A DNA stretch of 64,000 nt from an uncultured Spirochaetota bacterium (GTDB taxonomy: Bacteria > Spirochaetota > Spirochaetia > JAFGXN01). The stretch covers positions 4,732 to 68,731 of the forward strand of contig CALXKN010000007.1 of assembly GCA_944388995.1 (NCBI GenBank), read 5' to 3'. The notes beneath the pieces are model-generated. The model saw nothing but the letters and a program-made list of their open reading frames with translations, had not been told where the DNA came from and searched no databases. How positions within the stretch are numbered: position 1 is the first letter of the stretch; the number at the start of each line of letters is the position of its first letter. Positions 1-64,000 of this stretch are shown here, piece after piece. A program made the position numbers and the translations under genes.

Positions 1-1
1 C

Positions 2-586
2 AACGGCAAGGTTCTCGTCATCATCACGAAAGAGGGATCGATTGCTTCGCCCCAAATGCCGCTGATGCGCATCTCCAATCCGGAGACAATCGCCGTCACC
101 AACGCTCTGCCGGAAAAGTACTACGAAGAGTTTATCGAAAAACAGTCGCGGATGGAGGTGTATGTCCACCGCCCCAACAGCGACAATCCGCCTCAGCCGG
201 CGTCGATTTTTTCGGTCAGCGACTTCATCGACTTTCAGAGCAAGACTTTTGTCGTCAAAAGTTCATTTGACCGCAACCCTGTCAACTGGGTGCCCGGAAT
301 GTTCGTCAAAACTGAATTTGTTTTGGAAAGCAAAAGAGACATTTACATGCTGCCGTTTGAACTGCTGGTCGCCGGCGAACGGCTTTGGATCGTTGAACGA
401 TCGGAAGAAAATCCCGAATCGGGAACCGCGCGCATGATTACGTTTGTACCAACCTATTATAATGCCGACTTTTTTGAAATCCCCGAAGAGTTTGCTTCTT
501 ACGAATTTGTCTGCGAGGGGCAGGATTTTCTGTATGAGGGAGAAGCCGTCCGTATTGTCGGGGAACCGCAGGAAACCGAACAATGA
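2..586 (+). CDS. RND efflux periplasmic adaptor (membrane fusion protein), C-terminal fragment; 5' end lies outside window
   Basis: Frame is open from nt 2 to the stop at 586 (no upstream stop inside window). C-terminal pattern PGMFVKTEFVLESKRDIYMLPFELL resembles the MFP/HlyD-family membrane-proximal domain. Stop overlaps the ATG of the downstream RND pump (ATGA). Confidence 0.55.
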   Translation, partial: NGKVLVIITKEGSIASPQMPLMRISNPETIAVTNALPEKYYEEFIEKQSRMEVYVHRPNSDNPPQPASIFSVSDFIDFQSKTFVVKSSFDRNPVNWVPGMFVKTEFVLESKRDIYMLPFELLVAGERLWIVERSEENPESGTARMITFVPTYYNADFFEIPEEFASYEFVCEGQDFLYEGEAVRIVGEPQETEQ

Positions 587-3500
587 GTCTGCCCGAATTA
601 TGTATCCGGCATAAAGCCGCTGTTGCCATCCTGACCGCCGTCGCTTTTTTGGCCGGCGTCCTCTCCTGGCGGGCGATGAATCAGGAGCTGATTCCCAACA
701 TCTCCATGCCGACGATTTACATCGCCATTCCCTATGAAGGCGCTTCGGCCGATCAAATCAACGACAAAATCACGAAAATTTTGGAAAATGAATTTTCGAC
801 AATGCCGAATCTGACGGAAATGACGGCGACCAACTTTTCGGGAGTTTCGCTGATGCTGCTGACCTTCGACGACTCCATCGATTTGTATACGAAAATCCTT
901 GATGTGCGCGAAGTCATCAATCAGAACAAAAGCCGGCTGCCGGAAGACATCCGAGAACCGATCATCGCTTTCGGAGGCGCTACCGACATTCCGATTTTTT
1001 CTTTCGCGATTATCAGCGACTCCGATTTCGAAGAGCTGGTTCGATTTGCCGAGGAAGAGTTGATTCCGGAACTCTCGCACCTGCACGGCGTCGCCGAGGT
1101 GGAAATCGACGGCTACAAACGGAGACAGGTCGACATTACGCTGAGGATGGACGATCTCTCGGCCAACGGTGTTTCGGCTCTCGAGGTGTTTGGCGCCCTT
1201 TCAACAAAATCGGTCTCCATTCCCGCCGGATACGCCACATTCCAAAAGAAAACAGTCAGTCTGAAAACGGTCTCCGAAAGCGCCGACCTTGAAGAAATTC
1301 GAAACATTATTGTCGGAAGCGCCAACGGAGCGCCGATTTACCTCGAAAATGTGGCAGATGTTGAATTGCGTTACAACGAAAAAAGCCGCGACATCACCAC
1401 CGACGGAAAAGAAGTCATCGTCGTCTCCGTTAAACGCCGTTCGGACGGAAACGCCGTTCAGATCATCGAGGAATCAAAGGAAATCCTGGCGGATTTCCGC
1501 GCCGCCAAAGGCAACAGCATCGATTTTCAAACGCTTGAAGACGACAGTACGATGGTCATCGATTCGATTAATTCAATCATTGAATCGGCTGTATTGGGAA
1601 TCGTCCTGGCGATATTAATCATTCTGCTTTTTTTGCGGGATACACGCTCGACGATCATTATCGGAACATCGATTCCGCTGAGTATCGTGTGCAGTATCAT
1701 CTGTATGAATGCGTTCGGCATCTCCATCAACTTTCTCAGCTTGTGCGGAATTACCGTCGCCCTGGGAATGGTTGTCGACAATTCGATTGTTGTTTACGAG
1801 AGTATTTTTACCCAACGCGACAAGGGAATGGATGCGGAAAAGTCGGCGGCCGAAGGAAGCCGCATCGTCGGCGGCGCCATTCTGGCTTCGACAACAACGA
1901 CAGCCTGCGTTTTTATTCCGCTGCTGTTTTTGGGAGGCATTGCCGGCATCTTTTTCAAAGATATTTCGCTGACGCTGGTTTTTTCGATTATCGCCTCGCT
2001 GGTCAGCGCCCTGACGGTTGTGCCGGCAATGTGCGCGCGGTTTCTGCGCGGCGAAAACCGTTTTAAACCGCCCCGTTTCCTGACGGTTGTCAGCGATTGG
2101 GTGGAAAACGGATTGCAGCGCCTCTCCCGGTTCTACGGAAACGCTTTGGAAACGGCCCTGACGCACCGCAAAACGGTTTTGGCGTTCGCCGTGCTGATTC
2201 TTGTCATCAGCGCATTACTAATCTCAATGATGGGCGTCATCTTCCTTCCGCCGACCGACTACTCCAACATCAAAATGGAAATGACGGTTCCCGGCAGTTA
2301 CACGTTTGAACAGTCGAAAGAAAAAGTCCGAGAAGTCGAAAATAAAATCGTTGAAATCATGGGAGAAGACTTAATGCGCCGTGTCTTCTTCGTCAACAAC
2401 GAACGCACCGACAACGTTTTTTTCATGAACGCAGCTCCCATTACCGCTACCCTCTTCCTGAAGCCGGTCGGAGAACGGGAAAAAGGAGCTTTGGAGTGGA
2501 TTGATGAGTTGGAAGAGGTGATCAGCGACGAAATTACCGACTGCGAAGTGGTTTTTACCAACGGAGGACTTGATTATCTGCTGCGTTACGTGACCGGAGG
2601 CGATAAAATCTACTCCGTCAGCATCGAAGGGAACGATTTGGATATCATGTACAAAGCTGCCGTTCAAATCGAGAATCTGATGAAACAGGATCCCGAAATT
2701 TACAAGACAAAAAAGAGTATGGATCTGGGGAGCAAAGAGGCTGTCATCCGTCTGGATCCCGACCGGATGGGAACGATGGGAATCGACAGCAAACAGGCCG
2801 CCTTTACGACGCGCATTCTCTTCAGCCGTACCAATGTCGGCGTTTTCAGTCAGAACGGAATGCTTTACGATATGTATCTGAGCAGCGATTACGGACAGAA
2901 ACCGATCACGCCGGAGTCGCTTGAAAACATTTATATCCGCAACATGATGAACGGATTTTCGGCGCTGGCCACCTTCTCCGATATCAGCTTTGAGAATGTC
3001 GCGACGAAAATCGACCGCAAAGACCGCAAGAATGTCATTACGATTACCGGTTTTGCCGACACAAACGATTTAAGCGGCATTCAGTCGCGCATGGACGCCC
3101 ATCTTGAGAAGATGAATCTCCCCTACGGCGTTTCATGGCAAACAACGGGAGCGGGAAAATTGGTCCAGGATATGCTGAAAGATGTTCTGCTGGCGCTCGG
3201 CGTTGCTATTTTTCTTGTCTACGCCGTCATGGTTATTCAGTTTAACCGTTTCAGTCAGCCGTTTATCATTCTGCTGTCAATTCCGTTCTGTCTCATCGGT
3301 GTTATTTTGGGACTGATGATTTTCGGTTCTCAAATTTCGCTGATTGCGCTGTTGGGAATCATCGCCTTGGCCGGCGTCGTCGTCAATAACGCCATCGTTT
3401 TGGTCGATTACATCAATTTTCTTCGGGATGAAAAAGGAATGGAGCTGCGTCCGGCCATCATTGCCGGTTGCCAAAACCGTCTGCGCCCGATTCTTATGAC

Positions 3501-3705
3501 GACTTTAACGACTCTCTTCGGCGTTCTGCCGCTCGCGTTTTCGAAAGGAAACGGAGCAGAGGTATATGCCCCTCTTGGGCAAGCCATTTTCGGTGGTCTG
3601 CTGACCTCAACGCTGATCACCCTTGTCTTAATTCCCATTCTGTACGAAGGACTGGAAATCCGTAAATTACGCCGAATAAAGGCTGAAAATGAGGCCGAAA
3701 AATGA
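583..3705 (+). CDS. RND (AcrB/HAE1-family) efflux transporter permease
   Basis: 1040 aa. N-terminal TM segment followed by a large periplasmic loop, 12-TM architecture, and conserved AcrB-like segments (e.g. GLVVDNSIVVYE, LLGIIALAGVVVNNAIVLVDYIN). Translationally coupled to the upstream adaptor. Confidence 0.9.
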   Translation: MSLPELCIRHKAAVAILTAVAFLAGVLSWRAMNQELIPNISMPTIYIAIPYEGASADQINDKITKILENEFSTMPNLTEMTATNFSGVSLMLLTFDDSIDLYTKILDVREVINQNKSRLPEDIREPIIAFGGATDIPIFSFAIISDSDFEELVRFAEEELIPELSHLHGVAEVEIDGYKRRQVDITLRMDDLSANGVSALEVFGALSTKSVSIPAGYATFQKKTVSLKTVSESADLEEIRNIIVGSANGAPIYLENVADVELRYNEKSRDITTDGKEVIVVSVKRRSDGNAVQIIEESKEILADFRAAKGNSIDFQTLEDDSTMVIDSINSIIESAVLGIVLAILIILLFLRDTRSTIIIGTSIPLSIVCSIICMNAFGISINFLSLCGITVALGMVVDNSIVVYESIFTQRDKGMDAEKSAAEGSRIVGGAILASTTTTACVFIPLLFLGGIAGIFFKDISLTLVFSIIASLVSALTVVPAMCARFLRGENRFKPPRFLTVVSDWVENGLQRLSRFYGNALETALTHRKTVLAFAVLILVISALLISMMGVIFLPPTDYSNIKMEMTVPGSYTFEQSKEKVREVENKIVEIMGEDLMRRVFFVNNERTDNVFFMNAAPITATLFLKPVGEREKGALEWIDELEEVISDEITDCEVVFTNGGLDYLLRYVTGGDKIYSVSIEGNDLDIMYKAAVQIENLMKQDPEIYKTKKSMDLGSKEAVIRLDPDRMGTMGIDSKQAAFTTRILFSRTNVGVFSQNGMLYDMYLSSDYGQKPITPESLENIYIRNMMNGFSALATFSDISFENVATKIDRKDRKNVITITGFADTNDLSGIQSRMDAHLEKMNLPYGVSWQTTGAGKLVQDMLKDVLLALGVAIFLVYAVMVIQFNRFSQPFIILLSIPFCLIGVILGLMIFGSQISLIALLGIIALAGVVVNNAIVLVDYINFLRDEKGMELRPAIIAGCQNRLRPILMTTLTTLFGVLPLAFSKGNGAEVYAPLGQAIFGGLLTSTLITLVLIPILYEGLEIRKLRRIKAENEAEK

Positions 3706-4523
3706 AAAAACACCTTTTTATTCTGCCGCTTTTGACAACCGCGCTTCTCACCGCTTATGCTCAGACACCGTTAAACCGGTTGGATTCACTTTACTTTGAC
3801 GGAGACGTTGAAGCCGCCTCCGTTTATGCCGAAAAAGTTCTGAACGATCCGAATCAAAGCGCTTCTCAGAAAAAAGCGGTCTCCGCTTACTTGGAAATGC
3901 GCCGATTTTTAACGGATACCACTCTCTCCGGACGGGAAAAACGCACCGGATTAGATGCCTGTCTGCTGCTTGCCGAAGAAGCGGCAACAAGCGATCCGGT
4001 TTGTGCAGATGCTTGGTACGCGCGGGCGTTGAACCGCATGTTTGCCGCCAATATGGTTCGGGAATTTTCCTCACTGGAAGCTATTACCGCGGCAAAAGAC
4101 GATTTTATTCGCGCCATCAATGCTGATCCGAATCATTTCGGCAGTCTGGCAGAACTTTCCGGAATTTACGGGCACATGCCCGAACTGATCACTTTCGGCG
4201 ACCGCAGCACAGCGGTCAGCCTTTCCAAGCAACTGTACGCTATCCGCGGAACCAAACGGGACGCTCAGCAACTGGTCTCCCTGCTCCTGCGACGCGATTG
4301 GAGCTTACGCAAACGGGAAAAAGAGCTGCCGTCTCAAGAGAGTGCTTTTGCTGCCGCAAAATCACCGTTTGAAGCGGCCGCCGCCTTTGAAGGCTCGTTC
4401 GAAGCCAAAACGCTTTTCGGAGTACCGACAGATGATCGGACGGAAGCTGTCCGTATTTCCGAGAAATTTCATTTGACCCCGGCCGACACCGACGGCGAAA
4501 AGGCCTGGAGCCGCGACTTTTAA
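3702..4523 (+). CDS. hypothetical secreted alpha-helical protein, translationally coupled to the RND pump (occupies the usual OMF position but is not TolC-like)
   Basis: ATGA overlap with the pump stop. Signal peptide MKKHLFILPLLTTALLTAYAQ. 273 aa, helical/TPR-like composition. No beta-barrel signature. Confidence 0.55.
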   Translation: MKKHLFILPLLTTALLTAYAQTPLNRLDSLYFDGDVEAASVYAEKVLNDPNQSASQKKAVSAYLEMRRFLTDTTLSGREKRTGLDACLLLAEEAATSDPVCADAWYARALNRMFAANMVREFSSLEAITAAKDDFIRAINADPNHFGSLAELSGIYGHMPELITFGDRSTAVSLSKQLYAIRGTKRDAQQLVSLLLRRDWSLRKREKELPSQESAFAAAKSPFEAAAAFEGSFEAKTLFGVPTDDRTEAVRISEKFHLTPADTDGEKAWSRDF

Positions 4524-4569
4524 AGTTATCCTCTTCCGTCTTTTGCGGATTCCGTTCAAAACAAAAAAA

Positions 4570-4591
4570 CTCCGCGGCACCCGCCGCGGAG
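4570..4591. terminator. GC-rich hairpin (CTCCGCGG-cacccg-CCGCGGAG) flanked by an A7 run on the plus side; possible bidirectional or backup terminator between convergent genes
   Basis: Perfect 8-bp stem with 6-nt loop. A-run at 4563-4569 gives a U-tract on the minus strand. There is no immediate T-run on the plus strand. Confidence 0.4.
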
Positions 4592-4783
4592 CAAAAGGAG
4601 GATATACTTTTTGCCATCTGCTTACTGAACTTTCAGCCAGCTGACATTATTACTATAACATATTTCGAGGAAATGTCAATATATTTAACAAAAAATTAAA
4701 ATAAAAAGACTTGTTTTTATTTATTACAAAATCAAAACCGTTCAATTTACGGCAAGGATTCGAAAAACCGAAACGTAAACTCT

Positions 4784-4811
4784 CAAAAAAAGGCGGAGCC
4801 GAAGCTCCGCC
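4784..4811 (-). terminator. rho-independent terminator of the minus-strand lipoprotein gene
   Basis: Stem GGCGGAGC/GCTCCGCC (4792-4799 and 4804-4811) with loop CGAA, followed on the minus strand by a U7 tract (plus A7 at 4785-4791). Lies 10 nt downstream of the stop at 4821. Confidence 0.7.
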
Positions 4812-4820
4812 GATATGCGA

Positions 4821-5261
4821 TTAATTCAAATCGATTTTTTCCATTTTTTGTCCCCGATATTTCAGGGATTTAATGTTGACCGGCAAAGACAGCGCCGCGT
4901 TGATCTCCAAATCCGTTGAAGCATACAGCCAGTGTTCTTTGACGACGCCCGATTCGACAACCAGATAAGAGAGCCCCATCATGTTGTCGCCTTCCATCCG
5001 GACAATGATTTGACGCCGCTCTCCGTCGAAACCGATTCCCAGCTGCCAATTCTCGGCATCAATGAACTGCGTCCCTTCTACAAGATCATAGGCATATTCA
5101 TTTCCGCCGTCAAAAACGATTTTCTCATCGTCGATGGAAAACTTAATTTGTTTGTCCGACGAATCCGTCAATACGTATTTCCCTTCACCGAAATTGTTTT
5201 CCGTATCGGCGCATCCGAAAAACAGCGTTAAACTGACTAAAATGAATCCAAATTTCCTCAT
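4821..5261 (-). CDS. hypothetical lipoprotein
   Basis: Signal peptide with lipobox-like LFFGCADT. 146 aa. Last gene of the CsgG-like cluster. Confidence 0.6.
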   Translation of the reverse strand: MRKFGFILVSLTLFFGCADTENNFGEGKYVLTDSSDKQIKFSIDDEKIVFDGGNEYAYDLVEGTQFIDAENWQLGIGFDGERRQIIVRMEGDNMMGLSYLVVESGVVKEHWLYASTDLEINAALSLPVNIKSLKYRGQKMEKIDLN

Positions 5262-5272
5262 TCTGATACTCC

Positions 5273-6163
5273 TTATTTCATTTGTTTTTCAAGGCGTTTG
5301 ATTTGAGAAGCGGACAGCGAATCTCCCGCGCGGCGGCAAATGTATCCGGCTTCAATCACGGCATCTTTATAGGCTTTGAATTTACTTCCCGAAGGAACCG
5401 CGCACTTGGCAACCGATCCGGCAACTTCACCGACAGCCGCAACGGCGACCAACTCTTCCGCTTTTCCTAAAGACTGATTCGTGTAAGGATCGAAAATTTC
5501 CTCGCCCTGTTTGTAAATATTGATCAATTCTCCGACGGAAAATCCGACATTGGAAATGGTGATAATTCCGTTTGAAACCGACAGTACCAAAGGAGGATAA
5601 ACGCTTTCAATGATTTCCGCTGTCAGCTTATTGGAAAGCGTTTCCATGGCAACGGCAATCACATCATTCGCCGCTTTGGTTCCGCCGCCGGCAACGGTCG
5701 CCACCGTTTTGTCGCCTTCAAAAGTCTCCCTGATGTTCTCTTGAATCACAATCCGTCCGTCATTGACATCCAAAAATTTTAATTCCAGTCCGATGGTGAC
5801 CAGATCCTGTGTCGATCCGCCCAGTCCCAAGACACTGACCTCTTTGGAATCTTTTGAAAAATCAACGATTTTCGCCGTCAGCAAAAAGTCCAAACCGCTC
5901 ATCTGCGTCAGACTGCCCAACTGAGTCAGACTTTCCTGCATGATGCTGTCGATATCGCCGACATTCCGCGTGATGACCGTGAAGCGGTTGCTTTTCACCA
6001 ATGCGGCAGAGAGATACGACTCCAGCTTTTGGGCGGCTTCTTTCGCATCGGCGTTTTCGACAACCACTTTAACGGTATCCAGACCGATAACGGGCTTTCT
6101 TTCCTGTGCAAAAACGCCCAAAACACATCCGATCATCAAAAAAACAAACAAACTTCTCTTCAT
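5273..6163 (-). CDS. CsgG-like secreted lipoprotein, paralog 1
   Basis: Start chosen at MKRSLFVFL (ATG 6161-6163) with AGGAGG 8 nt upstream. Signal peptide with a Cys at residue 14. Shares architecture with the upstream paralog (ALVKSNRF..., DFLLTA, NDGRIV, C-terminal beta-rich module). Confidence 0.5.
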   Translation of the reverse strand: MKRSLFVFLMIGCVLGVFAQERKPVIGLDTVKVVVENADAKEAAQKLESYLSAALVKSNRFTVITRNVGDIDSIMQESLTQLGSLTQMSGLDFLLTAKIVDFSKDSKEVSVLGLGGSTQDLVTIGLELKFLDVNDGRIVIQENIRETFEGDKTVATVAGGGTKAANDVIAVAMETLSNKLTAEIIESVYPPLVLSVSNGIITISNVGFSVGELINIYKQGEEIFDPYTNQSLGKAEELVAVAAVGEVAGSVAKCAVPSGSKFKAYKDAVIEAGYICRRAGDSLSASQIKRLEKQMK

Positions 6164-6192
6164 TCCTTCAACCTCCTGATTTGCTTTGTTTG

Positions 6193-7146
6193 TCAATATC
6201 CGAAGCGGGAACCCAATGCGTCCCGTTTCTTTTTCTCTTCATTGGTGATGTACTCCTGCTCATCATTCAAAGAAATTTTCTGACAGGAAAACCCTTCGTA
6301 AACATTGCCAGCATCCCCCTCCACCACCTCGGCAAAAGACTCTGTCGGACGCACCGTCGTGATTCTGACGCGAGCCACTTCATCGAATCCCAAATCGTTC
6401 AATTCGGCCATCTCTCCTTCAGGGAAAATTTTATAAATCTGTCCCTCTTCGATAAAACCAGCCCCGTAATTGATTTTAACGGAATCGCCGCTGACAGCCG
6501 TCACTTTAACCGGGTCAATCGCATTGGCGACCAAAAATCCGACTTGCAGCGCCGCTTTTCTCAGAACATCAGCAATGTAATTCTGTGAAGTTGACGCGCT
6601 GGCATAATTCTTGGTAGCGACAGGAGCCGCAATTTTTTGCTCCATATCAACAAATTCCGACATGACGATCCGTCCCGTCTGAGCGTCAATCAATTTGAAC
6701 GAGGCTCCGAAACGGAATGTTTTTGTTTCCTGAGAGTAACCTCTCGTCTTGATAATATTGGTATCGATCCCTGCCGTATCGACGGTCCCCGTCAGCAGAA
6801 AATGCACGCCTTTTAACTGCCCCGACTGCGCGGCCGTCTCCGGGTCGATCAATCCGGCGGCGCCCATTCCCTGTTCCTGAAGAAGAGCGTCCAAGCGGGA
6901 GCGTTCCAAACATTCAAAGCGTCTGGTCTTTACCAATGCGGTCGAGACCATATCAAGAAAAGAATCCATGGTAAACTGTGTTTCCGTCGGAACTTCTCCG
7001 AAAATCGTTTCCATATTGCCGACGGCATACGCCTTGTTTTCAAATTCGGCAAACCCGATTCGGATTCTTTCTTCCGGCTCTTCCTGTGAAAAGGCAGCAA
7101 AAGACAAAAAGAAAAGGCAAATACAAACGGCTGATTTTTTTCTCAT
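6193..7146 (-). CDS. CsgG-family (curli-assembly CsgG-like) lipoprotein, paralog 2
   Basis: Signal peptide with Cys. Motif string FAEFENK...TALVKTRRFECLERSRLDALLQEQ...SGQLKGVHFLLTGTV matches the CsgG-family pattern (F.VlER..L..ll.EQ...G..yLL.G.V). Confidence 0.55.
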   Translation of the reverse strand: MRKKSAVCICLFFLSFAAFSQEEPEERIRIGFAEFENKAYAVGNMETIFGEVPTETQFTMDSFLDMVSTALVKTRRFECLERSRLDALLQEQGMGAAGLIDPETAAQSGQLKGVHFLLTGTVDTAGIDTNIIKTRGYSQETKTFRFGASFKLIDAQTGRIVMSEFVDMEQKIAAPVATKNYASASTSQNYIADVLRKAALQVGFLVANAIDPVKVTAVSGDSVKINYGAGFIEEGQIYKIFPEGEMAELNDLGFDEVARVRITTVRPTESFAEVVEGDAGNVYEGFSCQKISLNDEQEYITNEEKKKRDALGSRFGY

Positions 7147-7171
7147 AAAGCACTCCTAAAAAAGATAGTGC

Positions 7172-7198
7172 ATTATAAAAAAAAAAAAAAAGAGTCAA
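7172..7198 (-). promoter_or_regulatory. sigma70-like promoter of the CsgG-like operon: -35 TTGACT, 15-nt spacer that is essentially a T15 homopolymer, -10 TATAAT
   Basis: Minus-strand read: TTGACT (7198-7193), T-tract (plus A15 at 7177-7191, first A shared with the -10), TATAAT (7177-7172). AGGAG RBS at 7153-7157 and ATG at 7146. Confidence 0.5.
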
Positions 7199-7216
7199 CG
7201 GTTTTTCCGGTAAAAG

Positions 7217-7240
7217 AAATTTTTTATAAAAAAATTTCAG
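7217..7240. promoter_or_regulatory. AT-rich near-perfect palindrome GAAATTTTTTATAAAAAAATTTC upstream of the -35 (possible UP element or regulator site)
   Basis: 23-nt inverted repeat with a one-base asymmetry, about 20 nt upstream of the -35 element. Confidence 0.3.
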
Positions 7241-7460
7241 AAAACAAACAATCCGTTCTGCGGTAAAATTGTCCGTCCGCAGGAAAAAAAGACAAAATAC
7301 CGGAAAAGATCGTTTACGGAGACGCTTACGCCGGAACCGGGAGTACGGACCGTGTAAAAAGGAACCCGGAGTTTCTCAGGGGAGACAGAGAAGCCCTGAC
7401 AGGAAGGTTTTAAGAACCGCTTCAAATTATTTTGAAACGGAGACGGCAGCCTCGTGTCTT

Positions 7461-7811
7461 CTATCGGACAAGAGGAAAGGTCTTTGTAAAGCCGCGGTTG
7501 GCAATGCCACCGATGTTGAAAACCGAGGTATACCCGGCGGCCTTCAGCCGGCGGACAGCCGCCGCCGCACGCGCGCCGCTGTGACAGTAAACAAAAACCG
7601 GCGCGTTTTTATCGGGAAGCGCTGCCTCAATTTTTTCATCGGGACAACCGGAGGGGAGCAGCAACGCGCCTTTAACGTGACCTTCTTCAAATTCCCCCGG
7701 AGTGCGGACGTCGGCAATGACGCTGCGAGAATCGGCGGCTATCCGCGACGCGGCCGCCTCCGGAAGCAAATTCACCCCGCCGTTAAAAAAACCGAACAAA
7801 CTCATCTTCAC
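7461..7811 (-). CDS. single-domain rhodanese-like sulfurtransferase
   Basis: Active-site loop VYCHSGARA (Cys-X-S-G-X-R). 116 aa. Confidence 0.8.
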   Translation of the reverse strand: MKMSLFGFFNGGVNLLPEAAASRIAADSRSVIADVRTPGEFEEGHVKGALLLPSGCPDEKIEAALPDKNAPVFVYCHSGARAAAAVRRLKAAGYTSVFNIGGIANRGFTKTFPLVR

Positions 7812-7913
7812 CTCCGAACAGACTGAAATCAGACGCCGCGCCGGATAAAATCAAGCCGGCCCCATGGCAACGCCCCCGCGGATAACCGCCGAGGAGGGCG
7901 GAAGGAACGGCGG

Positions 7914-8891
7914 TTAATCAGCCGCCGCTCGGAAAAAATTTTCAAGCGGTTTAAGAAGATTGCCAAGAGCATAACGACTGACAGCGTATTCGCGGTCGCT
8001 GCCGTCCGGCGCGACTCCGAAACGATCCTCTCCCGCAGACTCCGAAGAAACGCACAGCGTCTGCCTGCTGCCGTCGCGGAAACCGAGACTAACGGTTACG
8101 GCGGCCGTCTCGGGCGTCAGTCCGGACGGCGGAACAATCAGATCGGCTCCGCGTAATTCGGTAATTTGACGCAAAAACGAATCGACCTTCACGGTGTCAA
8201 GCGTTTCATCGTGTCCTTCCGCCTTCCAAACCAAACTTCCGTCCGGTCCGCCGGCGGTTTTGATTAACGTATAATCAAATGTCTCCCCGTCCGTCGGAGA
8301 AGTGCCTTTAACAACAACCGACTGAATCTCCGCGCTGACCGACGGATCGTCAAAAAGCGCAAGTTCCACCCAATGGGAACGGCGGGTGTAAAGATCCCAG
8401 CCCGGATCGTCGGTTTCGTAAACAACGGAATCCCCTTCCGCCCGCACATAGCGCCCGCCGCCGTCCGCTGCTTTTCCGATCAGCAGATGCCACTCTCCGG
8501 CATCGGCCGCCGTCATCCGGACAGAAATCTCCGGCGCGCCGTCGGCAACACCGAAATCGCCGTAGCGCTCTTCATTCGAAGTGATTTTCTTTCCCCTCGG
8601 CAAACCGGCAACGGTTTCAAGAAATTCCGCGACGGCGTCTTCGTCGGCCTCCGCGGCTGTTCCGTCGTAATCGACCCTCTGCGAACCGTCGGAAACGGCG
8701 ACCGAGACGGTCTGACCGTCTCCCTGAACCGTAACCGCGGTGATTTTATCCTTCGGGAAACGGGGCAGCAGCGGTCCGCTTTGTTCGCGCCCGCTGCGGT
8801 TACCGGCGGAAAAAACCGTTCCGATAATTAAAGTCAAAGTAAAAAACACGCACAGCGCCGCCGTAACGGCGATCTTTTTACGGTCGTTCAT
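7914..8891 (-). CDS. DUF4340-like protein (fourth gene of the ABC/GldG cassette)
   Basis: Start taken at MNDRKK (ATG 8889-8891), overlapping the GldG-like stop (ATGA). N-terminal TM anchor. Position downstream of the GldG-like gene matches the conserved four-gene cassette. Confidence 0.55.
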   Translation of the reverse strand: MNDRKKIAVTAALCVFFTLTLIIGTVFSAGNRSGREQSGPLLPRFPKDKITAVTVQGDGQTVSVAVSDGSQRVDYDGTAAEADEDAVAEFLETVAGLPRGKKITSNEERYGDFGVADGAPEISVRMTAADAGEWHLLIGKAADGGGRYVRAEGDSVVYETDDPGWDLYTRRSHWVELALFDDPSVSAEIQSVVVKGTSPTDGETFDYTLIKTAGGPDGSLVWKAEGHDETLDTVKVDSFLRQITELRGADLIVPPSGLTPETAAVTVSLGFRDGSRQTLCVSSESAGEDRFGVAPDGSDREYAVSRYALGNLLKPLENFFRAAAD

Positions 8892-10522
8892 CGACTGCCT
8901 CCTTTCCCCGCTCTCCGCTTGCGCAGGAAGATCCGTACTCCGCCGAAAACAATGATGCACAGCGGAACCACCGCCAGCACAAAAACCTGGACAAAAATAA
9001 AATAGGCGCGGCGCGCTTCGGGATCCTGAATTTGATCCAACTGCGTATTGCGCTGGACGCGGGTGCGCAACTGCAGCAGATCTTCGTCCGCTGTTAGCCA
9101 TTCGACGGCATTCTGAATAAACGTAAAATTCTGATCCAGATTAATGCTGAATAAGTTGTATAACTGAACCGTCATCTGATTCTGCTGATCGATAACAGCG
9201 AAATCGCTGTCGCCGACCGCCAAAATCCGCCCGACAGACGACGATTCGCTCAACGGCTGCGGAAATTCGCTCTCTTCTCCCGGCCGTTCGGGAAGCGCCT
9301 TTCCTTTAAAGTAACTGTCGAATTCACCGGACAAAGCGGCGGCAACGGAATAGGAATCGCGCAGCTGATTTTCGGCACCGGCCGCCATAATCACCGCCTG
9401 ATCGAAGTCGATTCCGCTGTCAAGACCTGCCGTCCATGCCCCGCCCGTCGTCTGAACCAAAGTCAGCGCATTCACCTTTCCGTTGTCCGCAACCGCCTCG
9501 GTCAATGTCAGCGGAGAGGCCCACAGCAGATTCAGCCCGTTAAACGAGGCGGTTACCGGATGGTTGCGGTTCCCTCCTGTTCCCGGAATTTTGACGAAAT
9601 ACGGATACTGAACAATCGAAAACGCCCTGCCGGTCGGCATCAGCGCCGCATTGCAGGAAGTATCAAGCAGCAGCTCTTCTTCAACGCGGATTCCGCACGC
9701 CTCCAGCCAATCGGAGACAGCGGAGCCGGAAACGGCCGAACCGCTCATCCCGTAAGGCGACAGCTGCGTTTGATGGCGGTCGACAAGCATTAAAAGCGCC
9801 CCGCCCCGAAGAAGATACTGATCGAGAACCAACTGCTGGTAAGCGCTTGCGGTTTCTCCGATAACAACCACCGCATTGAAGGAGGAGTCGATTTTCCGTT
9901 CCGGCTCGATCACCTCCACGGTGTACAGCGCACCGAGAACCTGATTCAGCAGAGCCAGCTGATTGTCAGCCGTCAGGCCGGGCGTCAGCGGCAGCAGGCC
10001 GATTTTCCGCTCCTCTTTGTAAACCAACTCCTTGATACGGCGGTCCAAATCGTACTCCAATGTCTCCGTCTGCGTTACCGCCGGAATCACGCTCTGCTCT
10101 CCCATGTACGAAAGAATCAATCCGGAATACGCCACCGACCGGGAAAATTCCGTAACGTTGTTTTCGCTGATCTGCAGCGGCATCAGCCCTTTCTGCGCCA
10201 GCTCCTGGGAAGCGCCGAGTTTATCGGAGTCGATCACTTCCACCGAAATCTTCCCTTTTGAAACCGACGCGTACTCGCGGACGGTATCTTCGATTTCACC
10301 AAAAACCGGCACCCGGTCTTTCAGCTTCGAGGAGAGATAATAAGTAATGTTGAGATGTTCGGGAATTTCCCGCACCGTCTGTTTTGTGACGGAAGAAAGC
10401 GAATAAGCCCGCGAAAAGGTCAGATCCGCCCGAAAACCGTAAACAAGACTGTTCAGCCCGATCAGAAGAATCAACAGAACGGTGAGAACGGTCAGCAGAA
10501 TTTGATTTTGCTTCATTTTCAT
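8888..10522 (-). CDS. GldG-like ABC-transporter auxiliary component
   Basis: 544 aa with an N-terminal TM, a large extracytoplasmic region and a C-terminal TM (YFIFVQVFVLAVVPLCIIVFGG). Immediately follows the ABC-2 permease. Confidence 0.7.
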   Translation of the reverse strand: MKMKQNQILLTVLTVLLILLIGLNSLVYGFRADLTFSRAYSLSSVTKQTVREIPEHLNITYYLSSKLKDRVPVFGEIEDTVREYASVSKGKISVEVIDSDKLGASQELAQKGLMPLQISENNVTEFSRSVAYSGLILSYMGEQSVIPAVTQTETLEYDLDRRIKELVYKEERKIGLLPLTPGLTADNQLALLNQVLGALYTVEVIEPERKIDSSFNAVVVIGETASAYQQLVLDQYLLRGGALLMLVDRHQTQLSPYGMSGSAVSGSAVSDWLEACGIRVEEELLLDTSCNAALMPTGRAFSIVQYPYFVKIPGTGGNRNHPVTASFNGLNLLWASPLTLTEAVADNGKVNALTLVQTTGGAWTAGLDSGIDFDQAVIMAAGAENQLRDSYSVAAALSGEFDSYFKGKALPERPGEESEFPQPLSESSSVGRILAVGDSDFAVIDQQNQMTVQLYNLFSINLDQNFTFIQNAVEWLTADEDLLQLRTRVQRNTQLDQIQDPEARRAYFIFVQVFVLAVVPLCIIVFGGVRIFLRKRRAGKGGSR

Positions 10523-10532
10523 CTCCGCCCTC

Positions 10533-11273
10533 CTATTTCCATTTCTTTAAGATCAAAACGCGGACGTTCAGGTAAAGAAAAAGCGCCGTCATTCCGAGGA
10601 AGTAGATCAAATCTCGGGAATCAAGGATTCCTTTTTTGAAGCTCTCGAAATGATGAGTCGCAAACAGCGTATTAATGACGCGGGCAACGGCGTCCGGCAC
10701 GCCGATCATCAGCGGAAAATAACCGCTGAGCACCAAAAACGCCAGCGCCAGAACCGAAACGAGAAAAGCGCTGATTTGATTGGATGAGAGCGCCGAAAAG
10801 AACATTCCTACGGCAATGCAGAGAGCGCCGAAAAGCGCCGTTCCCAAATACTGCCCGATCAGCTCACCGGGTTCAAAACGGCCGGTAAACGAAACCAAAA
10901 ACGGAACAAACACCGTCAGGGCAATCATAATCAGAAACAAAACGAAGGCGCCGAAAAACTTTCCGAGAACCAGCTGCGCCTCGCTGAACGGCAGCGTCAG
11001 CAGGATTTCATCGGATTTCATCTTCTTCTCTTCCGCCCACAAACGCATTGTCAGCGCCGGAATCACGATGATGAACAGAAACGGGAATGAGGAGAAATAA
11101 GCGCGGAAGGAAGCGTAATTCATCGTGAAAAACCCGTTAAACAGGAAAAACCACACCGCGGAGGCCGTCAGAAACACAACAAATACGATGCAGGCAATCG
11201 GTGAATTGAAATAAGTCTTCAGTTCTTTTTTCACAATCGGTCGAATGGTATCGCGCATCTCAAACTCCTTCAT
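10533..11273 (-). CDS. ABC-2 family transporter permease (GldF-like)
   Basis: 246 aa, six predicted TM helices. Overlaps the ATPase gene by 14 nt. Confidence 0.75.
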   Translation of the reverse strand: MKEFEMRDTIRPIVKKELKTYFNSPIACIVFVVFLTASAVWFFLFNGFFTMNYASFRAYFSSFPFLFIIVIPALTMRLWAEEKKMKSDEILLTLPFSEAQLVLGKFFGAFVLFLIMIALTVFVPFLVSFTGRFEPGELIGQYLGTALFGALCIAVGMFFSALSSNQISAFLVSVLALAFLVLSGYFPLMIGVPDAVARVINTLFATHHFESFKKGILDSRDLIYFLGMTALFLYLNVRVLILKKWK

Positions 11274-12192
11274 GCGTCAGGCGGATGAAGATGTCTTCCA
11301 GCCCGATTTTTTCCAAATACATCTCGGCGATCCGGTAACGGTTCTTTACCGCCCAATCGAAAATCTCCGCAGCGGCGTTTTCCGAAGTCAGCTGAACGGT
11401 AAAAGCCGCAAAGCCTTCTTTTGTTTCCGCGGGACGCACGGCCGTCACCGCCGCGCACTCTTTCAGCCGTTCCTCAACTCCGCTGCCGTCACCCGCCAAA
11501 ACGAGATGAAGCGTCGGTTCGCCTTTGAGGCTTTTGCCGATCTCTTCGGTTGTTCCTTCGGCGGCAATCAGCCCGTCGTTGACAATCAGCACCCGGTCGC
11601 AGACCGCTTCCACCTCCTGCAGAATGTGGGTGGAGAGCAGAACGGTCTTCTCCTTTCCGATGTTCTTAATCAGATTCCGAATTTCGATAATCTGATTCGG
11701 ATCCAAACCGGTCGTCGGTTCGTCCAGGATGAGAATTTCCGGTTTATGGATAATCGCCTGCGCCAATCCCGTCCGCTGACGGTAACCTTTTGACAGATTG
11801 CCGATTTCCTTATACAAAACGGAAGAGAGACCGCACTCGGCCGCCGTCTCTTCAATCCGCCGTTTCCGTTCCGCCGCGCCGATACCGCGCGCTTCGGCAA
11901 TGAAATTCAGATACTCGTACACATTCAAATCGGTGTAAACCGGAGCCATTTCAGGCAGATAACCGATCTGCCGCTTCACCGCCAACGGATCGCCGACAAC
12001 ATCAAAACCGTTGAGCGCCGCCGTTCCGCCGTCGGGATAGTGATAACAGGTCAGAACCTTCATAACCGTCGTCTTTCCCGCTCCGTTGGGACCGAGCAGT
12101 CCGACAATTTCGCCTTTTCCGATGGAAAAAGAGACTCCTTTGACGGCGGGAAAGGTACCGTAATTTTTCACCAAATCTTTTACTTCAATCAT
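11260..12192 (-). CDS. ABC transporter ATP-binding protein (GldA-like)
   Basis: Walker A GPNGAGKTT, signature LSKGYRQR, Walker B ILILDEPTTGLD. Confidence 0.9.
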   Translation of the reverse strand: MIEVKDLVKNYGTFPAVKGVSFSIGKGEIVGLLGPNGAGKTTVMKVLTCYHYPDGGTAALNGFDVVGDPLAVKRQIGYLPEMAPVYTDLNVYEYLNFIAEARGIGAAERKRRIEETAAECGLSSVLYKEIGNLSKGYRQRTGLAQAIIHKPEILILDEPTTGLDPNQIIEIRNLIKNIGKEKTVLLSTHILQEVEAVCDRVLIVNDGLIAAEGTTEEIGKSLKGEPTLHLVLAGDGSGVEERLKECAAVTAVRPAETKEGFAAFTVQLTSENAAAEIFDWAVKNRYRIAEMYLEKIGLEDIFIRLTHEGV

Positions 12193-12233
12193 AGAAACGC
12201 ATTTTCCCTCTCTCGATTTTATACTTTTATTTA

Positions 12234-12268
12234 AAACAAAAAAACAACCGGTTCGTTACATTTAACCG
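12234..12268 (-). terminator. weak putative terminator or attenuator downstream of rnz
   Basis: 5-bp stem CGGTT/AACCG with 10-nt loop overlapping the rnz stop, followed on the minus strand by UGUUUUUUUGUUUU. Confidence 0.3.
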
Positions 12269-13200
12269 CTGTTTTTTACGGAAAGGCTCATTCCGTCCTT
12301 TGTCAAAAACGTTTGCGGAAAAACGGCTTTGGCTTCGTTTAAAAGCTGCTGTAAATCGCGGTTGGTAAACCGCGGCGAATAGTGAATCAAACCCATTTGT
12401 CCGATTCCGCCGGCTTCGGCGGCGATTTGAGCCGCCTGCACCGCCGTCAGATGTTTTTTTTCGGCGGCGCTTTCTGCCAAATCCGCGGTAAACATTCCTT
12501 CGCAGATAAAAAGATCCGAACCGCTCACTTCTCCGGCGATTGTCGGCAGATACGCCGTATCGGTCACAAAAGAAAAACGGCAGCCGCGGCGCGGCGGTCC
12601 GAGCACCTCTTCCGGCTTCACCGGCCGGGAACGGAGACCGACGACCGTTTCGCCCCGCTGCAGATGCGACCAAAGCGGACCGCGCGGCACTCCGGCGGCT
12701 TCGGCTTTCGCGGGGTCAAAAACCCCCGGACGGGGATCTTCAACAAGTTTGTACCCGACGCAAACCTTCGAATGGTTGAGCGGAAACGAGTAAACCGAAA
12801 AATCGTCGCCGCGGAACACTTCCCCGGGAACCGAAGGATCGGAGATCTCCTTAACGATGATTTCGTAGTTGATATACATATCCAAAACGCGGCGGCTGGT
12901 TTCGACGTACTCTTTGATCTTCGGCGGTCCGACAATGATCAGAGGTTCGTCGCGGTCAACCTGAGCCGAAAGCATCAGCAATCCGGGAATGCCGGTGATG
13001 TGGTCGGCGTGCGTATGTGAAACAAAAACGGCCGACACCTTCTTCCATTTGAGATTGAGAGAGCGCAGCGAAATCTGTGTTCCTTCCCCGCAGTCAAAGA
13101 GAAAAAGCGAACCTTCGCGGCGCAGCAGAACGCTGGTCAAAAACCGGTTGGGAAGCGGCATCATCCCGCCGGTTCCGAGAACAAAAACTTCAAAACTCAT
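12262..13200 (-). CDS. rnz: ribonuclease Z (metallo-beta-lactamase fold tRNA 3' endonuclease)
   Basis: HxHxDH motif VSHTHADHITG. About 310 aa, typical short-form RNase Z layout. Confidence 0.8.
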   Translation of the reverse strand: MSFEVFVLGTGGMMPLPNRFLTSVLLRREGSLFLFDCGEGTQISLRSLNLKWKKVSAVFVSHTHADHITGIPGLLMLSAQVDRDEPLIIVGPPKIKEYVETSRRVLDMYINYEIIVKEISDPSVPGEVFRGDDFSVYSFPLNHSKVCVGYKLVEDPRPGVFDPAKAEAAGVPRGPLWSHLQRGETVVGLRSRPVKPEEVLGPPRRGCRFSFVTDTAYLPTIAGEVSGSDLFICEGMFTADLAESAAEKKHLTAVQAAQIAAEAGGIGQMGLIHYSPRFTNRDLQQLLNEAKAVFPQTFLTKDGMSLSVKNSG

Positions 13201-15667
13201 AGACCGTCTGCTCCTGCCGCGTTTCGTTTTCCGTTTTGACGGCGGTCACCCGGAAAACGGTCTGCCCTTTCACCCGCCGGCATTCAAAAGCGGCCGCCTC
13301 CGGATGCGTCAAAATCTCCGTTGCCAACGGATCTTCGATTTGAGAACGCAGGGCGCGGCGCATCGTTCTTGCCCCGTAAGCGGGATCGAATCCGGTCTTC
13401 ACCAATTCATCGCGGACAGCCGCGTCGATTTTCAGGCGGATGCCGATATTTTTCATCCGTCCGATGACTTCCCGGCAGAGCAGATCGACGATTTCGCGGA
13501 TCTGCGGCTCTTTCAGGGAGTCGAACACGACGATTTCATCCAGCCGGTTGATAAATTCCGGTGACAGAAAGCGTTTGGCCTCCGCCGTCGCCGACTGTTT
13601 GATTTCAGCGTAACTTTTCCATCCCTTTTCAGCCGAAAAACCCAACCGGCCGCCTTTGTTCAGATCCTTCGAACCGAGATTACTCGTCATGATGATAACG
13701 GCGTTGCGAAACGATACTTTATGCCCGAGACTGTCGACCAATTCGCCCTCCTCCAGCACCTGCAGCAGCAGATGAAAAACATCGGGATGGGCTTTTTCGA
13801 TTTCGTCCAGCAAAACAACGCAGTACGGACGCCTGCGCACCGCTCCGGAAAGAAGACCTCCGTCTTCGAATCCGACGTATCCGGGAGGCGCTCCGACCAA
13901 TTTGGAGACGTTGTGTTTTTCCATATAATCGGACATATCGACGCGGATCAACGCTTCCGGACTGCCGAAGAGCTTCTCGGCCAATGTCTTTGCCAGATAG
14001 GTTTTTCCGACGCCGGTCGGTCCCAAAAAGAGAAACGATCCGGAGGGGCGCCGCTCCGAAGCCAAACCGACGCGGGAACGGCGGATCGCGGAAGAGAGCG
14101 CCGCCACGGCCGCCTCCTGACCGATGACGGTACGGTTGAGCTCCTCTTCTAAATGCAGCAGACGGAGGGTTTCACTCTCGGCTAATTTTTCGGCAGGAAT
14201 TCCGGCGGCAACAGAGACGACGCGCAGAATATCGTCGGCTGTGACAACGCTGCGCTGCTCCGCATTCCGGTTCCGCCACTGGGCTTCAGCCGCCGCCTTT
14301 TCCGATTCCAGGCGCCGGACGGCGTCCCGCTCCTTTGCCGCCTCTTCGAAACACTGCCGGCCGACAAAAGCGGTTTTTTTCGCATTTCGGGCGCGGATTT
14401 TCTCTTCCAGTTTGAGAATTTCGGCCGGTTTCTCACTGCGTTCAATCCGTTTTTCGGCGCCGGCTTCGTCAATCAAATCAATCGCTTTGTCGGGCTGAAA
14501 ACGCTCGGTCAGATAACGGTTCGACGCGGAAACAGCCGTCTCAATCGCCTCCCGGGTATAGACGACGCGGTGGTGTTCGCCGTAGCGGCGGACAATTCCG
14601 AAGAGGATTTCCCGCGTCATTGCTTCGTCCGGTTCCTCAACGTAAATATTTTGAAACCGGCGGACCAAGGCGGCGTCGTTTTCAATCCGGCGGCGGTATT
14701 CTTTAACGGTTGTCGCTCCGATACACCTGAAATCGCCGCGGCTGAGAGGCGGTTTCAGGATATTGGCGGCGTCGATGGCTCCTTCCGAACCGCCGGCTCC
14801 GACAATGGTGTGAATTTCGTCGATAAAAAGAATGATGTTGCTGCGCTCCGTTACGATTTGAATCAGCTTCTTCAGCCGGTCTTCGAATTCCCCGCGGTAC
14901 TTCGTGCCGGCTACGACCGATCCCATATCCACCCGAAGAATTCTTTTATCCTCAAGTCCGTCGGGAACCGTTCCGGCCGCAATCCGCTGCGCCAAACCCT
15001 CTACCAGCGCAGTCTTTCCGACCCCCGGTTCCCCAAGCAGCAGCGGGTTGTTTTTACGCCGCCGGCTTAAAATCTTCATCATGCGTTCGATTTCTTTTTC
15101 GCGGCCGATAATCGGATCACAATCACCGGCAGCCGCCTGCGCAACCATGTCTTTCGTATACAAAGAGAGAAATTCGTTTTTCCGATTCTCTTCCTCAAGT
15201 TCCTTCGGCGTTCTGACCCGTTCAGAGCTCTCTTTTTTTGCCGCGGAAGGAAAAAAAAGACGGCCGTCCGCGATGAAGGGGCGGCACGGCGAATCTTCCG
15301 CTTCGGCTGCCGTCCGGAAAAGAAAAAGCACATCTCCGCAAAACCCCTCGGGCGCCGAAGAAATTTTTTCGGAGAGCCGCGCAAGAAAACCGGCATACCG
15401 CCGGGACGGCTGCGGCAGAAAAGACCGTTCTTCCCCCGCGGCGGTCTGCGCCACCGACTTTTTCAACTCTTCGGTCAGCTTCTGACGCGAACGGTCGGAA
15501 TCGAAACACTCCCGCGGCTTATACTTTTCCAAAACCGCCAGAAGCAAATGTTCGGGTTCGATCGATTTCGCGGCGAAACGGACGGCGGTTTCCCGAACCC
15601 CGTTGAGCAGCAGCTGCTCGGCGTCGTAATTCAGTCTTTGAGACACAAAACCTCCGATTTTCCGCAA
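13190..15667 (-). CDS. clpC: ClpC/ClpA-type Hsp100 AAA+ ATPase (two AAA modules, ClpP-interaction loop present)
   Basis: Clp N-domain. D1 Walker A GEPGVGKTA and Walker B ILFIDEIH. D2 Walker A GPTGVGKTY and Walker B VVLLDEIEKAH. GRLGFSAE loop (ClpP-binding (V/I)GF-type). Exact start ambiguous because it overlaps mcsB by 37 nt. Confidence 0.85.
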   Translation of the reverse strand: MRKIGGFVSQRLNYDAEQLLLNGVRETAVRFAAKSIEPEHLLLAVLEKYKPRECFDSDRSRQKLTEELKKSVAQTAAGEERSFLPQPSRRYAGFLARLSEKISSAPEGFCGDVLFLFRTAAEAEDSPCRPFIADGRLFFPSAAKKESSERVRTPKELEEENRKNEFLSLYTKDMVAQAAAGDCDPIIGREKEIERMMKILSRRRKNNPLLLGEPGVGKTALVEGLAQRIAAGTVPDGLEDKRILRVDMGSVVAGTKYRGEFEDRLKKLIQIVTERSNIILFIDEIHTIVGAGGSEGAIDAANILKPPLSRGDFRCIGATTVKEYRRRIENDAALVRRFQNIYVEEPDEAMTREILFGIVRRYGEHHRVVYTREAIETAVSASNRYLTERFQPDKAIDLIDEAGAEKRIERSEKPAEILKLEEKIRARNAKKTAFVGRQCFEEAAKERDAVRRLESEKAAAEAQWRNRNAEQRSVVTADDILRVVSVAAGIPAEKLAESETLRLLHLEEELNRTVIGQEAAVAALSSAIRRSRVGLASERRPSGSFLFLGPTGVGKTYLAKTLAEKLFGSPEALIRVDMSDYMEKHNVSKLVGAPPGYVGFEDGGLLSGAVRRRPYCVVLLDEIEKAHPDVFHLLLQVLEEGELVDSLGHKVSFRNAVIIMTSNLGSKDLNKGGRLGFSAEKGWKSYAEIKQSATAEAKRFLSPEFINRLDEIVVFDSLKEPQIREIVDLLCREVIGRMKNIGIRLKIDAAVRDELVKTGFDPAYGARTMRRALRSQIEDPLATEILTHPEAAAFECRRVKGQTVFRVTAVKTENETRQEQTVYEF

Positions 15668-16698
15668 AAAATATCTTTTAAAACCCGCGCGCGCAAATGG
15701 TCGCAGAGAAGCGGCTCGCCGCTATCCGGAAACTGCCGGCGGAAACGGTTCAGTGAACTCTCCTTTAAAAAATCAAAGAGACGGTTGAGTGTCGAACAGG
15801 AGAAATCGGCCGCTCCGGCAAGAACGGCAGTCCGGATAATGTCCAAAAGCCGGTAAGACTCCGAAAGGGTCATTTTTACCGAGGAATGAATCCGCTCCAA
15901 CGCATCGCGGTAACGGCTGTTGATTTGTTCTATCTGTTCCGGCTTCCACTCCCTCCGTTTCAGCCGTTCCATTTTGACAATGGTACTCAAATTTTTCGCA
16001 AACCGCTCAAGCATCCGGGTTTCCGGTTCGCCGTCCGACGCAACGGAGGTTACCGTCAAAACACCGGGAACGGTTTCCTTGAGATCCGGACACAGATACG
16101 GCTCGATTTTCAGATTCTCGGCAGCCGCGATTTTCAGCAGCCGGTTTCCTTCGTCGGTTTGGTTCAGCGCCGGAAGGGAGAGCAGAACCTCGGCCTCGAT
16201 TCCCGCTCCCGTCAGATCCAAGCGGCCGTTCAGGTATCCGTACCGCAATGAAACCGCATAAGGAAAGACCGTTTCCAGCCGGCGGTCGCATCCGATGACG
16301 GCTACCGCCGCGTGAAACAGTTCAAATTCGGGAACGACCGCCCTCAACTCGATTTGTTCCCGGTTCAAAAAAAGCAGCGCCGCGGCGTTGTCGTACAGAT
16401 AAAAAGACGCCGGCACCGCCAGACGGCCGTAGTCGCCGGGAAGGATTCCCCGGTCGCGGTAATAATCAAAATTCGCTCCGACTGCTTTTTCCGCGCGGAA
16501 AAGATTCCGCTGTGATTCGGGCAGATGCGACAGGCGCTCTTTCACGCGGGTCATAAAGCGGTGGGAATCCGCCGCCGACATCTTCTCCGGGAACGGAAAA
16601 TCCGCCATACTGCGGAACAGGGAAACGCGGGAACGGATCACGCAGTCGCCGAAAGAGACAAATTCCCTGTCCCGTGAAACATCAATTTCTTCATTCAT
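15631..16698 (-). CDS. mcsB: McsB-like protein (protein arginine kinase family); catalytic motifs look degenerate
   Basis: N-terminal VIRSRVSLFRSMADFPFPE matches the McsB VLSSRIRLARNF..FPT block. Colinear similarity across the domain. Sits between mcsA and clpC. Expected CPTN(V)GTGLRAS reads NGRLDLTGAGIEAE and NEEDH reads NREQIE. Confidence 0.65.
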   Translation of the reverse strand: MNEEIDVSRDREFVSFGDCVIRSRVSLFRSMADFPFPEKMSAADSHRFMTRVKERLSHLPESQRNLFRAEKAVGANFDYYRDRGILPGDYGRLAVPASFYLYDNAAALLFLNREQIELRAVVPEFELFHAAVAVIGCDRRLETVFPYAVSLRYGYLNGRLDLTGAGIEAEVLLSLPALNQTDEGNRLLKIAAAENLKIEPYLCPDLKETVPGVLTVTSVASDGEPETRMLERFAKNLSTIVKMERLKRREWKPEQIEQINSRYRDALERIHSSVKMTLSESYRLLDIIRTAVLAGAADFSCSTLNRLFDFLKESSLNRFRRQFPDSGEPLLCDHLRARVLKDIFCGKSEVLCLKD

Positions 16699-17191
16699 AA
16701 CGCAAAATCTCTTGCTTTTGTTCGATTTCCTCTTTCAGTCGCTGCGCTTCGGCGTAATCCTCCGCCTCAACGGCAGCCTGCAGACGTTTTTTCTGATCGG
16801 GGATTTCCTCCAGCATCGTCCTGTAAATTTCCATCGACCGGGGAATCCGACCTGAATAAATTTTATCATGAAAACGGCTGTCGTTCAACTCTTTTTCAAA
16901 AGTCCCGTAACATTGCGGACAGCCGGCAGTCTCTTTTTTCAGAAGCAGACTCAAAGCCGTTCCGCAGCGGGGACAGTAAACGGCGCGCCCGTTGGGCGGA
17001 TACGGCGGCTCTTTCATCGATCCGACGGCACGGAAAATCGTATCCAGAACCTTTTCCAGCTGCGGATTCTTTTGATCGATCCCCCGCTCCGCCGCGCAGG
17101 AAGAGCACAGATTCAAATCGGTTGTCTGATTGCCGCGTGTCTGTTTGATGTGGATGACCGCATCGTTTTTTTTACAAATATCGCACTTCAT
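16691..17191 (-). CDS. mcsA: McsA-like zinc-finger / UVR-domain activator protein
   Basis: CDIC...CSSC and CPRC...CPQC zinc-finger pairs plus a C-terminal UVR-like helix (EAEDYAEAQRLKEEIEQ). 166 aa. Directly upstream of mcsB. Confidence 0.7.
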   Translation of the reverse strand: MKCDICKKNDAVIHIKQTRGNQTTDLNLCSSCAAERGIDQKNPQLEKVLDTIFRAVGSMKEPPYPPNGRAVYCPRCGTALSLLLKKETAGCPQCYGTFEKELNDSRFHDKIYSGRIPRSMEIYRTMLEEIPDQKKRLQAAVEAEDYAEAQRLKEEIEQKQEILRYE

Positions 17192-17192
17192 A

Positions 17193-18494
17193 TCAAATAT
17201 CCTTTATGACGTCCGACGGTTTCCGGCTGACGGCCGCCACGGCCGGAATCAAAGCGGCCGCCCCCGAAACGGCAACCGCCAGAACCGCGACCGCGCACAC
17301 CTGTTTCCACCGGATGACCAACGGTATATCTTCAAGATAGTAATCTTTATTGAGAATTTCAATACCGTGCCGGAAAAAACCGTCGCCGTTGATTCCGCTC
17401 AGCAATCCGAAAAAGAAGGACGCTGCAGCGTCGGCCGCCTCCATCAATGTGTTGAGGTTGACGGCGGCCAAAAGACCGAGACTCAGTCCGATAAAGGCGC
17501 CGCAAATACCGACAAGCAAACCGACGGATAAAAAGGCGGTGAAAATCGTCTGCTTCGGAACGCCGAGACTGCGTAAAACCGCGACCGCCGTCCGTTTTTC
17601 CAGTTCAAGCGCCACCATAATGGAAAAAATATTGACCGCCGCCAGAAAGATGATCAGCACGGCAATCATCGAAACCAGAAAAAAGGTGCTTTCAAGATTT
17701 TCGACCAGAGAGCGGTTTTTTTCTTTCCATGTGCGGAAAAAAATTCCCTCTCCGCCGAATTGTCTGTTCAGTTCGGATGAAATTTGCGCCGCCGTTCCGT
17801 CGGTCAGGCAGGTCAGTTTAACGGCGACGGCCGTCCGCACCTGAGCACCGAAAAGTTCCTCCAAGCGCTCCCGGTTGATGTACGCGGTCATTTGATCCAG
17901 TTCGTAATAGCCGGTGGAAAAAATTCCCGAAATGGTGAAAGCCGCCGCCTTCAAAACGGGACGGCCGGCCGCCTCTGCCGCGCTCAAAAGACGCACCGTA
18001 TCGCCGACGGAGGCTCCGAGGGTTTGCGCCAATCCGTCGCTGAGAAGAATGTCCGCAGAGCCGGTTAAGTCAAACGTTCCGCCGAGAATTTCAAAATAGC
18101 GCGCAAACCCCGCGTCGCTTTCATACAGCGACGGCGGTACGCCTTTGACGGCAGCGGCACTCCGACGGCTGCCGGCGGTTAAAAGTCCGCGGCTTTCGCC
18201 GATCGGAACCGCCGATTTCACCCCCGGAACTTCGCTGACGGCCGCTGCGACAGCGGCGGCGTTTGCGTTGAAATCACTCAAATACGACTGTCCGACAATA
18301 TGAAACGACCCGACCTCCAGATAACGTTCGATGATGCCGTCAATCATTCCCGAAGCGGTCTGAATCACCACAATCACCGGAATCAACGACAAAACAATGC
18401 CGAAAACGGCGCCGCGGACCTTCCCCGAATCGCGGCGGCCGCCGAGCGGAACAAAGAGCATCCGGAAAGCGTAAAAAAAAGCGCCGGTTTTCAT
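17193..18494 (-). CDS. LolC/LolE-like FtsX-family ABC permease
   Basis: 433 aa with N-terminal TM, a periplasmic MacB/Lol-type domain and three C-terminal TMs (FtsX fold). Confidence 0.8.
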   Translation of the reverse strand: MKTGAFFYAFRMLFVPLGGRRDSGKVRGAVFGIVLSLIPVIVVIQTASGMIDGIIERYLEVGSFHIVGQSYLSDFNANAAAVAAAVSEVPGVKSAVPIGESRGLLTAGSRRSAAAVKGVPPSLYESDAGFARYFEILGGTFDLTGSADILLSDGLAQTLGASVGDTVRLLSAAEAAGRPVLKAAAFTISGIFSTGYYELDQMTAYINRERLEELFGAQVRTAVAVKLTCLTDGTAAQISSELNRQFGGEGIFFRTWKEKNRSLVENLESTFFLVSMIAVLIIFLAAVNIFSIMVALELEKRTAVAVLRSLGVPKQTIFTAFLSVGLLVGICGAFIGLSLGLLAAVNLNTLMEAADAAASFFFGLLSGINGDGFFRHGIEILNKDYYLEDIPLVIRWKQVCAVAVLAVAVSGAAALIPAVAAVSRKPSDVIKDI

Positions 18495-19180
18495 CGCGAA
18501 TGCAGCCGCCCCTGAGTCAAAACATAACGGACGTCTCCCTTCTGCGCCAACCGGAGATCATGCGTTACCAGAACCAGACTTTTTCCCTCGTTTTCCACCA
18601 TATCAAAAAGCATCTGCTCCACCTTTTCCGAATGCGCTTCGTCAAGGTTGCCGGTCGGTTCATCCGCCAAAATTAACGGCGGATTGTTGATTAAGGCGCG
18701 GGCGACGGCGATGCGTTGGCATTCCCCGCCGGAAAGCTGCGCGGGAAAGTGATCGGCACGGGAAGAGAGCCCCACCTTTTCGATTAAGGTCTGCGCGCGC
18801 TTTTTGGCGCTCTTAAACGGCTCGCCCGCCAAATAAGCGGGCAGGAAAATGTTCTCCAGCGCGGTAAAATCCTCCAGCAGGTGGTGGAACTGAAAAACAA
18901 AACCGATGTATTTACGGCGGTACTCGGTCAGCTGCGGTTCATTCATCTGCGACAGACGGAGATTTTCCATTGTCACTTCCCCGCCGCTTGCGGAATCCAG
19001 TCCGGAAATCAGATTCAGCAGGGTTGTCTTTCCGCAGCCGCTGCTGCCCGTAACGGTCATCTTCTCCTTCCGCTTCAAACGGAAACTGACGCCGTTAAGA
19101 ATCGAAATCCGTTCCTCCCCCGGTTCGTAAATTTTCGACAGATTCTCGACGGAAAGGAGAATTGAGCTGTCATCACTCAT
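18491..19180 (-). CDS. lolD: LolD-like ABC transporter ATP-binding protein
   Basis: Walker [10 protein letters not shown], signature [15 protein letters not shown], Walker [13 protein letters not shown]. Confidence 0.85.
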
Positions 19181-20417
19181 AACGCATCACCTCGCACGGT
19201 TTGACGGCCGTCACGCGCGCCGTCGCCGCTCCGGAAGCCGCCGCCGTTGCCGCCAGACTCAGACCGGCAATGGCCGCCACTTCGGAAAAATCGATTCGGA
19301 TCGGAAGATCGTAAAAAAACCGGAAATCGGGAACAAACCCGCCGGGAAGCGAAAAAAACAGCGATTCGGCAAACAGAATCAGTTCGGAAAAGCGGACCGT
19401 CGCCAGCAGCCCGAGAGAAACGCCGAAAAACACGGCCACCGCTCCCATCAGGATTCCGATAAACAGGAACGAGAGCCGGATTTCGCGCGGCGAAATTCCC
19501 ATCGCCTTGAAAACGGCAATCTCCTTCTGTTTCTCAAAAACCAACCGTTTAATCATGAAATAAAGATTCAAAACGACAACGGCTGCAGCCAGACTGAGTA
19601 AAAACGACATTGCGAATTTTTCGATTCTCAGAGCGCTGAAAAACGAACGGTGAAAATCGCGCCAGCTTTCAATCCGCGCTTCCGGCGGCACAATCTCCGC
19701 CAAAGCCGCCGCCGTCTGTTCGTCGGCAAAACGGTTCTTCAGCTTAATGCCGTAAATCTCCGGGTTGAGTGAAAAACCGGAGCTCAGACTCTCCGACTCG
19801 GTCAGAATCAGAAGCTCGTCAATCTCGCGGAAAGCGGTCTCATAAATGCCGGCGACGGTGAACGCCTGAACCGGCGGCTTTAAAAGCGAAAATTCCGGCG
19901 CGCTCAGCGAAATCAGCTGCAGTTCATCGCCGATCAAAAGTCCCATGTTCAGGGCGACGGCGCGGCTGACAAAAACCGCATTCGGACGGCCGAAAGAGAG
20001 CCGTCCCCTCACCTCGGTCAGCTGCTCCGCCATTCCGGGATCCGTCTCTTTCCAATTTTCGGGGACGGCTCGCAGCAGATAGCCGAAAAAGCGTCCGTTT
20101 TTGCCGATTGCGACGGTTTGGGTTTCGCGGAACGGAATGAGCGAAACCACATTCGGCAGAGCGCGGATTTGCTCCGCCTGCTCTTCACTCAGACAGACAT
20201 TTCCGATTCTCATATGATACGAAGAGACTTCGACAATGGCGTCGATATAGCCGTACTGCAGCCCGTTCATGATGCTGAGAATCAAAATCAGCGCAAAGAT
20301 GCCGCACGCCAGCGTTCCTGTCAGAAGAAGGCTCAGCAGCCGCTTCCCGCGGGAACGACTGCGGAAAAGAATGCGGTAAGCAATGTAGAGCGGACGGAAC
20401 AGCGACGGCCTCTTCAT
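19173..20417 (-). CDS. LolC/LolE-like FtsX-family ABC permease (second copy)
   Basis: 414 aa with the same architecture as 17193-18494. Confidence 0.8.
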   Translation of the reverse strand: MKRPSLFRPLYIAYRILFRSRSRGKRLLSLLLTGTLACGIFALILILSIMNGLQYGYIDAIVEVSSYHMRIGNVCLSEEQAEQIRALPNVVSLIPFRETQTVAIGKNGRFFGYLLRAVPENWKETDPGMAEQLTEVRGRLSFGRPNAVFVSRAVALNMGLLIGDELQLISLSAPEFSLLKPPVQAFTVAGIYETAFREIDELLILTESESLSSGFSLNPEIYGIKLKNRFADEQTAAALAEIVPPEARIESWRDFHRSFFSALRIEKFAMSFLLSLAAAVVVLNLYFMIKRLVFEKQKEIAVFKAMGISPREIRLSFLFIGILMGAVAVFFGVSLGLLATVRFSELILFAESLFFSLPGGFVPDFRFFYDLPIRIDFSEVAAIAGLSLAATAAASGAATARVTAVKPCEVMRYE

Positions 20418-21544
20418 GAATTTCCGCCCTCTTCCGGAGTTTCGCTTTCTTCTGGAGTTTCGCTTTCTTCTGGAGTTTCAGAGGAGGTCTGCGCGGACGA
20501 AGAAGCGCTGAACAGCAGTTCGTTTTCCACTTCAATATTGTCCTTAAAAACGATGCGGATAAAAGGCGCTCCGTTACGGTAAACGGTTTCGGTGTAATCC
20601 TGAGCCGACTCACCGTAAACCAACTCCCTTGTCAGGACTCCGTTGATAAAAACAACGCTTTCGGTCAGCTCTCCCTCATCATCGTATTCGTAAGTGACCC
20701 GTTCCCGGCGGCCGTCAGAGCTGATATATTTTTCCGAAACAAGATTGTCGTCATTGTAGGTGTAATCGATGACGATTTTCGACGGACCGATATAAGTGAC
20801 CTCCCTGACAACGCGGTCTTCTTCATCAAAACTCCGGACGATTTTCTTGTCCTGCGTAAAGTCCTCTTCCACCGCTTCGCCGTTTTCATCCTGTTCCACC
20901 TTCCGGTAGACCAAATCGGTTCCGATCCACTCTTCGGAAGAGGTCAGCTTTCCTTTAAAGTAGTTGTACTGAAACGAATAACCGTTGTAGTTGTGAATTT
21001 GGTTGCGCAAATCGAAGTCCAAAAATCCGTAAACGGAGTATGTGACCCCGCCGTCTTCGTAAGTGTTGGTTGCCCGCAACAGCCGTCCGTTTGAGCCGCG
21101 GGTGTAGGTTGTCGTGTAAATCACCTTCTCGTCGGGAGTTTTGACGACTGTCGAAATGAGATCCCTTCCCGAATAACGGTACTCCCTGATTTCCGAAATT
21201 CTGTTTTCAAAATAAATTTCCTCTTTCACCAGACGGAAGTTTTCGAAATACGACGTCGAAAGCTTTTTGGCGCCGACCAATTCGGTCTCCTGCCACTGTC
21301 CCGGCCGGGCTTTCCGGTTTTCATAAACCCGTTCCCAGCGGCGGATCTCCTTTTGATTCTCGAAAAGCTGGCGGATAACGGCATTATCGAGATCTTCGAC
21401 CGATAAAACGTATTCGAATTCGTCGATTCGGGAAATTCCGATCCGGTTAAAGACCGCTCCCGATTTGTCGGCCCGATAATACGTCGTCTGCGCGGACAGA
21501 GAAAAAGAGAAAAAGATCATCGGCAGCAAAAAAAGACGCTTCAT
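20414..21544 (-). CDS. secreted repeat protein (YwqK/MORN-like internal repeats) with a C-terminal (SETPEE)n tail
   Basis: Signal peptide MKRLFLLPMIFFSFSLSAQ. Repeated Y/E/T-rich beta-hairpin-like units. C-terminus SSETPEESETPEESETPEEGGNS. Confidence 0.5.
   Translation of the reverse strand: MKRLFLLPMIFFSFSLSAQTTYYRADKSGAVFNRIGISRIDEFEYVLSVEDLDNAVIRQLFENQKEIRRWERVYENRKARPGQWQETELVGAKKLSTSYFENFRLVKEEIYFENRISEIREYRYSGRDLISTVVKTPDEKVIYTTTYTRGSNGRLLRATNTYEDGGVTYSVYGFLDFDLRNQIHNYNGYSFQYNYFKGKLTSSEEWIGTDLVYRKVEQDENGEAVEEDFTQDKKIVRSFDEEDRVVREVTYIGPSKIVIDYTYNDDNLVSEKYISSDGRRERVTYEYDDEGELTESVVFINGVLTRELVYGESAQDYTETVYRNGAPFIRIVFKDNIEVENELLFSASSSAQTSSETPEESETPEESETPEEGGNS
20430..20480. repeat. about 2.5 tandem copies of an 18-bp unit (GGAGTTTCGCTTTCTTCT on the plus strand) encoding (SETPEE)n
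   Basis: Direct tandem repetition visible at 20436-20453, 20454-20471, and a partial third copy. Confidence 0.7.
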
Positions 21545-22458
21545 TCTCCCAAAAACCGGTCCAAAAAAAGTTCGGCGTCAAACGGATGAAAATCATCAAG
21601 TCTTTCCCCCGTTCCAGTAAACGCAATCGGAAGCCCGAAACGGCGGCAAATCGCGAACAAATTTCCGCCTTTGGAAAGCGAATCGGTTTTCGTCAGAATG
21701 ACGGCGTCGACGCCGACCGCATCGTTGAAAACCTCCGCCTGACTGACGCTGTTCTGACCCGTCGTCGCATCCAAAACCAAAAACTTCCGCAGACGGTAAT
21801 CGCCGCCTTTCGATTCCAGAATTTTGCTGATTTTTTTCAGCTCCTCAACCAAGTGCGATTTTGTATGCATCCGTCCGGCCGTATCGGCAAGAATCAAGGC
21901 GGCCTTCCTCGCTTTGGCGCTTTCAACCGCATCATAAATCACCGCTCCGGGATCGGATCCGGCTTCATGTCTGACAAGACGCACGCCTAAACGCTCTCCG
22001 TGACGTTCAAGCTGTTCGGCGGCGGCGGCCCGGAACGTATCGCCGGCCGCCAGCACAATACGATCATTGCCGATCTGTTTTCCGTAAAAATGCGCCATTT
22101 TGGCAACCGTTGTCGTTTTTCCGACTCCGTTGACGCCCAAAATCAAACCGACATTCAGGCGGCCGTCCTCCAAGTCGCCGCCGCCGGTAATCAGCGACTC
22201 TCTCAGAATCTCCCGCAGCAAACGGCGGGCCGCGGCTTCATCCTCGGTTTTTCCTGCCTTGACGCGGCGACGCAGCTCTTCGCACACTTCCACCGCGGTT
22301 TTTACGCCGGCATCGCCTTCAACCATTAAATCTTCCAGCTGTCCGTAAAATTCTTCCGAAAGTCCGCCGCCTTTCAGAAACGAAAAAAGCCGGAATCCCT
22401 TTGTCTGCGGCAGATCCTTTTGCCCGTCCGTTGTCTTATTCCGATTGAAAATTCCCAT
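21541..22458 (-). CDS. ftsY: signal recognition particle receptor FtsY
   Basis: SRP-GTPase motifs GVNGVGKTTT, DTAGR and LTKTD. 305-aa short-form FtsY. Confidence 0.9.
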   Translation of the reverse strand: MGIFNRNKTTDGQKDLPQTKGFRLFSFLKGGGLSEEFYGQLEDLMVEGDAGVKTAVEVCEELRRRVKAGKTEDEAAARRLLREILRESLITGGGDLEDGRLNVGLILGVNGVGKTTTVAKMAHFYGKQIGNDRIVLAAGDTFRAAAAEQLERHGERLGVRLVRHEAGSDPGAVIYDAVESAKARKAALILADTAGRMHTKSHLVEELKKISKILESKGGDYRLRKFLVLDATTGQNSVSQAEVFNDAVGVDAVILTKTDSLSKGGNLFAICRRFGLPIAFTGTGERLDDFHPFDAELFLDRFLGE

Positions 22459-22464
22459 AGCGCC

Positions 22465-23919
22465 TCACATATTGTCATAAACTTTGATATAATCAATCAT
22501 ATCGATAATCAGTCCGGCCGCCATCATCGCATCCAGCACAATACTGACCGTAAAAAGCATTGCCATTGATTTGTATCCGAAAATGATCTGCTGACGCTGA
22601 ACGGCGTTGTCCTCGGTGGCGTCGGGAATCGAATTCAAAAAACGCGTCTGATAACCGCTTGACAAAAGCGTCATCGGAATGGAAACCGCCAGACCGGCAA
22701 TGTTAAAGTAAAAATCCTTCCTTTTCTGCTTCAGGTATTCGTCGCGGTTGAACGCCGTCGACTTCAGCACAAAATCGAGATTGGTGTTTCCGTCCGGAGT
22801 CAGCGCCGACACCAAGTCGAGGTAACCGTCTTTTTTCAGCATCAGAGGCTCGTTCAAACCGCCGTTTTCAACCAAAAACGGCGTGGCGCCGACCCAAAGC
22901 GACGACAGATAGATGTCGGCTCCCGGCGGATAGGTATTGACGACGACCGGCGGAACCGTATTGCGGATTAAGGCGACCGAGAGGGTTTTGGTCTCCTTCG
23001 GATTCAGAACCAGTTCCACCTCTTCACCGACATACCCGGGAGCTTCAATGGTCATCACATAGGTTCCCGGCACAATGCTGTTATTGCGGTAGACACCGGA
23101 ACCGCTGTATTTTTCCCCGATCTGAATCGAAGCGGTAATCGGCAGTACCGAAACCGTCAGGTCGGCCCACTCGTGACCGACAATGACCGTAATCAAATCG
23201 TTTAAATGTCCGGCAATTTGTCCTTCAATGATATCGGGCGATCCGCCGCCTTCGGCTTCAAAGACAATCCTGTCCAAAACCGACGAATAAGCTCCCACGC
23301 GGTAATACATATAACCGGCCATCTCTTCCAGCTGCCCGAAAATCAGCAAATCCGCCTTCTTTTCCTCGGCAAACTGCTTCTGCTTATCGGTGACCGGGGC
23401 AAACAGTTCGCTGCTGTCGCTCTCTCTCAGAACGACGATGGCCCGTTCCGGATTGATTTCGATGTCTTGCGGTTTAAATTCCGTCAGAAAACGGATCTTT
23501 TTGTTCAGTTCGTCCCTTTTTTGGAGCAGATCCCATTCCTTTGTCTGCCGCGCGTTCAGAATTGACGGCTTGAAAACCTCAAAATCCAGATCGTCAAACG
23601 ATTTGCGCAGATCAGCCGCCTCTTTCAAAACCGTCTGCCGGGCATTTTCAATGATTTTTTCGGCGTACTTCAACCGTTCTTCTTCGGAAAAAATATGCGT
23701 CTGATAATTCAGGATTGTTGTGTAAATTTTCAGCGGCAGGCTCGAGGCCAAGTAACGGTTTTCCAATGAGATATTCCTCGTATCAAAAAAAGAGACCGCA
23801 ACGTTCCACTCCGCCGTTCCGTCTTTCAGCGAGAGCGTTTCCTCATAATCGACCTCTTCGGCAGACAAGGCGCCGAGCCCCGCGAGGAAAAAAATTCCCG
23901 AAAACAGTAACCGCCGCAT
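22465..23919 (-). CDS. secreted PEGA-domain protein
   Basis: Start taken at MRRLLFSGIFFLAGLGALSA (ATG 23919, adjacent to the prfB stop). C-terminal region with EAPGY and beta-sandwich-like repeats (PEGA-like), followed by a TM segment. Confidence 0.45.
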   Translation of the reverse strand: MRRLLFSGIFFLAGLGALSAEEVDYEETLSLKDGTAEWNVAVSFFDTRNISLENRYLASSLPLKIYTTILNYQTHIFSEEERLKYAEKIIENARQTVLKEAADLRKSFDDLDFEVFKPSILNARQTKEWDLLQKRDELNKKIRFLTEFKPQDIEINPERAIVVLRESDSSELFAPVTDKQKQFAEEKKADLLIFGQLEEMAGYMYYRVGAYSSVLDRIVFEAEGGGSPDIIEGQIAGHLNDLITVIVGHEWADLTVSVLPITASIQIGEKYSGSGVYRNNSIVPGTYVMTIEAPGYVGEEVELVLNPKETKTLSVALIRNTVPPVVVNTYPPGADIYLSSLWVGATPFLVENGGLNEPLMLKKDGYLDLVSALTPDGNTNLDFVLKSTAFNRDEYLKQKRKDFYFNIAGLAVSIPMTLLSSGYQTRFLNSIPDATEDNAVQRQQIIFGYKSMAMLFTVSIVLDAMMAAGLIIDMIDYIKVYDNM

Positions 23920-23921
23920 TC

Positions 23922-25031
23922 TCACCCGGCAGACTCTCCCTTTGCGTCCCATTTCAAAAACGCTTCCATAAATTCGCTGATGTTTCCGTCCATTACGGCC
24001 TGAATATTGCCTTTTTCGTGTTTGGTGCGGTGGTCTTTGACCATCGTGTACGGCTGGAACACATACGAGCGGATTTGATTGCCCCAGGAAATCTCTTTCT
24101 TCTCACCGTTTTGTTTCTCCCGCTCTTCGTCCTGCTCTTTTTTGTAAAGATCGTAAAGCCGCGAACGGAGCATATTCATTGCGGTTGCGCGGTTTTTGAT
24201 CTGACTGCGTTCGTTCTGGCACTGAACGACGATGCCTGTCGGCAAATGGGTGATGCGGACGGCGGAGTCGGTCGTATTGACATGCTGTCCTCCGGCGCCC
24301 GACGAACGGTAAGTATCAATGCGTAAATCTTCGGGACGGATATCGACTTCAATATTTTCATCCATAACGGGAGAGGCAAACACGGATGCAAACGAAGTGT
24401 GGCGGCGCGCGTTGGAATCAAACGGCGAAATGCGCACCAAACGGTGAATGCCGGTCTCGCCTTTCAGGTAACCGTAAGCGTAAAGGCCTTTAATCTGAAC
24501 CGTCACCGATTTCAGGCCTCCCTCCGCCTCCAAAATATCCAGCAGTTCGGTTTTGTAACCGCGCATTTCGGCCCACCGCAGATACATCCGGTAAAGCATG
24601 GAAACCCAATCGCACGCTTCCGTTCCCCCGGCTCCCGAATGGATGGTCAGATACGCGTCCGCCCTGTCAAATTCGCCGTTAAGCAGTTCAATCAGCCGCA
24701 GCTCTTCGTACAACTTTTCGGCATCCGTCAAAGAACGGCTCAACTCTTCCTGCCACGACGGATCGCTGTCGCTCTCCGCCATTTGGAGAAGTTCGGTAAT
24801 GTCATCGTAGTCGCAAAACAGTTTTTTCCAGGACTCGGCGCGTTTTTTCATTGCCGTCAGTTCATTCAGAACCGCTTCGGCCTTCTCCCGATCGTTCCAG
24901 AAGTCGGGCGCGCATGACAGCGCTTCCTTCTCCGCAATTTTCGCTTCCGATGCGGATAAATCAAGATCCCCGCGAATTTCATTAATTTTTATTCCAAGGG
25001 AACGGACCGCCGCTTTGAGATCATCCAGCAC
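23922..25031 (-). CDS. prfB: peptide chain release factor 2, encoded in a single frame (no +1 frameshift site)
   Basis: GGQ motif (SGAGGQHVNTT) and SPF tripeptide (RISPFDS). GTG start preceded by GGTGG. Codons 22-27 read GGG GAT CTT GAT TTA TCC, so there is no CTT TGA shift site. Confidence 0.9.
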   Translation of the reverse strand: MLDDLKAAVRSLGIKINEIRGDLDLSASEAKIAEKEALSCAPDFWNDREKAEAVLNELTAMKKRAESWKKLFCDYDDITELLQMAESDSDPSWQEELSRSLTDAEKLYEELRLIELLNGEFDRADAYLTIHSGAGGTEACDWVSMLYRMYLRWAEMRGYKTELLDILEAEGGLKSVTVQIKGLYAYGYLKGETGIHRLVRISPFDSNARRHTSFASVFASPVMDENIEVDIRPEDLRIDTYRSSGAGGQHVNTTDSAVRITHLPTGIVVQCQNERSQIKNRATAMNMLRSRLYDLYKKEQDEEREKQNGEKKEISWGNQIRSYVFQPYTMVKDHRTKHEKGNIQAVMDGNISEFMEAFLKWDAKGESAG

Positions 25032-25073
25032 AATTCCACCTCGTTTTCAGTTTACCGTATTTCAAAGGAAAAT

Positions 25074-27032
25074 TCAACCGCGGACAACGGATCGGACGAT
25101 ATTCAGAGCGACGCCGAAAAAACAGGACGATTCGGCCTTTAAATCAAACTTCCAGACAACCTTGACGGAAACGTGCTGATACAAGGAACACCTCTTTCCG
25201 TCCGCATCCGTTTCGGCGTAAACCGGCATTACAAAAACGTCGCACGGCGCGCCGAAAAAATTCAAAGTCAGCGCCGTATCATTTGCGCCGTCACTGAGTT
25301 TCAGGCTCTTCGGGCAGCGGAAACGGTGCGCCCGGTCGATCGACGCAGAGTCGTGCGGACCGGAAACTTCTGCCGAACAAAGGGCGCAGTCGCTGAAAGA
25401 CAAATTGAGCTCCGTTCCGAAATAACGGGAGAGGTTTTGATTTCCCGTGCTGTCGAAGCGGTACTCAACGGACACATCGTTACGTTTAAGAATGTAATCC
25501 TTGCTCATTTCGATGTCATCGGGAAGCTGGAGTGAAAACCTCAAAACGCGTTTTGCTTCATTAAACGATTCCGACTTATAGGAAAAATCACTCAAATCGC
25601 ACTGAAAGTCCGCAGGATCCAAAACACCGCCGATCTTTTCGTAATCCTCCGAAAGAATAAAAAAATCCTGAAAACAGGCGGCACCGCGGCGCAAAAACCG
25701 GCCGAATTCGCAGTTTTCATCATAATCACAAAAAGTATTGATGTAGTTGAACGACGACGGCAGGTAATCCAATTCGCGGATCGTCGCTCCTTTCCGGTGA
25801 AACAGGGCAATCAGCGTCGGTCCGTAATGAAAGATTTCAGTTAAGCCGTCGTTGTCGAAGTCGATTTCCCTCACCGCGGCGGCGGTTTTCCGCAAAACCT
25901 TCTCGACAGAAATCAACGCGGTATACGATTTTTGACGCGCGGCCGCATCGAAAACCCCGGCGTCACCGGCTTTTCTCATCGGATAGGCCGCCTGCCCTTC
26001 GGCTAAAACGTCGGCGCACTGCTTTTGTTCGGCTTTCGGAAGGGTTTTCAGATACGATTCAATATAACGGATGCGGTGGTAGATGTGTGCCGCTTCCCGG
26101 TATTTGATCAAAAAATTGCGGAAAGCTCCCCGCCTGAACAATGTTTTGCAGTCGGTGGAATCAAACTGCCGGGAAAAGAGATCATAATTGCGCCGCTGTC
26201 CGTCAAAAAACATTCTGCCGGCACATCCGTCGCCGACGGAAGCGGAAATATAAACCGGTTTCAAGTCTTTTGCTTTTTTGACGGCGGTTCCCGGATGCGC
26301 AAAAAGGAACGAAGCGGCGCCGCACAGTCTGATAAAGCGGGCCATCCACTCGTAATCGCCGGCATTCAGCGTAAACCCGTTTTTAAAAACCGTGACCGTA
26401 TCGTCGCGGCAGGTTGCGCCCAGCCGGCTTAAATTATCAAAATATCCGTCGGCGGGAACCTCGCAAAACGGCTGTGAAAGCGACTCAATCACCGGAAAGA
26501 GGTAGAGCAAATGACCCTGCTCTTCCGTTATAAAAACATTGAACATATCTTTTGCGGAAAATCCGCAGGCGCGGATAACCGAATCATCGATGAATGTGTA
26601 AAGAAAACCCATCGCGTTCAAAATTGACGGAAACGACGCTTCCCAATTACCGTCGTTCAGCCAAAAACCTTTCGGACGGACGCCTTTGCCGACCGAATCC
26701 CTGACGGCTGTGAAGTGTTTTTCGATTTGATACGCACAGCTGCGGCGCGAAATCAGCTGCAGCGGCGGTTCATAGTATCCGCTTGAAAGAAATTCGATTT
26801 GCTTGTGTTTGGAGCAACAGGTCCGCAACTGAAGCAGACACTCAGGGTGCCGTTTTTTCAGCCATGCCGTCAGATTGCCGCTGAAATAAAGCGTTACTTT
26901 GAATTTCGGAAAACGCAGCAACAGTTCGACAAGAGGAACAACAGACTGCCGGTAGAGTTCTTCCGCTTCAGGCTCTTTAAAACAGGGAGGCAAAGAAAAA
27001 TGGAGTCCGACAATCAGAGAAACGCTGCCCAC
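25074..27032 (-). CDS. glycoside hydrolase family 57-like protein (possibly non-catalytic)
   Basis: N-terminal blocks IVGLHFSLP, FPKFKVTLYFSGNLTAWL, KQIEFLSSGYYEPPLQLI and GFWLNDGNW align by eye with GH57 (HNHQP, MKVAIHTSGPLIEWL, GFYEPVL, WLTERVW). Confidence 0.5.
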   Translation of the reverse strand: MGSVSLIVGLHFSLPPCFKEPEAEELYRQSVVPLVELLLRFPKFKVTLYFSGNLTAWLKKRHPECLLQLRTCCSKHKQIEFLSSGYYEPPLQLISRRSCAYQIEKHFTAVRDSVGKGVRPKGFWLNDGNWEASFPSILNAMGFLYTFIDDSVIRACGFSAKDMFNVFITEEQGHLLYLFPVIESLSQPFCEVPADGYFDNLSRLGATCRDDTVTVFKNGFTLNAGDYEWMARFIRLCGAASFLFAHPGTAVKKAKDLKPVYISASVGDGCAGRMFFDGQRRNYDLFSRQFDSTDCKTLFRRGAFRNFLIKYREAAHIYHRIRYIESYLKTLPKAEQKQCADVLAEGQAAYPMRKAGDAGVFDAAARQKSYTALISVEKVLRKTAAAVREIDFDNDGLTEIFHYGPTLIALFHRKGATIRELDYLPSSFNYINTFCDYDENCEFGRFLRRGAACFQDFFILSEDYEKIGGVLDPADFQCDLSDFSYKSESFNEAKRVLRFSLQLPDDIEMSKDYILKRNDVSVEYRFDSTGNQNLSRYFGTELNLSFSDCALCSAEVSGPHDSASIDRAHRFRCPKSLKLSDGANDTALTLNFFGAPCDVFVMPVYAETDADGKRCSLYQHVSVKVVWKFDLKAESSCFFGVALNIVRSVVRG

Positions 27033-27042
27033 ACCCGTTTTC

Positions 27043-27849
27043 CTACTTTATTCTGACAATACAGCGAACGGGACACTTTTCCGCCGCTTTCGCCCGATCT
27101 CCGGAACGGGTATAATCGATTTCCGCCAAAAACCCGTTCATGACAAATCCGCCTTCGGGGGAATTTTTAACGCACAAAGAACACCCCAGACAGCCGACGC
27201 CGCAGTCCGCTTTCGTCTGAACGCCTTTTCCCGGGTGGGAGCACGCTACCGCGTAATCGGCCGACTCGGGAATCATGCGGATGACATTCATCGGACACGC
27301 TTCGACACATTTCCGGCAGGAGACGCACTTTCTCCGGTCGACGACAACCCGCTTCTGTCTGTCCCGGTAAATGGCGTTGACGGGGCAAACTTCCATGCAG
27401 CTGCCGCCTCCGAGACAGCCGTACTTGCATTTTTTCGAACCTTTGTAAAAAAGCGCCCGGCTGTTGCAGTCATCCAACCCGCTGTAAAGAAACTGTCTTT
27501 CCGGGGCGTCCGCCGCAGCGGCGTGGCAGGCAATGAAGGCCTTTTCCGGCTCTGCCTGCGCCTCCACCTTTTGACCCATAATTCCGCCGATTTTCCGCAA
27601 TCCGTCGGCGCTTAAAGACGTACACCGCGTTAAAGGCGCGCCGTTTAAAACAACCGCCTCGGCGTAGGCGGCGCAGCCGGCAAAACCGCAGGCGCCGCAG
27701 TTCGCTCCGGGAAGAATCTCTTCGATTTGCTCAATCCGCTCTTCTTTCGGAACCGACAGGAAACGCGAGGCAAGCGCAATAATAAAGCCGAGCAGAAGTC
27801 CGACGGACAACACGATCATGACGGATGCAAACAGAATCAGAAAACTCAT
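27043..27849 (-). CDS. rnfB: Rnf complex subunit B (Fe-S)
   Basis: N-terminal TM, CGACGFAGC cluster motif, and two 4Fe-4S ferredoxin motifs (CMEVCP and CVEACP). Confidence 0.85.
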   Translation of the reverse strand: MSFLILFASVMIVLSVGLLLGFIIALASRFLSVPKEERIEQIEEILPGANCGACGFAGCAAYAEAVVLNGAPLTRCTSLSADGLRKIGGIMGQKVEAQAEPEKAFIACHAAAADAPERQFLYSGLDDCNSRALFYKGSKKCKYGCLGGGSCMEVCPVNAIYRDRQKRVVVDRRKCVSCRKCVEACPMNVIRMIPESADYAVACSHPGKGVQTKADCGVGCLGCSLCVKNSPEGGFVMNGFLAEIDYTRSGDRAKAAEKCPVRCIVRIK

Positions 27850-27858
27850 ACGCCGACC

Positions 27859-28458
27859 TCACTCTGCCGGAAACAGATTGGCGATCATGGAGCTGCTGAA
27901 CGCCATAAACGCCAAAGCCATGGCTCCGGCCGTAACAAACGCAACCGGCACCCCTTTAAAGGGTTCCGGCACCTTCTCCAACGAAAGCTTCTCCCTTAAA
28001 AACGACATGATGATCAGAACCATCAGGAATCCGATCCCGCCGGACATTCCGGCCACAAGCGATTCCAGCGCTCCGTAATTTTCATCAACCGCAATGATGG
28101 CGATTCCCAAAACCGCGCAGTTGGTGGTAATCAGAGGCAGATAAATTCCCAGCGCTTTGTAGAGCGCCGGAGAAAATTTACGGATAACCAGCTCGACCAA
28201 CTGAACCAAGGAAGCGATCACCAAAATAAAGACAATGGTTTTCAGAAATTCGATTCCCAGCGGCGCCAAAATCCCGTGATAAATCACCCATGTCAGAACC
28301 GATGTGATCGACATGACAAAAATAACGGCAAACCCCATTCCGACCGCCGACTCCCGGTTGCGGGAAACCCCGATAAACGGGCAGAGCCCCATAAATTTCG
28401 ACAGAATGAAGTTATTGACCAGCACAAACGAAAAGAAGATAACAACCAAATTCATCAT
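27859..28458 (-). CDS. rnfA: Rnf complex subunit A
   Basis: About 199-aa polytopic protein. GLCPFIGVS and YLPLITTNCAVLG blocks typical of RnfA/NqrE. Confidence 0.9.
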   Translation of the reverse strand: MMNLVVIFFSFVLVNNFILSKFMGLCPFIGVSRNRESAVGMGFAVIFVMSITSVLTWVIYHGILAPLGIEFLKTIVFILVIASLVQLVELVIRKFSPALYKALGIYLPLITTNCAVLGIAIIAVDENYGALESLVAGMSGGIGFLMVLIIMSFLREKLSLEKVPEPFKGVPVAFVTAGAMALAFMAFSSSMIANLFPAE

Positions 28459-29105
28459 ACGGAAGCTCCTTTCCGCGCATCTTTGCCGGGACGGCTGCGG
28501 TACTGCTTAACGGCATTAATGCCGGCAATCACAAAACCGACAACGAAAAGCGCTCCGGCCGGCGTTGCCAAAACCGAAACCGGCGCTTCGCTCAATCCGG
28601 GAATGACAAAACGGTAAACCGTCGAACCCGATTCCCAAAGCGTCAGCGTTCCCGCTCCCAAAATTTCGCGGATAAACGCAATCAGCATCAGCGAAAGCGT
28701 GAATCCGATTCCCATGCCCAAACCGTCCAAAACCGACGGCAGAAGTCTGTTCTTCCCGGCAAACGCTTCGGCCCGCCCCAAAACGATGCAGTTGACGACA
28801 ATCAGCGGAATGAAAATACCCAGCCCGCTGTACAGTACCGGCGAAAACGCGCGCAGCATCAATTCGACAATCGTGACAAAGGTCGCGATAATGACGATAT
28901 ACCCGGGAATGCGCACCTGATTCGGAATGATTTTTTTCATCAGGCTGATGACGGCGTTGGAGCAAACCAACACGAAGATGACGCCGAGTCCCATGCCGAT
29001 GGCATTGAAAAACTTTCCGGAGACTCCCAACGTCGGGCACAGTCCCAAAAGCAGCATCAGCACCGGATTTTCGCGGAAAATTCCTTTTGTGAGTTCTTTA
29101 ATCAT
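28455..29105 (-). CDS. rnfE: Rnf complex subunit E
   Basis: GLCPTLGVS and IPLIVVNCIVLGRAE blocks (RnfE/NqrD family). Confidence 0.9.
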   Translation of the reverse strand: MIKELTKGIFRENPVLMLLLGLCPTLGVSGKFFNAIGMGLGVIFVLVCSNAVISLMKKIIPNQVRIPGYIVIIATFVTIVELMLRAFSPVLYSGLGIFIPLIVVNCIVLGRAEAFAGKNRLLPSVLDGLGMGIGFTLSLMLIAFIREILGAGTLTLWESGSTVYRFVIPGLSEAPVSVLATPAGALFVVGFVIAGINAVKQYRSRPGKDARKGASV

Positions 29106-29757
29106 CGGCTCCTCCTTCAGCGATAAAAGCGGCGCCTGAAGCGAGCGCGGCGGCCACGGCTTTAAACGTCACGGTTGCGCCGGCCAAAGCGTCAGACTCG
29201 GATTTCGGCAGCTCTTCGCGGCTCTGCGGAAGCGGTTTTCCGGGCGCGCCGAATCCTTTGAATTTATCCATGTAGCCGGGAAGCGCCGCTTTTTTTCCGA
29301 TTCCGGGAGTCTCGGAATCGCTGACCACAACCGCGTCTTTTACGCTTCCGTCCGGCGCGTAATATGCCAGAATCAGCATATCTCCGCCGTATCCCTTTCC
29401 GGTCAGCTCCAACACATAGCCAAGCATCTGCCCGCCGTCGTAAACATCATAGATGCGGCTGATTCCCAAGCGGTTTTCGACAGCGCGTCCGTTGCGGACG
29501 GAGGCGCTGCCGTCCGGGTTTTTGGCACGCGTCTCGATTTTATGGAAACCGACAGCGTAATACGTGTCGATGCTTTCATTGCCTCCGTTGACCAACGCAT
29601 TCAGCGACTGTTCGGTTGACAGCTCCGTATTGCGGTCGATCAGCGGTTTTGTAAACTTGTAAACAAAGCCCAAAAGCAGAGCAGCCGCCGCGCAAATCAG
29701 CGCCAGCGTTCCTGAAATTCGCAGGATTTCCAATTGATCGGCTTTCGTCAGTTTCAT
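29098..29757 (-). CDS. rnfG: Rnf complex subunit G (FMN-binding)
   Basis: N-terminal TM and ETPGIGKK FMN-attachment-like motif (S/TGxG). Confidence 0.8.
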   Translation of the reverse strand: MKLTKADQLEILRISGTLALICAAAALLLGFVYKFTKPLIDRNTELSTEQSLNALVNGGNESIDTYYAVGFHKIETRAKNPDGSASVRNGRAVENRLGISRIYDVYDGGQMLGYVLELTGKGYGGDMLILAYYAPDGSVKDAVVVSDSETPGIGKKAALPGYMDKFKGFGAPGKPLPQSREELPKSESDALAGATVTFKAVAAALASGAAFIAEGGADD

Positions 29758-30905
29758 GCATTGCCTCCTTTTCCGACTCCAACCCTGCGCTTCTTTTTAA
29801 CTCCATAACGGCGGGGAATGAAAAGCCGGTCCAGCATCGGTACGGTCAAATTCATGAAAACAATCGCCAGCGAAACCCCTTCGGGAAAAGAACCGTAATA
29901 CCGAATCAGAAAGGTCAGCAACCCGCATCCGATACCGAAAAGAAACATCGAGCCCCGGCGGAACGGCGAGGTCACCATATCGGTCGCCATGAAAAAAGCG
30001 CCGAGGAAGAGACCGCCGCTGAAAATCTGATAAACCACATCTCCGGAAAAAAAACCGGTTCCCGCGCGCAGTCCGCCGAAAACCCAAACGGCCGCCGCAA
30101 ACGATCCGATAAAAGCAACCGGAATTTCCCAGTGGATGATCTTTTTCGCTATCAGAAACAATCCGCCCAGCAGAAGCAAAAACACCGAAATTTCCCCGAT
30201 ACAGCCGCCTTTGATACCGAAAAACGCATCAAAGTAGCCGTAGCAGAAGTTTTCTCCGAAAAGCGAGTTGATTTTGTCGGTGACGGCGGCGTCGTACTTT
30301 GAAAGCGAGTAATGCTTCAGTGAAAGCACTTCCATTTCATTTGAGATTGAACCGGCATATTCGGGGACGGAACTTTTCAGAAATGTCAGCGGAGTGGCCG
30401 ACGTCATCGCGTCCCCCGTCGCGCCGGCGACGGTGAGGCCCGATTCCAAAATCGTGCGCGGCGTCTGAAAAGTGAACATCGCCGACGACCACGAAAAAAA
30501 CGCGATAAGCCGTCCTCCCAAAGCGGGGTTGATGATGTTGCAGCCCAAACCGCCGAACGCGCCTTTAAAGACGATGACCGCCGCCAAAGAGGCAATCGCG
30601 GGAATATACAGCGGAACCGACGGCGGCATGTTCATTCCGACCAGCAGTCCCGTCAGAACAGCCGAACCGTCAGACAGCGTATTTTTTTTCCGGATAAGAC
30701 AGATTGCCCCCTCTCCGGCCGCGGCCGCCGCAACGGAAACCGCCAGAACCGCCGCCGCGTACCAACCGAACTGATACACTCCCCACAGAGCCGCCGGCAG
30801 CAACGCCAGAATCACGTAAACCATGATCCGGGCCGTCGAACGCGGACTCCGAATCTGAGGAGAAGAGGCAACCGAAAACTGAAATTCCTGTTTTTTCCGC
30901 TTCAT
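29754..30905 (-). CDS. rnfD: Rnf complex subunit D
   Basis: Polytopic protein with GNIINPALGGR and GEIS...LGG blocks typical of RnfD/NqrB. Confidence 0.85.
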   Translation of the reverse strand: MKRKKQEFQFSVASSPQIRSPRSTARIMVYVILALLPAALWGVYQFGWYAAAVLAVSVAAAAAGEGAICLIRKKNTLSDGSAVLTGLLVGMNMPPSVPLYIPAIASLAAVIVFKGAFGGLGCNIINPALGGRLIAFFSWSSAMFTFQTPRTILESGLTVAGATGDAMTSATPLTFLKSSVPEYAGSISNEMEVLSLKHYSLSKYDAAVTDKINSLFGENFCYGYFDAFFGIKGGCIGEISVFLLLLGGLFLIAKKIIHWEIPVAFIGSFAAAVWVFGGLRAGTGFFSGDVVYQIFSGGLFLGAFFMATDMVTSPFRRGSMFLFGIGCGLLTFLIRYYGSFPEGVSLAIVFMNLTVPMLDRLFIPRRYGVKKKRRVGVGKGGNA

Positions 30906-32224
30906 TTCTTTCTCCCCATCCTTTTTCCTTTTTTAAACGCCTGCACCAAATAAATCCCCGCCGGGCAGGCGTAGGCACAGCAGCCGCACTCCTTGCAGTC
31001 GGGCAGACCGGCCGCCGCCGCTTTTTCGTATTCGCCGGCCTGAATCAACTTGTACATCATTGCCGGCGGCAATCCCATCGGACAGACGGAAACGCAGCTT
31101 CCGCAGTGAAGGCAGGCGGTTTGCGGTTTGTCGCAGACCTCTCCGGCAGTCAGAGCCAAAACACCGCCGGTACTTTTTGTAACGGGAGTGTCCCAATCGG
31201 CGAGCGCAAACCCCATCATCGGGCCGCCGACAACAATCTTTTTGACTTTCGAAAAATCTGTCCGGCATTCGGTCAGCAAATCCCGGACCGGCACGCCGAT
31301 ACGTGTTTTCAGATTTGCGGGATCGGCGACGGCGCCGCCGGAAACGGTCACAATCCTCTCCGTCAGCGGCCGTTTCAGAACGACGGCGTCAAAAACCGAT
31401 TTGGCCGTCGCGACATTGCAGACCACACATCCGGCGTCAATCGGCAGAGCTCCGGAAGGAACCTCTCTTCCTGTCAGAGCCCGAATCAGCTGCTTCTCGT
31501 CACCCTGCGGATAGCGGACCTTCAGCATCTCCACCGCATACGGCCGCTTTGAATGCGCAACCGCTCCGCGCAGTTTTCCGGCCGCTTCCGGCTTATTGGC
31601 CTCGACGGCTATGATCACCTTATCCGCCTCCGTGATTTGCGCCAAAATATCGATCCCCTCCAAAACTTCGTCGGTATACTCGAGCATGACGCGGTAATCG
31701 GCGCACAGATACGGCTCGCATTCGGCGCCGTTGATAATCAGATATTCGGCCTTCTTCCCCTTCGGCACAGCGATTTTGACATGAACGGGAAATGCCGCTC
31801 CGCCTAAACCAACCAAACCGGCTTCCCGAATCTGCCCTGTCAGCTCCTCGCGGGAAAGACCGACCCACCTGTCATTAATCCGTCCGTCCTCAACAGACTC
31901 AAAGGTTCCTTCAATTCTCAAATAAACAGCCTGACTGGAAGAACCGTTGGGCAGCGTCAGAGGCCCGACCTTTTCGACAACGCCCGGAAAGGGACAATAG
32001 ACGTGAGCGGAAATCAGTCCGTTTGCCCGTCCGATCAACTCCCCTTCCGCCACCGTATCGCCCGGTCTGACAAGGCACTCGGCCGGCGCCCCCAAATGCT
32101 GCCCCATCGGAATGACGGCCCGCTGTCCGAAGTAACTGTTGCGGATCGGACGGTCTGCCGCCAATCTTTTTTTGTCATCGGGATGAACGCCGCCCCGCCC
32201 GAAGGTTTTCAGTCGCTGTTTCAT
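30902..32224 (-). CDS. rnfC: Rnf complex subunit C
   Basis: Start taken at MKQRLKTF (ATG 32224), immediately after the upstream stop at 32227. IINGAECEPYL NADH-binding block and two C-terminal 4Fe-4S motifs (CLHCGSCVSVCP and CKECGCCAYACP). Confidence 0.85.
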   Translation of the reverse strand: MKQRLKTFGRGGVHPDDKKRLAADRPIRNSYFGQRAVIPMGQHLGAPAECLVRPGDTVAEGELIGRANGLISAHVYCPFPGVVEKVGPLTLPNGSSSQAVYLRIEGTFESVEDGRINDRWVGLSREELTGQIREAGLVGLGGAAFPVHVKIAVPKGKKAEYLIINGAECEPYLCADYRVMLEYTDEVLEGIDILAQITEADKVIIAVEANKPEAAGKLRGAVAHSKRPYAVEMLKVRYPQGDEKQLIRALTGREVPSGALPIDAGCVVCNVATAKSVFDAVVLKRPLTERIVTVSGGAVADPANLKTRIGVPVRDLLTECRTDFSKVKKIVVGGPMMGFALADWDTPVTKSTGGVLALTAGEVCDKPQTACLHCGSCVSVCPMGLPPAMMYKLIQAGEYEKAAAAGLPDCKECGCCAYACPAGIYLVQAFKKGKRMGRKK

Positions 32225-32226
32225 AA

Positions 32227-33717
32227 TTAATCCTTGTATTTGATTAAACGTATCTTCCGCTTCGAAACCCGAAAGAACGGAATTAAAAACGCAAAATATC
32301 CCGCCGCAACCGCAATCCAAACCGCGAAGGAACCTCTCGGAACCGTCCGCACGGCAACATCCCTGTCCGTCAAAAAATATGCAGACAGAGGATCTGATTT
32401 GACTTTTTTCATTATACTATCGAAACCGTCTTCTGTAAATATTTCGATCAAGATTTTTTCGTTACGGACGGAATTCCCTTCGTAAAAAAAGTGCGGAACC
32501 GTCACTTCATACCCGGGCGGCGGCAGCCGTTCCAGCTTTTCATAGCGGTAACTGTACTGAAAGACCTTTTCTTCAAGGTAACCGGCAGCGTTTAAAGTCC
32601 CCCGCTGCTGATTTTGAGTTTTTTCATAAATTTCTTCATAAGTTCTTGACCCAAAAAGCGGATCTGCCTTCTGCGCAGGATTTTCCGCCGGAACTGACAC
32701 CACAAAAATAAGCGCGCCGATTGGAAGAGCTGCCGTCAGCACTCCCAAAACTATTTCGGCAGCAGCACACTTCCACGGCAAACGATAATCCTTTCCGAAA
32801 AAAGGTTTTGGAATAAACTGAAACCCGTGCGGTCGGTTCACTTCCCGGACCACGGAAACAAACGCCAGAGAAAGACCGAAAAGCGACATTGCAACAGCAG
32901 CAACTGCCGCCAAACGCTCTCCGGGAAAAAACAAAGGAGGCAGAACGGCGCAAAAAACCGCGGCTGAAAGCTGCCCCGCAATCGATTTTTTGTCCTTCCC
33001 GGAAAACAAATCGACGCCGTTGAAAGTAAAGTACTCCCGCTGCGGCTGCCATTTCCGCCACAGAGACAGAAACACATTGCCGATAAAAACAGCCGCGCTC
33101 AGAACAAGAGCGTTACCGGAAAACAGCGCGGCCGCAAAAAGCACCGCCAAGAATAAAAGTCCTTTTCGGGATTTTCGTTGCACAAAGGACGAGAAAATCC
33201 AGGTAAGAATAACCGCTGACGTAAAAAAAACCGATTCCGCAACCGGCCGATGCTGTTCAACGGCGACCGCAGGCGCATCCGGGTACTCCATATTCCACTC
33301 CCTCAGCACTTCGGCAGAAAGCGGTTCTTTCAGTATAAACAACCTCATCGGACGTCCGTCTTCCTCAAAATCAAAAAGTTGCGGCAGCCGGGTCAAAAAC
33401 GGCGTTAGCCGATCGTCATCCGGTAAAAACCGATCCTTCAGCTCGCCTATGGTCAGCCTTTCCGGATTATAATGATCCAACTGAATCTCAATGTCGGCAG
33501 CGGAAAAAAAATCGATCCCTTTTTCTTTCAAAAAAAGTGCCGGAGCATCGCCCGATTCCGCCGGGAAAGCCGCAAACGGCGTGGCAACGTCCGCTCCCCC
33601 GTCACGCAGAAAAAGCAAAACCGCCGCGCTGCCGAATAAACAAAATAAAGAGAAGATGATCGCCGCTCGCGCGATTTTCATATGGCGCTGATTGAAAAAA
33701 GACGGAGACTCCTCCAT
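32227..33717 (-). CDS. hypothetical polytopic membrane protein immediately upstream of, and abutting, rnfC
   Basis: 496 aa, about 8 hydrophobic segments, large soluble loops. No recognisable catalytic motif. Confidence 0.5.
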   Translation of the reverse strand: MEESPSFFNQRHMKIARAAIIFSLFCLFGSAAVLLFLRDGGADVATPFAAFPAESGDAPALFLKEKGIDFFSAADIEIQLDHYNPERLTIGELKDRFLPDDDRLTPFLTRLPQLFDFEEDGRPMRLFILKEPLSAEVLREWNMEYPDAPAVAVEQHRPVAESVFFTSAVILTWIFSSFVQRKSRKGLLFLAVLFAAALFSGNALVLSAAVFIGNVFLSLWRKWQPQREYFTFNGVDLFSGKDKKSIAGQLSAAVFCAVLPPLFFPGERLAAVAAVAMSLFGLSLAFVSVVREVNRPHGFQFIPKPFFGKDYRLPWKCAAAEIVLGVLTAALPIGALIFVVSVPAENPAQKADPLFGSRTYEEIYEKTQNQQRGTLNAAGYLEEKVFQYSYRYEKLERLPPPGYEVTVPHFFYEGNSVRNEKILIEIFTEDGFDSIMKKVKSDPLSAYFLTDRDVAVRTVPRGSFAVWIAVAAGYFAFLIPFFRVSKRKIRLIKYKD

Positions 33718-33797
33718 AAATACTGATTATATAAAAAAACTCGTTAAAGTAAATAAAAAGAGTTCACAAATTCACAAAAAGGGACTATAATTTCAGA

Positions 33798-34652
33798 ATG
33801 AGAATTCGGCTTCCCGCATTATTCCAACGAAAAAGGATAAAAGTTTACGCTTTGGTCGGTCCTGCGGGGACGGGGAAGAGTTTTCGTTCCAAATTAGTTG
33901 CCGACTCACACAATATCGACATGATTGTCGACGACGGTTTGCTGATCAAAAACCGCCGGATTCTGGCAGGCACTTCGGCGAAAAAGGCAGACTCTTATTT
34001 GGGAGCGGTTCGGATTGCTATTTTCGAGGACCTCTTTCACAGAGAAGAAGTGAAAAAAGCCATTGAAGAGCAAAAACCGAAATCGATTTTGATATTGGGA
34101 ACCAGCGATAAAATGATTACCCGTATCTGCAAACGGCTGGATCTGCCGCTTCCGTTCCTCACCATCAATATTAACGACATTGCCTCAAAAGAAGAAATCG
34201 AAAAGGCCGTCAGCGCCCGTAAAAGCGGAAAGCACGTCATTCCGGCTCCCATCATTGAAGTGGAAAAACGTTACCCCTCTTCGGCTATCAGCGCCCTGCT
34301 TCTTTCGTTTTCAAGAAATATTTTTTCCAAAAAAAAACGCTTCATCGAAAAGACTATTGTTCAACCCGATTACGAAACCCCGGCCGGTTCCATCACTATT
34401 TCGGAAGCAGCACTGACACAAATGCTGATGCACTGCACGGAGGAATTCGACTCCTCTATCAAAATAAAAAGACTTTCAATTAAGGAAAACGGCAACACCT
34501 ATTCGCTGAAATTGGGACTGGAGGTGCCCATTCATTCGTCGCTTCCCTTCCGCCTGACAGAACTGCGTCATTTTATTATTAAAAATATAGAAAAATATAG
34601 TGGAATTCTTCTGGAAAAAGTCGATATTAATATCGTGAGTATGTCTCAATAA
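33798..34652 (+). CDS. hypothetical fusion protein: N-terminal P-loop NTPase-like module plus C-terminal Asp23/Gls24-like domain
   Basis: Walker A VGPAGTGKS near the N-terminus and a Walker B-like SILILGTSD. C-terminal about 100 aa (GSITISEAALTQMLMHC...LEKVDINIVS) resembles the Asp23/alkaline-shock-protein fold pattern. Confidence 0.5.
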   Translation: MRIRLPALFQRKRIKVYALVGPAGTGKSFRSKLVADSHNIDMIVDDGLLIKNRRILAGTSAKKADSYLGAVRIAIFEDLFHREEVKKAIEEQKPKSILILGTSDKMITRICKRLDLPLPFLTININDIASKEEIEKAVSARKSGKHVIPAPIIEVEKRYPSSAISALLLSFSRNIFSKKKRFIEKTIVQPDYETPAGSITISEAALTQMLMHCTEEFDSSIKIKRLSIKENGNTYSLKLGLEVPIHSSLPFRLTELRHFIIKNIEKYSGILLEKVDINIVSMSQ

Positions 34653-34675
34653 TTCGCAAAAAGAGGAATCGAACC

Positions 34676-36121
34676 ATGAAACGACTTTTATTCATTTTTT
34701 TGATTACCGCATTATCCGTCTCCGGCTTTGCTCAATTCTCGGACAAAATCGTTGAAAGTAAATATTACCGCGTCTTCTTTCAGGAGAATGAACAGGAAGC
34801 GGTACTGACCGCTCAAAAACTTGACGCCTACTTCGATTTTTACAACAGCTATTTTCATTTTGATACAAGCGCGATGCCCTCCCGGCTGAACGTCAAAATT
34901 CTTGATTCAAAATCCGCATACGCCGATTATGTTTCCGCTTCAACAACCGTAAGCAATCCGGTTTCGTCATTCTTATTTATCCAGTATCGGGATGCGTCTA
35001 AAAGCGAACTGATCGGCTACAAAAACAATAATCCCGATTTTGAAGATACTCTGAGTCATTACAGCTTTATTCAGTTTTTCCGGAATTTTATTACCAATCC
35101 TCCGCTTTGGCTGGAAAAGGGTTTTGCCGTCTATTTCGGAAAATCGTTTTATTCTCCTTCAAAAAGCGCCGTTATTTACAAAGAAAATCTGACATGGTTG
35201 AACACCCTGAAATCATTTCTCGACGCTGATCCGCCCGCTTTAATCGACTTAAATACACTCTTTTCAATGAATACCGAAGAAGTGTCCGAAAACAGTGATT
35301 TGTTTTACGCTCAATCCTGGGGACTTGTCAAATTTCTTATCGAAAATCCGAAAGCAGTTTATAACCGCGTTATTTGGGACTCGATTAACAAACTTTCCCC
35401 GGACGCATCAAAAACCCAAAACGAAGAAAATGTCAAACGGTCATTTGCATGGCTTGATTCAGCTGAATTTTCGAAAGATTTTTACGAATACATTACCGCT
35501 TTAAAAACATTCCCCCAACTGGTTGACAGCGGTATCGCTCTTTATGAAAAAGAGAAATATGATGAAGCAAAAATGGCTTTAATCAAAGCTGTCACAATGG
35601 AAGACACAAATTACATTCCATATTATTATCTCGGATTAATCCATTATAATACGGAAGATTACGCAATGGCTGATTTTTACTACAACTCCGCACTGCAGAT
35701 GAACGGCGATAAGGCCATTTGCTACTACGCACTGGGAGTCAACGCTTTTGCCGAACAGGATTACGAAAGATCTGTCAAATATTTAAAGACAGCTGTCGCC
35801 TGCTCTCCCGAATACCGGGAAAGAACGGATAAGATCATCGATAATATCCGCACCATTTTAAGACTGCAAAACCGCACCATGGATATTGAAGCTATCGAAC
35901 CGTATCAAATACCAACCGAAGAAAGGAAAGAAGCGGCTCCGGTCAGTCCGGATATCACCGTTACCACAACCGCTCCGGAAGCAGCCGAAGCTCCGGTGAC
36001 GATTGAGGATGAATCTCTGGCGGAAGAAGCGATCGACGCCCCCGTTCAGCCGGAGGAAGAGGATGAAGTCGGGCGGCTGCGCTTGGATAAAGATACAGGA
36101 GAATATATCCTGATCAACTGA
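34676..36121 (+). CDS. hypothetical secreted protein with TPR repeats and an acidic C-terminal tail
   Basis: Signal peptide MKRLLFIFLITALSVSGFAQ. Central TPR-like repeats (YYYLGLIHYNTEDYAMADFYYNSALQMNGDKAICYYALGV...). Final about 60 aa rich in E/P/A/T. Confidence 0.5.
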   Translation: MKRLLFIFLITALSVSGFAQFSDKIVESKYYRVFFQENEQEAVLTAQKLDAYFDFYNSYFHFDTSAMPSRLNVKILDSKSAYADYVSASTTVSNPVSSFLFIQYRDASKSELIGYKNNNPDFEDTLSHYSFIQFFRNFITNPPLWLEKGFAVYFGKSFYSPSKSAVIYKENLTWLNTLKSFLDADPPALIDLNTLFSMNTEEVSENSDLFYAQSWGLVKFLIENPKAVYNRVIWDSINKLSPDASKTQNEENVKRSFAWLDSAEFSKDFYEYITALKTFPQLVDSGIALYEKEKYDEAKMALIKAVTMEDTNYIPYYYLGLIHYNTEDYAMADFYYNSALQMNGDKAICYYALGVNAFAEQDYERSVKYLKTAVACSPEYRERTDKIIDNIRTILRLQNRTMDIEAIEPYQIPTEERKEAAPVSPDITVTTTAPEAAEAPVTIEDESLAEEAIDAPVQPEEEDEVGRLRLDKDTGEYILIN

Positions 36122-36142
36122 TAACGCAAAGCGTTCGATAAG

Positions 36143-36180
36143 CGGCGGACAAATCAGAATGATTGTCCGCCGTTTTTTTT
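36143..36180 (+). terminator. rho-independent terminator of the plus-strand two-gene island
   Basis: Stem CGGCGGACAA/TTGTCCGCCG (36143-36152 and 36163-36172) with 10-nt loop, followed by T8 (36173-36180). Overlaps the 3' end of the convergent nucleotidyltransferase gene. Confidence 0.65.
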
Positions 36181-37314
36181 ACCGTCATCATTCGAATCTT
36201 TGCCGGCCTTCTTTTTAGAAGATCGAAAACGCCGTTTTTTGCCGGAACCGGATCGTCTCTCTTTCGGTTTTACTCCGTCGCGTAAATCAAAAATCATCCG
36301 AACGGCTCCCTCAATTTGAGAAACCGGAAGTTGCAACGGTTTTTCAAATTCTTTGCAAAATGCCTTCTTTTCGCTAAAATTCTCAAACCATCCTGCCTCC
36401 TGTCGAAACGGAGGCAAAAACACTTTAAAAAAGTGAAACAGTAAAACATCGCGTTCGGGAAACGAATCCGCCCCGGAAGCTGAAACCTCTGCATCCAAAA
36501 GCATCATTTCAGCATAAAAGGTTTTTCTCACTGTCTTTGAAGCGGACAAGGCTGAAGAAAGATTAGGCAAAAAAAACGGCATCAAATTCAAGTCGTCGAT
36601 TTGTTCAAAAACGGCTGTAGCCTTTCCCGAAGAAAGAATTTTAAAAAATTCTTCTGTTAAACGCGAAACAGAAACTGTTGCCAACAATGACGCCTTTTTT
36701 CTGAGAACCGCTTTCATTTTATGCGGAATTTTCAAACCGCACTTGGCGGCATATTTTGCGGCGCGCAGCATTCGCACCGGATCAGAATCAAAAATAGTTT
36801 CCAAAGGAATGACATTAACAAGTTTGCCGTTTTTTAAATCCCGAACTCCCCCGACGTAATCAATGAGCTGTTCCTTTTCGGGATCGTAAAACAAGGCGTT
36901 CACCGTAAAATCGCGTCTTCTGACATCTTCTTCAATGGATCCGTACACCGCATTGAAGTTTCCAGAAGAAACCGCTCGAAATGTTGTCACTTCCACTATA
37001 TAGCGCCCGGGGAAAATAACATGAGCCAACTTGAACCGTTTCCCGATAATCCAGGCATTGGGGAAAATTTTACGGATACGGTTCGGAACGGCATCGGTAG
37101 CGACATCAAAATCTTTCGGAATTTTGTTTAAAAGCAAATCCCTGACAGCGCCTCCGACAATATACGCCTGATATCCGGATTTTTTTAATATCCGCACCAC
37201 TTCAAGCGCTTGCGGCGCAATCATTTTACGACGAAGAGAGTGTTCATCCTTTGTATAGACGACAGCAACCGGAATTCGTTTGCCGTCGGAACCGGTTCCG
37301 TACCTTTGAATCAT
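36154..37314 (-). CDS. poly(A) polymerase / CCA-adding tRNA nucleotidyltransferase family protein (PcnB-like) with a basic C-terminal tail
   Basis: Head-domain motif GGAVRDLLL...DFDVAT. RRDFTVNAL block. K/R-rich C-terminus. Confidence 0.7.
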   Translation of the reverse strand: MIQRYGTGSDGKRIPVAVVYTKDEHSLRRKMIAPQALEVVRILKKSGYQAYIVGGAVRDLLLNKIPKDFDVATDAVPNRIRKIFPNAWIIGKRFKLAHVIFPGRYIVEVTTFRAVSSGNFNAVYGSIEEDVRRRDFTVNALFYDPEKEQLIDYVGGVRDLKNGKLVNVIPLETIFDSDPVRMLRAAKYAAKCGLKIPHKMKAVLRKKASLLATVSVSRLTEEFFKILSSGKATAVFEQIDDLNLMPFFLPNLSSALSASKTVRKTFYAEMMLLDAEVSASGADSFPERDVLLFHFFKVFLPPFRQEAGWFENFSEKKAFCKEFEKPLQLPVSQIEGAVRMIFDLRDGVKPKERRSGSGKKRRFRSSKKKAGKDSNDDGKKNGGQSF

Positions 37315-37320
37315 GATAAA

Positions 37321-39528
37321 TCAGCGAAACGTAACGGACGTGACCAAAGTCAAATTTTCGGAACTGTTTCCAATCAGAATTTCATAAACCCCAGACTCTG
37401 TTATCCATCGGCTTTCTTCTGTATCGTAATAACGGAAGGAGTCTGCCGTTAAAGGCATCGAGACGGATTTTGTCTCTCCCGGTTCCAAACGGACTTTTTC
37501 AAAGCCCTTCAATTCTTTTTGAACGCGGTCAACTTTTGAATCAACGGCATGTACATAAAGCTGCACAACCTCCGCTCCAGCACAATCCCCGGTATTGGTA
37601 ACAGAAACAGTCACTTTGATTTCTTCTCCTTGAGAAAACGAAGAGCGGGAAACTTTCAGCTGATCGATTTTAAAGTCGGTATAGGACAAGCCGAATCCGA
37701 ACGGAAACTGCGCTTTTTTAGCCGCTTTATCAAGATACCGGTACCCCAAATACCTTCCTTCGGCGTAAACCATATGATCCATCCGATCATAAGAAACGGG
37801 ATCGTTTTCAAAAAGACCGAAATTCTTCGATTTCAGCATTTTCGGATCGCCTCCGAAAACCTTAAAACGCCCGACTCCCAACGGAGAAACAATGCGGTAT
37901 TTTGTATCGCGAGGCCAAACAATCAATTTATCGGGATTTTCAAGCTGTGCTGCGACGGGACCGAAATCTTCCCATTGTTTTACCATTGAAAACGGCAGCT
38001 TCCCGGAGGGATTGACATCTCCGAAAACGATATGCGCCAATGCGGCGTCCGCCCATTTTCCGGCATACCCTAAATGAATAAACCCTTTGACTTTATGAAT
38101 CCAGCTCTCCGTTTCGACACCCCCGCCATAATTACTGACAACAACCAGATTCGGATTCCATCGGGAAATTTTATCGATATCCCTCAGATTTTTTGCTTTC
38201 ATCTCCCAAGGACGGTCATTGGCCTCTCCTTCACCAAAAACCCAATATCCGGCAAAATAGAGAACCACGTCGGCTCCTTTAATAGATGCGATATCGGAAG
38301 CCGGACATTGATAAATTTTGGTTTCGCGGTCGCGGTATTTTCTGAAGCCGGAAAGCGCATTAACCGTCATCAGTCGTCCCGGGCGACCGGTAAAAACAGT
38401 GCACGCACCAACTGTTGTCGTATTTAGATAATATCCGTTCCAGCCGACCAATGCCACCCTTACCGGTTCTGTCTGCGAAACCGGCAGAATATCGTCTTCA
38501 TTTTTTAAAAGAATGATTCCTTCTTCCGCAAGGCGACAGGCGAGAGCATCATGTTCCTTCGGATTTTCTTCCAAAGCAGTATTTTTTTGCGGTCCGTCAT
38601 AAATACCGCAATCGATATAAGTTCTCAGAATACGAAACACTTTTTCATCCAACAAAGTTTCTTTATCGGGAATATTCAAAGCGGCAATTTCCTTCGGGGA
38701 AAAATACCCGCTGGAATTCGGCATCTCCAAATCCAAACCGGCCGTAAACGATCCTTCTGTAGAATAAATGGAAAGCCAATCGGAAACGACAAAACCCTTG
38801 AAACCGAGATCATTTTTCAAAACATCAGTGATTAAGCGTTTATTCTCCGCCATAGGAAAGCCGTTAACCGGATTGTACCCCGTCATAACAGCGCCGACAC
38901 CGGCTTTTACGGCCGCTTCAAAGGGTGGCAGATAAATTTCACGCAAAGTTCTTTCATCAATATCGCTGCTGACACCATGGCGATCGAAATCCTGATTGTT
39001 TGCCAAATAGTGCTTGACGCAGGCAATCACTTTTTGCCCCTGCATCGCTTTAATGTAAGAGGCCGTCATTTCAGAGCTCAGGTAGGGATCTTCGCCCATG
39101 TATTCAAAGTTGCGTCCGCAGTTTGGCATGCGGTAAATATTGACTCCAGGTCCTAAAATAATACGCTCGCCGCGCGCAACCGCCTCTTTTGCAACCGCCT
39201 CTGCCGCCAAAGCCATTGCCTCCCGGTTCCATGAAGCAGTCACCACTAATGTTGACGGGAAAGAGGTGCCGTCAAACGAGACTCCCATCGTCGAATCCTG
39301 GAAATGAACAGGTGGAAGACCCAAACGCTCAACTTCTCCCTGAACTTTCCACTCGGAACCGCGGATAAATGAAACTTTTTCATCATAAGTCATTTCATTT
39401 GTAATCAGGCGGGCTTTCTCGTCTGCGGATAAATCCAAGCTCAAAACCTCCTGAAGAAATGTTTCCTGATCAGAGTAAGATGTACAGGCAAAAACTAAAA
39501 AAACCAAAAAAAAGGCAGGAATTTTCAT
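37321..39528 (-). CDS. glycoside hydrolase family 3 beta-glucosidase (BglX-like), secreted
   Basis: Signal peptide. GH3 blocks KHYLANNQD and GFVVSDW (Asp nucleophile region). 735 aa with a C-terminal Fn3-like domain. Confidence 0.85.
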   Translation of the reverse strand: MKIPAFFLVFLVFACTSYSDQETFLQEVLSLDLSADEKARLITNEMTYDEKVSFIRGSEWKVQGEVERLGLPPVHFQDSTMGVSFDGTSFPSTLVVTASWNREAMALAAEAVAKEAVARGERIILGPGVNIYRMPNCGRNFEYMGEDPYLSSEMTASYIKAMQGQKVIACVKHYLANNQDFDRHGVSSDIDERTLREIYLPPFEAAVKAGVGAVMTGYNPVNGFPMAENKRLITDVLKNDLGFKGFVVSDWLSIYSTEGSFTAGLDLEMPNSSGYFSPKEIAALNIPDKETLLDEKVFRILRTYIDCGIYDGPQKNTALEENPKEHDALACRLAEEGIILLKNEDDILPVSQTEPVRVALVGWNGYYLNTTTVGACTVFTGRPGRLMTVNALSGFRKYRDRETKIYQCPASDIASIKGADVVLYFAGYWVFGEGEANDRPWEMKAKNLRDIDKISRWNPNLVVVSNYGGGVETESWIHKVKGFIHLGYAGKWADAALAHIVFGDVNPSGKLPFSMVKQWEDFGPVAAQLENPDKLIVWPRDTKYRIVSPLGVGRFKVFGGDPKMLKSKNFGLFENDPVSYDRMDHMVYAEGRYLGYRYLDKAAKKAQFPFGFGLSYTDFKIDQLKVSRSSFSQGEEIKVTVSVTNTGDCAGAEVVQLYVHAVDSKVDRVQKELKGFEKVRLEPGETKSVSMPLTADSFRYYDTEESRWITESGVYEILIGNSSENLTLVTSVTFR

Positions 39529-39588
39529 ACCGGGCTCCTAAAATTTTATATTGCATTCAAAACGGTTCTGCAAATCAAATCGTTCCGT

Positions 39589-40332
39589 TTACAATCTTGT
39601 CAAAATCTCCGTCCGATCGGGGAAAACGGCTACCGTGTCCTCGAAATGCGCCGAAAGCGAACCGTCGCGGGTAACGACCGTCCAGCCGTCGTCCAAAACA
39701 TCCACTTCCCACCCGCCGGCGTTAATCATCGGTTCTATGGCGATGACCATACCGCTTTTCAAACGCGGATTTTTCCCGGAGAGCGAACAGTAGTTGGGGA
39801 CCTCCGGATCTTCATGCAGCTTTAATCCGACGCCGTGTCCGCAATAATCGCGGACAACGCCGTATTTTCCCGCGCGGGAAAACACGGCCGCCGAAATATC
39901 CTTGATCCGGTTCCCGCAGACCGCCTGTCTGATTCCTTCGTCCAGACACTCCGAGGTGACATCCATCAGCCGTTTGGCTTCATTGCTGACGGTTCCGACG
40001 GGAAAAGTCCGCGCCATATCGCTGAAAAATCCGTTCAGATTGATTCCGAGATCCATACTGACGATGTCCCCGGCGCGCAGAACCCGGTTTCCGGGAATGC
40101 CGTGAATCACCTCGTCGTTGACGGAAATGCACGCCGAACCGGGGAAGCCGCCGTACCCCAAAAACGCCGGCCGGCCGCCGTGTCCGGTAATATAGCGGTA
40201 AACCCATTGATCCAACTGTTTGGTGGTAACGCCCTCCCGGATTTCCCCTTCAACTTCCCCCATTAAACGGGCCAAAAGGCGGCAGGATTTTCTGATTCCG
40301 TCAATTTCAGCTTCGGACTTGATAACAATCAC
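39589..40332 (-). CDS. map: methionine aminopeptidase type I
   Basis: Metal-ligand blocks DIVSMDLG, HGVGLKLHE and VIAIEPM. GTG start at 40332-40330 overlapping the upstream stop (GTGA). The longer ORF to 40503 is an N-terminal over-extension. Confidence 0.85.
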   Translation of the reverse strand: MIVIKSEAEIDGIRKSCRLLARLMGEVEGEIREGVTTKQLDQWVYRYITGHGGRPAFLGYGGFPGSACISVNDEVIHGIPGNRVLRAGDIVSMDLGINLNGFFSDMARTFPVGTVSNEAKRLMDVTSECLDEGIRQAVCGNRIKDISAAVFSRAGKYGVVRDYCGHGVGLKLHEDPEVPNYCSLSGKNPRLKSGMVIAIEPMINAGGWEVDVLDDGWTVVTRDGSLSAHFEDTVAVFPDRTEILTRL

Positions 40333-42005
40333 TTTTCTATCCCCGAATTCAGATAATCCAGATAAGAGATAACCTCGATATTTGCCGGATCCAAGTCGTG
40401 CGCCAAGCGGAACGATCGCGCGGCCTTTTCCCGTTCGTTCTTCATCAGATAAATCCGTCCGTAAAGAACGTGAACAGCCGCCGACAGAATGTCGTCCTCC
40501 CAATCGATATAGGAGCGCGCCGCATCCGCCTCCTTTAAGGCCCGATCCGGATAACCGAAATAAAGAGACAAAAGCGCGCAGTTGTAAAACAGCTGGTATC
40601 CCATCGGAAACGAATCAGACGAACGCTCCGCCTTTCGGGTACACGCCGAAAAGGCCTCGTAGGCGGCGTTAAAGTCCTCTTTCAGAACCGACGAAACACC
40701 TGTGTAAAAATCGATCCAGGCGCGTTCGCCGTAATCGCGGCGGCAGTGCGCCAAGAGCCGGTCCATTTCGGCCGAATCCGACAGGCCGACAAGGTACCAA
40801 AGAAAAATCCGCGGGATTTTTTCGTTGATCGCTTTATTCTTATTGTACAGATTCCACAAAACGCCGATGAACAGCTCGGGAGAAGCCGCCGTATCCGAAA
40901 AACGGTAGGCCAAAACGGCGTCAACGTTATCGGCGTCGGTCTGCAGGAAATTCTTTAAAACCGCTCTGGCTTTTTCACTCTGCCCCAAATCCATGTAATC
41001 CTGAGCCAATTTTAAATTCAGGACAGCTATATCGGGGAAGGCCGCAACTCCCTGTTCCATGTATTTCACCGCATCGGGAGAGTCTTTATAAATCCATGCC
41101 AAATTAAAATACGGGACAAAACTGTAATCAGGATAGGCATTTACAAAATCGGCATATAAAGCGGCCGCTTCGTTGACGATCCCTGTGTCCATACACAAAT
41201 CGGCCAGAAAGAGGTACCAATCGCGATTGGCTTCCATGAAAAAATCTTTATCCAGCATTTGCGCATAGGAGTACGCCTTTTCGGCATCTCCGGCGTCATA
41301 CGCCAAATAACTCCCGAGCATCGGATTCTGACTGCCGATCCGTTCATTAAACAGGTCAAAAGCTTCCCGAATTTGTCCTGAGAGAGCCAAACTCAGTATA
41401 TAATTTTTAATCAGCCTTACATCATCAGAACGCCCGATTAAATAACGGTAACCGTTCGGATCTTCGTCAACCGCTACGGAAACTGCCGCTCGGCTGAAAG
41501 AATCAAAAGAAAAGAGCGCCGGATCCGGTATATTGCCGGAGCGTAAAGCCGCTTCGGCAAAAAAAGACGGCAATACCCCGCGTTGATTGAAAGCCGTCGA
41601 AGCGGTCTCCCACGCTTTATCCGCATGGGCTGTCTTCATCAGCGCATAAACATAAAGAGAAACCGCTTCACTCTCATTCGGATAAAGGCCGACAGCCCGT
41701 TCTGTAAACGAAAGGAAATTTTCATAGCGCCCCTGTGCCGAAGCCGTCAAAAAAACCCTTTTTAAAATTTCCTTATAAACAGAAAAATCATAATCAAAAT
41801 CTTTCAAATCTTCCAGAAGACGATCCGCCTGCGCATAATATCCCTTTGCGATATGACCATCAACAGTTGAAAGCTGGTAGAGCACCTGTGATTCCGCTTT
41901 ATGCTTAATCACCGCATCGACAATGAAAACTGCGGCAAATCCCGTTATAATAAAAACAAATACGGAAACGCAGGCAACAATAAACCCTTTTTTTCTTCCC
42001 GTCAT
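40329..42005 (-). CDS. membrane-anchored TPR-repeat protein
   Basis: N-terminal TM (IVACVSVFVFIITGFAAVFIV), then multiple TPR-like repeats. 558 aa. Confidence 0.55.
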   Translation of the reverse strand: MTGRKKGFIVACVSVFVFIITGFAAVFIVDAVIKHKAESQVLYQLSTVDGHIAKGYYAQADRLLEDLKDFDYDFSVYKEILKRVFLTASAQGRYENFLSFTERAVGLYPNESEAVSLYVYALMKTAHADKAWETASTAFNQRGVLPSFFAEAALRSGNIPDPALFSFDSFSRAAVSVAVDEDPNGYRYLIGRSDDVRLIKNYILSLALSGQIREAFDLFNERIGSQNPMLGSYLAYDAGDAEKAYSYAQMLDKDFFMEANRDWYLFLADLCMDTGIVNEAAALYADFVNAYPDYSFVPYFNLAWIYKDSPDAVKYMEQGVAAFPDIAVLNLKLAQDYMDLGQSEKARAVLKNFLQTDADNVDAVLAYRFSDTAASPELFIGVLWNLYNKNKAINEKIPRIFLWYLVGLSDSAEMDRLLAHCRRDYGERAWIDFYTGVSSVLKEDFNAAYEAFSACTRKAERSSDSFPMGYQLFYNCALLSLYFGYPDRALKEADAARSYIDWEDDILSAAVHVLYGRIYLMKNEREKAARSFRLAHDLDPANIEVISYLDYLNSGIEK

Positions 42006-42409
42006 TTGAGAACCTCTCGCGATAATTTATCCAAAATCCCGTTCACGAAACGGTAGGAATCATCCGCTGAAAAATTCTTTGAAATCTCAACCGCTTCGTC
42101 AATGACAATCCGCGGAGCCAAAGGTTGCGTCTGAAACAACATTTCATAGACGGAAACCCTTAAAACAGCCAAGTCAACCTTGGCGATTCTGTCAAAATCC
42201 CGTTTATCGGAAGCCGATTCAATCAGCCGGTCGATTTCCGTTAAACGCTCAAACGCACCGCCGATCAGAAAACGGGCGAACAGAAGGCTCTCTTCCTTCA
42301 GATCGGAAGAGACCCATCTTAAATCGGAAAGCGTCCGTTCATCTTTGCGCATCTCGTAACTGTAGAGAACCTGAACGGCAATAATCCGCCCGGAATGACG
42401 AACCCCCAC
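42002..42409 (-). CDS. nusB: transcription antitermination factor NusB
   Basis: GRIIAVQVLYSYEM (ARxxAxQxLY motif). 135 aa. Confidence 0.8.
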   Translation of the reverse strand: MGVRHSGRIIAVQVLYSYEMRKDERTLSDLRWVSSDLKEESLLFARFLIGGAFERLTEIDRLIESASDKRDFDRIAKVDLAVLRVSVYEMLFQTQPLAPRIVIDEAVEISKNFSADDSYRFVNGILDKLSREVLK

Positions 42410-43443
42410 TAATCCAAATCCTCGTCAAAATATTTAATATCCGCCTCTTTCCTCAACTCTTTGCTCAATTCCTGAAGGGCGGTATTGTAATTCCCGTACA
42501 TTTTCATTGTCCGCATCTGATCTTTCACGCTGTCGCCGAAAGTGACCGACTGTTCAGGGTCGATTTTATCGTCGTACTTCGGAATGCCCGCCTCTTCTTT
42601 GGCTGTCACTTTAAACACATGATAGCCGCGCTCGGTTTCCAGGACGTCGGTAATCCCGTCAACCGGCAGCGAAAACAGAGTTTCCACAATTTTCGCATCC
42701 AGCAGCTGAAACGCTTCGCTGAAAAGAAGCCACCCCATTGCGCCGCCGTTGTACTTTGTTCCGCGGTCTTCCGAATAGGTTCTGGCGGCTTCTTCAAAAC
42801 TCATCCGGCCGGAAGAGACCTTCGTTTTTGCCTCGTCAATGACCTTCCGCGCGTTTTTTTTGTCATCCGCATTCAGCCCCGTTGTATCAATATAAATCTG
42901 GCTGACGCGCACGCGGGCCGGCAGATTCAGCGTTCCCGCATTTACCTGCCGCTGGAATTCGGCGCGCGCTTCGGCATCCGTTACTTCAGGCGGCGTCAGC
43001 GCCTCCGGCCGCTTTTTTGCCACATACTGCTTGATTTTCTCCTGATTGACAAACGCCTCTTTGATACGATCCAGCGTCATGCCGCCGTAAGTTTCCAAAT
43101 CCTTATCGGTTGCGGTACGCCGCAGCAGAGCCGACAGTTCCGCCAGCTTCTGCCTTTTAAAGGTATTAAACGACGTTTCGCTGACTTTAATTTCGTCCCG
43201 ATCGGCCGCCTGTACCAACAAAGCGACGTCAATCAACTGATCCAAAACCTCTTTTTTGGTAACGGAAAGCGCATTGTTCGACGCCTTCAGGATTTCATCA
43301 TAGCGGGCGTCAACGGAAGCGCGGGTAATCGGCTCTCTGCGGATCAATTCAACGGTTGCAACAATGTTATCGATCCGATCGGCGGCAAAAGATCCGGCCG
43401 CCGCGGAAACGGCAAGCAAAACACAAAAAACCGATTTTTTCAT
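42409..43443 (-). CDS. SurA/PrsA-like periplasmic peptidyl-prolyl isomerase (parvulin domain)
   Basis: Signal peptide. C-terminal parvulin block GGAMGWL...GYHVFKV. Confidence 0.65.
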   Translation of the reverse strand: MKKSVFCVLLAVSAAAGSFAADRIDNIVATVELIRREPITRASVDARYDEILKASNNALSVTKKEVLDQLIDVALLVQAADRDEIKVSETSFNTFKRQKLAELSALLRRTATDKDLETYGGMTLDRIKEAFVNQEKIKQYVAKKRPEALTPPEVTDAEARAEFQRQVNAGTLNLPARVRVSQIYIDTTGLNADDKKNARKVIDEAKTKVSSGRMSFEEAARTYSEDRGTKYNGGAMGWLLFSEAFQLLDAKIVETLFSLPVDGITDVLETERGYHVFKVTAKEEAGIPKYDDKIDPEQSVTFGDSVKDQMRTMKMYGNYNTALQELSKELRKEADIKYFDEDLD

Positions 43444-43465
43444 TCCGACGCCTCCGCTTCAGATT

Positions 43466-43861
43466 TTATTCTGCCGTTCCTGTCCCTGTTTCGCCCGGAA
43501 CATCCTCCGCCTCAGAGGAAGCGCCCAGATCCCGGTACTCCTGAATATCGTCGATCCATGTCCGTTCCGCCGCGCTTTGCGCATTGACTTCGGCTTCGAC
43601 TCCTTCAAGCGCCTTGGCGTCGCTGTAGCTTTTTGTGTAAACCATCATCAGCGCCAAAGAAAGAACAAAGAAGAGCACGGCCAAAATACCGGTAAAACGG
43701 GCAAGGATGTTTCCCGACTGCAGACCGACGGAAGAGTTGTTGCTTCCCCCGAAAATGCCGCCGAGTCCGTCCCCCTGCGAATCCTGCAGTAAAACAACGG
43801 CCATCAGCAGAACCGAAACGATACAAAACAAAATCAGTAAAATTACACTTAATACCGCCAT
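43466..43861 (-). CDS. secG: preprotein translocase subunit SecG with an acidic C-terminal extension
   Basis: Two TM helices flanking a Gly-rich loop (LGGIFGGSNNSSVG). Confidence 0.75.
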   Translation of the reverse strand: MAVLSVILLILFCIVSVLLMAVVLLQDSQGDGLGGIFGGSNNSSVGLQSGNILARFTGILAVLFFVLSLALMMVYTKSYSDAKALEGVEAEVNAQSAAERTWIDDIQEYRDLGASSEAEDVPGETGTGTAE

Positions 43862-43872
43862 TCAAAACTCCG

Positions 43873-44625
43873 TTATTTATCGTAATTGACAATCGGCAGG
43901 AAGGTTTCGGCTTTCAGCGAGGCTCCGCCAATCAAACCGCCGTCGATATCCGGCATCGCCATCAGCTCCTTGGCATTGCCGGCGTTCATCGAACCGCCGT
44001 ACTGAATAATCAGGTTTTCGGCGCATTTCGGGCAATACAGTTCACCGACTTTGGCGCGGGCGGCGGCATGGACTTCCTGAGCATCCTGCGGAGTTGCGGT
44101 TTTTCCGGTTCCGATAGCCCAAACCGGTTCGTAGGCAATAACCACGCGGGACAATTCTTCCGCCGTCACATCTTTCAGTCCCGCTTCAATCTGAGCGTTG
44201 ACCACTTCAATCGCCCTTCCGGCTTCCCGTTCTTCCAGGGTTTCCCCGACGCACAGAATCACCTCCAGACCGTGTGTCAGCGCCAGCTTCACCTTCTTAT
44301 TGATAATTTCATCCGTCTCGTTGTAAATCGACCGCCGTTCAGAATGTCCGAGAATCACCACCTGAACGCCGACATCTTTCAGCATCAAGACCGAAGTTTC
44401 GCCGGTGTAAGCGCCCGTTTCGGCAAACGCCATATTCTGAGCCCCGAGCAAAATCGGGGAACCGGGCAGAACCTTCGAAACGGCGTCCAGACAGGTAAAA
44501 TTGGGAGCGATCAGCACCCGGTGCGGGCAGTCCTTTACGGACTTAACCAACGATTTTGCCAACTCGACGGCCTGTGTCACCGTCAGATTCATCTTCCAGT
44601 TACCGGCAATAAAACTCTTTCTCAT
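43873..44625 (-). CDS. tpiA: triosephosphate isomerase
   Basis: IAGNWKMN, HSERR and AYEPVWAIGTGKTA motifs. Confidence 0.9.
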   Translation of the reverse strand: MRKSFIAGNWKMNLTVTQAVELAKSLVKSVKDCPHRVLIAPNFTCLDAVSKVLPGSPILLGAQNMAFAETGAYTGETSVLMLKDVGVQVVILGHSERRSIYNETDEIINKKVKLALTHGLEVILCVGETLEEREAGRAIEVVNAQIEAGLKDVTAEELSRVVIAYEPVWAIGTGKTATPQDAQEVHAAARAKVGELYCPKCAENLIIQYGGSMNAGNAKELMAMPDIDGGLIGGASLKAETFLPIVNYDK

Positions 44626-44640
44626 GTCCGAACTCCTTTC

Positions 44641-45825
44641 TCAGTCTTCCAACGCAACGATACCGGGCAGCTTCTTGCCTTCAAGGAATTCGAGAGAGGC
44701 GCCGCCTCCGGTGGAAACGTGGCTCAATTTCTTTGTCAGACCGAATTTGTTTGCCGCCGCAACGGAATCTCCGCCGCCGACAACGGTCGTTCCTTTGCAC
44801 TCCGCCACAGCCATCGCCACTTCTTTGGTTCCCTCCGCAAACTTATCGAATTCAAAAACGCCCATGGGACCGTTCCAAACAACGGTTTTTGCGGGAATAA
44901 TTGCTTCGGAAAAGAGACGGATGGTTTTGGGGCCGATATCCATTCCCATTTTATCGGCGGGAATGTTGTCGGAATCGATGGTCTCGGCATCGGCATTTTC
45001 GGAAAATTCGGAGGCAACCACATTGTCAACGGGAAGAAGCACTTTCACCCCCGCTTTTTCGGCAGCCGCCAGGAAATTTTTCGCCGTATCGATGAAGTCG
45101 TTCTCAAGCAATGATTTTCCGACCTCAAAACCCTGAGCCTTCAAAAAAGTATACGCCATACCGCCGCCGATAATAAAAGTATCGGCTGTCTTCAGCAGCG
45201 ATTCCAAAACACCGATCTTCGACGAAACTTTTGCACCGCCGACAATGGCAACAAACGGTTTTTCGGGATTCGTCAAAAGAGGAGCAAAAAACTTCACCTC
45301 TTTCTCAATCAAAAATCCGGCAGCCGACGGCAGAAGATGCGCCACGCCTTCGGTGGAAGCCTCCGCGCGGTGGGCGGTTCCGAATGCATCATTAACATAA
45401 ACCTCTCCGAGAGCCGCCAACTTCTTCGCAAACTCCGGATCGTTTTTCTTTTCTGCCTTATAATAGCGAACATTCTCCAAAAAAAGAATCTCGCCCGGTT
45501 TTAAGGCTTTCGCTGCAGCTTCCACTTTATCACCGACAACGTCGTCAATGTACTGAACCGGACGGCCCAACTTCTCACTCAGCCGTTTGGCAATCGGTTT
45601 CACGGAAAACTGCGGTTCGCGAGTTCCGTCGCCCGCCGGGCGGCCGAGGTGGCACATTACCACCAACGAGGTTCCCGGTTTGGCCAAAATATATTCAATC
45701 GTCGGCAAAGCTTCGACAATTCTGGTTTCATCCGTAATCACTCCGTCTTTGATCGGAACATTGAAATCAACGCGCAACAAAACCCGTTTGTTGTCCAAAT
45801 CCATATCTCGAACAGTTCTTAACAT
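44641..45825 (-). CDS. pgk: phosphoglycerate kinase
   Basis: RVDFNVP, HLGRP and GGGASLE motifs. 394 aa. Confidence 0.95.
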   Translation of the reverse strand: MLRTVRDMDLDNKRVLLRVDFNVPIKDGVITDETRIVEALPTIEYILAKPGTSLVVMCHLGRPAGDGTREPQFSVKPIAKRLSEKLGRPVQYIDDVVGDKVEAAAKALKPGEILFLENVRYYKAEKKNDPEFAKKLAALGEVYVNDAFGTAHRAEASTEGVAHLLPSAAGFLIEKEVKFFAPLLTNPEKPFVAIVGGAKVSSKIGVLESLLKTADTFIIGGGMAYTFLKAQGFEVGKSLLENDFIDTAKNFLAAAEKAGVKVLLPVDNVVASEFSENADAETIDSDNIPADKMGMDIGPKTIRLFSEAIIPAKTVVWNGPMGVFEFDKFAEGTKEVAMAVAECKGTTVVGGGDSVAAANKFGLTKKLSHVSTGGGASLEFLEGKKLPGIVALED

Positions 45826-45902
45826 AGGAAAATCTCCTCCGAAACAATGAAATAAAAAAGGAAATGACAGCCCCCGGAAGGAGGCTGCCGTCTCAACCGG
45901 AA

Positions 45903-46991
<1,089 letters not shown>

Positions 46992-47011
46992 TCAGGGTAT
47001 TATCTTTTAAA

Positions 47012-47040
47012 ACTATATTCGAAATGCGGGCGGTTGTCAA
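47012..47040 (-). promoter_or_regulatory. sigma70-type promoter for the gap-pgk-tpiA-secG operon: -35 TTGACA, 17-nt spacer, -10 TATAGT
   Basis: Minus-strand read TTGACA (47040-47035), 17 nt, TATAGT (47017-47012). About 40-nt leader to the gap RBS. Confidence 0.55.
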
Positions 47041-47108
47041 GAAAAAAAGAAAGCAATCGGCCGTTTTTCGTTCTTCTCCCGCCTGGGGTCTCCTCAAAAA
47101 AAAAAGAG

Positions 47109-47137
47109 TTGCCGATTTCCGTTTTCGGATTTACAAT
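47109..47137 (+). promoter_or_regulatory. possible galM promoter (-35 TTGCCG, 17 nt, -10 TACAAT)
   Basis: Hexamers visible. The predicted transcription start would fall inside the AGAGG RBS (47143-47147), so this is doubtful. Confidence 0.25.
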
Positions 47138-47155
47138 GTTACAGAGGTAAATAAA

Positions 47156-48178
47156 ATGAATCAAGGTCGTTTCTATACTTTAAAAAACAAAAACGGAACG
47201 GAAATCAAGCTGTTCGATTACGGCGCCGCGTTGGCGGGAGTCAGGGTTCCCGACAAAAACGGAAAATTTGACGATGTTGTTTTCGGCTTCGACGATTTGA
47301 AAGGATACGCCGAGTTTAACGACTTTTTCGGGTCGACAGTCGGACGGCACGCCGGAAGAATCGGCGGAGGACGCTTCGAAATCGACGGGAATGTCTTTCA
47401 GCTGGCGGTCAACAACGGAAAAAACCACCTCCACGGCGGCATCAAAGGATTCGACAAAGTTTTCTGGAACGCGCAGGAGTTGTCAACAAAAAAAGGGAAC
47501 GCCGTCAGTTTTTCATACCTGAGCCCCGACGGGGAAGAGCACTATCCCGGCAACTTAACCGTCACCACAGTCTACACGCTGACGGACGCCGACGAAATCA
47601 TCATCGATATGTACGCAGTAACGGACAAGGCTACGCCCGTCAATCTGACCAACCACACCTACTTTAACCTCTCGGGAGCCGGAAATCCGTCGATTCTCGA
47701 TCACCGGCTGAAGCTGAACTGTGACTTTTTTCTCCCCGGCGACGAAGGACTGATTCCGACGGGAGAAGTGGCGCCGGTCGACGGAACGCCGCTTGATTTC
47801 CGCGAATTCAAAGCCATCGGGAAGGAGATTGACGCCGATCATCCGTCAACGAAATTCGGCTCCGGATACGACCTGGCGTTTGTTGTCAACGGAAAAGGAA
47901 ACGAAACCGTCCACGCCGCGTCGGTCATCGACGATAAAAGCGGCCGCCGTCTCGATGTTTTCACAAACCAAAAAGCTCTCATCTTCTACACAGGCAATTT
48001 CCTGAAAGGTAATTTCAAGGCGAAGGACGGAAAAACCTACCCGAGACGCTCCGGATTCTGCCTGGAACCGGGCGCCTTTCCCGATTCGCCGAACAAACCG
48101 TGGTTTCCGGACATCATTCTGAAACCGGGCGAACTGTACCACAATCAGATCATCTTCCGTTTCGGGATCGAAAATTAA
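47156..48178 (+). CDS. galM: aldose 1-epimerase (mutarotase)
   Basis: Start at MNQGRFYTL with AGAGG RBS. Mutarotase blocks NHLHGG and FCLEPG. Confidence 0.85.
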   Translation: MNQGRFYTLKNKNGTEIKLFDYGAALAGVRVPDKNGKFDDVVFGFDDLKGYAEFNDFFGSTVGRHAGRIGGGRFEIDGNVFQLAVNNGKNHLHGGIKGFDKVFWNAQELSTKKGNAVSFSYLSPDGEEHYPGNLTVTTVYTLTDADEIIIDMYAVTDKATPVNLTNHTYFNLSGAGNPSILDHRLKLNCDFFLPGDEGLIPTGEVAPVDGTPLDFREFKAIGKEIDADHPSTKFGSGYDLAFVVNGKGNETVHAASVIDDKSGRRLDVFTNQKALIFYTGNFLKGNFKAKDGKTYPRRSGFCLEPGAFPDSPNKPWFPDIILKPGELYHNQIIFRFGIEN

Positions 48179-48181
48179 CGC

Positions 48182-49945
48182 TCAATACGGTATCAGCGGG
48201 TCGATGAAACCTCCGTTTTCATCGACCCATTTTTTTTCATCATCGCTCAGCAGCGAACAGTCGGTCAGCCGGGATTCAAACGGAAAATCGGTCAGCCGCT
48301 CGAAACGCAGATAACCGGAATCGGTTTCATCGCGGACGACGGCGTAGATATTCTCCAAGCGGATACCGTACTCCCCTTTGCGGTAACACCCCGGTTCGAT
48401 GGAAACAATCATTCCGGGTAAAGCAGCGACTGTTTCATTGGAAGGAGAAATCGAAAACGGCGGTTCATGAACACAGTTGATCCAGCCAACGCCGTGACCT
48501 GTGCCGTGACCGTATTCCGCTCCGCCGCGCCGCGCCTCGCCGCGGGCAACCGCGTCGAGCGCGGCTCCGCAGGTTCCCTGCGGAAAGCGTGTGCGCGCCA
48601 GAGCAATATGGGCTTTCAGGACGGCGGTGTAATCGCGCACCGCTTGCGGCGGGGGATCGCCGCCGCCGGTCCAAAAAACCCGCGTTATGTCGGTGGTTCC
48701 GTTGACGGAGTGCGTACCGCAGTCAAGCAGCAGCAAACCGCCCAGACCGACGGCGGCGGCCGTTTCCGCTTCGGGTTTGTAGTGAACAACCGCGCCGTTT
48801 TCCCCGAAGGCGGCGATGGTCTCAAACGAAGCACCGCGGTAACTCTTTTCCTTGCGCCGCAGCTCTTCGAGCAGACGGCTCAGATCCGCTTCATTGAAAC
48901 TCTCTCCGGCCTCAACCGCTTCCAGCAGCCGCCGCCGGAAACGTAGCAAAACCCGTTTATCCGCCGCCGCGGCCTTTTTCACCGCGGCAATTTCCCCCCG
49001 CGTTTTAACGGTCTGCATCAGCCGGATCCGCAGCCGGTCGTCGACAACAGTATTGCGGCGGGCTGTTAAAAACCGGAAGAGATTTTCGTTTAAATCGTTC
49101 AGCGAGCATTCGATTTTCAGTCCGCAGACCGAATCAAGACGACTCAGAAATTCCCCGTACGGGAAAATTTCAACATTGGGAAGTTCCTGCGGCAATGGAT
49201 GATCGGTAAACAGCTCCATCCGATCGGATGTAATTAAAGCCCACGAATAGAAAAACACGTCTTCGCGTGCATCTCGGAACAGTCGGAAACCGGTTAGCCA
49301 AGCTATCGTGTCGGGCGCGGTCAAAAGAAGCACATCTCCCTTCATATCGCGGCGCAGCAATCCGATTTTTTTCCGAAAAGCACGCACAGGATCTTTGACG
49401 ACCGCATCCAGGGGCTCGGATCCGGGACAAAACCTCTGCGTCCGCCCCGAATCAAAATCGGTCAAATCGGTTTTCTGTTCACGGCAAACCAATTCCAGCT
49501 TCCGGTAAAACGGGTGAGAGATTCCGCTTTTATTAACGGCAACCGTCTCTCCGGCAGTCAATCGCTCTCCCAGCCACTGCGGCAGCGGCGCCTCTTCTCC
49601 GTCTTTGACCAAAACGACATCGCGGTTTTCAAAAAGTTGTTCGCACTCCAGATAATAACGGCTATCGGTACGAAAAAAAATCTTTTCAGGCGTCAAAATC
49701 ACCGTTCCAGCCGAACCGCGGAAGCCAAGCAGCCGCTTCCGTTCGTTGAAAAAGTCAGGAACATTTTCACATAAATGAGGATCAGCCGAAAAAAGAATCA
49801 GCCAATCGATTCCTTCCGCTGCCATCCGATTCCGTATTTCGTCAATTGCATCCATGCTCACAGTATACCGCCGCCCCCCGATTTCGGCAAGCAGAAAAAA
49901 ATGATTGTCTTTTTTCAAATTTTGTGATATAATAAAATGTGTCAC
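48182..49945 (-). CDS. Xaa-Pro aminopeptidase-like M24B metallopeptidase
   Basis: Pita-bread metal ligands HGTGHGVG and SIEPG...GIRLEN. N-terminal creatinase-like domains. The true start may be the internal Met at 49855 (MDAIDEIR). Confidence 0.8.
   Translation of the reverse strand: MTHFIISQNLKKDNHFFLLAEIGGRRYTVSMDAIDEIRNRMAAEGIDWLILFSADPHLCENVPDFFNERKRLLGFRGSAGTVILTPEKIFFRTDSRYYLECEQLFENRDVVLVKDGEEAPLPQWLGERLTAGETVAVNKSGISHPFYRKLELVCREQKTDLTDFDSGRTQRFCPGSEPLDAVVKDPVRAFRKKIGLLRRDMKGDVLLLTAPDTIAWLTGFRLFRDAREDVFFYSWALITSDRMELFTDHPLPQELPNVEIFPYGEFLSRLDSVCGLKIECSLNDLNENLFRFLTARRNTVVDDRLRIRLMQTVKTRGEIAAVKKAAAADKRVLLRFRRRLLEAVEAGESFNEADLSRLLEELRRKEKSYRGASFETIAAFGENGAVVHYKPEAETAAAVGLGGLLLLDCGTHSVNGTTDITRVFWTGGGDPPPQAVRDYTAVLKAHIALARTRFPQGTCGAALDAVARGEARRGGAEYGHGTGHGVGWINCVHEPPFSISPSNETVAALPGMIVSIEPGCYRKGEYGIRLENIYAVVRDETDSGYLRFERLTDFPFESRLTDCSLLSDDEKKWVDENGGFIDPLIPY
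49905..49933 (+). promoter_or_regulatory. extended -10 promoter (-35 TTGTCT, 17 nt, TGaTATAAT) for the dtxR-family regulator, pyrK and pyrD operon
   Basis: TTGTCT 49905-49910, TG 49925-49926, TATAAT 49928-49933. The predicted transcription start coincides with the GTG start at 49939. Confidence 0.4.
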
Positions 49946-50373
49946 AAGAATTAACTGAAAGTTTAGAAGATTATTTGGAAGCGATTTCTCATTTACAGGA
50001 AGAGTTTAAAGTCGCACGAGTCAAAGACATCTCTTCTCGACTCAATGTGAAAATGCCGTCCGTCACCAACGCGCTGAAAGTATTGAAATCGAAAAATATG
50101 ATCGATTACGAGAAAAATTCTTTCATTACACTGACGCAGGAAGGTGAAAAAGCGGCGCAGCGGATTATCCGCAAGCATGAAGTCTGCAAAGATTTTTTTC
50201 TGAATATTCTGCATTTACCGGAGGAGGAAGCCGACCGCCTGGCGTGCTCTGTCGAACATCACATTTCCGGGAAAACGGTTTCCAAATGGGCTCGACTGAC
50301 CGAACTGATCGAAGATTTTTGCAAAAAGAACGACGATTTTGCGCGATGCATGAATCAACTCGGGACCGATTGA
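49939..50373 (+). CDS. DtxR/MntR-family metal-dependent transcriptional regulator
   Basis: N-terminal LTESLEDYLEAI..ARVKDIS..LNVKMPSVTNAL matches the DtxR-family HTH plus metal-site region. GTG start. Ends 1 nt before the pyrK ATG. Confidence 0.75.
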   Translation: MSQELTESLEDYLEAISHLQEEFKVARVKDISSRLNVKMPSVTNALKVLKSKNMIDYEKNSFITLTQEGEKAAQRIIRKHEVCKDFFLNILHLPEEEADRLACSVEHHISGKTVSKWARLTELIEDFCKKNDDFARCMNQLGTD

Positions 50374-50374
50374 A

Positions 50375-51133
50375 ATGACCGACTTTTTATCCGAAATTCT
50401 CGTTAACGAAAAGATTGCTCCCGATTTTTACCGCCTGCGCTTCACCGTTCCGATGGACACCGAAATTTTACCGGGATCGTTTTTTTCTTTAAAAGACGAA
50501 CTGCCGACAGGAACGCTGTTGCGGCGGCCGTTCGCTTTTTCCGATGCCGGCAAAGGCGAGGCTGAAGCGCTTTATCAAATTCGAGGAAAAACAACGCACG
50601 CGCTTTCACTGCGAAAACCGGGCAGCCGGTTTCAAATTCTGCTGCCGTGCGGCAACGGTTTTCCGATCGACAAAATCGCTGCCCGGCAGCCGGTTTTAAT
50701 CGCCGGAGGTGTCGGTCTCGGTCCGATTCTCTTCCTTTATCGAAGCTTGTCACGTAAAAACAGGGAACCGCTTCTCGTTGCCGGATTCCGCAGCGCGTCT
50801 CTTATTCCGCATTCGCAGCTGCCGGCCTCAACGGTTATCTGCACCGACGACGGTTCTTTCGGCGTTAAAGGTTCGGTTCTTGACGGCGTGCGGGAAATTT
50901 CTGCGAAACAGCCGCTTTTTTTCGCCTGCGGACCGACAGCAATGATGAAAGCGCTCGCGTTTGAGGCTGCGCAGCGTCAAGCCGATGCATTTGTTTCGTT
51001 GGAAGCGATGATGGGATGCTCGCTCGGCGCCTGCATGGGGTGCGTTGTTCCGATCTGCGGCGGAGGATACAAACGAGTTTGCAAAGAAGGTCCGGTTTTT
51101 GACGCGAAGGAGATTTTATGGACATCGATGTGA
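50375..51133 (+). CDS. pyrK: dihydroorotate dehydrogenase (class 1B) electron-transfer subunit
   Basis: FAD/NAD-binding fold (RRPFAFS, GGVGLGP). C-terminal 2Fe-2S motif CSLGACMGCVV...C. Confidence 0.85.
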   Translation: MTDFLSEILVNEKIAPDFYRLRFTVPMDTEILPGSFFSLKDELPTGTLLRRPFAFSDAGKGEAEALYQIRGKTTHALSLRKPGSRFQILLPCGNGFPIDKIAARQPVLIAGGVGLGPILFLYRSLSRKNREPLLVAGFRSASLIPHSQLPASTVICTDDGSFGVKGSVLDGVREISAKQPLFFACGPTAMMKALAFEAAQRQADAFVSLEAMMGCSLGACMGCVVPICGGGYKRVCKEGPVFDAKEILWTSM

Positions 51134-52032
51134 CGGTCAAAATCGGGAAGGGAGTTTTACCGACACCGACAGGCGCCGCTTCCGGTACTTTCGGTTACGG
51201 AGATGAATTTGCCGGTTTGTACGATCCGTCAAAATTGGGCGCTGTTTACACAAAAGCGATCTCTCTTTTTCCCCGAGAGGGCAATCCGCCGCCTCGACTG
51301 ACAGAAACGCCGTCAGGAATCCTTAATGCCATCGGACTGGCCAATGTCGGCGTTGAAGCGTTCATCGAAAAAAAACTCGAATTTTTATTAAAGCAATCGT
51401 TTGCAACCGTCGTTAATATTGCCGGTTCTTCGCCCGACGAATACGTTCGCACGCTCTGCCGGTTAAGCGACAGCGGCGTTTGGGGATTCGAAATCAACCT
51501 TTCGTGTCCGAATGTCAAACACGGTTGTCTCGCATTCGGCACCGATCCTCATCATGTCGAAAATCTGACCGCCCTTCTCCGCAAAGAAACCGATAAACCG
51601 CTGATCATCAAACTGACTCCGAATGTCACCGACATCGGAACGATAGCCGAAGCCGCAGAAGCAGGCGGCGCAGACGCTGTCAGCCTGATTAACACGTTGT
51701 TAGGCATGGCAATTGACGTCAAAACCGCCCGTTTTAAGTTAGCCAACCGCACAGGAGGACTTTCGGGTCCCGCTGTTAAGCCGGTCGGAGTGGCTGCCGT
51801 CTACAATGTCTCTCGCCGTGTTAAAATTCCGGTTATCGGCATGGGAGGCATCATGTGCGCTGACGACGCCGTCGAATATCTTCTGGCGGGAGCCAAAGCG
51901 GTTCAAATTGGCACCGGAAACTTTATCACACCGGGGCTGTGCGACTCCGTTTACGACGGTATTGTCGATTATATGAAGGAAAAAAATCTCTCTAAAATAG
52001 ACGACTTTGCCTCCCTCCTGCAGGATGCATGA
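51118..52032 (+). CDS. pyrD: dihydroorotate dehydrogenase catalytic subunit (class 1B)
   Basis: Blocks GYGDEF, NLSCPNV and IGMGGI. Overlaps pyrK by 16 nt. Confidence 0.9.
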   Translation: MDIDVTVKIGKGVLPTPTGAASGTFGYGDEFAGLYDPSKLGAVYTKAISLFPREGNPPPRLTETPSGILNAIGLANVGVEAFIEKKLEFLLKQSFATVVNIAGSSPDEYVRTLCRLSDSGVWGFEINLSCPNVKHGCLAFGTDPHHVENLTALLRKETDKPLIIKLTPNVTDIGTIAEAAEAGGADAVSLINTLLGMAIDVKTARFKLANRTGGLSGPAVKPVGVAAVYNVSRRVKIPVIGMGGIMCADDAVEYLLAGAKAVQIGTGNFITPGLCDSVYDGIVDYMKEKNLSKIDDFASLLQDA

Positions 52033-52072
52033 GAAAAGCAGAGTTTTATTCCGAAAAGCTTTTGCCGTTATT

Positions 52073-52471
52073 TCAGCAGTTCAAAATCCGTTCCGCTAAA
52101 TGAACGGCGTTAAGAACACCCTGTTTACCGATTCCCATAGTAGCGCACGGAATTCCTTTTGGCAGCTGCAAAATCGACAGCAGCGCATCAACGCCGGAAA
52201 GACAGCCGGCAACAAGGGGAATCCCGATAACCGGTTTTTTGACCAATGCCGCAACAACGCCCGGCAGTGCGGCGGAAAGACCGGCCGCTGTAATGATCAC
52301 GCGGTAATTTTCCTCGTTCTGCATTAAAAACGCCTTCAGTTCCTCCGGATTGCGGTGAGCGGAGTAAACTTTAAAGTCGTAAGTCAAACCTTTTTCGTCC
52401 GCCAGCTGCAAAGCCGGCGCCATTTGCTCTCGATCCGATTCGGATCCGACAATAAAAAGCAGTTGTTTCAT
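52073..52471 (-). CDS. purE: 5-(carboxyamino)imidazole ribonucleotide mutase/carboxylase PurE
   Basis: Start at MKQLLFIVGSESD. Blocks SAHRNP and AAGLSAALPGVVAA...PVIGIP. Confidence 0.85.
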   Translation of the reverse strand: MKQLLFIVGSESDREQMAPALQLADEKGLTYDFKVYSAHRNPEELKAFLMQNEENYRVIITAAGLSAALPGVVAALVKKPVIGIPLVAGCLSGVDALLSILQLPKGIPCATMGIGKQGVLNAVHLAERILNC

Positions 52472-52505
52472 TTTTTCTCCTTGCAAACCGAGTCAACGGC
52501 AGCTG

Positions 52506-53762
52506 TCAAAAGAATTTTTTTCCGATATCGCTGCGGCTCCAACACCCCTCGAAATGCAGCTGCCGCACGCCGTCGTAGGCTTTCTTGGCAGCTTCGGACA
52601 ACGTTTCCGCCACACCGACGACGGTAAAACAGCGGCCGCCGGCGGTTCGCAGTTTGCCGTCTTCACCCCGCACCGTTGCGGCATGAAAAACCGTCAAATC
52701 GCTGCGGTTTTCGGGCAAGGCAGTCACTTCGCAATTTTTTTTGTACGGACCGGGATAACCTTCCGCCGCCACAACCACTCCGACAGCCGCCTTTCCCGCC
52801 AAATCAAACGCACCTTCGGTTTCCAACTCATCAAGTTTCTGATCCCGTAAAGCGGCCGCCAAAAATTCAAAACAGCACGGAAGCGCCGCCAGCAACGGCT
52901 GCGTTTCCGGATCCCCGAACCGGACGTTAAATTCAAGCACTTTCGGACCGTCAGCTGTTATCATTAAACCGATGTAAAGCAGTCCTTTGTATGTCAATCC
53001 GTCTTTTTGCAGACCGGCCATAACCGGTTCAACGATTTCCTTGGAAATTTCTTTTTTCAGTTCGGGAGTCACGCACGGAACGGGACAGATTGCCCCCATT
53101 CCGCCGGTATTCGGTCCGTTGTCGCCGTCGCCGGCCTTTTTGAAATCGGCGCACGGCGGCAGAATCGCGTAATGCTTTCCGTCCATCAAAACAAAAATCG
53201 AAATTTCATAACCGCTTAAAAACTCCTCAACCAGCAACTTATCGGTTTTGAGGATTTCTGTTCCGAATTCGAGAAGCGCTTTTTTGTCATCCGATTCAAG
53301 AACGCCTTTACCGGCTGCTAAACCGCTTTTTTTGACAACAACTTTTCCGTTTGTTTTCTCAATATACGCAATAAAATCGTCGGGATTTTGAAATTCTTGC
53401 GCTTCAGCAGTAGGAATCCGGTGACGATTCATAAATTCCTTTGAAAACACTTTGCTCGATTCCAACTGCGCCGCCTCTTTATGAGGACCAAATGCGGCAA
53501 TTCCGGCTTCCGTCAGAGCGTCAACTACTCCGTTTGCCAAGGGAATTTCCGGACCAACAAAGACAAAATCAATGCCGTAATCGCGGCATACTTTAACGAC
53601 CGCTTCGTTATCCGTCTCGGAACTGAGTGTGAGTAAAGTAGCCGCTTCAGCCATGCCGGCATTTCCGGGTGCGGCAAAAAGCGAATCTTTCCCCAAAGTC
53701 TCTGAAAACTTCCATACAACCGCATGCTCCCGAGCTCCTGAGCCCAAAACCAAGACTTTCAT
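52506..53762 (-). CDS. purD: phosphoribosylamine--glycine ligase
   Basis: MKVLVLGSGAREHA N-terminus, ATP-grasp blocks. 418 aa. Confidence 0.9.
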   Translation of the reverse strand: MKVLVLGSGAREHAVVWKFSETLGKDSLFAAPGNAGMAEAATLLTLSSETDNEAVVKVCRDYGIDFVFVGPEIPLANGVVDALTEAGIAAFGPHKEAAQLESSKVFSKEFMNRHRIPTAEAQEFQNPDDFIAYIEKTNGKVVVKKSGLAAGKGVLESDDKKALLEFGTEILKTDKLLVEEFLSGYEISIFVLMDGKHYAILPPCADFKKAGDGDNGPNTGGMGAICPVPCVTPELKKEISKEIVEPVMAGLQKDGLTYKGLLYIGLMITADGPKVLEFNVRFGDPETQPLLAALPCCFEFLAAALRDQKLDELETEGAFDLAGKAAVGVVVAAEGYPGPYKKNCEVTALPENRSDLTVFHAATVRGEDGKLRTAGGRCFTVVGVAETLSEAAKKAYDGVRQLHFEGCWSRSDIGKKFF

Positions 53763-54331
53763 TTTCCCTCCTCCGCGCGATTCAGCAATTCAATGACCGT
53801 CTGCGGATAAATTTCGTATTCACAAGCGTGAATTTTTTCTTCAATTTCCTCGATGGTTTCTTCTCCGGTTCGAAAAAACGATTTCTGCCGAATGACTTTC
53901 CCCGTATCCATTCCGGCATCAACGTAATGAACAGTCACGCCGAGTTCTTTATCGGGAGAAGCAAAACTCTCCTCAATTCCGTGCGTTCCCGGATATTTCG
54001 GCAACAAAGCGGGGTGAATGTTGATGATTTTTCCGGCATACTTTTCCGTCATTTCAGGCGATAAAAGTTTCATAAATCCGGCTAAAACGATCAAATCGGG
54101 TTTCAGTCGGGTCAGCAGAGCGTCGATTTCAGCTTCCGTTTCGCCGCGGCTCCGTCCGAGATAGGAAACGTGATACGCCGGGATGCCGAGTTTTGCAGCG
54201 CGAACGAACGAATACGCATCTTTTTTATTGCAAATCATGGCAGTGATTTTATGCTCCGTTTCGGCGACTGCTTCGCATATGGCTTGAAAATTGGAACCAT
54301 TACCCGACGTGAAGACGACAGCTTCAGCCAT
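53759..54331 (-). CDS. purN: phosphoribosylglycinamide formyltransferase
   Basis: SGNGSNFQAI and INIHPALLP blocks. Confidence 0.85.
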   Translation of the reverse strand: MAEAVVFTSGNGSNFQAICEAVAETEHKITAMICNKKDAYSFVRAAKLGIPAYHVSYLGRSRGETEAEIDALLTRLKPDLIVLAGFMKLLSPEMTEKYAGKIINIHPALLPKYPGTHGIEESFASPDKELGVTVHYVDAGMDTGKVIRQKSFFRTGEETIEEIEEKIHACEYEIYPQTVIELLNRAEEGK

Positions 54332-55283
54332 TGACCAGCTCTCCGACCTTAATCAGTTCAATTTTTTCGGCGGCCGCTTTTTTCAGAACGGCGTCGGCGT
54401 CGGCGGCTTTGACGACAATGACGATTCCCAATCCCATATTGAAAACTTTCCGCATTTCAGCTGTTTCGATCCCGCCTTTCTCCTGTATCAAATGGAAAAT
54501 TTCAGGAACGGGCCAATCCCAAGTAAACTGCGGCTTGAGATGCGGCGGCAGAACGCGAACCGTGTTGCCTTCCAATCCGCCGCCGGTAATGTGAGCAGCG
54601 CCAAGCAGGCAGCCGGTCGCCAACAACGCTTTCATTTCTTTAACATAAATTTTTGTCGGAGTCAGCAGTTTTTCCCAAACCGCATCGTTTTCACCGGACA
54701 ACGCTTTGCGTGCCAGAGAAAGTCCGTTCGAATGCACTCCGGAAGAAGGCAAGGCAAAAAGAAGATCGCCGGCGCTCATTTTTTCTTTAAACGGCAGAAC
54801 CGTCTCTTCGTCGCCGATCCCCACACAAAATCCCGCCAAATCGAAGTCGTCGTTCCGGTACAAATCCGGCATTTCCGCAGTCTCTCCGCCGGTCAAAACG
54901 CATTCGGCCTGTTCGCAGCCGTTTACAATTCCTTTGATGACATCTTTCAGAACGGATTCGTTCAGCCGGCCGCAGGCGATATAATCCAAAAATGAAATCG
55001 GTTCAATTCCGCACACGATCAAATCGTTGACGCTCATCGCCACCAGATCGATGCCGACCGTGTCGTATTTTTTCAGCCTCATCGCCGCCAGCAGCTTCGT
55101 ACCCACGCCGTCGGTACAGGAAAACAGCAGCGGCTTTTTATATTTGGTCAGATCCACCGGCAGACCGCCTGCAAATCCGCCAATGGAGGACGATACCGCT
55201 TTCGAACGAATGCTTCCGATAAACGACGCAAACCGATCACCTTTTTCGATGTCGACGCCGGCTTCTTTGTATGAAAATCCCAT
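54324..55283 (-). CDS. purM: phosphoribosylformylglycinamidine cyclo-ligase
   Basis: SYKEAGVDI and DGVGTK blocks. 319 aa. Confidence 0.9.
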   Translation of the reverse strand: MGFSYKEAGVDIEKGDRFASFIGSIRSKAVSSSIGGFAGGLPVDLTKYKKPLLFSCTDGVGTKLLAAMRLKKYDTVGIDLVAMSVNDLIVCGIEPISFLDYIACGRLNESVLKDVIKGIVNGCEQAECVLTGGETAEMPDLYRNDDFDLAGFCVGIGDEETVLPFKEKMSAGDLLFALPSSGVHSNGLSLARKALSGENDAVWEKLLTPTKIYVKEMKALLATGCLLGAAHITGGGLEGNTVRVLPPHLKPQFTWDWPVPEIFHLIQEKGGIETAEMRKVFNMGLGIVIVVKAADADAVLKKAAAEKIELIKVGELVNG

Positions 55284-55296
55284 TTCCCGCTCCTTT

Positions 55297-56232
55297 TTAC
55301 AAAAACGCTTTCCACCGTTTTTTGATGTCGTTGTATTTCAGTTTTTTCAACGGAACCCAAAGAATTGCTCCATCTTCCCCGATAAGCTGCACCTGCCTCC
55401 GCAGCAAATTAATTTCACCGACTTTATAAGAAAGTTCGCCGGCGCGGACAACAGCGTCTTTTTTCGGGAAGAGCTTTTTCTCCGTTTTATAAAAGTCGTT
55501 TTCATACGCCAGACAGCAAAGAAGGCGGCCGCACGGACCGGAAATCTTCATGGCATTCAACGACATATTCTGTTCCTTCGCCATTTTGATGGAAACCGCG
55601 CTCGGCTTGTCGCTGACAGAAGCGCAGCAGAATGGACGGCCGCAAACAGCCAGACCGCCGACAATGCGCGATTCGTCGCGGACACCGACCTGCCTCAATT
55701 CAATTCGCTCCCGAAAAGAAGAAACCAATTCTTTTAAAAGTCCGCGGAAATCAACGCGGTTTTCCGACGTGTAAAAAAACATCAGTTTCGGTTCGTCGGT
55801 TAAATAGTGAGCCGAAATCAGTTTCATATCGAGTTTTAAAGCGGCAATTTTCTTACGGCAGAAATCAAACGCTTTCTGTTCGGCGTCCCGGTTACGGTTG
55901 TATTTTTCGAGATCTTTTTCCGTCGCCGCCCGGATTAATTTGACCGTATTTTTCGGCGACACTTCCCGCTGTGAAACTTTTCCGAGAATACGGCACAAAT
56001 CCTTTCCGTACCGGGCGTCGGCAATGATGCTGCCGTTGCGAATCAGCTTCTCGGCCTCCTCTTCCGGAACCGCCAGATAACTTGTCTCGCAGGAGTGCGT
56101 CAGCTTAACCATCAGCAGAACTTCGTCATCTTTCAGCCGGCAGCGGTTGGAACTCCGCCGGTTTTCGGAAGTCTCTTCAAAATCATCCTCAATGACCAGC
56201 CCGTCTTCTTCGGCAACAATCTCTTTTCCCAA
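55297..56232 (-). CDS. PSP1/RicT (YaaT)-family protein
   Basis: Conserved core RIELRQVGVRDESRIVGGLAVCGRPFCCASV. Confidence 0.7.
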   Translation of the reverse strand: MGKEIVAEEDGLVIEDDFEETSENRRSSNRCRLKDDEVLLMVKLTHSCETSYLAVPEEEAEKLIRNGSIIADARYGKDLCRILGKVSQREVSPKNTVKLIRAATEKDLEKYNRNRDAEQKAFDFCRKKIAALKLDMKLISAHYLTDEPKLMFFYTSENRVDFRGLLKELVSSFRERIELRQVGVRDESRIVGGLAVCGRPFCCASVSDKPSAVSIKMAKEQNMSLNAMKISGPCGRLLCCLAYENDFYKTEKKLFPKKDAVVRAGELSYKVGEINLLRRQVQLIGEDGAILWVPLKKLKYNDIKKRWKAFL

Positions 56233-56242
56233 AACAAACTCC

Positions 56243-56755
56243 TTAACTCAGCAAATCGACAATCAACCCTTCGATTTCATTTATGCGGCTGAGAATCCGA
56301 ATCGGCCGCGCCTGTTCATCCATTAAGTCAACGGTCAGAAGATTGAGTTTTTCGTCAATGACTTCAACCGTCCTCAATACCTCCTGACGCGGCATTCCTC
56401 CGCGCACCCGCCTTGTAAAGCGGATCTCCTTTTCCTTCAGTGAAGCGGCAATGACCGCTTCCATCAGCTTTCTGATTTGATTTTTATACTCCCGAATCAC
56501 TTCGGGGCTGCGCGTCGCCGCCACCTCTTTTCCCAATGCCGTGATTTTGACGCGCATTTGCTCCCATTCTTCCGGAGCGGGAGAGGAGTGCCGGCGGCGG
56601 TCGCCGGCTTCCGCGCCGTTTTCGCGCCGAACCCGCGAAAAAAAACTTCCGGCGGAAACGTCGGCGCCGCTTTTTTCCGTTTTATCAGATCCGGAAAACG
56701 TTTCGACCGGAGCGCCGCCCGGAAACGATGGCGGAAACGTTGTGATCTTAGCCAT
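56243..56755 (-). CDS. hypothetical protein, possibly DUF327 (YaaR-like)
   Basis: 170 aa with a helical C-terminal half. Sits directly upstream of the RicT/PSP1 gene, as yaaR lies near yaaT in Bacillus. Weak assignment. Confidence 0.4.
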   Translation of the reverse strand: MAKITTFPPSFPGGAPVETFSGSDKTEKSGADVSAGSFFSRVRRENGAEAGDRRRHSSPAPEEWEQMRVKITALGKEVAATRSPEVIREYKNQIRKLMEAVIAASLKEKEIRFTRRVRGGMPRQEVLRTVEVIDEKLNLLTVDLMDEQARPIRILSRINEIEGLIVDLLS

Positions 56756-57185
56756 TTTCCGCGGTCTTTCTCATCGGATTGAAACGCTGCGGATCCGTTT
56801 CGGTTGGCGCTCCGGAACTCTCTTCCGAAACCGCTTCAGGCGACCGGGTTACCGTGCACTGTCCGTGAAGCAGCACGTTCTCCTCTACCGTCAGCCGCGG
56901 CGTTTTGATATTTCCGATCACGACACCGCCTGTCAAAACGACAATCCGTTCCGACGCCTTGATATTTCCTTTTACGATACCGCCGATGACAACCGTTTCC
57001 GCGGTGATGAAACTTTCCGCGCAGCCGTCTTTCCCGATCAGAACCTTTCCCGTTGAACGAATCGTCCCCCGAAACGAACCGTCAATTCTTAATAACTCAC
57101 TGGCATTAACGGAACCGGACACAAACGTTCCTTCGCCGATAATCGAATTAATGTAATGATTTCCGGTAAAAAAATCCCGTTCCAT
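56748..57185 (-). CDS. bactofilin-family cytoskeletal protein
   Basis: Repetitive beta-helical pattern (G.V.G.I.S.G.V.IG) across about 110 aa, typical of bactofilin (DUF583). Confidence 0.75.
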   Translation of the reverse strand: MERDFFTGNHYINSIIGEGTFVSGSVNASELLRIDGSFRGTIRSTGKVLIGKDGCAESFITAETVVIGGIVKGNIKASERIVVLTGGVVIGNIKTPRLTVEENVLLHGQCTVTRSPEAVSEESSGAPTETDPQRFNPMRKTAENG

Positions 57186-57190
57186 AAACT

Positions 57191-58210
57191 TTACTCCATT
57201 GACAGGAAACGAATCGGATCAATATTTTGGGAACCGATTCTGATTTCATAATGAACGTGAGGTCCTGTCGTTAATCCGGTATTTCCCATCGCCGCAATGA
57301 GCTGACCTTGTGAAACCGTATCACCGGCCCGCACATAAACGGCGTCACAGTGAGCATACCGCGTAAAAAAACCGTACTTATGCTGAATGGTCAGGTAATT
57401 GCCGTAATCATCGTTCCACGCCACTTCGACGACCTTTCCGTTGGCGGTCGATACGATTCCCGTTCCGCGGGTGTAGGCAATATCCAGCGCATTGTGAAGA
57501 TACCAGTAACCGCGGATCGGATGACGGGCAGGTCCGAACGGCGCCGTAATATATCCGACTCCGCGGACAACAGGCCATCCGGTTGGAATTTCCTCTAACA
57601 GGTTCCCTTTTGAATTCAGCAAATCCGAAACCCTGGCAAGCTGCTCCATCGAATCTTCGAGGAATCCCGAAATATTCTCAATCGTTTGAATTTCCCGAAG
57701 ACTTTGTTCATCATGCGCCTCGACATTGAAAAATGAAGCGTAATCCCCACGTGTTTCCACCGAACGGTTGACGGAAGAAAGACCGAAAGAATCAAGCGTA
57801 TTTGCCAATACCGATTCAAATTCCCCGGCGGTCCGCCGTAATTCGGCAATACCGTCTTTCATCTGCTCGTTTTCAACTTCAGCCGCCGCCATCCGCAATT
57901 CGGCGGACGCCGCCTGCCAGCCGCCGGTCGCAAACAAAATTCCCAGAACGGCGGTAACGACCGACAGAATGACAACAAAGGCGCACAGCGCAAACACGGT
58001 CGCAAACGAAATTTTAAAATTCACGGCCTTTTTTTCCGTGTGCGGAATCACCATGACGGTGTAACGCCGTCCCAACAACCGGGAAAGTTTATTCAAACGG
58101 ATGCGGGCTCTCTTAAAGACTGCGGAAAAAAAAGCCGATATCCTTGAGAAAAAACGGTTTTCTATTTTTCTGTAATTATGGGTTAAGGACACCGAATCCT
58201 CGCTTTTCAA
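57191..58210 (-). CDS. M23-family (LytM-like) peptidoglycan endopeptidase
   Basis: HNALDIA, GNTGLTTGPHVHYEI (HxH zinc site). N-terminal TM anchor. The true start may be internal. Confidence 0.8.
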   Translation of the reverse strand: MKSEDSVSLTHNYRKIENRFFSRISAFFSAVFKRARIRLNKLSRLLGRRYTVMVIPHTEKKAVNFKISFATVFALCAFVVILSVVTAVLGILFATGGWQAASAELRMAAAEVENEQMKDGIAELRRTAGEFESVLANTLDSFGLSSVNRSVETRGDYASFFNVEAHDEQSLREIQTIENISGFLEDSMEQLARVSDLLNSKGNLLEEIPTGWPVVRGVGYITAPFGPARHPIRGYWYLHNALDIAYTRGTGIVSTANGKVVEVAWNDDYGNYLTIQHKYGFFTRYAHCDAVYVRAGDTVSQGQLIAAMGNTGLTTGPHVHYEIRIGSQNIDPIRFLSME

Positions 58211-58311
58211 ATAATCTGCGGGAAAAGAATACCACGGATTGAAAAAATTGTCAAATCATGGTAACGAAAACGGCGCAGCTCCTGGGAATCATCCGAATCA
58301 AAGAAAAAACC

Positions 58312-58340
58312 TTGACCTCTTTCATCTTATATGTTACCAT
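58312..58340 (+). promoter_or_regulatory. possible tatD promoter (-35 TTGACC, 17 nt, -10 TACCAT)
   Basis: Hexamers in the 172-nt divergent intergenic region. The -10 is weak. Confidence 0.3.
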
Positions 58341-58382
58341 TTCCGTACAGGGTTTCCCTGAAATTTCAACGCAGGACACGTT

Positions 58383-59156
58383 ATGAATTTATTTGATACT
58401 CACGCACACATCGGACTGATTCACGACGATCCGATTGAACAGCTGATTGTCGCCAAAGAAGCCAAACAAGCCGGCGTCAGACATATCGTTGCCGTCTGCA
58501 ATAACGTAAAAGATTTTTACACGGTTTACGATAATTTGGCGCTTGCCGATAACGTCCTCTATGCCGTCGGTATTTCTCCGGCGGAAGTCGGGAATTTACC
58601 CGGTAATTGGGAAGAGATGGTGAGCGCCGGCGCATTGAAAGAAAAAGTCGTCGCCATCGGCGAAACGGGACTGGATTATTACCGGAAATTCGGCAATAAG
58701 AACGCTCAGATTGAACTTTTCCGCCGTCAGTTGGCGCTGGCCGACAAAGCGGATAAGCCGGTGATTATCCACAACCGGGAAGCGGGAGAGGATATTTTCG
58801 ATATTCTGAAGACGCACCTCCCGTCCAAAGGAGCCGTCCTTCACTGCTATTCGGAAGACGCGGCCTATGCGAAGAAGATTCTTGACATGAACGTCATGTT
58901 CTCGTTTGCCGGCAATCTGACGTACAAAAACGCCCGCAACCTGCATGAGACCGTCAAAATCCTGCCGCCGGAGCGGATTCTTTTGGAGTCGGAAGCTCCG
59001 TTTATGGTTCCCTCCGTTTACCGCGGAAAACGCAACCGTCCGTCTTACTTGAAGGAGACGCTGAAATTTCTTGCCCGCCTCCTTGACCGGAACGAAGAGG
59101 ATTTGGCGGAAATCATTTATCAAAACTCCCTGAGATTCTTCGGCATCACGGAATAA
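58383..59156 (+). CDS. tatD: TatD-family metal-dependent hydrolase
   Basis: N-terminal DTHAHI and GETGLDYY blocks. Confidence 0.85.
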   Translation: MNLFDTHAHIGLIHDDPIEQLIVAKEAKQAGVRHIVAVCNNVKDFYTVYDNLALADNVLYAVGISPAEVGNLPGNWEEMVSAGALKEKVVAIGETGLDYYRKFGNKNAQIELFRRQLALADKADKPVIIHNREAGEDIFDILKTHLPSKGAVLHCYSEDAAYAKKILDMNVMFSFAGNLTYKNARNLHETVKILPPERILLESEAPFMVPSVYRGKRNRPSYLKETLKFLARLLDRNEEDLAEIIYQNSLRFFGITE

Positions 59157-59157
59157 A

Positions 59158-60159
59158 ATGAACGGAGTCAACGTCTTGCCGGGACTGTCCGTTTCCGGCA
59201 CTCTTTTTTTGGCGCCGATGGCCGGATACACCGATTTCGTTTTCCGCTCTCTCTGTGCCGAATTCGGGGCCGATTTGTGCTACACGGAGATGGTCAGCTG
59301 CGAGGGGCTGTCCCGCCTCAATAAAAAGACCGCCGAATTAATGAAAAGAGGCGACGCCGAAAAGCAAAGCGCCATCCAACTCTTCGGAGTCAATCCCGAT
59401 TCGTGTTTTGAAGCCGCAAAAAACGCCGCCGCACTCAACCCGGACATCATCGATTTTAACTGCGGATGCCCGGTTCCGAAGGTGGTCAAAACCGGCGCCG
59501 GCGCGGCGCTGATGCGCGACCACGGACTTTTAAAGGAGTTGGTTGCAGCCCTGAAAGCCGGAACGGAAGCCGCCGGAAAAAAAATCCCGGTTTCGGTTAA
59601 AATCCGCGCCGGCTGGAATGCGGAAGAGATCAATGCGCCGGAAACGGCCGCGGCCGCTGTCGAAGCGGGGGCTGCTATCATCGGTATTCACGGACGAACA
59701 AGAGCACAAGGATACAGCGGTACCGCTGACCTTGAAATCATCCGAAACGTCAAAAAAGCGGTATCCGTTCCCGTCATCGGTTCCGGCGATCTTTTCTCTC
59801 CCTGGGACGTCAAACGGATGTTTGAGCAGACGGGCGTCGACGCCGTCATGATTGCCCGCGGAGCCGTCGGCTCTCCTCAAATTTTCATGCAGATCAAGGA
59901 ATTCCTTTCAACCGGAGAGATCCGCACCGTTTTCTCGGATGAGGAGAAACTCCGGACGGCCCGGCGCCATTTACGCGGGGCGGTCGCCGCTTTCGGCGAA
60001 CGGCGCGCCTGTAAAGAAATCCGCAAACATTTATGCGCCTACTCCAAAGGCATCCGCAACGGAACCGTTTTGCGCAACCGTATCGTCCGTTGCGCGACGC
60101 TCGCGGAATACGAAGAGGCCTTTGACGGCTTTTTTCAATCGGAAGGAATCGGACCGTGA
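59158..60159 (+). CDS. tRNA-dihydrouridine synthase
   Basis: LAPMAGYTD and NCGCP (catalytic Cys) blocks of the Dus family. Confidence 0.85.
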   Translation: MNGVNVLPGLSVSGTLFLAPMAGYTDFVFRSLCAEFGADLCYTEMVSCEGLSRLNKKTAELMKRGDAEKQSAIQLFGVNPDSCFEAAKNAAALNPDIIDFNCGCPVPKVVKTGAGAALMRDHGLLKELVAALKAGTEAAGKKIPVSVKIRAGWNAEEINAPETAAAAVEAGAAIIGIHGRTRAQGYSGTADLEIIRNVKKAVSVPVIGSGDLFSPWDVKRMFEQTGVDAVMIARGAVGSPQIFMQIKEFLSTGEIRTVFSDEEKLRTARRHLRGAVAAFGERRACKEIRKHLCAYSKGIRNGTVLRNRIVRCATLAEYEEAFDGFFQSEGIGP

Positions 60160-60208
60160 CCGATTGATTTTCACCCGTAAATCGGATAATATAAACAAAG
60201 AGGTTGCC

Positions 60209-60967
60209 ATGAAAATCATTTTGGTTGGATACGGACGAATGGGAAAAGCGGTCGAAGCCGCCGCCCTCCGGCGCGGTCATTCGGTTGCAGCCAAAGTCGA
60301 CCCGGTTGCGGAAGACGCCGGCGTTGCCGGAACGCTGACTCCCGATTTACTGAAAAATGCCGACGCCGTCATCGAATTCGCCCTTCCCCAAGGAATCGAA
60401 ACCAATACGTCGCTTTACGCAGAAGCCGCCGTTCCGGCCGTCATCGGAACCACCGGTTGGGAAGACCGCCGGGAAACGGTCGCCGCTTCAGTCATCCGCG
60501 ACGGCGGAACCGTTTTGTGGGGCAACAATTTTTCGGTCGGCGCCCACCTTCTGTTCAAACTGACAGCCGAAATTTCCCGGTTGACCGAAAAACTCCCCGA
60601 TTACGACATTATGATACATGAATTCCATCACAAGATGAAAAAAGATTCGCCGTCGGGAACTGCCCTGACATTGGCCGAAAAGGTTCTTGAAAACAATCAT
60701 CGGAAAACCGTTGTGCAGACACAGACGCTTAACCGCGCCGTCAGACCGGAAGAGCTTCACGTTGTCGGCATCCGCGGCGGTTTTCTCCCCGGCGTCCATA
60801 CGGTAACGGTCGACGGTCCCTTCGATACCGTCGAACTGACTCATACAGCCCGCAGCCGCGACGGATTTGCGCTCGGAGCCGTTATGGCCGCCGAATGGCT
60901 GATCGGCAAAAAAGGCTTTTTCCGCGTCGAAGACTTCATCGACGATCTCTTCAGAAAGGAGCTATAA
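60209..60967 (+). CDS. dapB: 4-hydroxy-tetrahydrodipicolinate reductase
   Basis: Start at MKIILVGYGRMGK (ATG 60209) with AAAGAGG RBS. EFHHKMKKDSPSGTA block. The longer listed ORF from 59852 is an upstream over-extension. Confidence 0.85.
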   Translation: MKIILVGYGRMGKAVEAAALRRGHSVAAKVDPVAEDAGVAGTLTPDLLKNADAVIEFALPQGIETNTSLYAEAAVPAVIGTTGWEDRRETVAASVIRDGGTVLWGNNFSVGAHLLFKLTAEISRLTEKLPDYDIMIHEFHHKMKKDSPSGTALTLAEKVLENNHRKTVVQTQTLNRAVRPEELHVVGIRGGFLPGVHTVTVDGPFDTVELTHTARSRDGFALGAVMAAEWLIGKKGFFRVEDFIDDLFRKEL

Positions 60968-60968
60968 A

Positions 60969-61850
60969 ATGAAAAAACTCTCGGGAGTCATTACCGCTTT
61001 ACCGACGCCGTTCCTTGAAAACGGAGCGCTGGATGCCGACGCCCTGAAAAAATTCGTCGACTTTCAAATCGAAAACGGGGTCTCCGCTCTGCTGCCGGTC
61101 GGAACCACCGGAGAAAGTCCGACACTCTCCCACGACGAACACGCCGAAGTCATCCGCATTGTTGTTGACCGGGCGGCAGAACGGGTTCCCGTCATCTGCG
61201 GAACCGGCTCCAATTCAACGGCCGAAGCCGTCGCCCTGACCAAACAGGCGGCCGATGACGGAGCCGCCTACTCGCTCCAGGTCACACCGTACTACAACAA
61301 ACCGAGCCAGGAAGGACTTTTCCGCCACTTCTCAGCTGTTGCCGACGCCTCGCCGATTCCCGTCATCCTTTACAACATTGCCGGCCGGACCGGACGCAAC
61401 ATTGAAACCGAAACCGTCGCCCGCCTGGCCGAACACCCGAATATCATCGGCATAAAAGAGGCCTCCGGCTCACTGTCGCAGGTCACGGAGGTCATATGCG
61501 CCGTTCCCGAAGATTTTATAGTCTTTTCCGGCGACGACGGCCTGACTTTGCCGATTATTGCGGTCGGAGGCGACGGCGTCATTTCGGTGGCCTCCAACAT
61601 CATCCCGCAGGCCATGGTCGAAATGACGGCGGCCGCGCTTTCCGGCGATTTTGAGACCGCCCGGAAATACAACCGGAAATACCACGCCCTCTTCAAAAAT
61701 CTCTTTATTGATACCAATCCGATTCCTGTCAAATATGCGCTGTCCAAAACCGGACGGATGAAGGAAGTTTACCGGCTGCCGCTCTGCCCGATGAACGCCT
61801 CATGCAAAGCGGCGTTGGACGCGGTACTGAAAGAAACCGAAGTGATTTAG
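60969..61850 (+). CDS. dapA: 4-hydroxy-tetrahydrodipicolinate synthase
   Basis: GVITALPTPF and VGTTGE blocks. 293 aa. Confidence 0.9.
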   Translation: MKKLSGVITALPTPFLENGALDADALKKFVDFQIENGVSALLPVGTTGESPTLSHDEHAEVIRIVVDRAAERVPVICGTGSNSTAEAVALTKQAADDGAAYSLQVTPYYNKPSQEGLFRHFSAVADASPIPVILYNIAGRTGRNIETETVARLAEHPNIIGIKEASGSLSQVTEVICAVPEDFIVFSGDDGLTLPIIAVGGDGVISVASNIIPQAMVEMTAAALSGDFETARKYNRKYHALFKNLFIDTNPIPVKYALSKTGRMKEVYRLPLCPMNASCKAALDAVLKETEVI

Positions 61851-61858
61851 GAGCGGAA

Positions 61859-62491
61859 ATGCGCGGAAAAAATCAGGAGAAGAGCAATCGGGAAAAAATG
61901 ATTGCGGGAGAGCTCTATTCGACAAACGACCGCGAACTGATTCTTTTACGGTGGCGTGCGCAGCGTCTCTGCCGAAAAATCAACCGTTTTCCGACTATGC
62001 CGTTTTATCCGTTAAAAAAACGCCTGCTGAGAAAACTCTTCGGAAAATGCGGAAGGAACGCGTACATCGAAGCGCCGTTTCACTGCGACTACGGTTTCAA
62101 CATCTCTGTAGGAGATTCGTTTTACGCCAACGCCGGATGTATTTTTCTTGACGTTACGCCGATTCTCATCGGAGACAATGTCATGTTCGGTCCGAACGTG
62201 CAGCTTTACGCGGCAACCCATCCGCTTTCCCCGCAGGAAAGGTTAAAGGGAGAAGAGTACGGCAAACCGATCAGCGTCGGAGACAATGTGTGGATCGGAG
62301 GAAACACCGTCATTATGCCGGGAGTTTCCGTCGGGAAAAACTCGGTTATCGGCGCCGGCAGCGTCGTTACCAAAGACATTCCCGAAAACGTCGTCGCATT
62401 CGGAAACCCGTGCCGTATTTACAGGCAAATTGAAGCGTCTGAAGCGCAGACGGCGGCCGCTTTCTCAGGAATGGACCGCCGTTCTCCGTAA
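61859..62491 (+). CDS. maltose/galactoside O-acetyltransferase-type hexapeptide-repeat acetyltransferase
   Basis: N-terminal EKMIAGELY plus left-handed beta-helix hexapeptide repeats (IGDNVMFGPNV, VGDNVWIGGN). Confidence 0.75.
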   Translation: MRGKNQEKSNREKMIAGELYSTNDRELILLRWRAQRLCRKINRFPTMPFYPLKKRLLRKLFGKCGRNAYIEAPFHCDYGFNISVGDSFYANAGCIFLDVTPILIGDNVMFGPNVQLYAATHPLSPQERLKGEEYGKPISVGDNVWIGGNTVIMPGVSVGKNSVIGAGSVVTKDIPENVVAFGNPCRIYRQIEASEAQTAAAFSGMDRRSP

Positions 62492-62500
62492 AACAACCGC

Positions 62501-63286
62501 TCAGAAAACAAACGGAATCATCGCTTTCCGCGAAGAAGGATATTCGTCTCCGAATTTTTCCCTGTACCACTGAAGGTTTTTGTAAGCGCGCGGCCCCAAA
62601 TTGGCAAATGTAAAAACGGCAAAGGCCAATCCGGCCCATGAAGCGGTTAAAACCGCCCAGCCGAGCCACTCCATAAACTCACCGAAGTAATTGGGAGAGG
62701 CTACCCACTTATGCAGTCCGCGGTTCGGGATTTTATAACCCGTCTCTCCCGGTTTGCGCAGGGAGCGTAATACGGCGTCGGAGTGCTGATTAATAATCCA
62801 TCCGGCAACAAAAAGACCGGTTCCGACAATAAAGTACGGCGTCAGAAACCACGACAGGTCGTATTTGACGGCCGCGTCGGGTGAAAGAAACATTTCATAA
62901 CCGTTAATATAACCGTTAACTGAATTGAAGAGCGCGCCTGTCAGGGGAATGGCAATCGCCATCGGCCGGCTTCCCTTTGAAAGACGCAGCGGATAAACAA
63001 ACGTCCTGTAAATGTAATGGAATTCCCATATACAGATGAAAACAACCATTGCCGGATTTTCCCAGCCGCGCCCCAAATAAAACATGACGAGGATGACGGC
63101 AAAAGCGGGAAACTCCATAATCACCCAACCGGGACGGGCCGGCATCACGGGGCCGAAACCCTTCGTTACAAATTTACCGTAAGGCGCCGACTTATAAAAT
63201 AAAAACAGAACCACAAAAATCGATGAAACAAGCTGAAAAACCAATAAAATTTGATATGCGTGCGAGTAGTCAGATAAATGCTCCAA
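62501..63286 (-). CDS. 3-oxo-5-alpha-steroid 4-dehydrogenase (steroid 5-alpha-reductase / DUF1295) family membrane protein
   Basis: Polytopic. C-terminal SPNYFGEFMEWLGWA block characteristic of the family. Confidence 0.6.
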   Translation of the reverse strand: MEHLSDYSHAYQILLVFQLVSSIFVVLFLFYKSAPYGKFVTKGFGPVMPARPGWVIMEFPAFAVILVMFYLGRGWENPAMVVFICIWEFHYIYRTFVYPLRLSKGSRPMAIAIPLTGALFNSVNGYINGYEMFLSPDAAVKYDLSWFLTPYFIVGTGLFVAGWIINQHSDAVLRSLRKPGETGYKIPNRGLHKWVASPNYFGEFMEWLGWAVLTASWAGLAFAVFTFANLGPRAYKNLQWYREKFGDEYPSSRKAMIPFVF

Positions 63287-63334
63287 AGTATCCTCTCCGT
63301 ATGTTCAGGTTAACACACATCAGCGCCTTTGTCA

Positions 63335-63363
63335 ATAAAAAAGGAGACCGGAAAGGTCTCCTT
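63335..63363 (-). terminator. rho-independent terminator of the partial minus-strand gene at the window end
   Basis: Stem AAGGAGACC/GGTCTCCTT (63341-63349 and 63355-63363) with loop GGAAA, followed on the minus strand by a U-run (plus ATAAAAAA 63335-63342). Confidence 0.6.
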
Positions 63364-63383
63364 TGAAACAAGAAAGAAATGGT

Positions 63384-64000
63384 CTACCACTCATCCGACA
63401 TATTCTCAATGCCGCTGTACTGCGACAAGTGAACGACATCGGTATAAGCTTCCAAATCATCAAAATAGATGTAGTAATCCCGCGTCATCTCTTCAGCATT
63501 GAATTTGAGAACCAAACCCAACACCATGAAACCGGGTTTATCGGGCGCCATGGCATCTTCCTGAACAACCGTCGGCGGAACATAGGCCACCAACTGTTTC
63601 CATCCGATAAAATTCAGTTTCGGATTTTCAAACGGAATATCTGCAATCATGCCGGTCGGAGTCTGCACGCGGACATACAATTCGTGATTCATACCGCGTC
63701 CGCAAACCCACAGCGAAAACGCTTTTGTAATCCCCTCAACCCGAATGGGAGTACTTCTTTTCAAAAAGAACTCTTCTCCGTAAGCACGGCGGGTAAAGTT
63801 GATTTTTGCACCCAAAACAACGGAGCGGTCTTCCGGAACGGCAGCTTCGCCGGTAATATCCAGTTTTCCGCTTCCCGAATTCTCTTCAGAAGCGGCATCC
63901 GAACCGTCACCGGAATTTTCTTCCGAAGCGCCTTCCGAATTCGCATCCGGTTTATCGGGGCGATCAATGTACTTCAAAGAAGCCGTTGCCGTATCGGGAA
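63384..64000 (-). CDS. hypothetical protein, 5' end outside window
   Basis: Frame stays open to the window edge. Predicted product has an acidic low-complexity N-terminal region (SEENSGDGSDAASEENSGSG) followed by a beta-rich domain. Confidence 0.4.
   Translation of the reverse strand, partial: PDTATASLKYIDRPDKPDANSEGASEENSGDGSDAASEENSGSGKLDITGEAAVPEDRSVVLGAKINFTRRAYGEEFFLKRSTPIRVEGITKAFSLWVCGRGMNHELYVRVQTPTGMIADIPFENPKLNFIGWKQLVAYVPPTVVQEDAMAPDKPGFMVLGLVLKFNAEEMTRDYYIYFDDLEAYTDVVHLSQYSGIENMSDEW

Follow-up and report, generated by a model that had tools for sequence, protein, structure and literature searches.

On the minus strand of the 64-kb window (the whole stretch of DNA that was analysed) lies a three-gene operon, in which the order promoter, A, B, C and terminator was read from the sequence. 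The features of the locus are as follows.

7172-7198, minus strand: sigma-70-type promoter, read from sequence
6193-7146, minus strand: gene A, 317 aa, exported CsgG/TolB-N plus barrel protein
5273-6163, minus strand: gene B, 296 aa, paralog of A
4821-5261, minus strand: gene C, 146 aa, small lipoprotein with lipobox LFFGC
4792-4811, minus strand: intrinsic terminator with an 8-bp GC-rich stem, TTCG loop and T7 tail
4563-7487, no strand: low-diversity block comprising the promoter region, A-B-C, the terminator and the downstream intergenic region

An earlier note on this DNA had described, at these positions, a single operon with a paralogous pair and a small lipoprotein, and the tight spacing and shared direction of the open reading frames, together with the paralogy of A and B, bear this out. 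A TTG at 6196 was considered as the start of B and rejected; the ATG at 6163 gives 296 aa and matches database entry P0011. The terminator said to close the unit was found as GGCGGAGC-TTCG-GCTCCGCC-T7 at 4811-4792, and it is kept in the two nearest species (loci L010 and L011). An Rfam search of 4300-7600 returned nothing at the gathering score.

The third gene encodes a 146-aa lipoprotein, as had been proposed, with a conserved lipobox (LFFGC, VFWGC or VFGGC). Protein C matched no Pfam or NCBIfam family, and an exhaustive phmmer search of 1.84 billion representatives gave only 2 matches. It is limited to the window species and the two nearest species, with 62% identity as against 80% for A and B. 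A lipoprotein encoded upstream of A in locus L013 was considered as a C homolog and rejected (E 1.1); given the lack of significant similarity, homology between the two is not claimed. Judged by its sequence, C is an orphan, lineage-specific accessory lipoprotein outside the conserved core.

A and B are paralogs, with 25% identity by BLASTP (E 1e-9) and a profile-profile match of 99.3% (E 1.7e-20, 261 columns). No other A/B paralogs were found within the 64-kb window, and the family was rightly called poorly characterised, having no characterised member. The two proteins are laid out as follows.

A, aa 1-20: signal, SPase-I-type, AFS-QEE
A, about aa 27-210: CsgG/TolB-N-like alpha/beta domain
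A, about aa 212-291: small beta-barrel, no finger
A, C-terminal helix: charged, ending in invariant RFGY-COOH
B, aa 1-19: signal, SPase-I-type, VFA-QERKP
B, about aa 24-188: CsgG/TolB-N-like domain
B, about aa 190-282: FlgT-C/TsaP-type beta-barrel, with an extruding beta-finger that carries an invariant DPY..G motif
B, C-terminal helix: after the barrel

Sequence or structure comparison assigns the alpha/beta domain of each protein to the CsgG/TolB-N type and the beta-barrel behind it to the FlgT-C/TsaP type. The barrel is the C-terminal beta-rich module that had been predicted, and it is seen in the AF2 models of both proteins, which are of moderate quality (pLDDT 70-74, shallow alignments of 29-30 sequences). 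The paralogs are asymmetric: the finger (strands 212-224 and 231-248 in the AF2 model of B) is kept in B and lost in A, and the RFGY tail is found in A only. Both large proteins had been credited with lipoprotein signals, a claim that does not survive. Signal-peptide class was judged by eye and by conservation and, because Cys is entirely missing from the signal peptide of many orthologs, the signals look like SPase-I signals. A and B are exported by Sec, probably cleaved by signal peptidase I, and carry no lipid.

A joint A+B profile searched against the PDB found CsgG (E 2.6e-7) and the C-domain of P. aeruginosa TsaP (6ve2_O residues 254-326; E 2.2e-8 and 7.5e-7). Only the joint profile reached these two proteins in the PDB sequence search; the A family alone gave marginal CsgG matches (E 0.08), and the B family alone gave nothing meaningful. 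A PDB match to Leptospira LEPBI_II0033 was weak (E 0.23) and confined to the signal-peptide region; a literature search was empty, and the match was dropped. PADLOC and PHROGs searches yielded no credible matches and so lend no support to a known defence system or a phage origin.

The CsgG-family core claimed for both proteins was recovered, with Pfam CsgG (PF03783; gathering score 20.8) matching A at 62.8 bits over profile positions 4-151 of 210 and B at 27.8 bits over positions 34-170. The sequence motif given for this core, F.V.ER..L..LL.EQ with LLTG, is exact in A only; B reads RFTVITRN...IMQES and FLLTA. These scores speak for a reading in which A and B assemble into an oligomeric secretion channel of the outer membrane, of CsgG/HfaB type and homomeric or heteromeric, that exports a surface fibre or polymer, with phase variation toggling the surface structure. 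One ortholog bears the NCBI name 'CsgG/HfaB family protein', and the N-terminal domains of A and B are homologous to CsgG/HfaB by sequence. A TM1-like long beta-hairpin (116-154 in A, 93-132 in B) aligns with CsgG TM1, and its turn in B, G-x-G-G-S-T-Q, resembles GIGADTQ of CsgG. P0010, a more distant relative, matches almost all of the CsgG profile (positions 4-199 of 210) and has a FlgT_C-like domain besides. Further, phase-variable promoters in Treponema typically drive outer-membrane proteins (PMC7864442).

Against the channel stand several structural features. CsgG and HfaB, which act in curli and holdfast-anchor secretion, are outer-membrane lipoproteins, whereas A and B have no lipobox. 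The position of TM2, placed by CsgG residue numbering attributed to Goyal et al. (2014), is occupied in A and B by a loop of 14-17 aa with pLDDT <50 (173-186 in A, 154-167 in B), largely deleted in the B orthologs P0024-26. The CsgG barrel, in contrast, has 36 strands from 9 protomers, hence 4 strands each (PMC4594475). The TM1-like hairpin has a polar tip, its distal half being charged (IIKTRGYSQETK in A and SKDSKEVS in B). Less clear is the constriction-loop region between beta1 and alpha1, which in CsgG carries Tyr/Asn/Phe: it is just ~9 residues in B, and in A a 22-aa segment modelled with low confidence as a small hairpin with no obvious YxxxNF motif. A and B also have the extra C-terminal barrel, and csgA/B/E/F or hfaA/D are absent from the gene tables of the window species and three other species, with substrate or curli-like genes in no locus. 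In sum, A and B belong to the CsgG/TolB-N superfamily but lack the defining features of a CsgG-type outer-membrane pore, and with FlgT a much better structural match than CsgG, the channel reading, including the pore role raised earlier, is distinctly unlikely.

PBP activation, the other role that had been suggested, would make A and B LpoB/TolB-N-like periplasmic regulators of a peptidoglycan synthase or hydrolase. LpoB itself is an outer-membrane lipoprotein that activates PBP1b and binds its UB2H domain. The TolB-N-like fold is common to LpoB and A/B, and the Pfam LpoB model exceeds its threshold on A, though only on A (30.7 vs 22.3 bits). The more stringent NCBIfam LpoB equivalog (TIGR02722), however, gave 31.1 bits for A against a cut-off of 110.55 and no match for B; the profile checks thus upheld CsgG for both proteins and Pfam LpoB for A, and failed at the equivalog. 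LysM-M23, VanY and SLT-LysM genes lie within a few genes of the pair in two species, but unrelated genes intervene, and peptidoglycan enzymes were rejected as consistent neighbours because they are near the pair in those two species only. A and B have neither a lipid anchor nor a long disordered linker, the mature N-terminus leading directly into beta1, and the FlgT-C barrel is absent from LpoB. Phase variation and horizontal spread would also be odd for a core cell-wall regulator, and we regard such a role as quite improbable.

The structure comparisons confirmed the CsgG/TolB-N-type domain in each paralog but placed the closest solved architecture with FlgT, not with the CsgG pore. FlgT, of the Vibrio and Aeromonas polar-flagellum H-ring (3W1E, 8Z5N), was the best structural match for both proteins; Foldseek aligned about 290 columns of A with 3w1e/8z5n (E 2-3e-15), an E-value seven orders of magnitude below that for CsgG. 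Given the low TM-scores (0.36), the domain orientations of A and B differ from those of FlgT. Like A and B, FlgT has a TolB-N/CsgG-like domain and then a small beta-barrel of the FlgT-C, F1/FliI N-terminal type. The Sec signal of FlgT is cleavable, and the protein is not lipidated. The similarity is under Pfam thresholds: for FlgT_M, B scored 12.9 bits vs 31.2 (E 0.13), and A matched no FlgT model. Distant family members likewise gave sub-threshold FlgT_C and FlgT_M matches, including FlgT_C at 24.7 and 19 bits vs 27 in P0010 and P0007. FlgT is moreover one protein and A/B are two paralogs, with no FlgT-N domain counterpart demonstrated and, in A, a barrel that has lost the finger.

The barrel itself is sequence-related, the finger motif 'DP.TG' included, to the CII domain of TsaP, a type IV pilus secretin-associated protein (6VE2 chain O, 3JC8); the joint profile and the finger of B agree on a TsaP-type barrel with an extruding finger. 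TsaP differs in having an N-terminal LysM domain and two barrels per chain, whereas A and B each have a CsgG-like domain and one barrel, with no LysM match in Pfam, and no secretin gene is linked to them. The closest solved architecture to A and B is therefore that of FlgT, and their C-terminal barrel is related in sequence to TsaP. What the earlier note observed at the locus is partly confirmed by these analyses, and its interpretation is partly supported.

The likeness to FlgT also suggests that A and B might be functional analogues of FlgT that form an accessory ring on the periplasmic flagellar motor of spirochaetes, their phase variation modulating motility. The cleavable signal and lack of lipidation agree with FlgT, and motility genes of Campylobacter and Helicobacter are phase-variable via homopolymers. 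On the other hand, the host is a spirochaete, and spirochaetes are not known to have the L-ring/H-ring context in which FlgT works. Flagellar genes, such as the flgO/P and motX/Y that accompany FlgT, were linked to the pair in none of the loci examined. A motor part would also not typically be confined to the dozen or so spirochaete species in which the pair was found, nor would its gene context shift as it does here. We consider a motor ring improbable.

Related loci were recovered by a profile search of genome contigs seeded with a 6-sequence alignment, a single-protein search of the contigs having given no match. The loci compared were L001-L005 and L010-L020, some of which share a species or contig. 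B follows A in each of the spirochaete loci obtained from other species, which bears out the synteny expected for the pair, with C outside the conserved core. All the spirochaete species recovered, roughly a dozen lineages of gut MAGs, conserve the pair among unrelated flanking genes, with different neighbours in each. Linked genes for flagella, secretins or other machines were seen in no locus examined. A-B forms a two-gene module that stands by itself in uncultured Treponema-like spirochaetes of the gut.

The promoter had been thought possibly phase-variable, and its sequence agrees: -35 TTGACT (7198-7193), a spacer of C+T14 (15 nt) and -10 TATAAT (7177-7172). No homopolymer of >=11 A/T or >=8 G/C exists in the 64-kb window apart from the T15 run at 7191-7177, and in each related locus the promoter tract is the sole long homopolymer or one of two. 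A tract of T9-T17 or G9 lies between -35 and -10 in all other species recovered except that of L017, whose spacer has no tract; spacers across species are about 13-19 nt, most of them 15-17. Some lineages have poly-T where others have poly-G; conservation applies to the homopolymer itself and not to AT-richness. Among 14 contigs within the species the tract was T15 in 4, T16 in 7, T18 in 1 (a T16 extended by an A>T substitution in the -10), and in the other 2 it was about 50 nt, these lengths being assembly consensus in which 1-nt differences in long homopolymers may be sequencing or assembly error, and the 47-57 nt tracts (L008, L009), from scaffolds of a single project, possibly artefacts.

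Those properties of the data allow a simpler account, in which the homopolymer serves just as a spacer or to curve the DNA, and noise from assembly or sequencing explains the differences in length: most contigs differ by 1 nt only (T15 vs T16), long homopolymers are error-prone in sequencing, and both very long tracts come from one project. Such an account sits poorly with the rarity of long homopolymers elsewhere in these loci, the constant position of the tract between the -35 and -10 elements, the exchange of poly-T for poly-G by lineage within a narrow range of spacer lengths, and the scattering of tract states over the strain tree, where they are intermixed. For tp0126 of T. pallidum, phase variation through this arrangement, a homopolymer between -35 and -10, has been established by experiment, and variation of this kind is likewise shown for the tpr genes (PMC7864442). 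We hold the noise account to be unlikely; the promoter looks phase-variable, a mutable on/off switch whose effect would be on transcription. In the class formed by tp0126, tprE/G/J, tprL and the Neisseria porA/opc promoters, the spacer homopolymer sets the spacing near or away from 17 nt, and tract length is polymorphic between strains, as in the A-B-C operon. The operon departs from this class in using poly-T in some species and poly-G in others, poly-G being the described case in Treponema and a poly-T of 15-17 nt unusual there, and in that its genes do not encode classical outer-membrane beta-barrels.

Between strains with 4-24% divergence in the flanks, the cassette at 4563-7487 shows a difference of 0.1-0.4%. 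The pattern suggests that recent recombination or transfer has carried the cassette from one divergent strain to another; it could instead reflect strong constraint plus recombination, not a sweep. The promoter tract and the low cassette diversity are new here. Three signals of recent selection come together, namely the cross-species paralog pair, the hypermutable poly-T/poly-G spacer, and near-zero diversity against divergent flanks.

As a putative function, which we prefer to the other readings though with considerable doubt, A and B would be a stochastically switched, horizontally spreading, FlgT/TsaP-like hetero-oligomeric scaffold in the periplasm. A and B probably alternate in a joint assembly, a ring or belt in the periplasm that either lies beneath the outer membrane or encircles an envelope-spanning machine, on the model of FlgT around the flagellar LP-ring and of the two tandem FlgT-C domains of TsaP around the PilQ secretin. 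In TsaP, fingers link the C domains in alternation to build the ring that surrounds PilQ (10.1101/2020.05.29.123786), a possible template for an alternating A/B ring, in which the beta-finger of B and the conserved RFGY tail of A would be the likely inter-subunit contacts. FlgT forms a 26-mer ring, and the C-terminal tail of the lipoprotein FlgP fits a groove of FlgT (10.64898/2025.12.04.692373). By analogy with FlgP holding FlgT, the complex may be anchored to the outer membrane by a small lipoprotein, which would be C here and, in L013, the unrelated protein encoded upstream of A. The hypermutable spacer homopolymer (15 nt here, 16 nt in most other strains) would make transcription stochastic, as phase or rheostat variation. 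One point fits the scaffold poorly, which is that phase variation usually concerns surface-exposed products and not a purely periplasmic scaffold.

A CsgG/HfaB annotation is routinely read as a 'curli-type secretion pore'; in the A/B clade that reading fails on the defining features, and the architecture is FlgT/TsaP-like. If the ring reading is true, the operon would encode a phase-variable part of a periplasmic machine, not a surface antigen. Phase variation in treponemes, known for outer-membrane proteins of T. pallidum, would then reach further, into the commensal treponemes of the gut, and a novel envelope structure important for gut life would be indicated. In its boldest form, which is unlikely, the proposal is of a previously unseen hetero-oligomeric periplasmic ring in gut spirochaetes, a FlgT/TsaP-like belt switched by a homopolymer and traded as a cassette, that could be an accessory of the periplasmic-flagellar motor or an envelope gate altering susceptibility to phage or host factors. 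The carrier is an abundant yet uncultured gut spirochaete, and the exact sequence of protein A was found on 143 contigs.

The genes A, B and C formed a compact transcription unit on the minus strand, at window positions 4792-7198, with the features listed here.

Features of the A-B-C operon (A and B, paralogs; C, small lipoprotein)
Promoter, minus strand, read from sequence: TTGACT 7198-7193, C + T14, TATAAT 7177-7172
6193-7146, minus strand: gene A, 317 aa; AGGAG at 7157-7153
5273-6163, minus strand: gene B, 296 aa; the 29-nt gap after A holds AGGAGG
4821-5261, minus strand: gene C, 146 aa; the 11-nt gap after B holds GGAG
4811-4792, minus strand: terminator, GGCGGAGC-TTCG-GCTCCGCC-T7, kept in the two nearest species

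The B start is the ATG at 6163 rather than an upstream TTG, in agreement with database protein P0011 and all orthologs. With a promoter, three spaced genes and a terminator, the operon claimed in an earlier note is real; the observation in that note was largely correct, its main error being the label of A and B as lipoproteins.

The strongest signal of the region is the promoter tract, a mere aside in the earlier note. The T15 run at 7177-7191 was the sole homopolymer of at least 11 A/T or at least 8 G/C in the 64-kb window, and in most related loci the sole run of that size was the one upstream of A. In related loci the tract lay between a TTGAC[AT] -35 (GTGACA in L011) and a -10-like hexamer; L017, which had no tract, was the sole exception among these loci.

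Promoters of related loci (L-numbers, fetched loci or contigs)
L010: TTGACT-T14-A-TATAAT
L011: GTGACA-GAGCC-T8-TATAAT
L001-L003, L012, L013, L015, L016: TTGACA-[AG]-T14-16-TACAxx
L004, L020: TTGACA-ATTCG-T11-TATAAT
L014: TTGACA-AAGGAGTAC-G9-TAAACT
L018, L019: TTGACT-TTTTAC-G9-TATAAT
L005: TTGACA-AATTGAC-G9-TGATAGACT

Because some lineages carry poly-T and others poly-G, it is the run as such that is maintained. Among 14 independent contigs of the window species, all consensus assemblies in which true slippage is inseparable from homopolymer sequencing error, four had T15 with the 15-nt spacer of the window, seven had T16 with a 16-nt spacer, one (L006) had T18, and two had tracts of about 50 nt, which may be artefacts. 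Tract states were intermixed relative to flanking-SNP distances, the flank-nearest pairs being L007 (T15) with L026 (T16), L038 (T15) with L009 (long), and L027 (T16) with L008 (long). The L006 T18 is T16 plus an A>T change that makes the -10 TTTAAT for TATAAT, and A starts there with TTG for ATG (L006, the same as L036, 8990-9020); this variant operon may be genetically down-tuned or locked low. In T. pallidum, the poly-G between the -35 and -10 of tp0126 phase-varies experimentally, with an optimum of 17 nt, and the same arrangement is implicated for the tpr genes (PMC7864442). The A-B promoter shares the arrangement of tp0126. Whether the tract switches at all is a separate question on the promoter; sequencing error could mimic the length states, but with the run maintained and the tp0126 precedent at hand, a non-switching tract seems unlikely.

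The cassette (promoter, A-B-C, terminator and a little beyond) was compared in 13 of the 14 contigs, one being too short, over 2.1 kb comprising A, B and part of C. Differences from the window numbered 0-9 positions, being 2-9 in all contigs but L034, which was identical throughout, and the maximum pairwise difference was 16. The 1 kb directly upstream, holding the rhodanese and DUF4340 genes, had 43-244 differing positions, and flanks differed by 4-24% between strains (L006-L009 and L026-L043 versus the window). In L006-L009, A-B-C differed by 2-5 nt and by no more than one amino acid, and the 345-nt rhodanese gene by 62-71 nt and 18-19 amino acids. Against L009, the near-identical block ran from 4563 to 7487 of the window and was bordered by dense differences on either side; the adjoining 9 kb diverged by 10-25%. 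A near-identical cassette within diverged flanks argues for its recent spread across divergent backgrounds. Either a gene-specific sweep or recombination-driven horizontal transfer could be the cause, and each fits the changing genomic context between species. The conserved paralog pair, maintained hypermutable spacer and near-clonal cassette of this prevalent gut spirochaete merit experimental follow-up.

The window species is an uncultured spirochaete of the gut; its relatives were MAGs named Spirochaetia or Treponema sp. that came from sources such as human gut and water-deer caecum. The synteny anticipated by the earlier note held for A and B: in all spirochaete loci retrieved from other species (L001-L005 and L010-L020; about a dozen species, some loci repeating a species or contig), B directly followed A on the same strand. 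The genes flanking A-B changed from species to species.

A and B were 25% identical (BLASTP, E 1e-9), and their family profiles aligned over 261 columns with 99.3% probability (E 1.7e-20). Both exceeded the Pfam CsgG gathering score of 20.8 (A, 62.8 bits; B, 27.8 bits), and NCBI names one ortholog 'CsgG/HfaB family protein'. A also matched Pfam LpoB (30.7 bits), but the NCBIfam LpoB equivalog gave only 31 bits against a cut-off of 110.55. In all orthologs the signal peptide ended ...F[SA]/Q[ED][ED] in A and ...FA/QE[RE]K[PA]VIGL in B (slash, end of signal). Since many of these peptides contain no Cys (e.g., L010 and L011 for A, L005 and L018 for B), the ends look, by eye and by conservation, like signal-peptidase-I sites. 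A and B would then not be lipoproteins, and a defining feature of CsgG, HfaB and LpoB would be gone. An LpoB-like regulator, with the Pfam match in its favor and the equivalog score and signal ends against it, is the least probable role of those considered.

AF2 models of A and B, built on alignments of 29-30 sequences (mean pLDDT 70.5 and 73.7), had a common layout: an alpha/beta domain containing a long beta-hairpin (A 116-154, B 93-132), then a long helix, a small beta-barrel (A about 212-291, B about 190-282) and a C-terminal helix. With Foldseek, A matched FlgT (3W1E, 8Z5N) at E 2-3e-15 over ~290 columns, versus 1e-8 for CsgG. From sequence only, the joint A+B profile matched the second C-domain of P. 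aeruginosa TsaP (6VE2 chain O; E 2.2e-8 and 7.5e-7) and CsgG (E 2.6e-7). Further, distant relatives gave sub-threshold Pfam matches to FlgT_C (P0010, 24.7 bits versus 27, and P0007) and FlgT_M (P0031). Together these matches indicate that the A/B architecture is a CsgG/TolB-N-like domain plus a FlgT-C/TsaP-type barrel. B keeps the barrel beta-finger, which aligns with the TsaP finger; D225, P226, Y227, G233 and E236 are invariant. A has lost the finger; in its stead, a charged helix at the C terminus closes with RFGY-COOH, a tail that is invariant in alignment A4 and shared by all extracted orthologs.

Nine protomers of CsgG, a lipoprotein, build a barrel of 36 strands, four from each (PMC4594475). 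Unlike CsgG, A and B appear to be without a lipid anchor, and the distal half of their TM1-like hairpin is charged (IIKTRGYSQETK in A, SKDSKEVS in B). The B constriction-loop region is only ~9 residues. The segment aligned to TM2, whose position follows the CsgG residue numbers of Goyal et al. 2014, is a low-confidence loop of 14-17 residues, largely deleted in B orthologs P0024-P0026. No curli or holdfast partner genes were found near A-B in the gene tables examined. A CsgG-type channel would accord with the Pfam scores, but with no evident lipid anchor, TM2 hairpin or partner genes it is improbable. The interpretation in the earlier note holds in part: A-B is an uncharacterised CsgG-superfamily envelope module under a probably phase-variable promoter, and the pore and PBP-activator readings fall short of the traits that define those families. 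The more CsgG-like relative P0010 has glycine-rich hairpins, spans positions 4-199 of the 210 in the CsgG profile and has the same C-terminal barrel, so the spirochaete A/B seem to descend, in trimmed form, from an ancestor resembling CsgG. On the P0007 contig (L024, 5474-11274), a single-copy distant relative, CsgG-like and FlgT_C-like, clusters with proteins of the PEGA-domain, DUF1425 (YcfL-like) and LpoB families; the same fold may thus be at the centre of another, multi-lipoprotein envelope module.

Of the three proteins, C alone carries a conserved lipobox (LFFGC, VFWGC or VFGGC). No family was assigned to C, and among 1.84 billion cluster representatives an exhaustive phmmer search turned up two relatives only. 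Besides the window species, only its two nearest relatives have C, at 62% identity versus ~80% for A and B. In L013, from a species at 44% identity, a gene for another small lipoprotein (113 aa, lipobox FLSGC; 7517-7913) lies between the same promoter (TTGACA-G-T15/16) and A, and its similarity to C was not significant. Small lipoprotein partners may have been recruited more than once.

TsaP has two tandem FlgT-C-like domains, whose fingers join alternating domains in a ring around PilQ (10.1101/2020.05.29.123786). The Vibrio motor H-ring has 26 FlgT subunits and is anchored to the outer membrane by a small lipoprotein, FlgP, whose C-terminal tail sits in a groove of FlgT (10.64898/2025.12.04.692373). 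By analogy, A and B would alternate in a periplasmic ring or belt with contacts through the B finger and A tail, and the lineage-specific small lipoprotein would be an optional outer-membrane tether. A flagellar accessory role would also draw on the FlgT likeness, and ranks below the channel and above the LpoB-like regulator in probability. In the best-supported model, which is still tentative, A and B would make up a hetero-oligomeric periplasmic scaffold of FlgT/TsaP-like type, non-lipidated and stochastically expressed. Promoters with a homopolymer spacer and the FlgT/CsgG-fold family are both already known, and the A-B operon is a variant of these.

Other features were seen around the operon. 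Upstream of the cassette, a conserved minus-strand block (7914-16700) encodes an ABC/GldG-type envelope transporter, the genes of the block being ATP:guanido phosphotransferase (McsB-like), ClpC-like AAA+, MBL-fold, ABC ATPase, ABC-2 permease, GldG-like ABC_transp_aux, DUF4340 protein and rhodanese; it had no linkage to A-B in other species. Inside the low-diversity block, on the minus strand at 4569-4679, a near-consensus promoter without a gene of its own (4679-4652; TTGACA-16-TATAGT, TG-extended) lies ~60 nt ahead of a strong terminator (4592-4569). This element, which had no Rfam family and was not conserved in L010 or L011, could be an sRNA of ~80 nt with a CCUCC motif. On the plus strand, a 273-aa exported protein without a Pfam or NCBIfam family (3702-4523) has a start that overlaps the stop of a 1040-aa RND (AcrB-like) pump gene (ATGA, 3702-3705), and may work with this efflux pump as an uncharacterised partner in the periplasm or outer membrane. 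In the divergent strain L009 (12459-15300; window about 2586-2955) the pump gene is broken into a 181-aa fragment and a 92-aa ORF, with ~370 nt of window sequence replaced, and is probably a pseudogene in that lineage.

What the first reader, a model, noticed from the sequence alone, without database searches (positions are those of the whole stretch)
7172..7198. Promoter whose entire -35/-10 spacer is a T15 homopolymer, upstream of a surface-lipoprotein operon: candidate slipped-strand phase-variation switch
On the minus strand a good -35 (TTGACT) and a perfect -10 (TATAAT) are separated by exactly 15 nt, and that spacer is an uninterrupted poly-T (plus-strand A15 at 7177-7191). The promoter drives two paralogous CsgG-like secreted lipoproteins and a third lipoprotein (7146 down to 4821). 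Homopolymeric tracts placed between promoter hexamers are a classic on/off or rheostat mechanism for surface structures (Bordetella fim, Neisseria, Mycoplasma vlp-type promoters). A 15-nt spacer is sub-optimal, so gaining 1 or 2 T's would strengthen it and losing T's would silence it.
Basis: partly seen in the sequence, partly recalled or inferred. Interest (0 to 1): 0.65.

Follow-up and report, generated by a model that had tools for sequence, protein, structure and literature searches.

The report
Poly-T promoter spacer, candidate expression switch
A run of 15 T's fills the gap between the two halves of a near-perfect promoter in an uncultured gut spirochete; its length differs between strains, and relatives keep an equivalent poly-T or poly-G run, so it is probably a slippage-based expression dial of a kind already known in Treponema pallidum and mycoplasmas.

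Summary
The minus strand 7198-7172 reads TTGACT-C-T15-ATAAT. The 15-nt spacer is C+T14, and the 15th T is the first base of TATAAT. This is the only homopolymer longer than 10 nt in the 64 kb window and the only TTGAC-N15-19-TATAAT match (0.02 expected by chance).

It precedes a compact three-gene operon: two CsgG/HfaB-family secreted paralogues and a small lipoprotein, followed by a terminator.

In metagenome contigs of the same species the tract is T15 or T16. A sister species (81% protein identity, different upstream neighbour) has TTGAC-T17/18/19-ATAAT. Together these give spacers of 15, 16 or 17 nt.

Distant orthologues (39-49% identity) in unrelated genomic contexts again carry a homopolymer between consensus-like hexamers: T17, T12, G9 (G12 inferred) and G9/G10. 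One sampled clade has none.

This supports a tract-length-tuned promoter like T. pallidum tp0126 or M. hyorhinis vlp. High-frequency switching is untested. Near-identical strains from three samples all show T17, and ±1 calls in short-read assemblies carry some technical doubt. The first two proteins do not look like lipoproteins.

Verdict: a new member of a known kind, of moderate interest.

The parts
7193..7198 (-). -35 hexamer TTGACT (5 of 6 matches to TTGACA)
   Evidence: TTGAC is conserved in lineage 2. TTGACA is present in groups B, C, D and E.
7177..7191 (-). T15 homopolymer (A15 on the plus strand). T14 of it plus the preceding C at 7192 make the 15-nt spacer, and the last T is base 1 of the -10 hexamer.
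   Evidence: The length is T15 or T16 among same-species contigs. It is the only run longer than 10 nt in the window.
7172..7177 (-). -10 hexamer TATAAT (perfect consensus)
   Evidence: ATAATGC is conserved in lineage 2. One strain (L003) has the A at position 2 mutated to T.
7217..7237 (-). AT-rich near-palindrome AAATTTTTTTATAAAAAATTT, about 20 nt upstream of the -35. It could be an UP element or an operator.
   Evidence: It is conserved between lineages 1 and 2, while the sequence between it and the -35 is not. The function is inferred only.
7153..7157 (-). Shine-Dalgarno AGGAG, 6 nt before the ATG at 7146. The predicted transcription start lies near 7167-7163, giving a leader of about 20 nt.
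   Evidence: The transcription start is inferred from the -10 position and was not measured.
6193..7146 (-). Gene 1: a 317-aa secreted CsgG/HfaB-family protein with an N-terminal CsgG/LpoB-like domain, a C-terminal beta domain and a C-terminal RFGY motif
   Evidence: (PF03783, 62.8 bits).
5273..6163 (-). Gene 2: a 296-aa paralogue of gene 1 (25% identity), starting MKRSLF. The ORF list extends it to a TTG at 6196.
   Evidence: (PF03783, 27.6 bits). The 296-aa gene call comes from public assemblies.
4821..5261 (-). Gene 3: a 146-aa protein with a lipobox-like LFFGC. It is present only in lineages 1 and 2.
   Evidence: It has no Pfam or NCBIfam hit.
4785..4811 (-). Intrinsic terminator: GGCGGAGC-TTCG-GCTCCGCC followed by T7, ending the operon

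Best explanation
The T15 run is the body of the spacer of a sigma-70-type promoter (TTGACT, 15 nt, TATAAT). This promoter transcribes a three-gene operon: two CsgG/HfaB-family secreted paralogues and a small lipoprotein.

The run touches the -10 hexamer and lies one base from the -35 hexamer. Every gain or loss of a T by slipped-strand mispairing during replication therefore changes the hexamer spacing by one base. That rotates and displaces the two RNA polymerase contact sites relative to each other. Spacers of 15, 16 and 17 nt should give low, intermediate and high transcription, and shorter or much longer tracts should give none.

The result is a heritable but reversible dial for the amount of this envelope protein pair. 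It would act as an on/off switch at the extremes.

Shown here: the sequence architecture, its statistical singularity, length polymorphism among strains confined to spacers of 15-17 nt, and retention of a homopolymer (T or G) in the promoter spacer of orthologous operons in five of six sampled clades.

Inferred: the transcription start, the dependence of expression on tract length, and the switching rate.
For: (1) Architecture. TTGACT-C-T14-TATAAT sits 25 nt upstream of an AGGAG-ATG and is a unique match in 64 kb, with 0.02 expected.

(2) Same species. Ten further contigs encode the identical gene-1 protein but differ by 2-8% over 7 kb. The tract is T15 in L005 and L006. It is T16 in L002, L004, L007, L008 and L010, and also in L018 and L019, which carry the 98%-identical variant. 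The two lengths do not follow the strain tree. Apart from a 3-nt indel at the rhodanese stop codon and two deletions private to L003, the tract is the only indel in an otherwise nearly invariant 320-nt intergenic region.

(3) Sister species at 81% protein identity, where the upstream neighbour is a 5S rRNA gene and its terminator rather than rhodanese. The promoter reads TTGAC-T17 (5 contigs), T18 (4 contigs) or T19 (1 contig)-ATAAT, giving spacers of 15, 16 and 17 nt. Three lengths occur among four contigs that share one flanking haplotype. Homology with the window begins only about 60 nt upstream of the -35, so the promoter module is what is conserved.

(4) Distant orthologues in non-syntenic contexts:
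- P0003 clade: TTGACA-A-T17-ACATT, spacer 17.
- P0006 clade: TTGACA-ATTCG-T12-ATAAT, spacer 16.
- P0005 clade: TTGACA-AATTGAC-G9-TGA-TAGACT, with G12 inferred from the read-through gene call MTGGGGD.
- P0047 clade: TTGACA-TGC-G10 or G9-A-TAAAAT.
- P0078: an N-terminal read-through MGGGIIQQ implies poly-G abutting ATAAT.
In each representative locus the promoter tract is the longest homopolymer. Poly-T and poly-G clades are interleaved on the protein tree. What is conserved is therefore homopolymer character, not base identity.

(5) Precedent. The poly-G of T. pallidum tp0126 lies between the -35 and -10, and transcription is optimal when the spacing is 17 nt. T. pallidum tprL and the M. hyorhinis vlp poly-A promoters behave similarly (PMC7864442; PMC10502178).

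(6) Other signs that the locus is sometimes inactivated in nature, compatible with (not evidence for) selection on expression: a -10 A-to-T mutant (L003), an IS110 element inserted between genes 1 and 2 (L045, L047), and split gene calls.
Against: No read-level data were available, so within-population heterogeneity, the defining property of phase variation, is untested.

Three samples carrying an essentially identical strain (0-1 SNP in 2.65 kb) all give T17. A four-strain clade is uniformly T16. The consensus is therefore stable over short distances, and the data equally fit a slowly drifting polymorphism.

One-base differences in 15-19-nt homopolymers are at the limit of short-read assembly accuracy. 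The two very long tracts are probably artefacts: L009 reads T36-G-T18, 55 nt in total, which equals a common assembler k-mer size, and L028 reads T8-CA-T38.

The poly-G promoters as I read them have off-optimal spacers (19 nt and 14 nt), and the group C tract lies about 357 nt upstream of the ATG. Their assignment as the operon promoter is less secure.

One clade (P0049, L053) has no tract.

No terminator separates the upstream rhodanese gene from the promoter, so read-through could supply tract-independent expression.

The transcription start is not mapped.
Confidence: 0.6

Rival explanations
1. The spacer is static. The promoter is real, but the T-run is simply a T-rich, rigid A-tract spacer kept for its DNA shape or melting properties. 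The observed T15/T16/T17 differences are slow, nearly neutral strain polymorphism within the tolerated spacing range of 15-17 nt, partly inflated by assembly error. No biologically meaningful switching occurs.
For: Identical tract length in three samples of the same strain and within a four-strain clade. Lengths are confined to the range where sigma-70 promoters still work. The very long variants look like assembler artefacts. One clade manages without any tract.
Against: Two clades use poly-G instead of poly-T at the same place, so a base-specific shape role does not explain the conservation. An uninterrupted run of 12-19 identical bases is kept in lineages whose surrounding intergenic DNA cannot be aligned. 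Tracts of this length are intrinsically slippage-prone; this rests on established knowledge of simple sequence repeats and was not tested here. Tract length does not follow the strain tree.
Confidence: 0.25
2. The T-run is not part of the operon's working promoter. It would instead be an UP-like or regulator-binding element, the U-tail of a terminator for upstream transcription, or part of a 5' leader transcribed from a promoter further upstream. In the last case a long U-run could cause transcriptional slippage.
For: The transcription start is unmapped. The 260-nt region upstream (7460-7199) is unusually conserved among strains and folds somewhat better than shuffles, z = -2.7. No terminator follows the rhodanese gene.
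Against: No GC-rich hairpin precedes the T-run, and the terminator scan finds nothing there. The flanking hexamers are near-consensus and statistically unique. They are retained in five lineages, whereas the upstream 260 nt is replaced by a 5S rRNA gene and terminator in the sister species. No Rfam family matches.
Confidence: 0.07
3. The length variation is purely technical. The tract has one true length per species, and all differences arise from polymerase slippage in library preparation or sequencing, or from assembler behaviour.
For: All data are short-read metagenome assemblies. The aberrant 48-55-nt tracts show that assemblers do mishandle this site.
Against: Calls are reproducible. L033, L037 and L038, the same strain from three samples, all give T17. 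L018 and L019 carry the same protein variant and both give T16; they come from different sources (ENA and Logan), possibly two assemblies of one sample (not checked). A four-strain clade is uniformly T16. The poly-G length difference G9 versus G12 is three bases.
Confidence: 0.08

Closest known systems
Treponema pallidum tp0126 (OmpW homologue) poly-G promoter, and the tprE/G/J/L poly-G promoters
   Same: Same phylum and probably the same genus-level group. A homopolymer lies between the -35 and -10 hexamers of a sigma-70-type promoter for an envelope protein, and transcription is optimal when the spacing is 17 nt (PMC7864442, citing Giacani 2015). Two clades of the present gene family use poly-G tracts of 9-12 nt, as T. 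pallidum does.
   Different: Here the tract is poly-T of 15-19 nt and fills essentially the whole spacer. The organisms are uncultured gut-type Spirochaetia/Treponema MAGs, not the pathogen. The gene products are CsgG/HfaB-like and unrelated to OmpW or Tpr. Nothing has been tested experimentally.
Mycoplasma hyorhinis vlp promoters (poly-A tract in the promoter)
   Same: A long A/T homopolymer lies in the promoter region, and single-base insertions or deletions switch transcription of envelope protein genes on and off (Citti and Wise 1995, as summarised in PMC10502178). From my own knowledge, not checked here: the vlp tract lies between the -35 and -10, with about 17 A as the ON length.
   Different: A different phylum. 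The vlp genes are a multigene family of variable lipoproteins that also vary in size. Here there is a single operon with well-conserved proteins and no sign of antigenic diversification.
Neisseria porA/opc, Bordetella fim and Helicobacter sabA promoter homopolymers
   Same: From my own knowledge, apart from the listing for sabA: these are poly-G, poly-C or poly-T tracts in or beside the promoter spacer that give graded expression of surface proteins.
   Different: Those tracts are usually 8-14 nt and occupy only part of the spacer, or lie upstream of the -35 (sabA). All are in pathogens and have measured switching rates.
CsgG curli channel, Caulobacter HfaB, and Vibrio FlgT (the gene products)
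   Same: Pfam PF03783 scores above its threshold for both paralogues. Foldseek matches CsgG at E about 1e-7. The best full-length matches are FlgT (3w1e) and the LPHT-ring structure 8z5n, at E about 1e-14 to 1e-15.
   Different: No lipobox Cys. No curli or holdfast partner genes lie nearby. The match to CsgG at sequence-profile level is only E = 0.07. The TM-score to FlgT is only 0.33-0.35. The function is unknown.

Membership tests
Promoter-spacer simple-sequence-repeat phase-variation switch (tp0126, vlp or porA type) | A homopolymer long enough to slip (about 8 nt or more) | tested here: met
   T15 at 7191-7177. Relatives carry T12-T19 or G9-G12.
Promoter-spacer simple-sequence-repeat phase-variation switch (tp0126, vlp or porA type) | The tract lies between the -35 and -10 elements of the promoter that actually drives the gene | tested here: inconclusive
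   Near-consensus hexamers flank the tract, are unique in the window, and are conserved across lineages. The transcription start was not and could not be mapped.
Promoter-spacer simple-sequence-repeat phase-variation switch (tp0126, vlp or porA type) | Tract length differs among strains | tested here: met
   T15 or T16 in this species and T17, T18 or T19 in the sister species, giving spacers of 15-17 nt. The caveat is short-read assembly accuracy.
Promoter-spacer simple-sequence-repeat phase-variation switch (tp0126, vlp or porA type) | Length heterogeneity within a clonal population, with reversible high-frequency switching | not testable with these tools
   No reads were available. Same-strain samples give the same consensus length, which neither shows nor excludes minority variants.
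Promoter-spacer simple-sequence-repeat phase-variation switch (tp0126, vlp or porA type) | Expression level depends on tract length | not testable with these tools
   Inferred only from the general spacing rule for sigma-70 promoters and from tp0126 (PMC7864442).
CsgG/HfaB family (gene products) | Match to Pfam PF03783 above the gathering score | tested here: met
   62.8 and 27.6 bits against a cut-off of 20.8. NCBI names relatives 'CsgG/HfaB family protein'.
CsgG/HfaB family (gene products) | Lipoprotein signal peptide with a lipobox Cys, as in CsgG | tested here: not met
   No conserved Cys in the aligned signal peptides. P0033 has none at all. The conserved end is FSQE or FAQE.
Curli (Csg) secretion system | Neighbouring csgA/B/E/F-type genes | tested here: not met
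   The conserved unit is only the paralogue pair. Gene 3 and the other neighbours have no such domains.
FlgT (flagellar H-ring protein) | Overall fold match and a flagellar gene context | tested here: inconclusive
   Best Foldseek hits are 8z5n and 3w1e at E = 4e-15 and 2e-14, but the TM-score is 0.33-0.35 and identity is 14%. The model's mean pLDDT is 71. No flagellar genes are adjacent.
Intrinsic terminator (T-run as a U-tail) | A GC-rich hairpin immediately upstream of the T-run | tested here: not met
   The scan finds no terminator-like site at 7190-7230 on the minus strand, and the sequence shows only a 3-bp CGG/CCG pairing.

The most novel reading that the evidence does not exclude
A homopolymer-filled promoter spacer may be an ancestral regulatory module, maintained across the whole family, of this CsgG/FlgT-like gene pair in gut and rumen Treponema. 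Under this reading it has been kept through changes of genomic context and even through replacement of poly-T by poly-G. That would imply long-standing selection for stochastic, heritable switching of a periplasmic or outer-membrane ring-forming complex in commensal spirochetes, for example as a phage receptor or an immune or predation target. It would extend SSR phase variation from spirochete pathogens to uncultured commensals. It would also show that mutability itself, rather than sequence, is the conserved trait.
Probability: 0.4. Interest if true: 0.6.

Novelty: new member of a known kind. Interest (0 to 1): 0.45.

Why it matters
Phase-variable promoters are documented almost only in cultured pathogens. 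This locus offers a testable example in abundant, uncultured gut spirochetes.

It has an unusual comparative signature. The same operon keeps a slippage-prone homopolymer in its promoter spacer across lineages with 39-81% protein identity and different neighbours, and the base switches between T and G.

If confirmed, it marks the CsgG/HfaB-like (FlgT-like) protein pair as an envelope structure under fluctuating selection.

It also gives metagenomics a simple, countable marker of ON, low or OFF state per population, namely the tract length.

It is not a new mechanism. T. pallidum tp0126 and M. hyorhinis vlp already establish the principle.

Tried and rejected
(1) I scanned genome contigs with the gene-1 protein and with a 20-mer flanking the -35, and scanned metagenome contigs with the same 20-mer. 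Only chance matches turned up (Blastocatellia and soil contigs).

(2) I first read the 324-aa and 321-aa gene calls in the P0005 cluster as evidence for frame-shifting poly-G lengths. The DNA of L031 and L032 shows G9 in both, so those are merely different start-codon calls. Only P0029 (MTGGGGD) implies a different length, G12.

(3) I first took the conservation of an unbroken tract among same-species strains as evidence for selection. The whole 320-nt intergenic region is nearly invariant in these contigs, which were selected for having the identical gene-1 protein. Within-species purity of the tract is therefore not informative. The argument rests on the cross-lineage comparison instead.

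(4) The very long tracts in L009 and L028 are set aside as probable assembly artefacts.

(5) A terminator reading of the T-run is rejected.

(6) A known RNA family in the leader or intergenic region is rejected.

(7) L025 (P0004) and L017 (P0002) have too little upstream DNA to be informative.

(8) L030 shows different sequence upstream of a T9 tract, at a contig end. I could not decide between a real rearrangement and a chimera.

Full report
**1. What is in the sequence**

Read on the minus strand, 7198-7172 is TTGACT-C-TTTTTTTTTTTTTTT-ATAAT.
- The -35 hexamer TTGACT lies at 7198-7193.
- The perfect -10 hexamer TATAAT lies at 7177-7172.
- The two hexamers are exactly 15 nt apart.

One correction is needed. 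The spacer (7192-7178) is C+T14, and the fifteenth T doubles as the first base of the -10 hexamer. The consequence is unchanged: any change in tract length changes the hexamer spacing one-for-one.

The run is a clear outlier. The window is 51% GC. A/T run counts fall 54, 19, 1, 1 for lengths 7, 8, 9 and 10, and nothing else exceeds 10 nt. The pattern TTGAC-N15-19-TATAAT occurs once in 64 kb against 0.02 expected from shuffles. The generic promoter scan missed it only because it accepts spacers of 16-18 nt.

**2. The transcription unit**

- An AGGAG lies at 7157-7153, 6 nt before the ATG at 7146. A start site 5-9 nt after the -10 would therefore give a leader of about 20 nt. This is inferred, not measured.
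- Gene 1 (7146-6193, 317 aa) and gene 2 (6163-5273, 296 aa) both match Pfam CsgG, PF03783, at 62.8 and 27.6 bits against a cut-off of 20.8. They are 25% identical paralogues.
- Gene 3 (5261-4821, 146 aa) has no family match but carries a lipobox-like LFFGC.
- A strong intrinsic terminator (4811-4792 plus T7) follows.

In an alignment of six family members there is no conserved cysteine in the signal peptide, and one member has none at all. The conserved end is AFSQE or FAQE, which looks like a signal-peptidase-I site.

An AlphaFold model of gene 1 (mean pLDDT 71) matches E. coli CsgG at E about 1e-7. Its best full-length matches are Vibrio FlgT (3w1e) and the LPHT-ring structure 8z5n, at E about 1e-14 to 1e-15 but with TM-scores of only 0.33-0.35. 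The sequence-profile similarity to CsgG in the PDB is marginal, E = 0.07.

The products are therefore secreted envelope proteins with a CsgG/TolB-N/FlgT-like fold. Their function and surface exposure are unknown. NCBI labels relatives 'CsgG/HfaB family protein [Treponema sp.]' or '[Spirochaetia bacterium]', which places the organism among uncultured spirochetes.

**3. Same-species comparison**

The exact gene-1 protein is encoded on many metagenome contigs. L001 is the window itself, with 0 differences. Nine others differ from it by 137-560 SNPs over about 7 kb, which is 2-8%.

| Tract | Contigs |
|---|---|
| T15 | window/L001, L005, L006 |
| T16 | L002, L004, L007, L008, L010; also L018 and L019, which carry a 98%-identical protein |
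| T18-AAT | L003. This is T16 plus an A-to-T change at the second position of the -10 hexamer. L003 also has a TTG start codon. |
| T36-G-T18 | L009. The total is 55 nt, a common assembler k-mer size, so I treat it as an artefact. |

The two common lengths do not follow the strain tree. T15 occurs in three separate branches, while one four-strain clade is uniformly T16.

The 320-nt intergenic region is otherwise almost invariant in these contigs. This is expected, because they were selected for having an identical gene 1. Apart from a 3-nt indel at the rhodanese stop codon and two deletions private to L003, the tract is the only indel in it.

**4. Sister species**

Contigs encoding the 81%-identical orthologue (P0012 and P0013) carry the same three-gene operon. 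Their upstream neighbour, however, is a 5S rRNA gene with its terminator, not the rhodanese gene.

Homology with the window begins only about 60 nt upstream of the -35. The conserved elements are:
- an AT-rich near-palindrome;
- TTGAC;
- the T-run;
- ATAATGC;
- the leader and ribosome-binding site.

The C at 7192 is a T in this species, so the run reaches the -35 hexamer.

| Tract | Spacer | Contigs |
|---|---|---|
| TTGAC-T17-ATAAT | 15 nt | 5 |
| TTGAC-T18-ATAAT | 16 nt | 4 |
| TTGAC-T19-ATAAT | 17 nt | 1 |
| T16-AT | 16 nt | 1 |
| T8-CA-T38 | 46 nt (aberrant) | 1 |

Four contigs that share one flanking haplotype show T17, T18, T18 and T19. Conversely, three samples with an essentially identical strain (0-1 SNP in 2.65 kb) all give T17.

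The length calls are therefore reproducible rather than noise. The tract differs between strains at 1-4% divergence, but the population consensus is stable over short distances.

**5. Distant orthologues**

A profile search found about 30 clusters of this family. In every case the genomic context is unrelated to the window, and only the paralogue pair is conserved.

| Clade (identity to gene 1) | Promoter-like reading | Spacer |
|---|---|---|
| P0003 (49%) | TTGACA-A-T17-ACATT | 17 nt |
| P0006 (41%) | TTGACA-ATTCG-T12-ATAAT | 16 nt |
| P0005 (39%) | TTGACA-AATTGAC-G9-TGA-TAGACT | 19 nt |
| P0047 (40%) | TTGACA-TGC-G10 (G9 in two contigs)-A-TAAAAT, about 357 nt upstream of the ATG | 14 or 13 nt |
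| P0049 | no tract | n/a |

Further points on the poly-G clades:
- In the P0005 clade the true start codon lies downstream of the tract. A gene call that reads through the tract in another member (MTGGGGD against MTGGGD) implies G12.
- A read-through gene call in the very widespread P0044/P0073 cluster (MGGGIIQQ...) implies poly-G directly abutting ATAAT about 35 nt before the ATG.

In each representative locus the promoter tract is the longest homopolymer present. On the protein tree the poly-T and poly-G clades are interleaved.

A run of 9 nt or more occurs about once per 20 kb in the window. Its repeated placement inside a hexamer pair in front of this particular operon cannot be chance. 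Because the base differs between clades, what is conserved is the homopolymer character, not a sequence-specific site.

**6. Mechanism proposed**

This is a sigma-70-type promoter whose spacing is set by a slippage-prone homopolymer. Replication slippage adds or removes single bases and moves the promoter among spacings of 15, 16 and 17 nt. Established knowledge of sigma-70 promoters says these spacings give weak, intermediate and optimal activity, and that spacings outside this range silence the promoter.

The closest experimentally characterised case is T. pallidum tp0126. There a poly-G between the -35 and -10 gives optimal transcription at 17-nt spacing. The T. pallidum tpr promoters behave similarly (PMC7864442). 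The M. hyorhinis vlp promoters use a poly-A tract in the same way (PMC10502178).

My confidence by step:
- The tract lies within the working promoter: about 0.85.
- Length variants differ in expression: about 0.7.
- The locus undergoes genuine high-frequency, reversible switching within populations: about 0.5.

**7. What weakens the case**

- No reads were available, so there is no measure of within-population heterogeneity.
- All lengths come from short-read assemblies, which are unreliable to about ±1 nt for 15-19-nt homopolymers. They clearly fail at times (L009, L028).
- Same-strain samples agree with each other. This fits a slow polymorphism as well as a switch whose dominant state is selected.
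- The poly-G promoters as I read them have non-optimal spacings. One of them is far from the gene.
- One clade has no tract.
- No terminator separates the rhodanese gene from the promoter in this species, so read-through could contribute expression.

**8. Rivals**

- A static T-rich spacer with nearly neutral length drift is the main rival (0.25).
- Purely technical variation (0.08) is contradicted by the reproducibility of the calls.
- A non-promoter role, such as a terminator tail, a leader or a binding site (0.07), is contradicted by three things: no hairpin precedes the run, the flanking hexamers are conserved, and the upstream region is replaced in the sister species.

**9. Novelty and verdict**

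The kind of element is well known, including within Treponema. This is a new member of that kind.

The mildly new aspects are:
- the poly-T filling the whole spacer;
- the setting in uncultured commensal-type spirochetes;
- the association of a homopolymer spacer, T or G, with one conserved gene pair across the family.

Interest is moderate (0.45). The finding is a solid, well-supported candidate that can be tested directly from existing metagenomic reads.

Noticed in passing
window 7217-7237 (minus strand): An AT-rich near-palindrome, AAATTTTTTTATAAAAAATTT, lies about 20 nt upstream of the -35. It is conserved in the sister species (AATTTTTTAAAAAATT), while the sequence between it and the -35 is not. 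It could be an UP element or an operator for a regulator.
   Followed up: partly
window 7199-7460 (minus strand): The roughly 260-nt stretch between the rhodanese gene and the promoter is almost invariant among strains that differ by 2-8% in the flanks. As RNA it folds better than shuffles (z = -2.7). It matches no Rfam family and no terminator-like site. It is absent from the sister species.
   Followed up: partly
window 47096-47105: The second-longest homopolymer in the window (A10) lies immediately upstream of a TTGCCG-17 nt-TACAAT promoter-like site before an ATG at 47157. It may be another tract-adjacent promoter.
   Followed up: no
L045 and L047, 2616-3818: In some contigs of the P0047 clade an IS110-family transposase gene sits between the two CsgG-like genes. 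Other contigs of the same clade have the paralogue directly downstream.
   Followed up: no
L046 1281-1306: The long leader of the P0047-clade operon contains AAGGAGG-N7-ATG-TAA, a start-stop mini-ORF with a strong ribosome-binding site. Some contigs (L044) have a deletion there.
   Followed up: no
L003 about 2960-3003: One strain has the -10 changed from TATAAT to TTTAAT and the start codon changed from ATG to TTG. It also has a 20-nt deletion upstream. This may be a naturally weakened or silenced allele.
   Followed up: partly
L009 and L028, promoter tract: Two contigs have tracts of 48-55 nt interrupted by one or two bases: T36-G-T18 in L009 and T8-CA-T38 in L028. The 55-nt total equals a common assembler k-mer size, so these are probably artefacts. 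Real expansions are not excluded.
   Followed up: partly
L030 1-114: One 163-kb contig of the sister species ends 114 nt upstream of gene 1. It has unrelated sequence joined to a T9-ATAAT, so the -35 is replaced. This is either a rearrangement with its breakpoint in the tract or an assembly chimera.
   Followed up: no
L028, L029 and L033, upstream of the promoter: In the sister species the operon lies directly downstream of a 5S rRNA gene and its terminator. The G/T boundary and the T-tail length of that terminator (T7-T11) also vary among strains.
   Followed up: no
proteins P0103+P0104, P0097+P0100, P0075 (other clusters of the family): Gene 1 is called as two fragments, or truncated, on some contigs of other clades. 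This suggests frameshifts or pseudogenes, or sequencing errors, in natural populations.
   Followed up: no
window 6193-7146 (gene 1 product): All family members end in a conserved RFGY motif. The model has a long amphipathic beta-hairpin at residues 116-154. The best full-length structural neighbours are the Vibrio flagellar H-ring protein FlgT and the LPHT-ring structure, which hints at a ring-forming periplasmic or outer-membrane protein.
   Followed up: partly

What the first reader, a model, noticed from the sequence alone, without database searches (positions are those of the whole stretch)
15631..16698. McsB homologue with apparently degenerate catalytic motifs inside an mcsA, mcsB, clpC module that lacks ctsR
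The mcsA (zinc-finger/UVR), mcsB-like and clpC genes are contiguous and overlapping, as in Firmicutes, but no CtsR-like repressor gene precedes them. Instead a Lol-type permease gene abuts mcsA. Aligned by eye to Bacillus McsB, the phosphagen-kinase signature GYLTSCPTNVGTGLRAS reads GYLNGRLDLTGAGIEAE, so the catalytic Cys and the Arg are replaced, and the NEEDH block reads NREQIE. If this holds, the protein cannot make phospho-arginine and may act only as a ClpC adaptor/activator (a pseudokinase). The reference sequence is recalled from memory, so the alignment needs verification.
Basis: partly seen in the sequence, partly recalled or inferred. Interest (0 to 1): 0.6.

Follow-up and report, generated by a model that had tools for sequence, protein, structure and literature searches.

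The report
Catalytically dead McsB beside spirochaete ClpC
A spirochaete chromosome keeps the McsA-McsB-ClpC protein-degradation module, but its McsB "arginine kinase" has lost almost every residue needed for catalysis while staying under purifying selection. It therefore probably works as a non-enzymatic partner of the ClpC unfoldase.

Summary
Window 15631-16698 (-) encodes a 355-aa protein with the full McsB fold (Foldseek vs 6FH1: E 1.8e-14, TM 0.74). It is translationally coupled to an intact McsA (all 8 zinc-binding Cys present) and to a ClpC. No ctsR gene or CtsR box is present, and a LolC/E permease gene ends 1 nt before mcsA.

HMMER, MAFFT and hhalign give the same residue mapping:
- NEEDH reads LNREQ.
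- Cys167 becomes Arg, and this position varies within the family.
- Phosphate-binding Arg125, Arg176 and Arg207 all become Glu.
- Glu212 becomes Pro.
- pArg-receptor residues Arg337 and Ser285 are lost.

These changes are conserved in 8 homologues (down to 42% identity). dN/dS is about 0.11, similar to clpC, so this is not a decaying gene.

The family is tiny: 2 representatives among 1.84 billion. However, about 64 of the 148 next-best McsB-like representatives are also degenerate. Every degenerate one that carries an organism name is spirochaetal, and most examined lie in mcsA-mcsB-clpC modules, often behind lolCDE.

In this clade the ClpC N-terminal domain has also lost one pArg site (TEH becomes DVL).

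Best reading: a conserved McsB pseudokinase acting with McsA on ClpC without pArg. Loss of activity and the adaptor role are inferred, not shown. I found no prior description.

The parts
15631..16698 (-). mcsB-like gene (355 aa). It has the full McsB fold (phosphagen-kinase-like domain plus C-terminal dimerisation domain) with a degenerate active site.
   Evidence: PF00217 E 3.5e-10. hhalign vs canonical McsB: prob 99.9, E 1e-32. AF2 model pLDDT 75, with Foldseek 6fh1_A E 1.8e-14, TM 0.74 over 335 columns. dN/dS 0.11-0.12.
16612..16629 (-). N-terminal Arg motif. B. subtilis R29/R31/R34 (SSRIRLARN) reads R24/S26/R29 (RSRVSLFRS), so two of the three Arg are kept.
16348..16368 (-). Remnant of the NEEDH-x-R block, L111-N-R-E-Q-I-E117. 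Changes: N119->L, E120->N, E121->R, D122->E, H123->Q (G in other members), R125->E.
   Evidence: The states are conserved in all 9 family members. H123 is kept in 147 of 148 other McsB-like representatives.
16189..16239 (-). Remnant of the catalytic Cys loop, G154-YLNGRLDLTGAGIEAE-170. C167->R159 (R/L/H/T across the family), PTN is lost, G172 and G174 are kept, and R176->E168 (invariant).
   Evidence: In the AF2 model the loop at residues 148-164 has pLDDT below 50.
16087..16104 (-). Lid / active-site loop-2 region, E199-P-Y-L-C-P204. R207->E199 and E212->P204. It contains the family-invariant Cys203-Pro204.
15691..15705 (-). Remnant of the pArg receptor site in the dimerisation domain. R337->C332 (Y/F in other members); D338->D333 and R341->R336 are kept. 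S285->L278 lies at 15865-15867.
   Evidence: Residue roles are taken from PMC8370763.
16691..17191 (-). mcsA-like gene (166 aa). It has two CxxC...CxxC zinc fingers (C3, C6, C29, C32 and C73, C76, C91, C94), a G-R-I-P linker and a UVR-like coiled coil.
   Evidence: NCBIfam McsA: 66 bits vs cutoff 210, E 2.9e-18. PDB 8wtb_B E 6e-9 with all Cys aligned. Family alignment A5. dN/dS 0.04-0.22.
13190..15646 (-). clpC gene (818 aa from the GTG at 15646; the ORF extends to a TTG at 15667). It has two AAA+ modules, a ClpC-type M-domain and an LGF ClpP-docking loop.
   Evidence: Best PDB matches are B. subtilis and S. aureus ClpC, E about 1e-205 to 1e-209, with VGF aligned to LGF. Start site: GGAGG-N4-GTG.
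15182..15646 (-). Highly diverged ClpC N-terminal domain. The repeat-1 E32-H33 equivalent is kept (IEPEH). T7->N and R9->D. The repeat-2 T105-E106-H107 (pArg1 site) reads D-V-L.
   Evidence: No Pfam Clp_N hit at E<=0.01. No PDB hit when searched alone. hhalign vs the B. subtilis NTD gives only 44% probability, E 2.4e-4. Residue mapping. It evolves much faster than the AAA+ core.
17193..20417 (-). lolC/E-like permease (19173-20417), lolD-like ABC ATPase (18491-19180) and a second lolC/E-like permease (17193-18494). They lie directly upstream and are packed against mcsA. This is context, not a demonstrated functional part.
   Evidence: The same arrangement is seen in L001-L004, L006, L008, L010 and L012.

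Best explanation
The gene encodes a McsB-derived pseudokinase. It keeps the McsB fold (kinase-like domain plus dimerisation domain) and its partner McsA, and it is co-translated with ClpC. Its nucleotide/phosphoryl-transfer site has been dismantled, so it most likely neither binds ATP productively nor phosphorylates arginine.

Steps that are shown:
- homology and fold;
- loss of the catalytic Cys and of the NEEDH acid/His residues;
- replacement of three phosphate-binding Arg by Glu;
- loss of pArg-receptor residues R337/S285;
- conservation of these derived states under purifying selection;
- tight operon linkage to an intact McsA and a ClpP-competent ClpC;
- loss of one of the two pArg-pocket signatures in that ClpC's N-terminal domain;
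- absence of ctsR and of CtsR boxes.

Steps that are inferred: the McsA-McsB* complex still binds ClpC, probably through the co-diverged N-terminal domain. There it would act as a phosphorylation-independent adaptor or assembly/activity regulator of ClpC(P), in the manner of MecA-type adaptors rather than by writing a pArg degron. It would be expressed constitutively, or under the control of the long ftsY-lolCDE transcription unit, rather than under CtsR.
For: - Fold and homology.
- Residue mapping is identical by three methods: R31->S, N119EEDH123->LNREQ, R125->E, C167->R, R176->E, R207->E, E212->P, S285->L, R337->C.
- C167 and NEEDH are described as the catalytic site, and C167A as a catalytic mutant, in PMC11046695. 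R337, R341, S285 and D338 are described as the pArg receptor site in PMC8370763.
- The derived states are invariant or family-typical in 9 sequences down to 42% identity.
- dN/dS is 0.11-0.12 for mcsB*, against 0.096 for clpC.
- McsA keeps all 8 Zn ligands.
- Translational coupling.
- ClpC keeps its AAA+ modules, M-domain and LGF loop. Its NTD is unrecognisable to Pfam and lacks the E106 'TEH' signature.
- Among other McsB-like representatives, loss of catalytic residues goes with loss of the pArg receptor. R337 is kept in 57/77 intact proteins vs 2/61 degenerate ones, Fisher p 8e-19, not phylogenetically corrected.
- Degenerate McsBs elsewhere also sit in mcsA-mcsB-clpC modules.
- No ctsR, CtsR box, LMW-PTP or second McsB was found in the window.
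Against: - No biochemical data exist, and inactivity is inferred from sequence. Some pseudokinase-looking proteins retain activity through relocated residues.
- R29 and R34 equivalents, G172/G174, D338 and R341 equivalents and the R194 equivalent (R186) are retained. The family also has conserved acidic residues (E114, E117, E168) and four new invariant Cys, so a different ligand or chemistry is possible.
- ClpC NTDs next to other degenerate McsBs (L008, L010, L011, L012) still keep T7/R9/E32/E106. Loss of McsB catalytic residues therefore does not generally entail loss of the ClpC pArg pockets.
- A canonical McsB or another arginine kinase could exist elsewhere in the genome, since only 64 kb was visible.
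- The catalytic-loop region of the AF2 model is low-confidence.
- Physical interaction with ClpC is inferred from gene order only.
Confidence: 0.6

Rival explanations
1. A rewired but still active phosphotransferase. The protein would still catalyse phosphoryl transfer, to arginine or another acceptor, using relocated residues such as the invariant Cys203-Pro204 in the lid loop and the conserved Glu114/Glu117/Glu168.
For: An invariant 'CP' dipeptide appears in the lid loop that closes over the active site of phosphagen kinases, and other polar residues are invariant. R24 and R29 (R29/R34 equivalents) are retained. The strong purifying selection is compatible with an enzyme.
Against: Three of the Arg that bind nucleotide phosphates in phosphagen kinases and McsB are replaced by Glu, a charge reversal expected to repel ATP. 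The C167 position is not even conserved within the family, reading R/L/H/T. H123, kept in 147/148 other McsB-like representatives, is Q/G here. The pArg receptor site is lost in parallel.
Confidence: 0.1
2. A ligand or degron reader. The former active site has become a conserved acidic pocket that binds a cationic ligand, for example unmodified arginine/guanidinium groups of substrates or a metal. The four new invariant Cys might form a redox or metal site. McsB* would then sense or select substrates for ClpC. This is a more specific version of the adaptor model.
For: Invariant E114, E117 and E168 sit at former Asp/Arg positions, and C19, C203, C301 and C352 are invariant where canonical McsBs have none. 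The fold and McsA partnership are retained.
Against: This is inferred purely from residue identities.
Confidence: 0.15
3. A function tied to lipoprotein or secretory traffic rather than to ClpC regulation as such. McsA-McsB* would be retained because it works with the upstream Lol-type ABC transporter and FtsY, for instance handing mislocalised lipoprotein precursors to ClpC, or regulating LolCDE.
For: The order ftsY - unknown secreted protein - lolC/E - lolD - lolC/E - mcsA - mcsB - clpC, with overlapping or abutting genes, is conserved between loci whose McsB proteins are only distantly related, for example P0009, P0011 and P0032.
Against: Gene order alone does not show functional coupling. 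Other degenerate McsB modules (L011, L013, L014) lack the lol genes but keep mcsA-mcsB(-clpC), so the invariant partnership is with McsA and ClpC.
Confidence: 0.1
4. A decaying pseudogene, or an artefact of misalignment or mis-assignment (not really McsB, or the motifs are conserved at shifted positions).
For: Family scores are far below the curated cutoffs (73 vs 385 bits), and NCBI annotates relatives as 'hypothetical protein'.
Against: The ORF is intact in every locus, and dN/dS of 0.11-0.12 matches the neighbouring clpC. 90 columns are invariant across 9 sequences. The full-length McsB fold match has TM 0.74. Three alignment methods give the same mapping without gaps in the motifs.
Confidence: 0.02

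Closest known systems
McsB protein arginine kinase of Bacillota (B. subtilis, G. stearothermophilus, S. aureus; PDB 6FH1, 6TV6, 8WTB, 8GQD)
   Same: Same two-domain fold, with a phosphagen-kinase-like domain and a helical dimerisation domain (TM 0.73-0.74). Same length. Same partner gene mcsA upstream and clpC downstream. G172/G174, the R29 and R34 equivalents and the D338/R341 equivalents are retained.
   Different: Only about 18% identity. NEEDH, C167-P-T-N, R125, R176, R207 and E212 are all replaced, and three Arg become Glu. The pArg receptor residues R337/S285 are lost. Four new invariant Cys appear. It scores far below the NCBIfam equivalog cutoffs. It should not be filed as a protein arginine kinase.
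Class III heat-shock operon ctsR-mcsA-mcsB-clpC of Bacillota
   Same: The order mcsA-mcsB-clpC with overlapping genes, and an McsA with both zinc fingers and a UVR-like coiled coil.
   Different: No ctsR gene and no CtsR operator. The module is appended to ftsY/lolCDE genes with no intergenic space. The ClpC N-terminal domain is highly diverged.
McsAB outside Bacillota, e.g. Chlamydia trachomatis mcsAB (PMC10128030) and Planctomycetes (Thermoguttaceae) McsB
   Same: These show that mcsAB occurs without ctsR in Gram-negative lineages.
   Different: The Thermoguttaceae representatives keep all seven core catalytic residues scored here. Chlamydial mcsAB is separated from clpC. The present family is catalytically degenerate.
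Non-enzymatic ClpC adaptors (MecA, MdfA)
   Same: The proposed mode of action is the same: a protein that binds the ClpC N-terminal and/or M-domain and relieves the resting state without any covalent mark (PMC12583610).
   Different: No sequence or fold relationship. The resemblance is in inferred function only.
Other degenerate McsB-like proteins of Spirochaetia MAGs (e.g. MBN2737308.1, MBN1409370.1, MBN2531539.1, HUX49257.1)
   Same: Also lack C167 and several catalytic Arg/Glu. Most lie in mcsA-mcsB-clpC modules, often behind lolCDE. They are unannotated or auto-annotated.
   Different: They keep D122-H123 and a Pfam-recognisable McsB_C domain and ClpC Clp_N domain. The window's family is the most derived branch: only 2 representatives at 50% identity, with a gap from 605 to 143 bits.

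Membership tests
McsB protein arginine kinase (NCBIfam NF002194 / NF053707; Pfam PF00217 + PF27454) | Phosphagen-kinase-like catalytic-domain fold | tested here: met
   PF00217: 40 bits vs cutoff 22.4. Foldseek to McsB structures E 1.8e-14, and to arginine kinases E about 1e-8.
McsB protein arginine kinase (NCBIfam NF002194 / NF053707; Pfam PF00217 + PF27454) | McsB-specific C-terminal dimerisation domain | tested here: met
   Full-length structural match to 6fh1/6tv6 over 335 columns, TM 0.74. hhalign aligns residues 252-348 to the canonical C-terminal domain. PF27454 is not among the precomputed Pfam hits of family members, so it is met by fold and profile only.
McsB protein arginine kinase (NCBIfam NF002194 / NF053707; Pfam PF00217 + PF27454) | Score above the curated equivalog cutoff | tested here: not met
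   73.2 bits vs 385 (NF002194) and 55.4 vs 500 (NF053707).
McsB protein arginine kinase (NCBIfam NF002194 / NF053707; Pfam PF00217 + PF27454) | NEEDH motif with catalytic Glu | tested here: not met
   Reads L-N-R-E-Q (G in some members). E120->N, E121->R, H123->Q.
McsB protein arginine kinase (NCBIfam NF002194 / NF053707; Pfam PF00217 + PF27454) | Catalytic Cys167 in the C-P-T-N loop | tested here: not met
   R159 in the window, and R/L/H/T across the family.
McsB protein arginine kinase (NCBIfam NF002194 / NF053707; Pfam PF00217 + PF27454) | Phosphate-binding arginines (R29, R125, R176, R207 in B. subtilis numbering) | tested here: not met
   Only the R29 equivalent is kept. R125, R176 and R207 all become Glu.
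McsB protein arginine kinase (NCBIfam NF002194 / NF053707; Pfam PF00217 + PF27454) | pArg receptor site (R337, R341, S285, D338) | tested here: not met
   R337->C/Y/F and S285->L/M. The D338 and R341 equivalents are kept, but they are near-universal even in degenerate homologues.
McsB protein arginine kinase (NCBIfam NF002194 / NF053707; Pfam PF00217 + PF27454) | Arginine kinase activity | not testable with these tools
   Needs a biochemical assay.
McsB protein arginine kinase (NCBIfam NF002194 / NF053707; Pfam PF00217 + PF27454) | Genomic association with mcsA and clpC | tested here: met
   Overlapping mcsA-mcsB-clpC genes, conserved in all related loci.
McsA (protein-arginine kinase activator; NCBIfam NF053706) | Two CxxC...CxxC zinc fingers plus a C-terminal UVR-like coiled coil | tested here: met
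   All 8 Cys align with B. subtilis McsA (8wtb_B, E 6e-9) and are conserved in the clade. The score of 66 bits is below the equivalog cutoff of 210.
ClpC (class I Hsp100 unfoldase with ClpP-docking loop) | Two AAA+ modules, a short M-domain and a (I/L/V)GF loop | tested here: met
   E about 1e-209 to B. subtilis ClpC over residues 163-787. The M-domain is aligned and LGF aligns with VGF.
ClpC (class I Hsp100 unfoldase with ClpP-docking loop) | Clp_N double-repeat N-terminal domain with two pArg pockets (E32, E106) | tested here: inconclusive
   No Pfam Clp_N hit. hhalign probability is 44%. The E32-H33 equivalent is kept, but T7->N, R9->D and T105-E106-H107->D-V-L. The AF2 model of the NTD is unusable at pLDDT 47.
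CtsR regulon (class III heat-shock genes) | ctsR gene upstream and a CtsR heptad-repeat operator | tested here: not met
   No CtsR family hit among the window ORFs. Operator-like matches do not exceed chance and none lies near the operon.
Pseudoenzyme / pseudokinase (operational definition) | Enzyme fold retained, catalytic residues lost, sequence under purifying selection | tested here: met

The most novel reading that the evidence does not exclude
Spirochaetes as a group may have converted the McsA-McsB arginine-kinase system into a phosphorylation-independent McsA-pseudoMcsB adaptor for ClpC. This adaptor is hard-wired into the ftsY-lolCDE operon, so it would couple lipoprotein and secretory-protein trafficking to ClpC-dependent quality control. 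The former active site would be re-used as an acidic, Cys-decorated ligand or redox-sensing pocket. The window's clade would be the end-point of this trajectory, with the ClpC N-terminal domain co-evolved to read the pseudokinase instead of pArg.
Probability: 0.15. Interest if true: 0.8.

Novelty: new variant of a known kind. Interest (0 to 1): 0.6.

Why it matters
McsB is the only known dedicated protein arginine kinase, and pArg is regarded as the degron that McsB writes and ClpC reads. Whether McsB's adaptor or activator role for ClpC can be separated from its kinase activity has been debated. A natural, conserved, kinase-dead McsB that still travels with McsA and ClpC would be an evolutionary separation-of-function experiment. 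It predicts a pArg-independent McsAB-ClpC interaction that can be tested directly in vitro.

It also flags an annotation problem. Many spirochaete McsB homologues are auto-labelled 'protein arginine kinase' or 'hypothetical protein' although they lack the catalytic residues. Finally, the repeated linkage to lolCDE/ftsY suggests an unexplored connection between envelope protein sorting and Clp proteolysis in spirochaetes.

Tried and rejected
- Misalignment. Rejected, because phmmer vs PDB, MAFFT with 157 sequences and hhalign profile-profile all give the same gap-free mapping in the motifs.
- Pseudogene. Rejected by the intact ORFs and dN/dS of about 0.11.
- Second McsB, CtsR or LMW-PTP (YwlE) in the window. 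None was found by Pfam scans of all large ORFs or by six-frame hmmsearch with canonical and family profiles. A whole-genome search was impossible because only one genome-contig scan is allowed and it was used.
- CtsR operator search. At chance level.
- General co-loss of ClpC pArg pockets with McsB degeneration. Not supported outside this clade, because ClpCs beside other degenerate McsBs keep T7/R9/E32/E106.
- AF2 model of the ClpC N-terminal domain.
- afdb50 fold library. Unavailable, so UniProt/AlphaFold entries of cultured spirochaetes could not be checked.
- Word-indexed searches with the ClpC NTD and with a profile of degenerate spirochaete McsBs. They added no named cultured organism.
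- The McsB structure paper PMC6522372 is not held. Residue roles were taken from PMC11046695 and PMC8370763 instead.
- The promoter/terminator scan of the operon gave nothing interpretable.
- Literature searches for a McsB pseudokinase, McsB in spirochaetes, 'McsB-like' and an arginine-kinase pseudoenzyme found no prior description.

Full report
**What is there.** Window 11-25 kb is one long run of minus-strand genes with overlapping or abutting ends:
- prfB, a PEGA-domain protein, ftsY, and an unknown secreted 376-aa protein;
- a lolC/E-like permease (19173-20417), a lolD-like ATPase (18491-19180) and a second lolC/E-like permease (17193-18494);
- a 166-aa McsA-like protein (16691-17191), the 355-aa McsB-like protein of the finding (15631-16698) and an 818-825-aa ClpC (13190-15646/15667);
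- then RNase Z and an ABC-2 transporter.

The lolE stop is 1 nt from the mcsA ATG. mcsA and mcsB overlap by ATGAATGA. The mcsB stop lies inside clpC. The likely clpC start is the GTG at 15646, preceded by GGAGG-N4, and an independent gene call (P0157) starts at the same residue. The window is a spirochaete chromosome: it carries FlaA at 63384-63977, and the closest loci are Spirochaetes/Spirochaetia MAGs.

**Check of the observation.** The protein is a genuine but very divergent McsB homologue:
- PF00217: 40 bits, E 3.5e-10.
- NCBIfam McsB equivalogs: 73 and 55 bits against cutoffs of 385 and 500.
- PDB McsB chains: E about 3e-9.
- A profile of 20 canonical McsBs: 110 bits.
- hhalign between the family profile and canonical McsBs: probability 99.9%, E 1e-32 over 329 columns.
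- An AlphaFold2 model (pLDDT 75, pTM 0.76) matches McsB crystal structures over the full length, with 6fh1_A at E 1.8e-14 and TM 0.74. Arginine and creatine kinases match only the kinase domain, at TM about 0.5.

The dimerisation domain typical of McsB is therefore present.

Its landmarks C167, R190, R194, S285, R337, D338 and R341 agree with PMC11046695 and PMC8370763, and residues 23-318 agree with the PDB alignment.

| B. subtilis McsB | Window protein |
|---|---|
| R29 | R24 (kept) |
| R31 | S26 |
| R34 | R29 (kept) |
| N119-E-E-D-H123 | L111-N-R-E-Q115 |
| R125 | E117 |
| C167-P-T-N | R159-L-D-L |
| G172, G174 | kept |
| R176 | E168 |
| R207 | E199 |
| E212 | P204 |
| S285 | L278 |
| R337 | C332 |
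| D338, R341 | kept |

C167 and NEEDH are the catalytic elements of McsB, and C167A is used as a catalytic mutant (PMC11046695). R337, R341, S285 and D338 form the pArg receptor site (PMC8370763). Three phosphate-binding arginines have become glutamates. From general knowledge of phosphagen kinases, this should be incompatible with binding the ATP phosphates.

**Not an accident of one genome.**
- The word-indexed search found 8 relatives (99-42% identity). All carry the same derived states: GYLN[GS]xxxxTGAG[IL]EA and LNRE[QG][ILV]EL.
- The C167 position is not even conserved within the family (R/L/H/T), whereas E117 and E168 are invariant.
- Against three MAG orthologues the gene has dN/dS 0.11-0.12 for the closer pairs, like clpC (0.096) and the lol genes. 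It is therefore a selected protein, not a decaying pseudogene.
- An exhaustive profile search of 1.84 billion representatives found only two representatives of this family (684 and 605 bits). The next hit dropped to 143 bits, followed by about 1,950 McsB-like proteins.

**A wider pattern.** I scored the 148 next-best representatives at seven core positions: R29, E121, R125, C167, R176, R207 and E212.
- 76 keep all seven, and 64 keep four or fewer.
- In a rough NJ tree the intact sequences cluster together, while the degenerate ones form several long-branched groups. The window's family pairs with P0009.
- Every degenerate representative that carries an organism name is from Spirochaetales/Spirochaetia MAGs. 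NCBI labels them 'hypothetical protein', and JGI labels several 'protein arginine kinase'.
- Named intact ones near the top of the list are Thermoguttaceae (Planctomycetes).
- Contexts of six degenerate representatives show mcsA(UVR)-mcsB, and in the five loci that reach downstream, clpC follows (L014 ends just after mcsB). In four of them a Lol/FtsX permease, or the full ftsY-x-lolCDE string, lies upstream. None has ctsR.
- Loss of catalytic residues goes with loss of the pArg receptor. R337 is present in 57/77 intact versus 2/61 degenerate representatives (Fisher p 8e-19), and S/T285 in 53/77 versus 4/61. These counts are not corrected for phylogeny.

**Partners.**
- McsA is well preserved. 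All eight zinc-ligand cysteines, the GC..CY..F segment, the G-[RK]-[ILV]-P linker and the UVR-like coiled coil align with B. subtilis McsA. It evolves more slowly than McsB* (76% vs 61% identity to L002/L003).
- ClpC is a bona fide ClpC, at E about 1e-209 to B. subtilis ClpC. The M-domain is present and an LGF loop aligns with the VGF ClpP-docking loop.
- The ClpC N-terminal about 155 residues are unusual. They give no Pfam Clp_N hit, no PDB hit when searched alone, and only 44% hhalign probability to the B. subtilis NTD. They diverge far faster than the AAA+ core: 33% vs 73% identity to L004, and 21% vs 58% to L006.
- Positional alignment of the NTD keeps the repeat-1 E32-H33 signature. T7 becomes N and R9 becomes D. 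The repeat-2 T105-E106-H107, whose E106 is the key residue of the pArg1 pocket (PMC12583610), reads D-V-L. This holds in all six loci of the clade.
- ClpCs next to other degenerate spirochaete McsBs still have canonical NTDs. The NTD change is therefore specific to this most derived clade and is not a general correlate.

**No CtsR control.** No ORF in the 64-kb window hits CtsR, an LMW-PTP (YwlE-type) or a second guanido-kinase domain. CtsR-box-like sequences occur at chance frequency and none lies near the operon. There is no intergenic space upstream of mcsA. McsAB without ctsR is already known outside Bacillota, for example in Chlamydia (PMC10128030), so this part alone is not novel.

**Interpretation.** The best-supported reading is a McsB-derived pseudokinase that still works with McsA and ClpC.
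- Shown: fold, partner genes, dismantled catalytic and pArg-receptor sites, conservation under selection, and a diverged ClpC NTD lacking one pArg signature.
- Inferred: no ATP binding or phosphotransfer, and McsA-McsB* binding ClpC to act as a phosphorylation-independent adaptor or activity regulator (MecA-like in logic), expressed with the ftsY-lolCDE unit instead of under CtsR.

Rivals:
- A rewired active enzyme. This is unlikely given the Arg-to-Glu reversals and the unconserved 'Cys' position.
- A reader of a cationic ligand or a redox sensor. Invariant E114/E117/E168 and four family-specific invariant cysteines (C19, C203, C301, C352) leave this open as a refinement.
- A role tied to Lol/FtsY traffic. 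This rests on synteny only, and some degenerate modules lack lol genes.
- Pseudogene or misalignment. Refuted.

**Novelty.** Full-text searches for a McsB pseudokinase, McsB in spirochaetes, 'McsB-like' and an arginine-kinase pseudoenzyme returned nothing relevant. Recent reviews of phosphagen-kinase homologues and of bacterial pseudokinases do not mention inactive McsBs. I therefore rate it a new variant of a known kind: a known module (McsA-McsB-ClpC) whose enzymatic heart has been converted into a pseudoenzyme, with this window holding the most extreme form.

**Limits.**
- No biochemistry is available.
- The genome outside the 64-kb window was not searchable for a canonical mcsB or ywlE.
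- The NTD model failed.
- The afdb50 library was unavailable.

Noticed in passing
window 15182-15646 (-): The ClpC N-terminal domain is so diverged that Pfam Clp_N does not detect it, and hhalign to the B. subtilis NTD gives only 44% probability. It evolves much faster than the AAA+ core (33% vs 73% identity to L004). The repeat-2 'TEH' (E106 pArg pocket) reads D-V-L, and R9 is D.
   Followed up: partly
window 13190-22458 (-); L001-L004, L006, L008, L010, L012: The gene order ftsY - unknown secreted protein - lolC/E - lolD - lolC/E - mcsA - mcsB - clpC (- rnz - ABC-2 transporter) is conserved across spirochaete MAGs whose McsB proteins are barely alignable. This hints at a long-standing link between Lol/SRP functions and ClpC.
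   Followed up: partly
window 15646-15667 (-): The mechanical ORF for clpC starts at a TTG at 15667, but a GTG at 15646 sits 4 nt after a perfect GGAGG. Independent gene calls for homologues start at the corresponding 'MSQRLNYD', so the annotated start should probably be 15646.
   Followed up: yes
window 15631-16698 (-), residues C19, C203, C301, C352: Four cysteines are invariant in the family and absent from canonical McsBs. One lies in an invariant P-[YH]-x-C-P-x-L-K lid-loop motif and one in a conserved C-terminal V-[LV]-C-x-K-D tail. This may be a new metal or redox site.
   Followed up: no
window 20409-20479, within the 376-aa ORF 20414-21544 (-): An 18-nt tandem repeat (about 3.9 copies) encodes (ETPEES)n at the C-terminus of a signal-peptide protein that has no Pfam hit. 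The protein sits between ftsY and lolC in all syntenic loci.
   Followed up: no
window 34001-38000: G+C drops to 0.42-0.45, against about 0.51 elsewhere. The dip covers a TPR/peptidase-MA-like protein, a CCA-adding/poly(A) polymerase-family gene and part of a GH3 glycosidase. It may be a laterally acquired segment.
   Followed up: no
window 5273-7146 (-): Two tandem CsgG-like (curli secretion channel family) lipoprotein genes lie next to an AcrB-type RND pump gene (583-3705).
   Followed up: no
P0061 (WP_438385107.1, Clostridium sp. LP20; also C. paraputrificum WP_430857797.1): A clostridial protein annotated 'protein arginine kinase' has A-R-P-T-N instead of S-C-P-T-N and K instead of R176, while every other core residue scored is canonical. 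It is a natural Cys-less McsB in Bacillota and worth a look.
   Followed up: no
P0011, P0013, P0024, P0282 (NCBI) and P0037, P0042, P0278-P0286 (JGI): Annotation is inconsistent. Degenerate spirochaete McsB homologues are 'hypothetical protein' in NCBI but 'protein arginine kinase' in JGI/IMG, and the latter name is probably wrong for them.
   Followed up: partly
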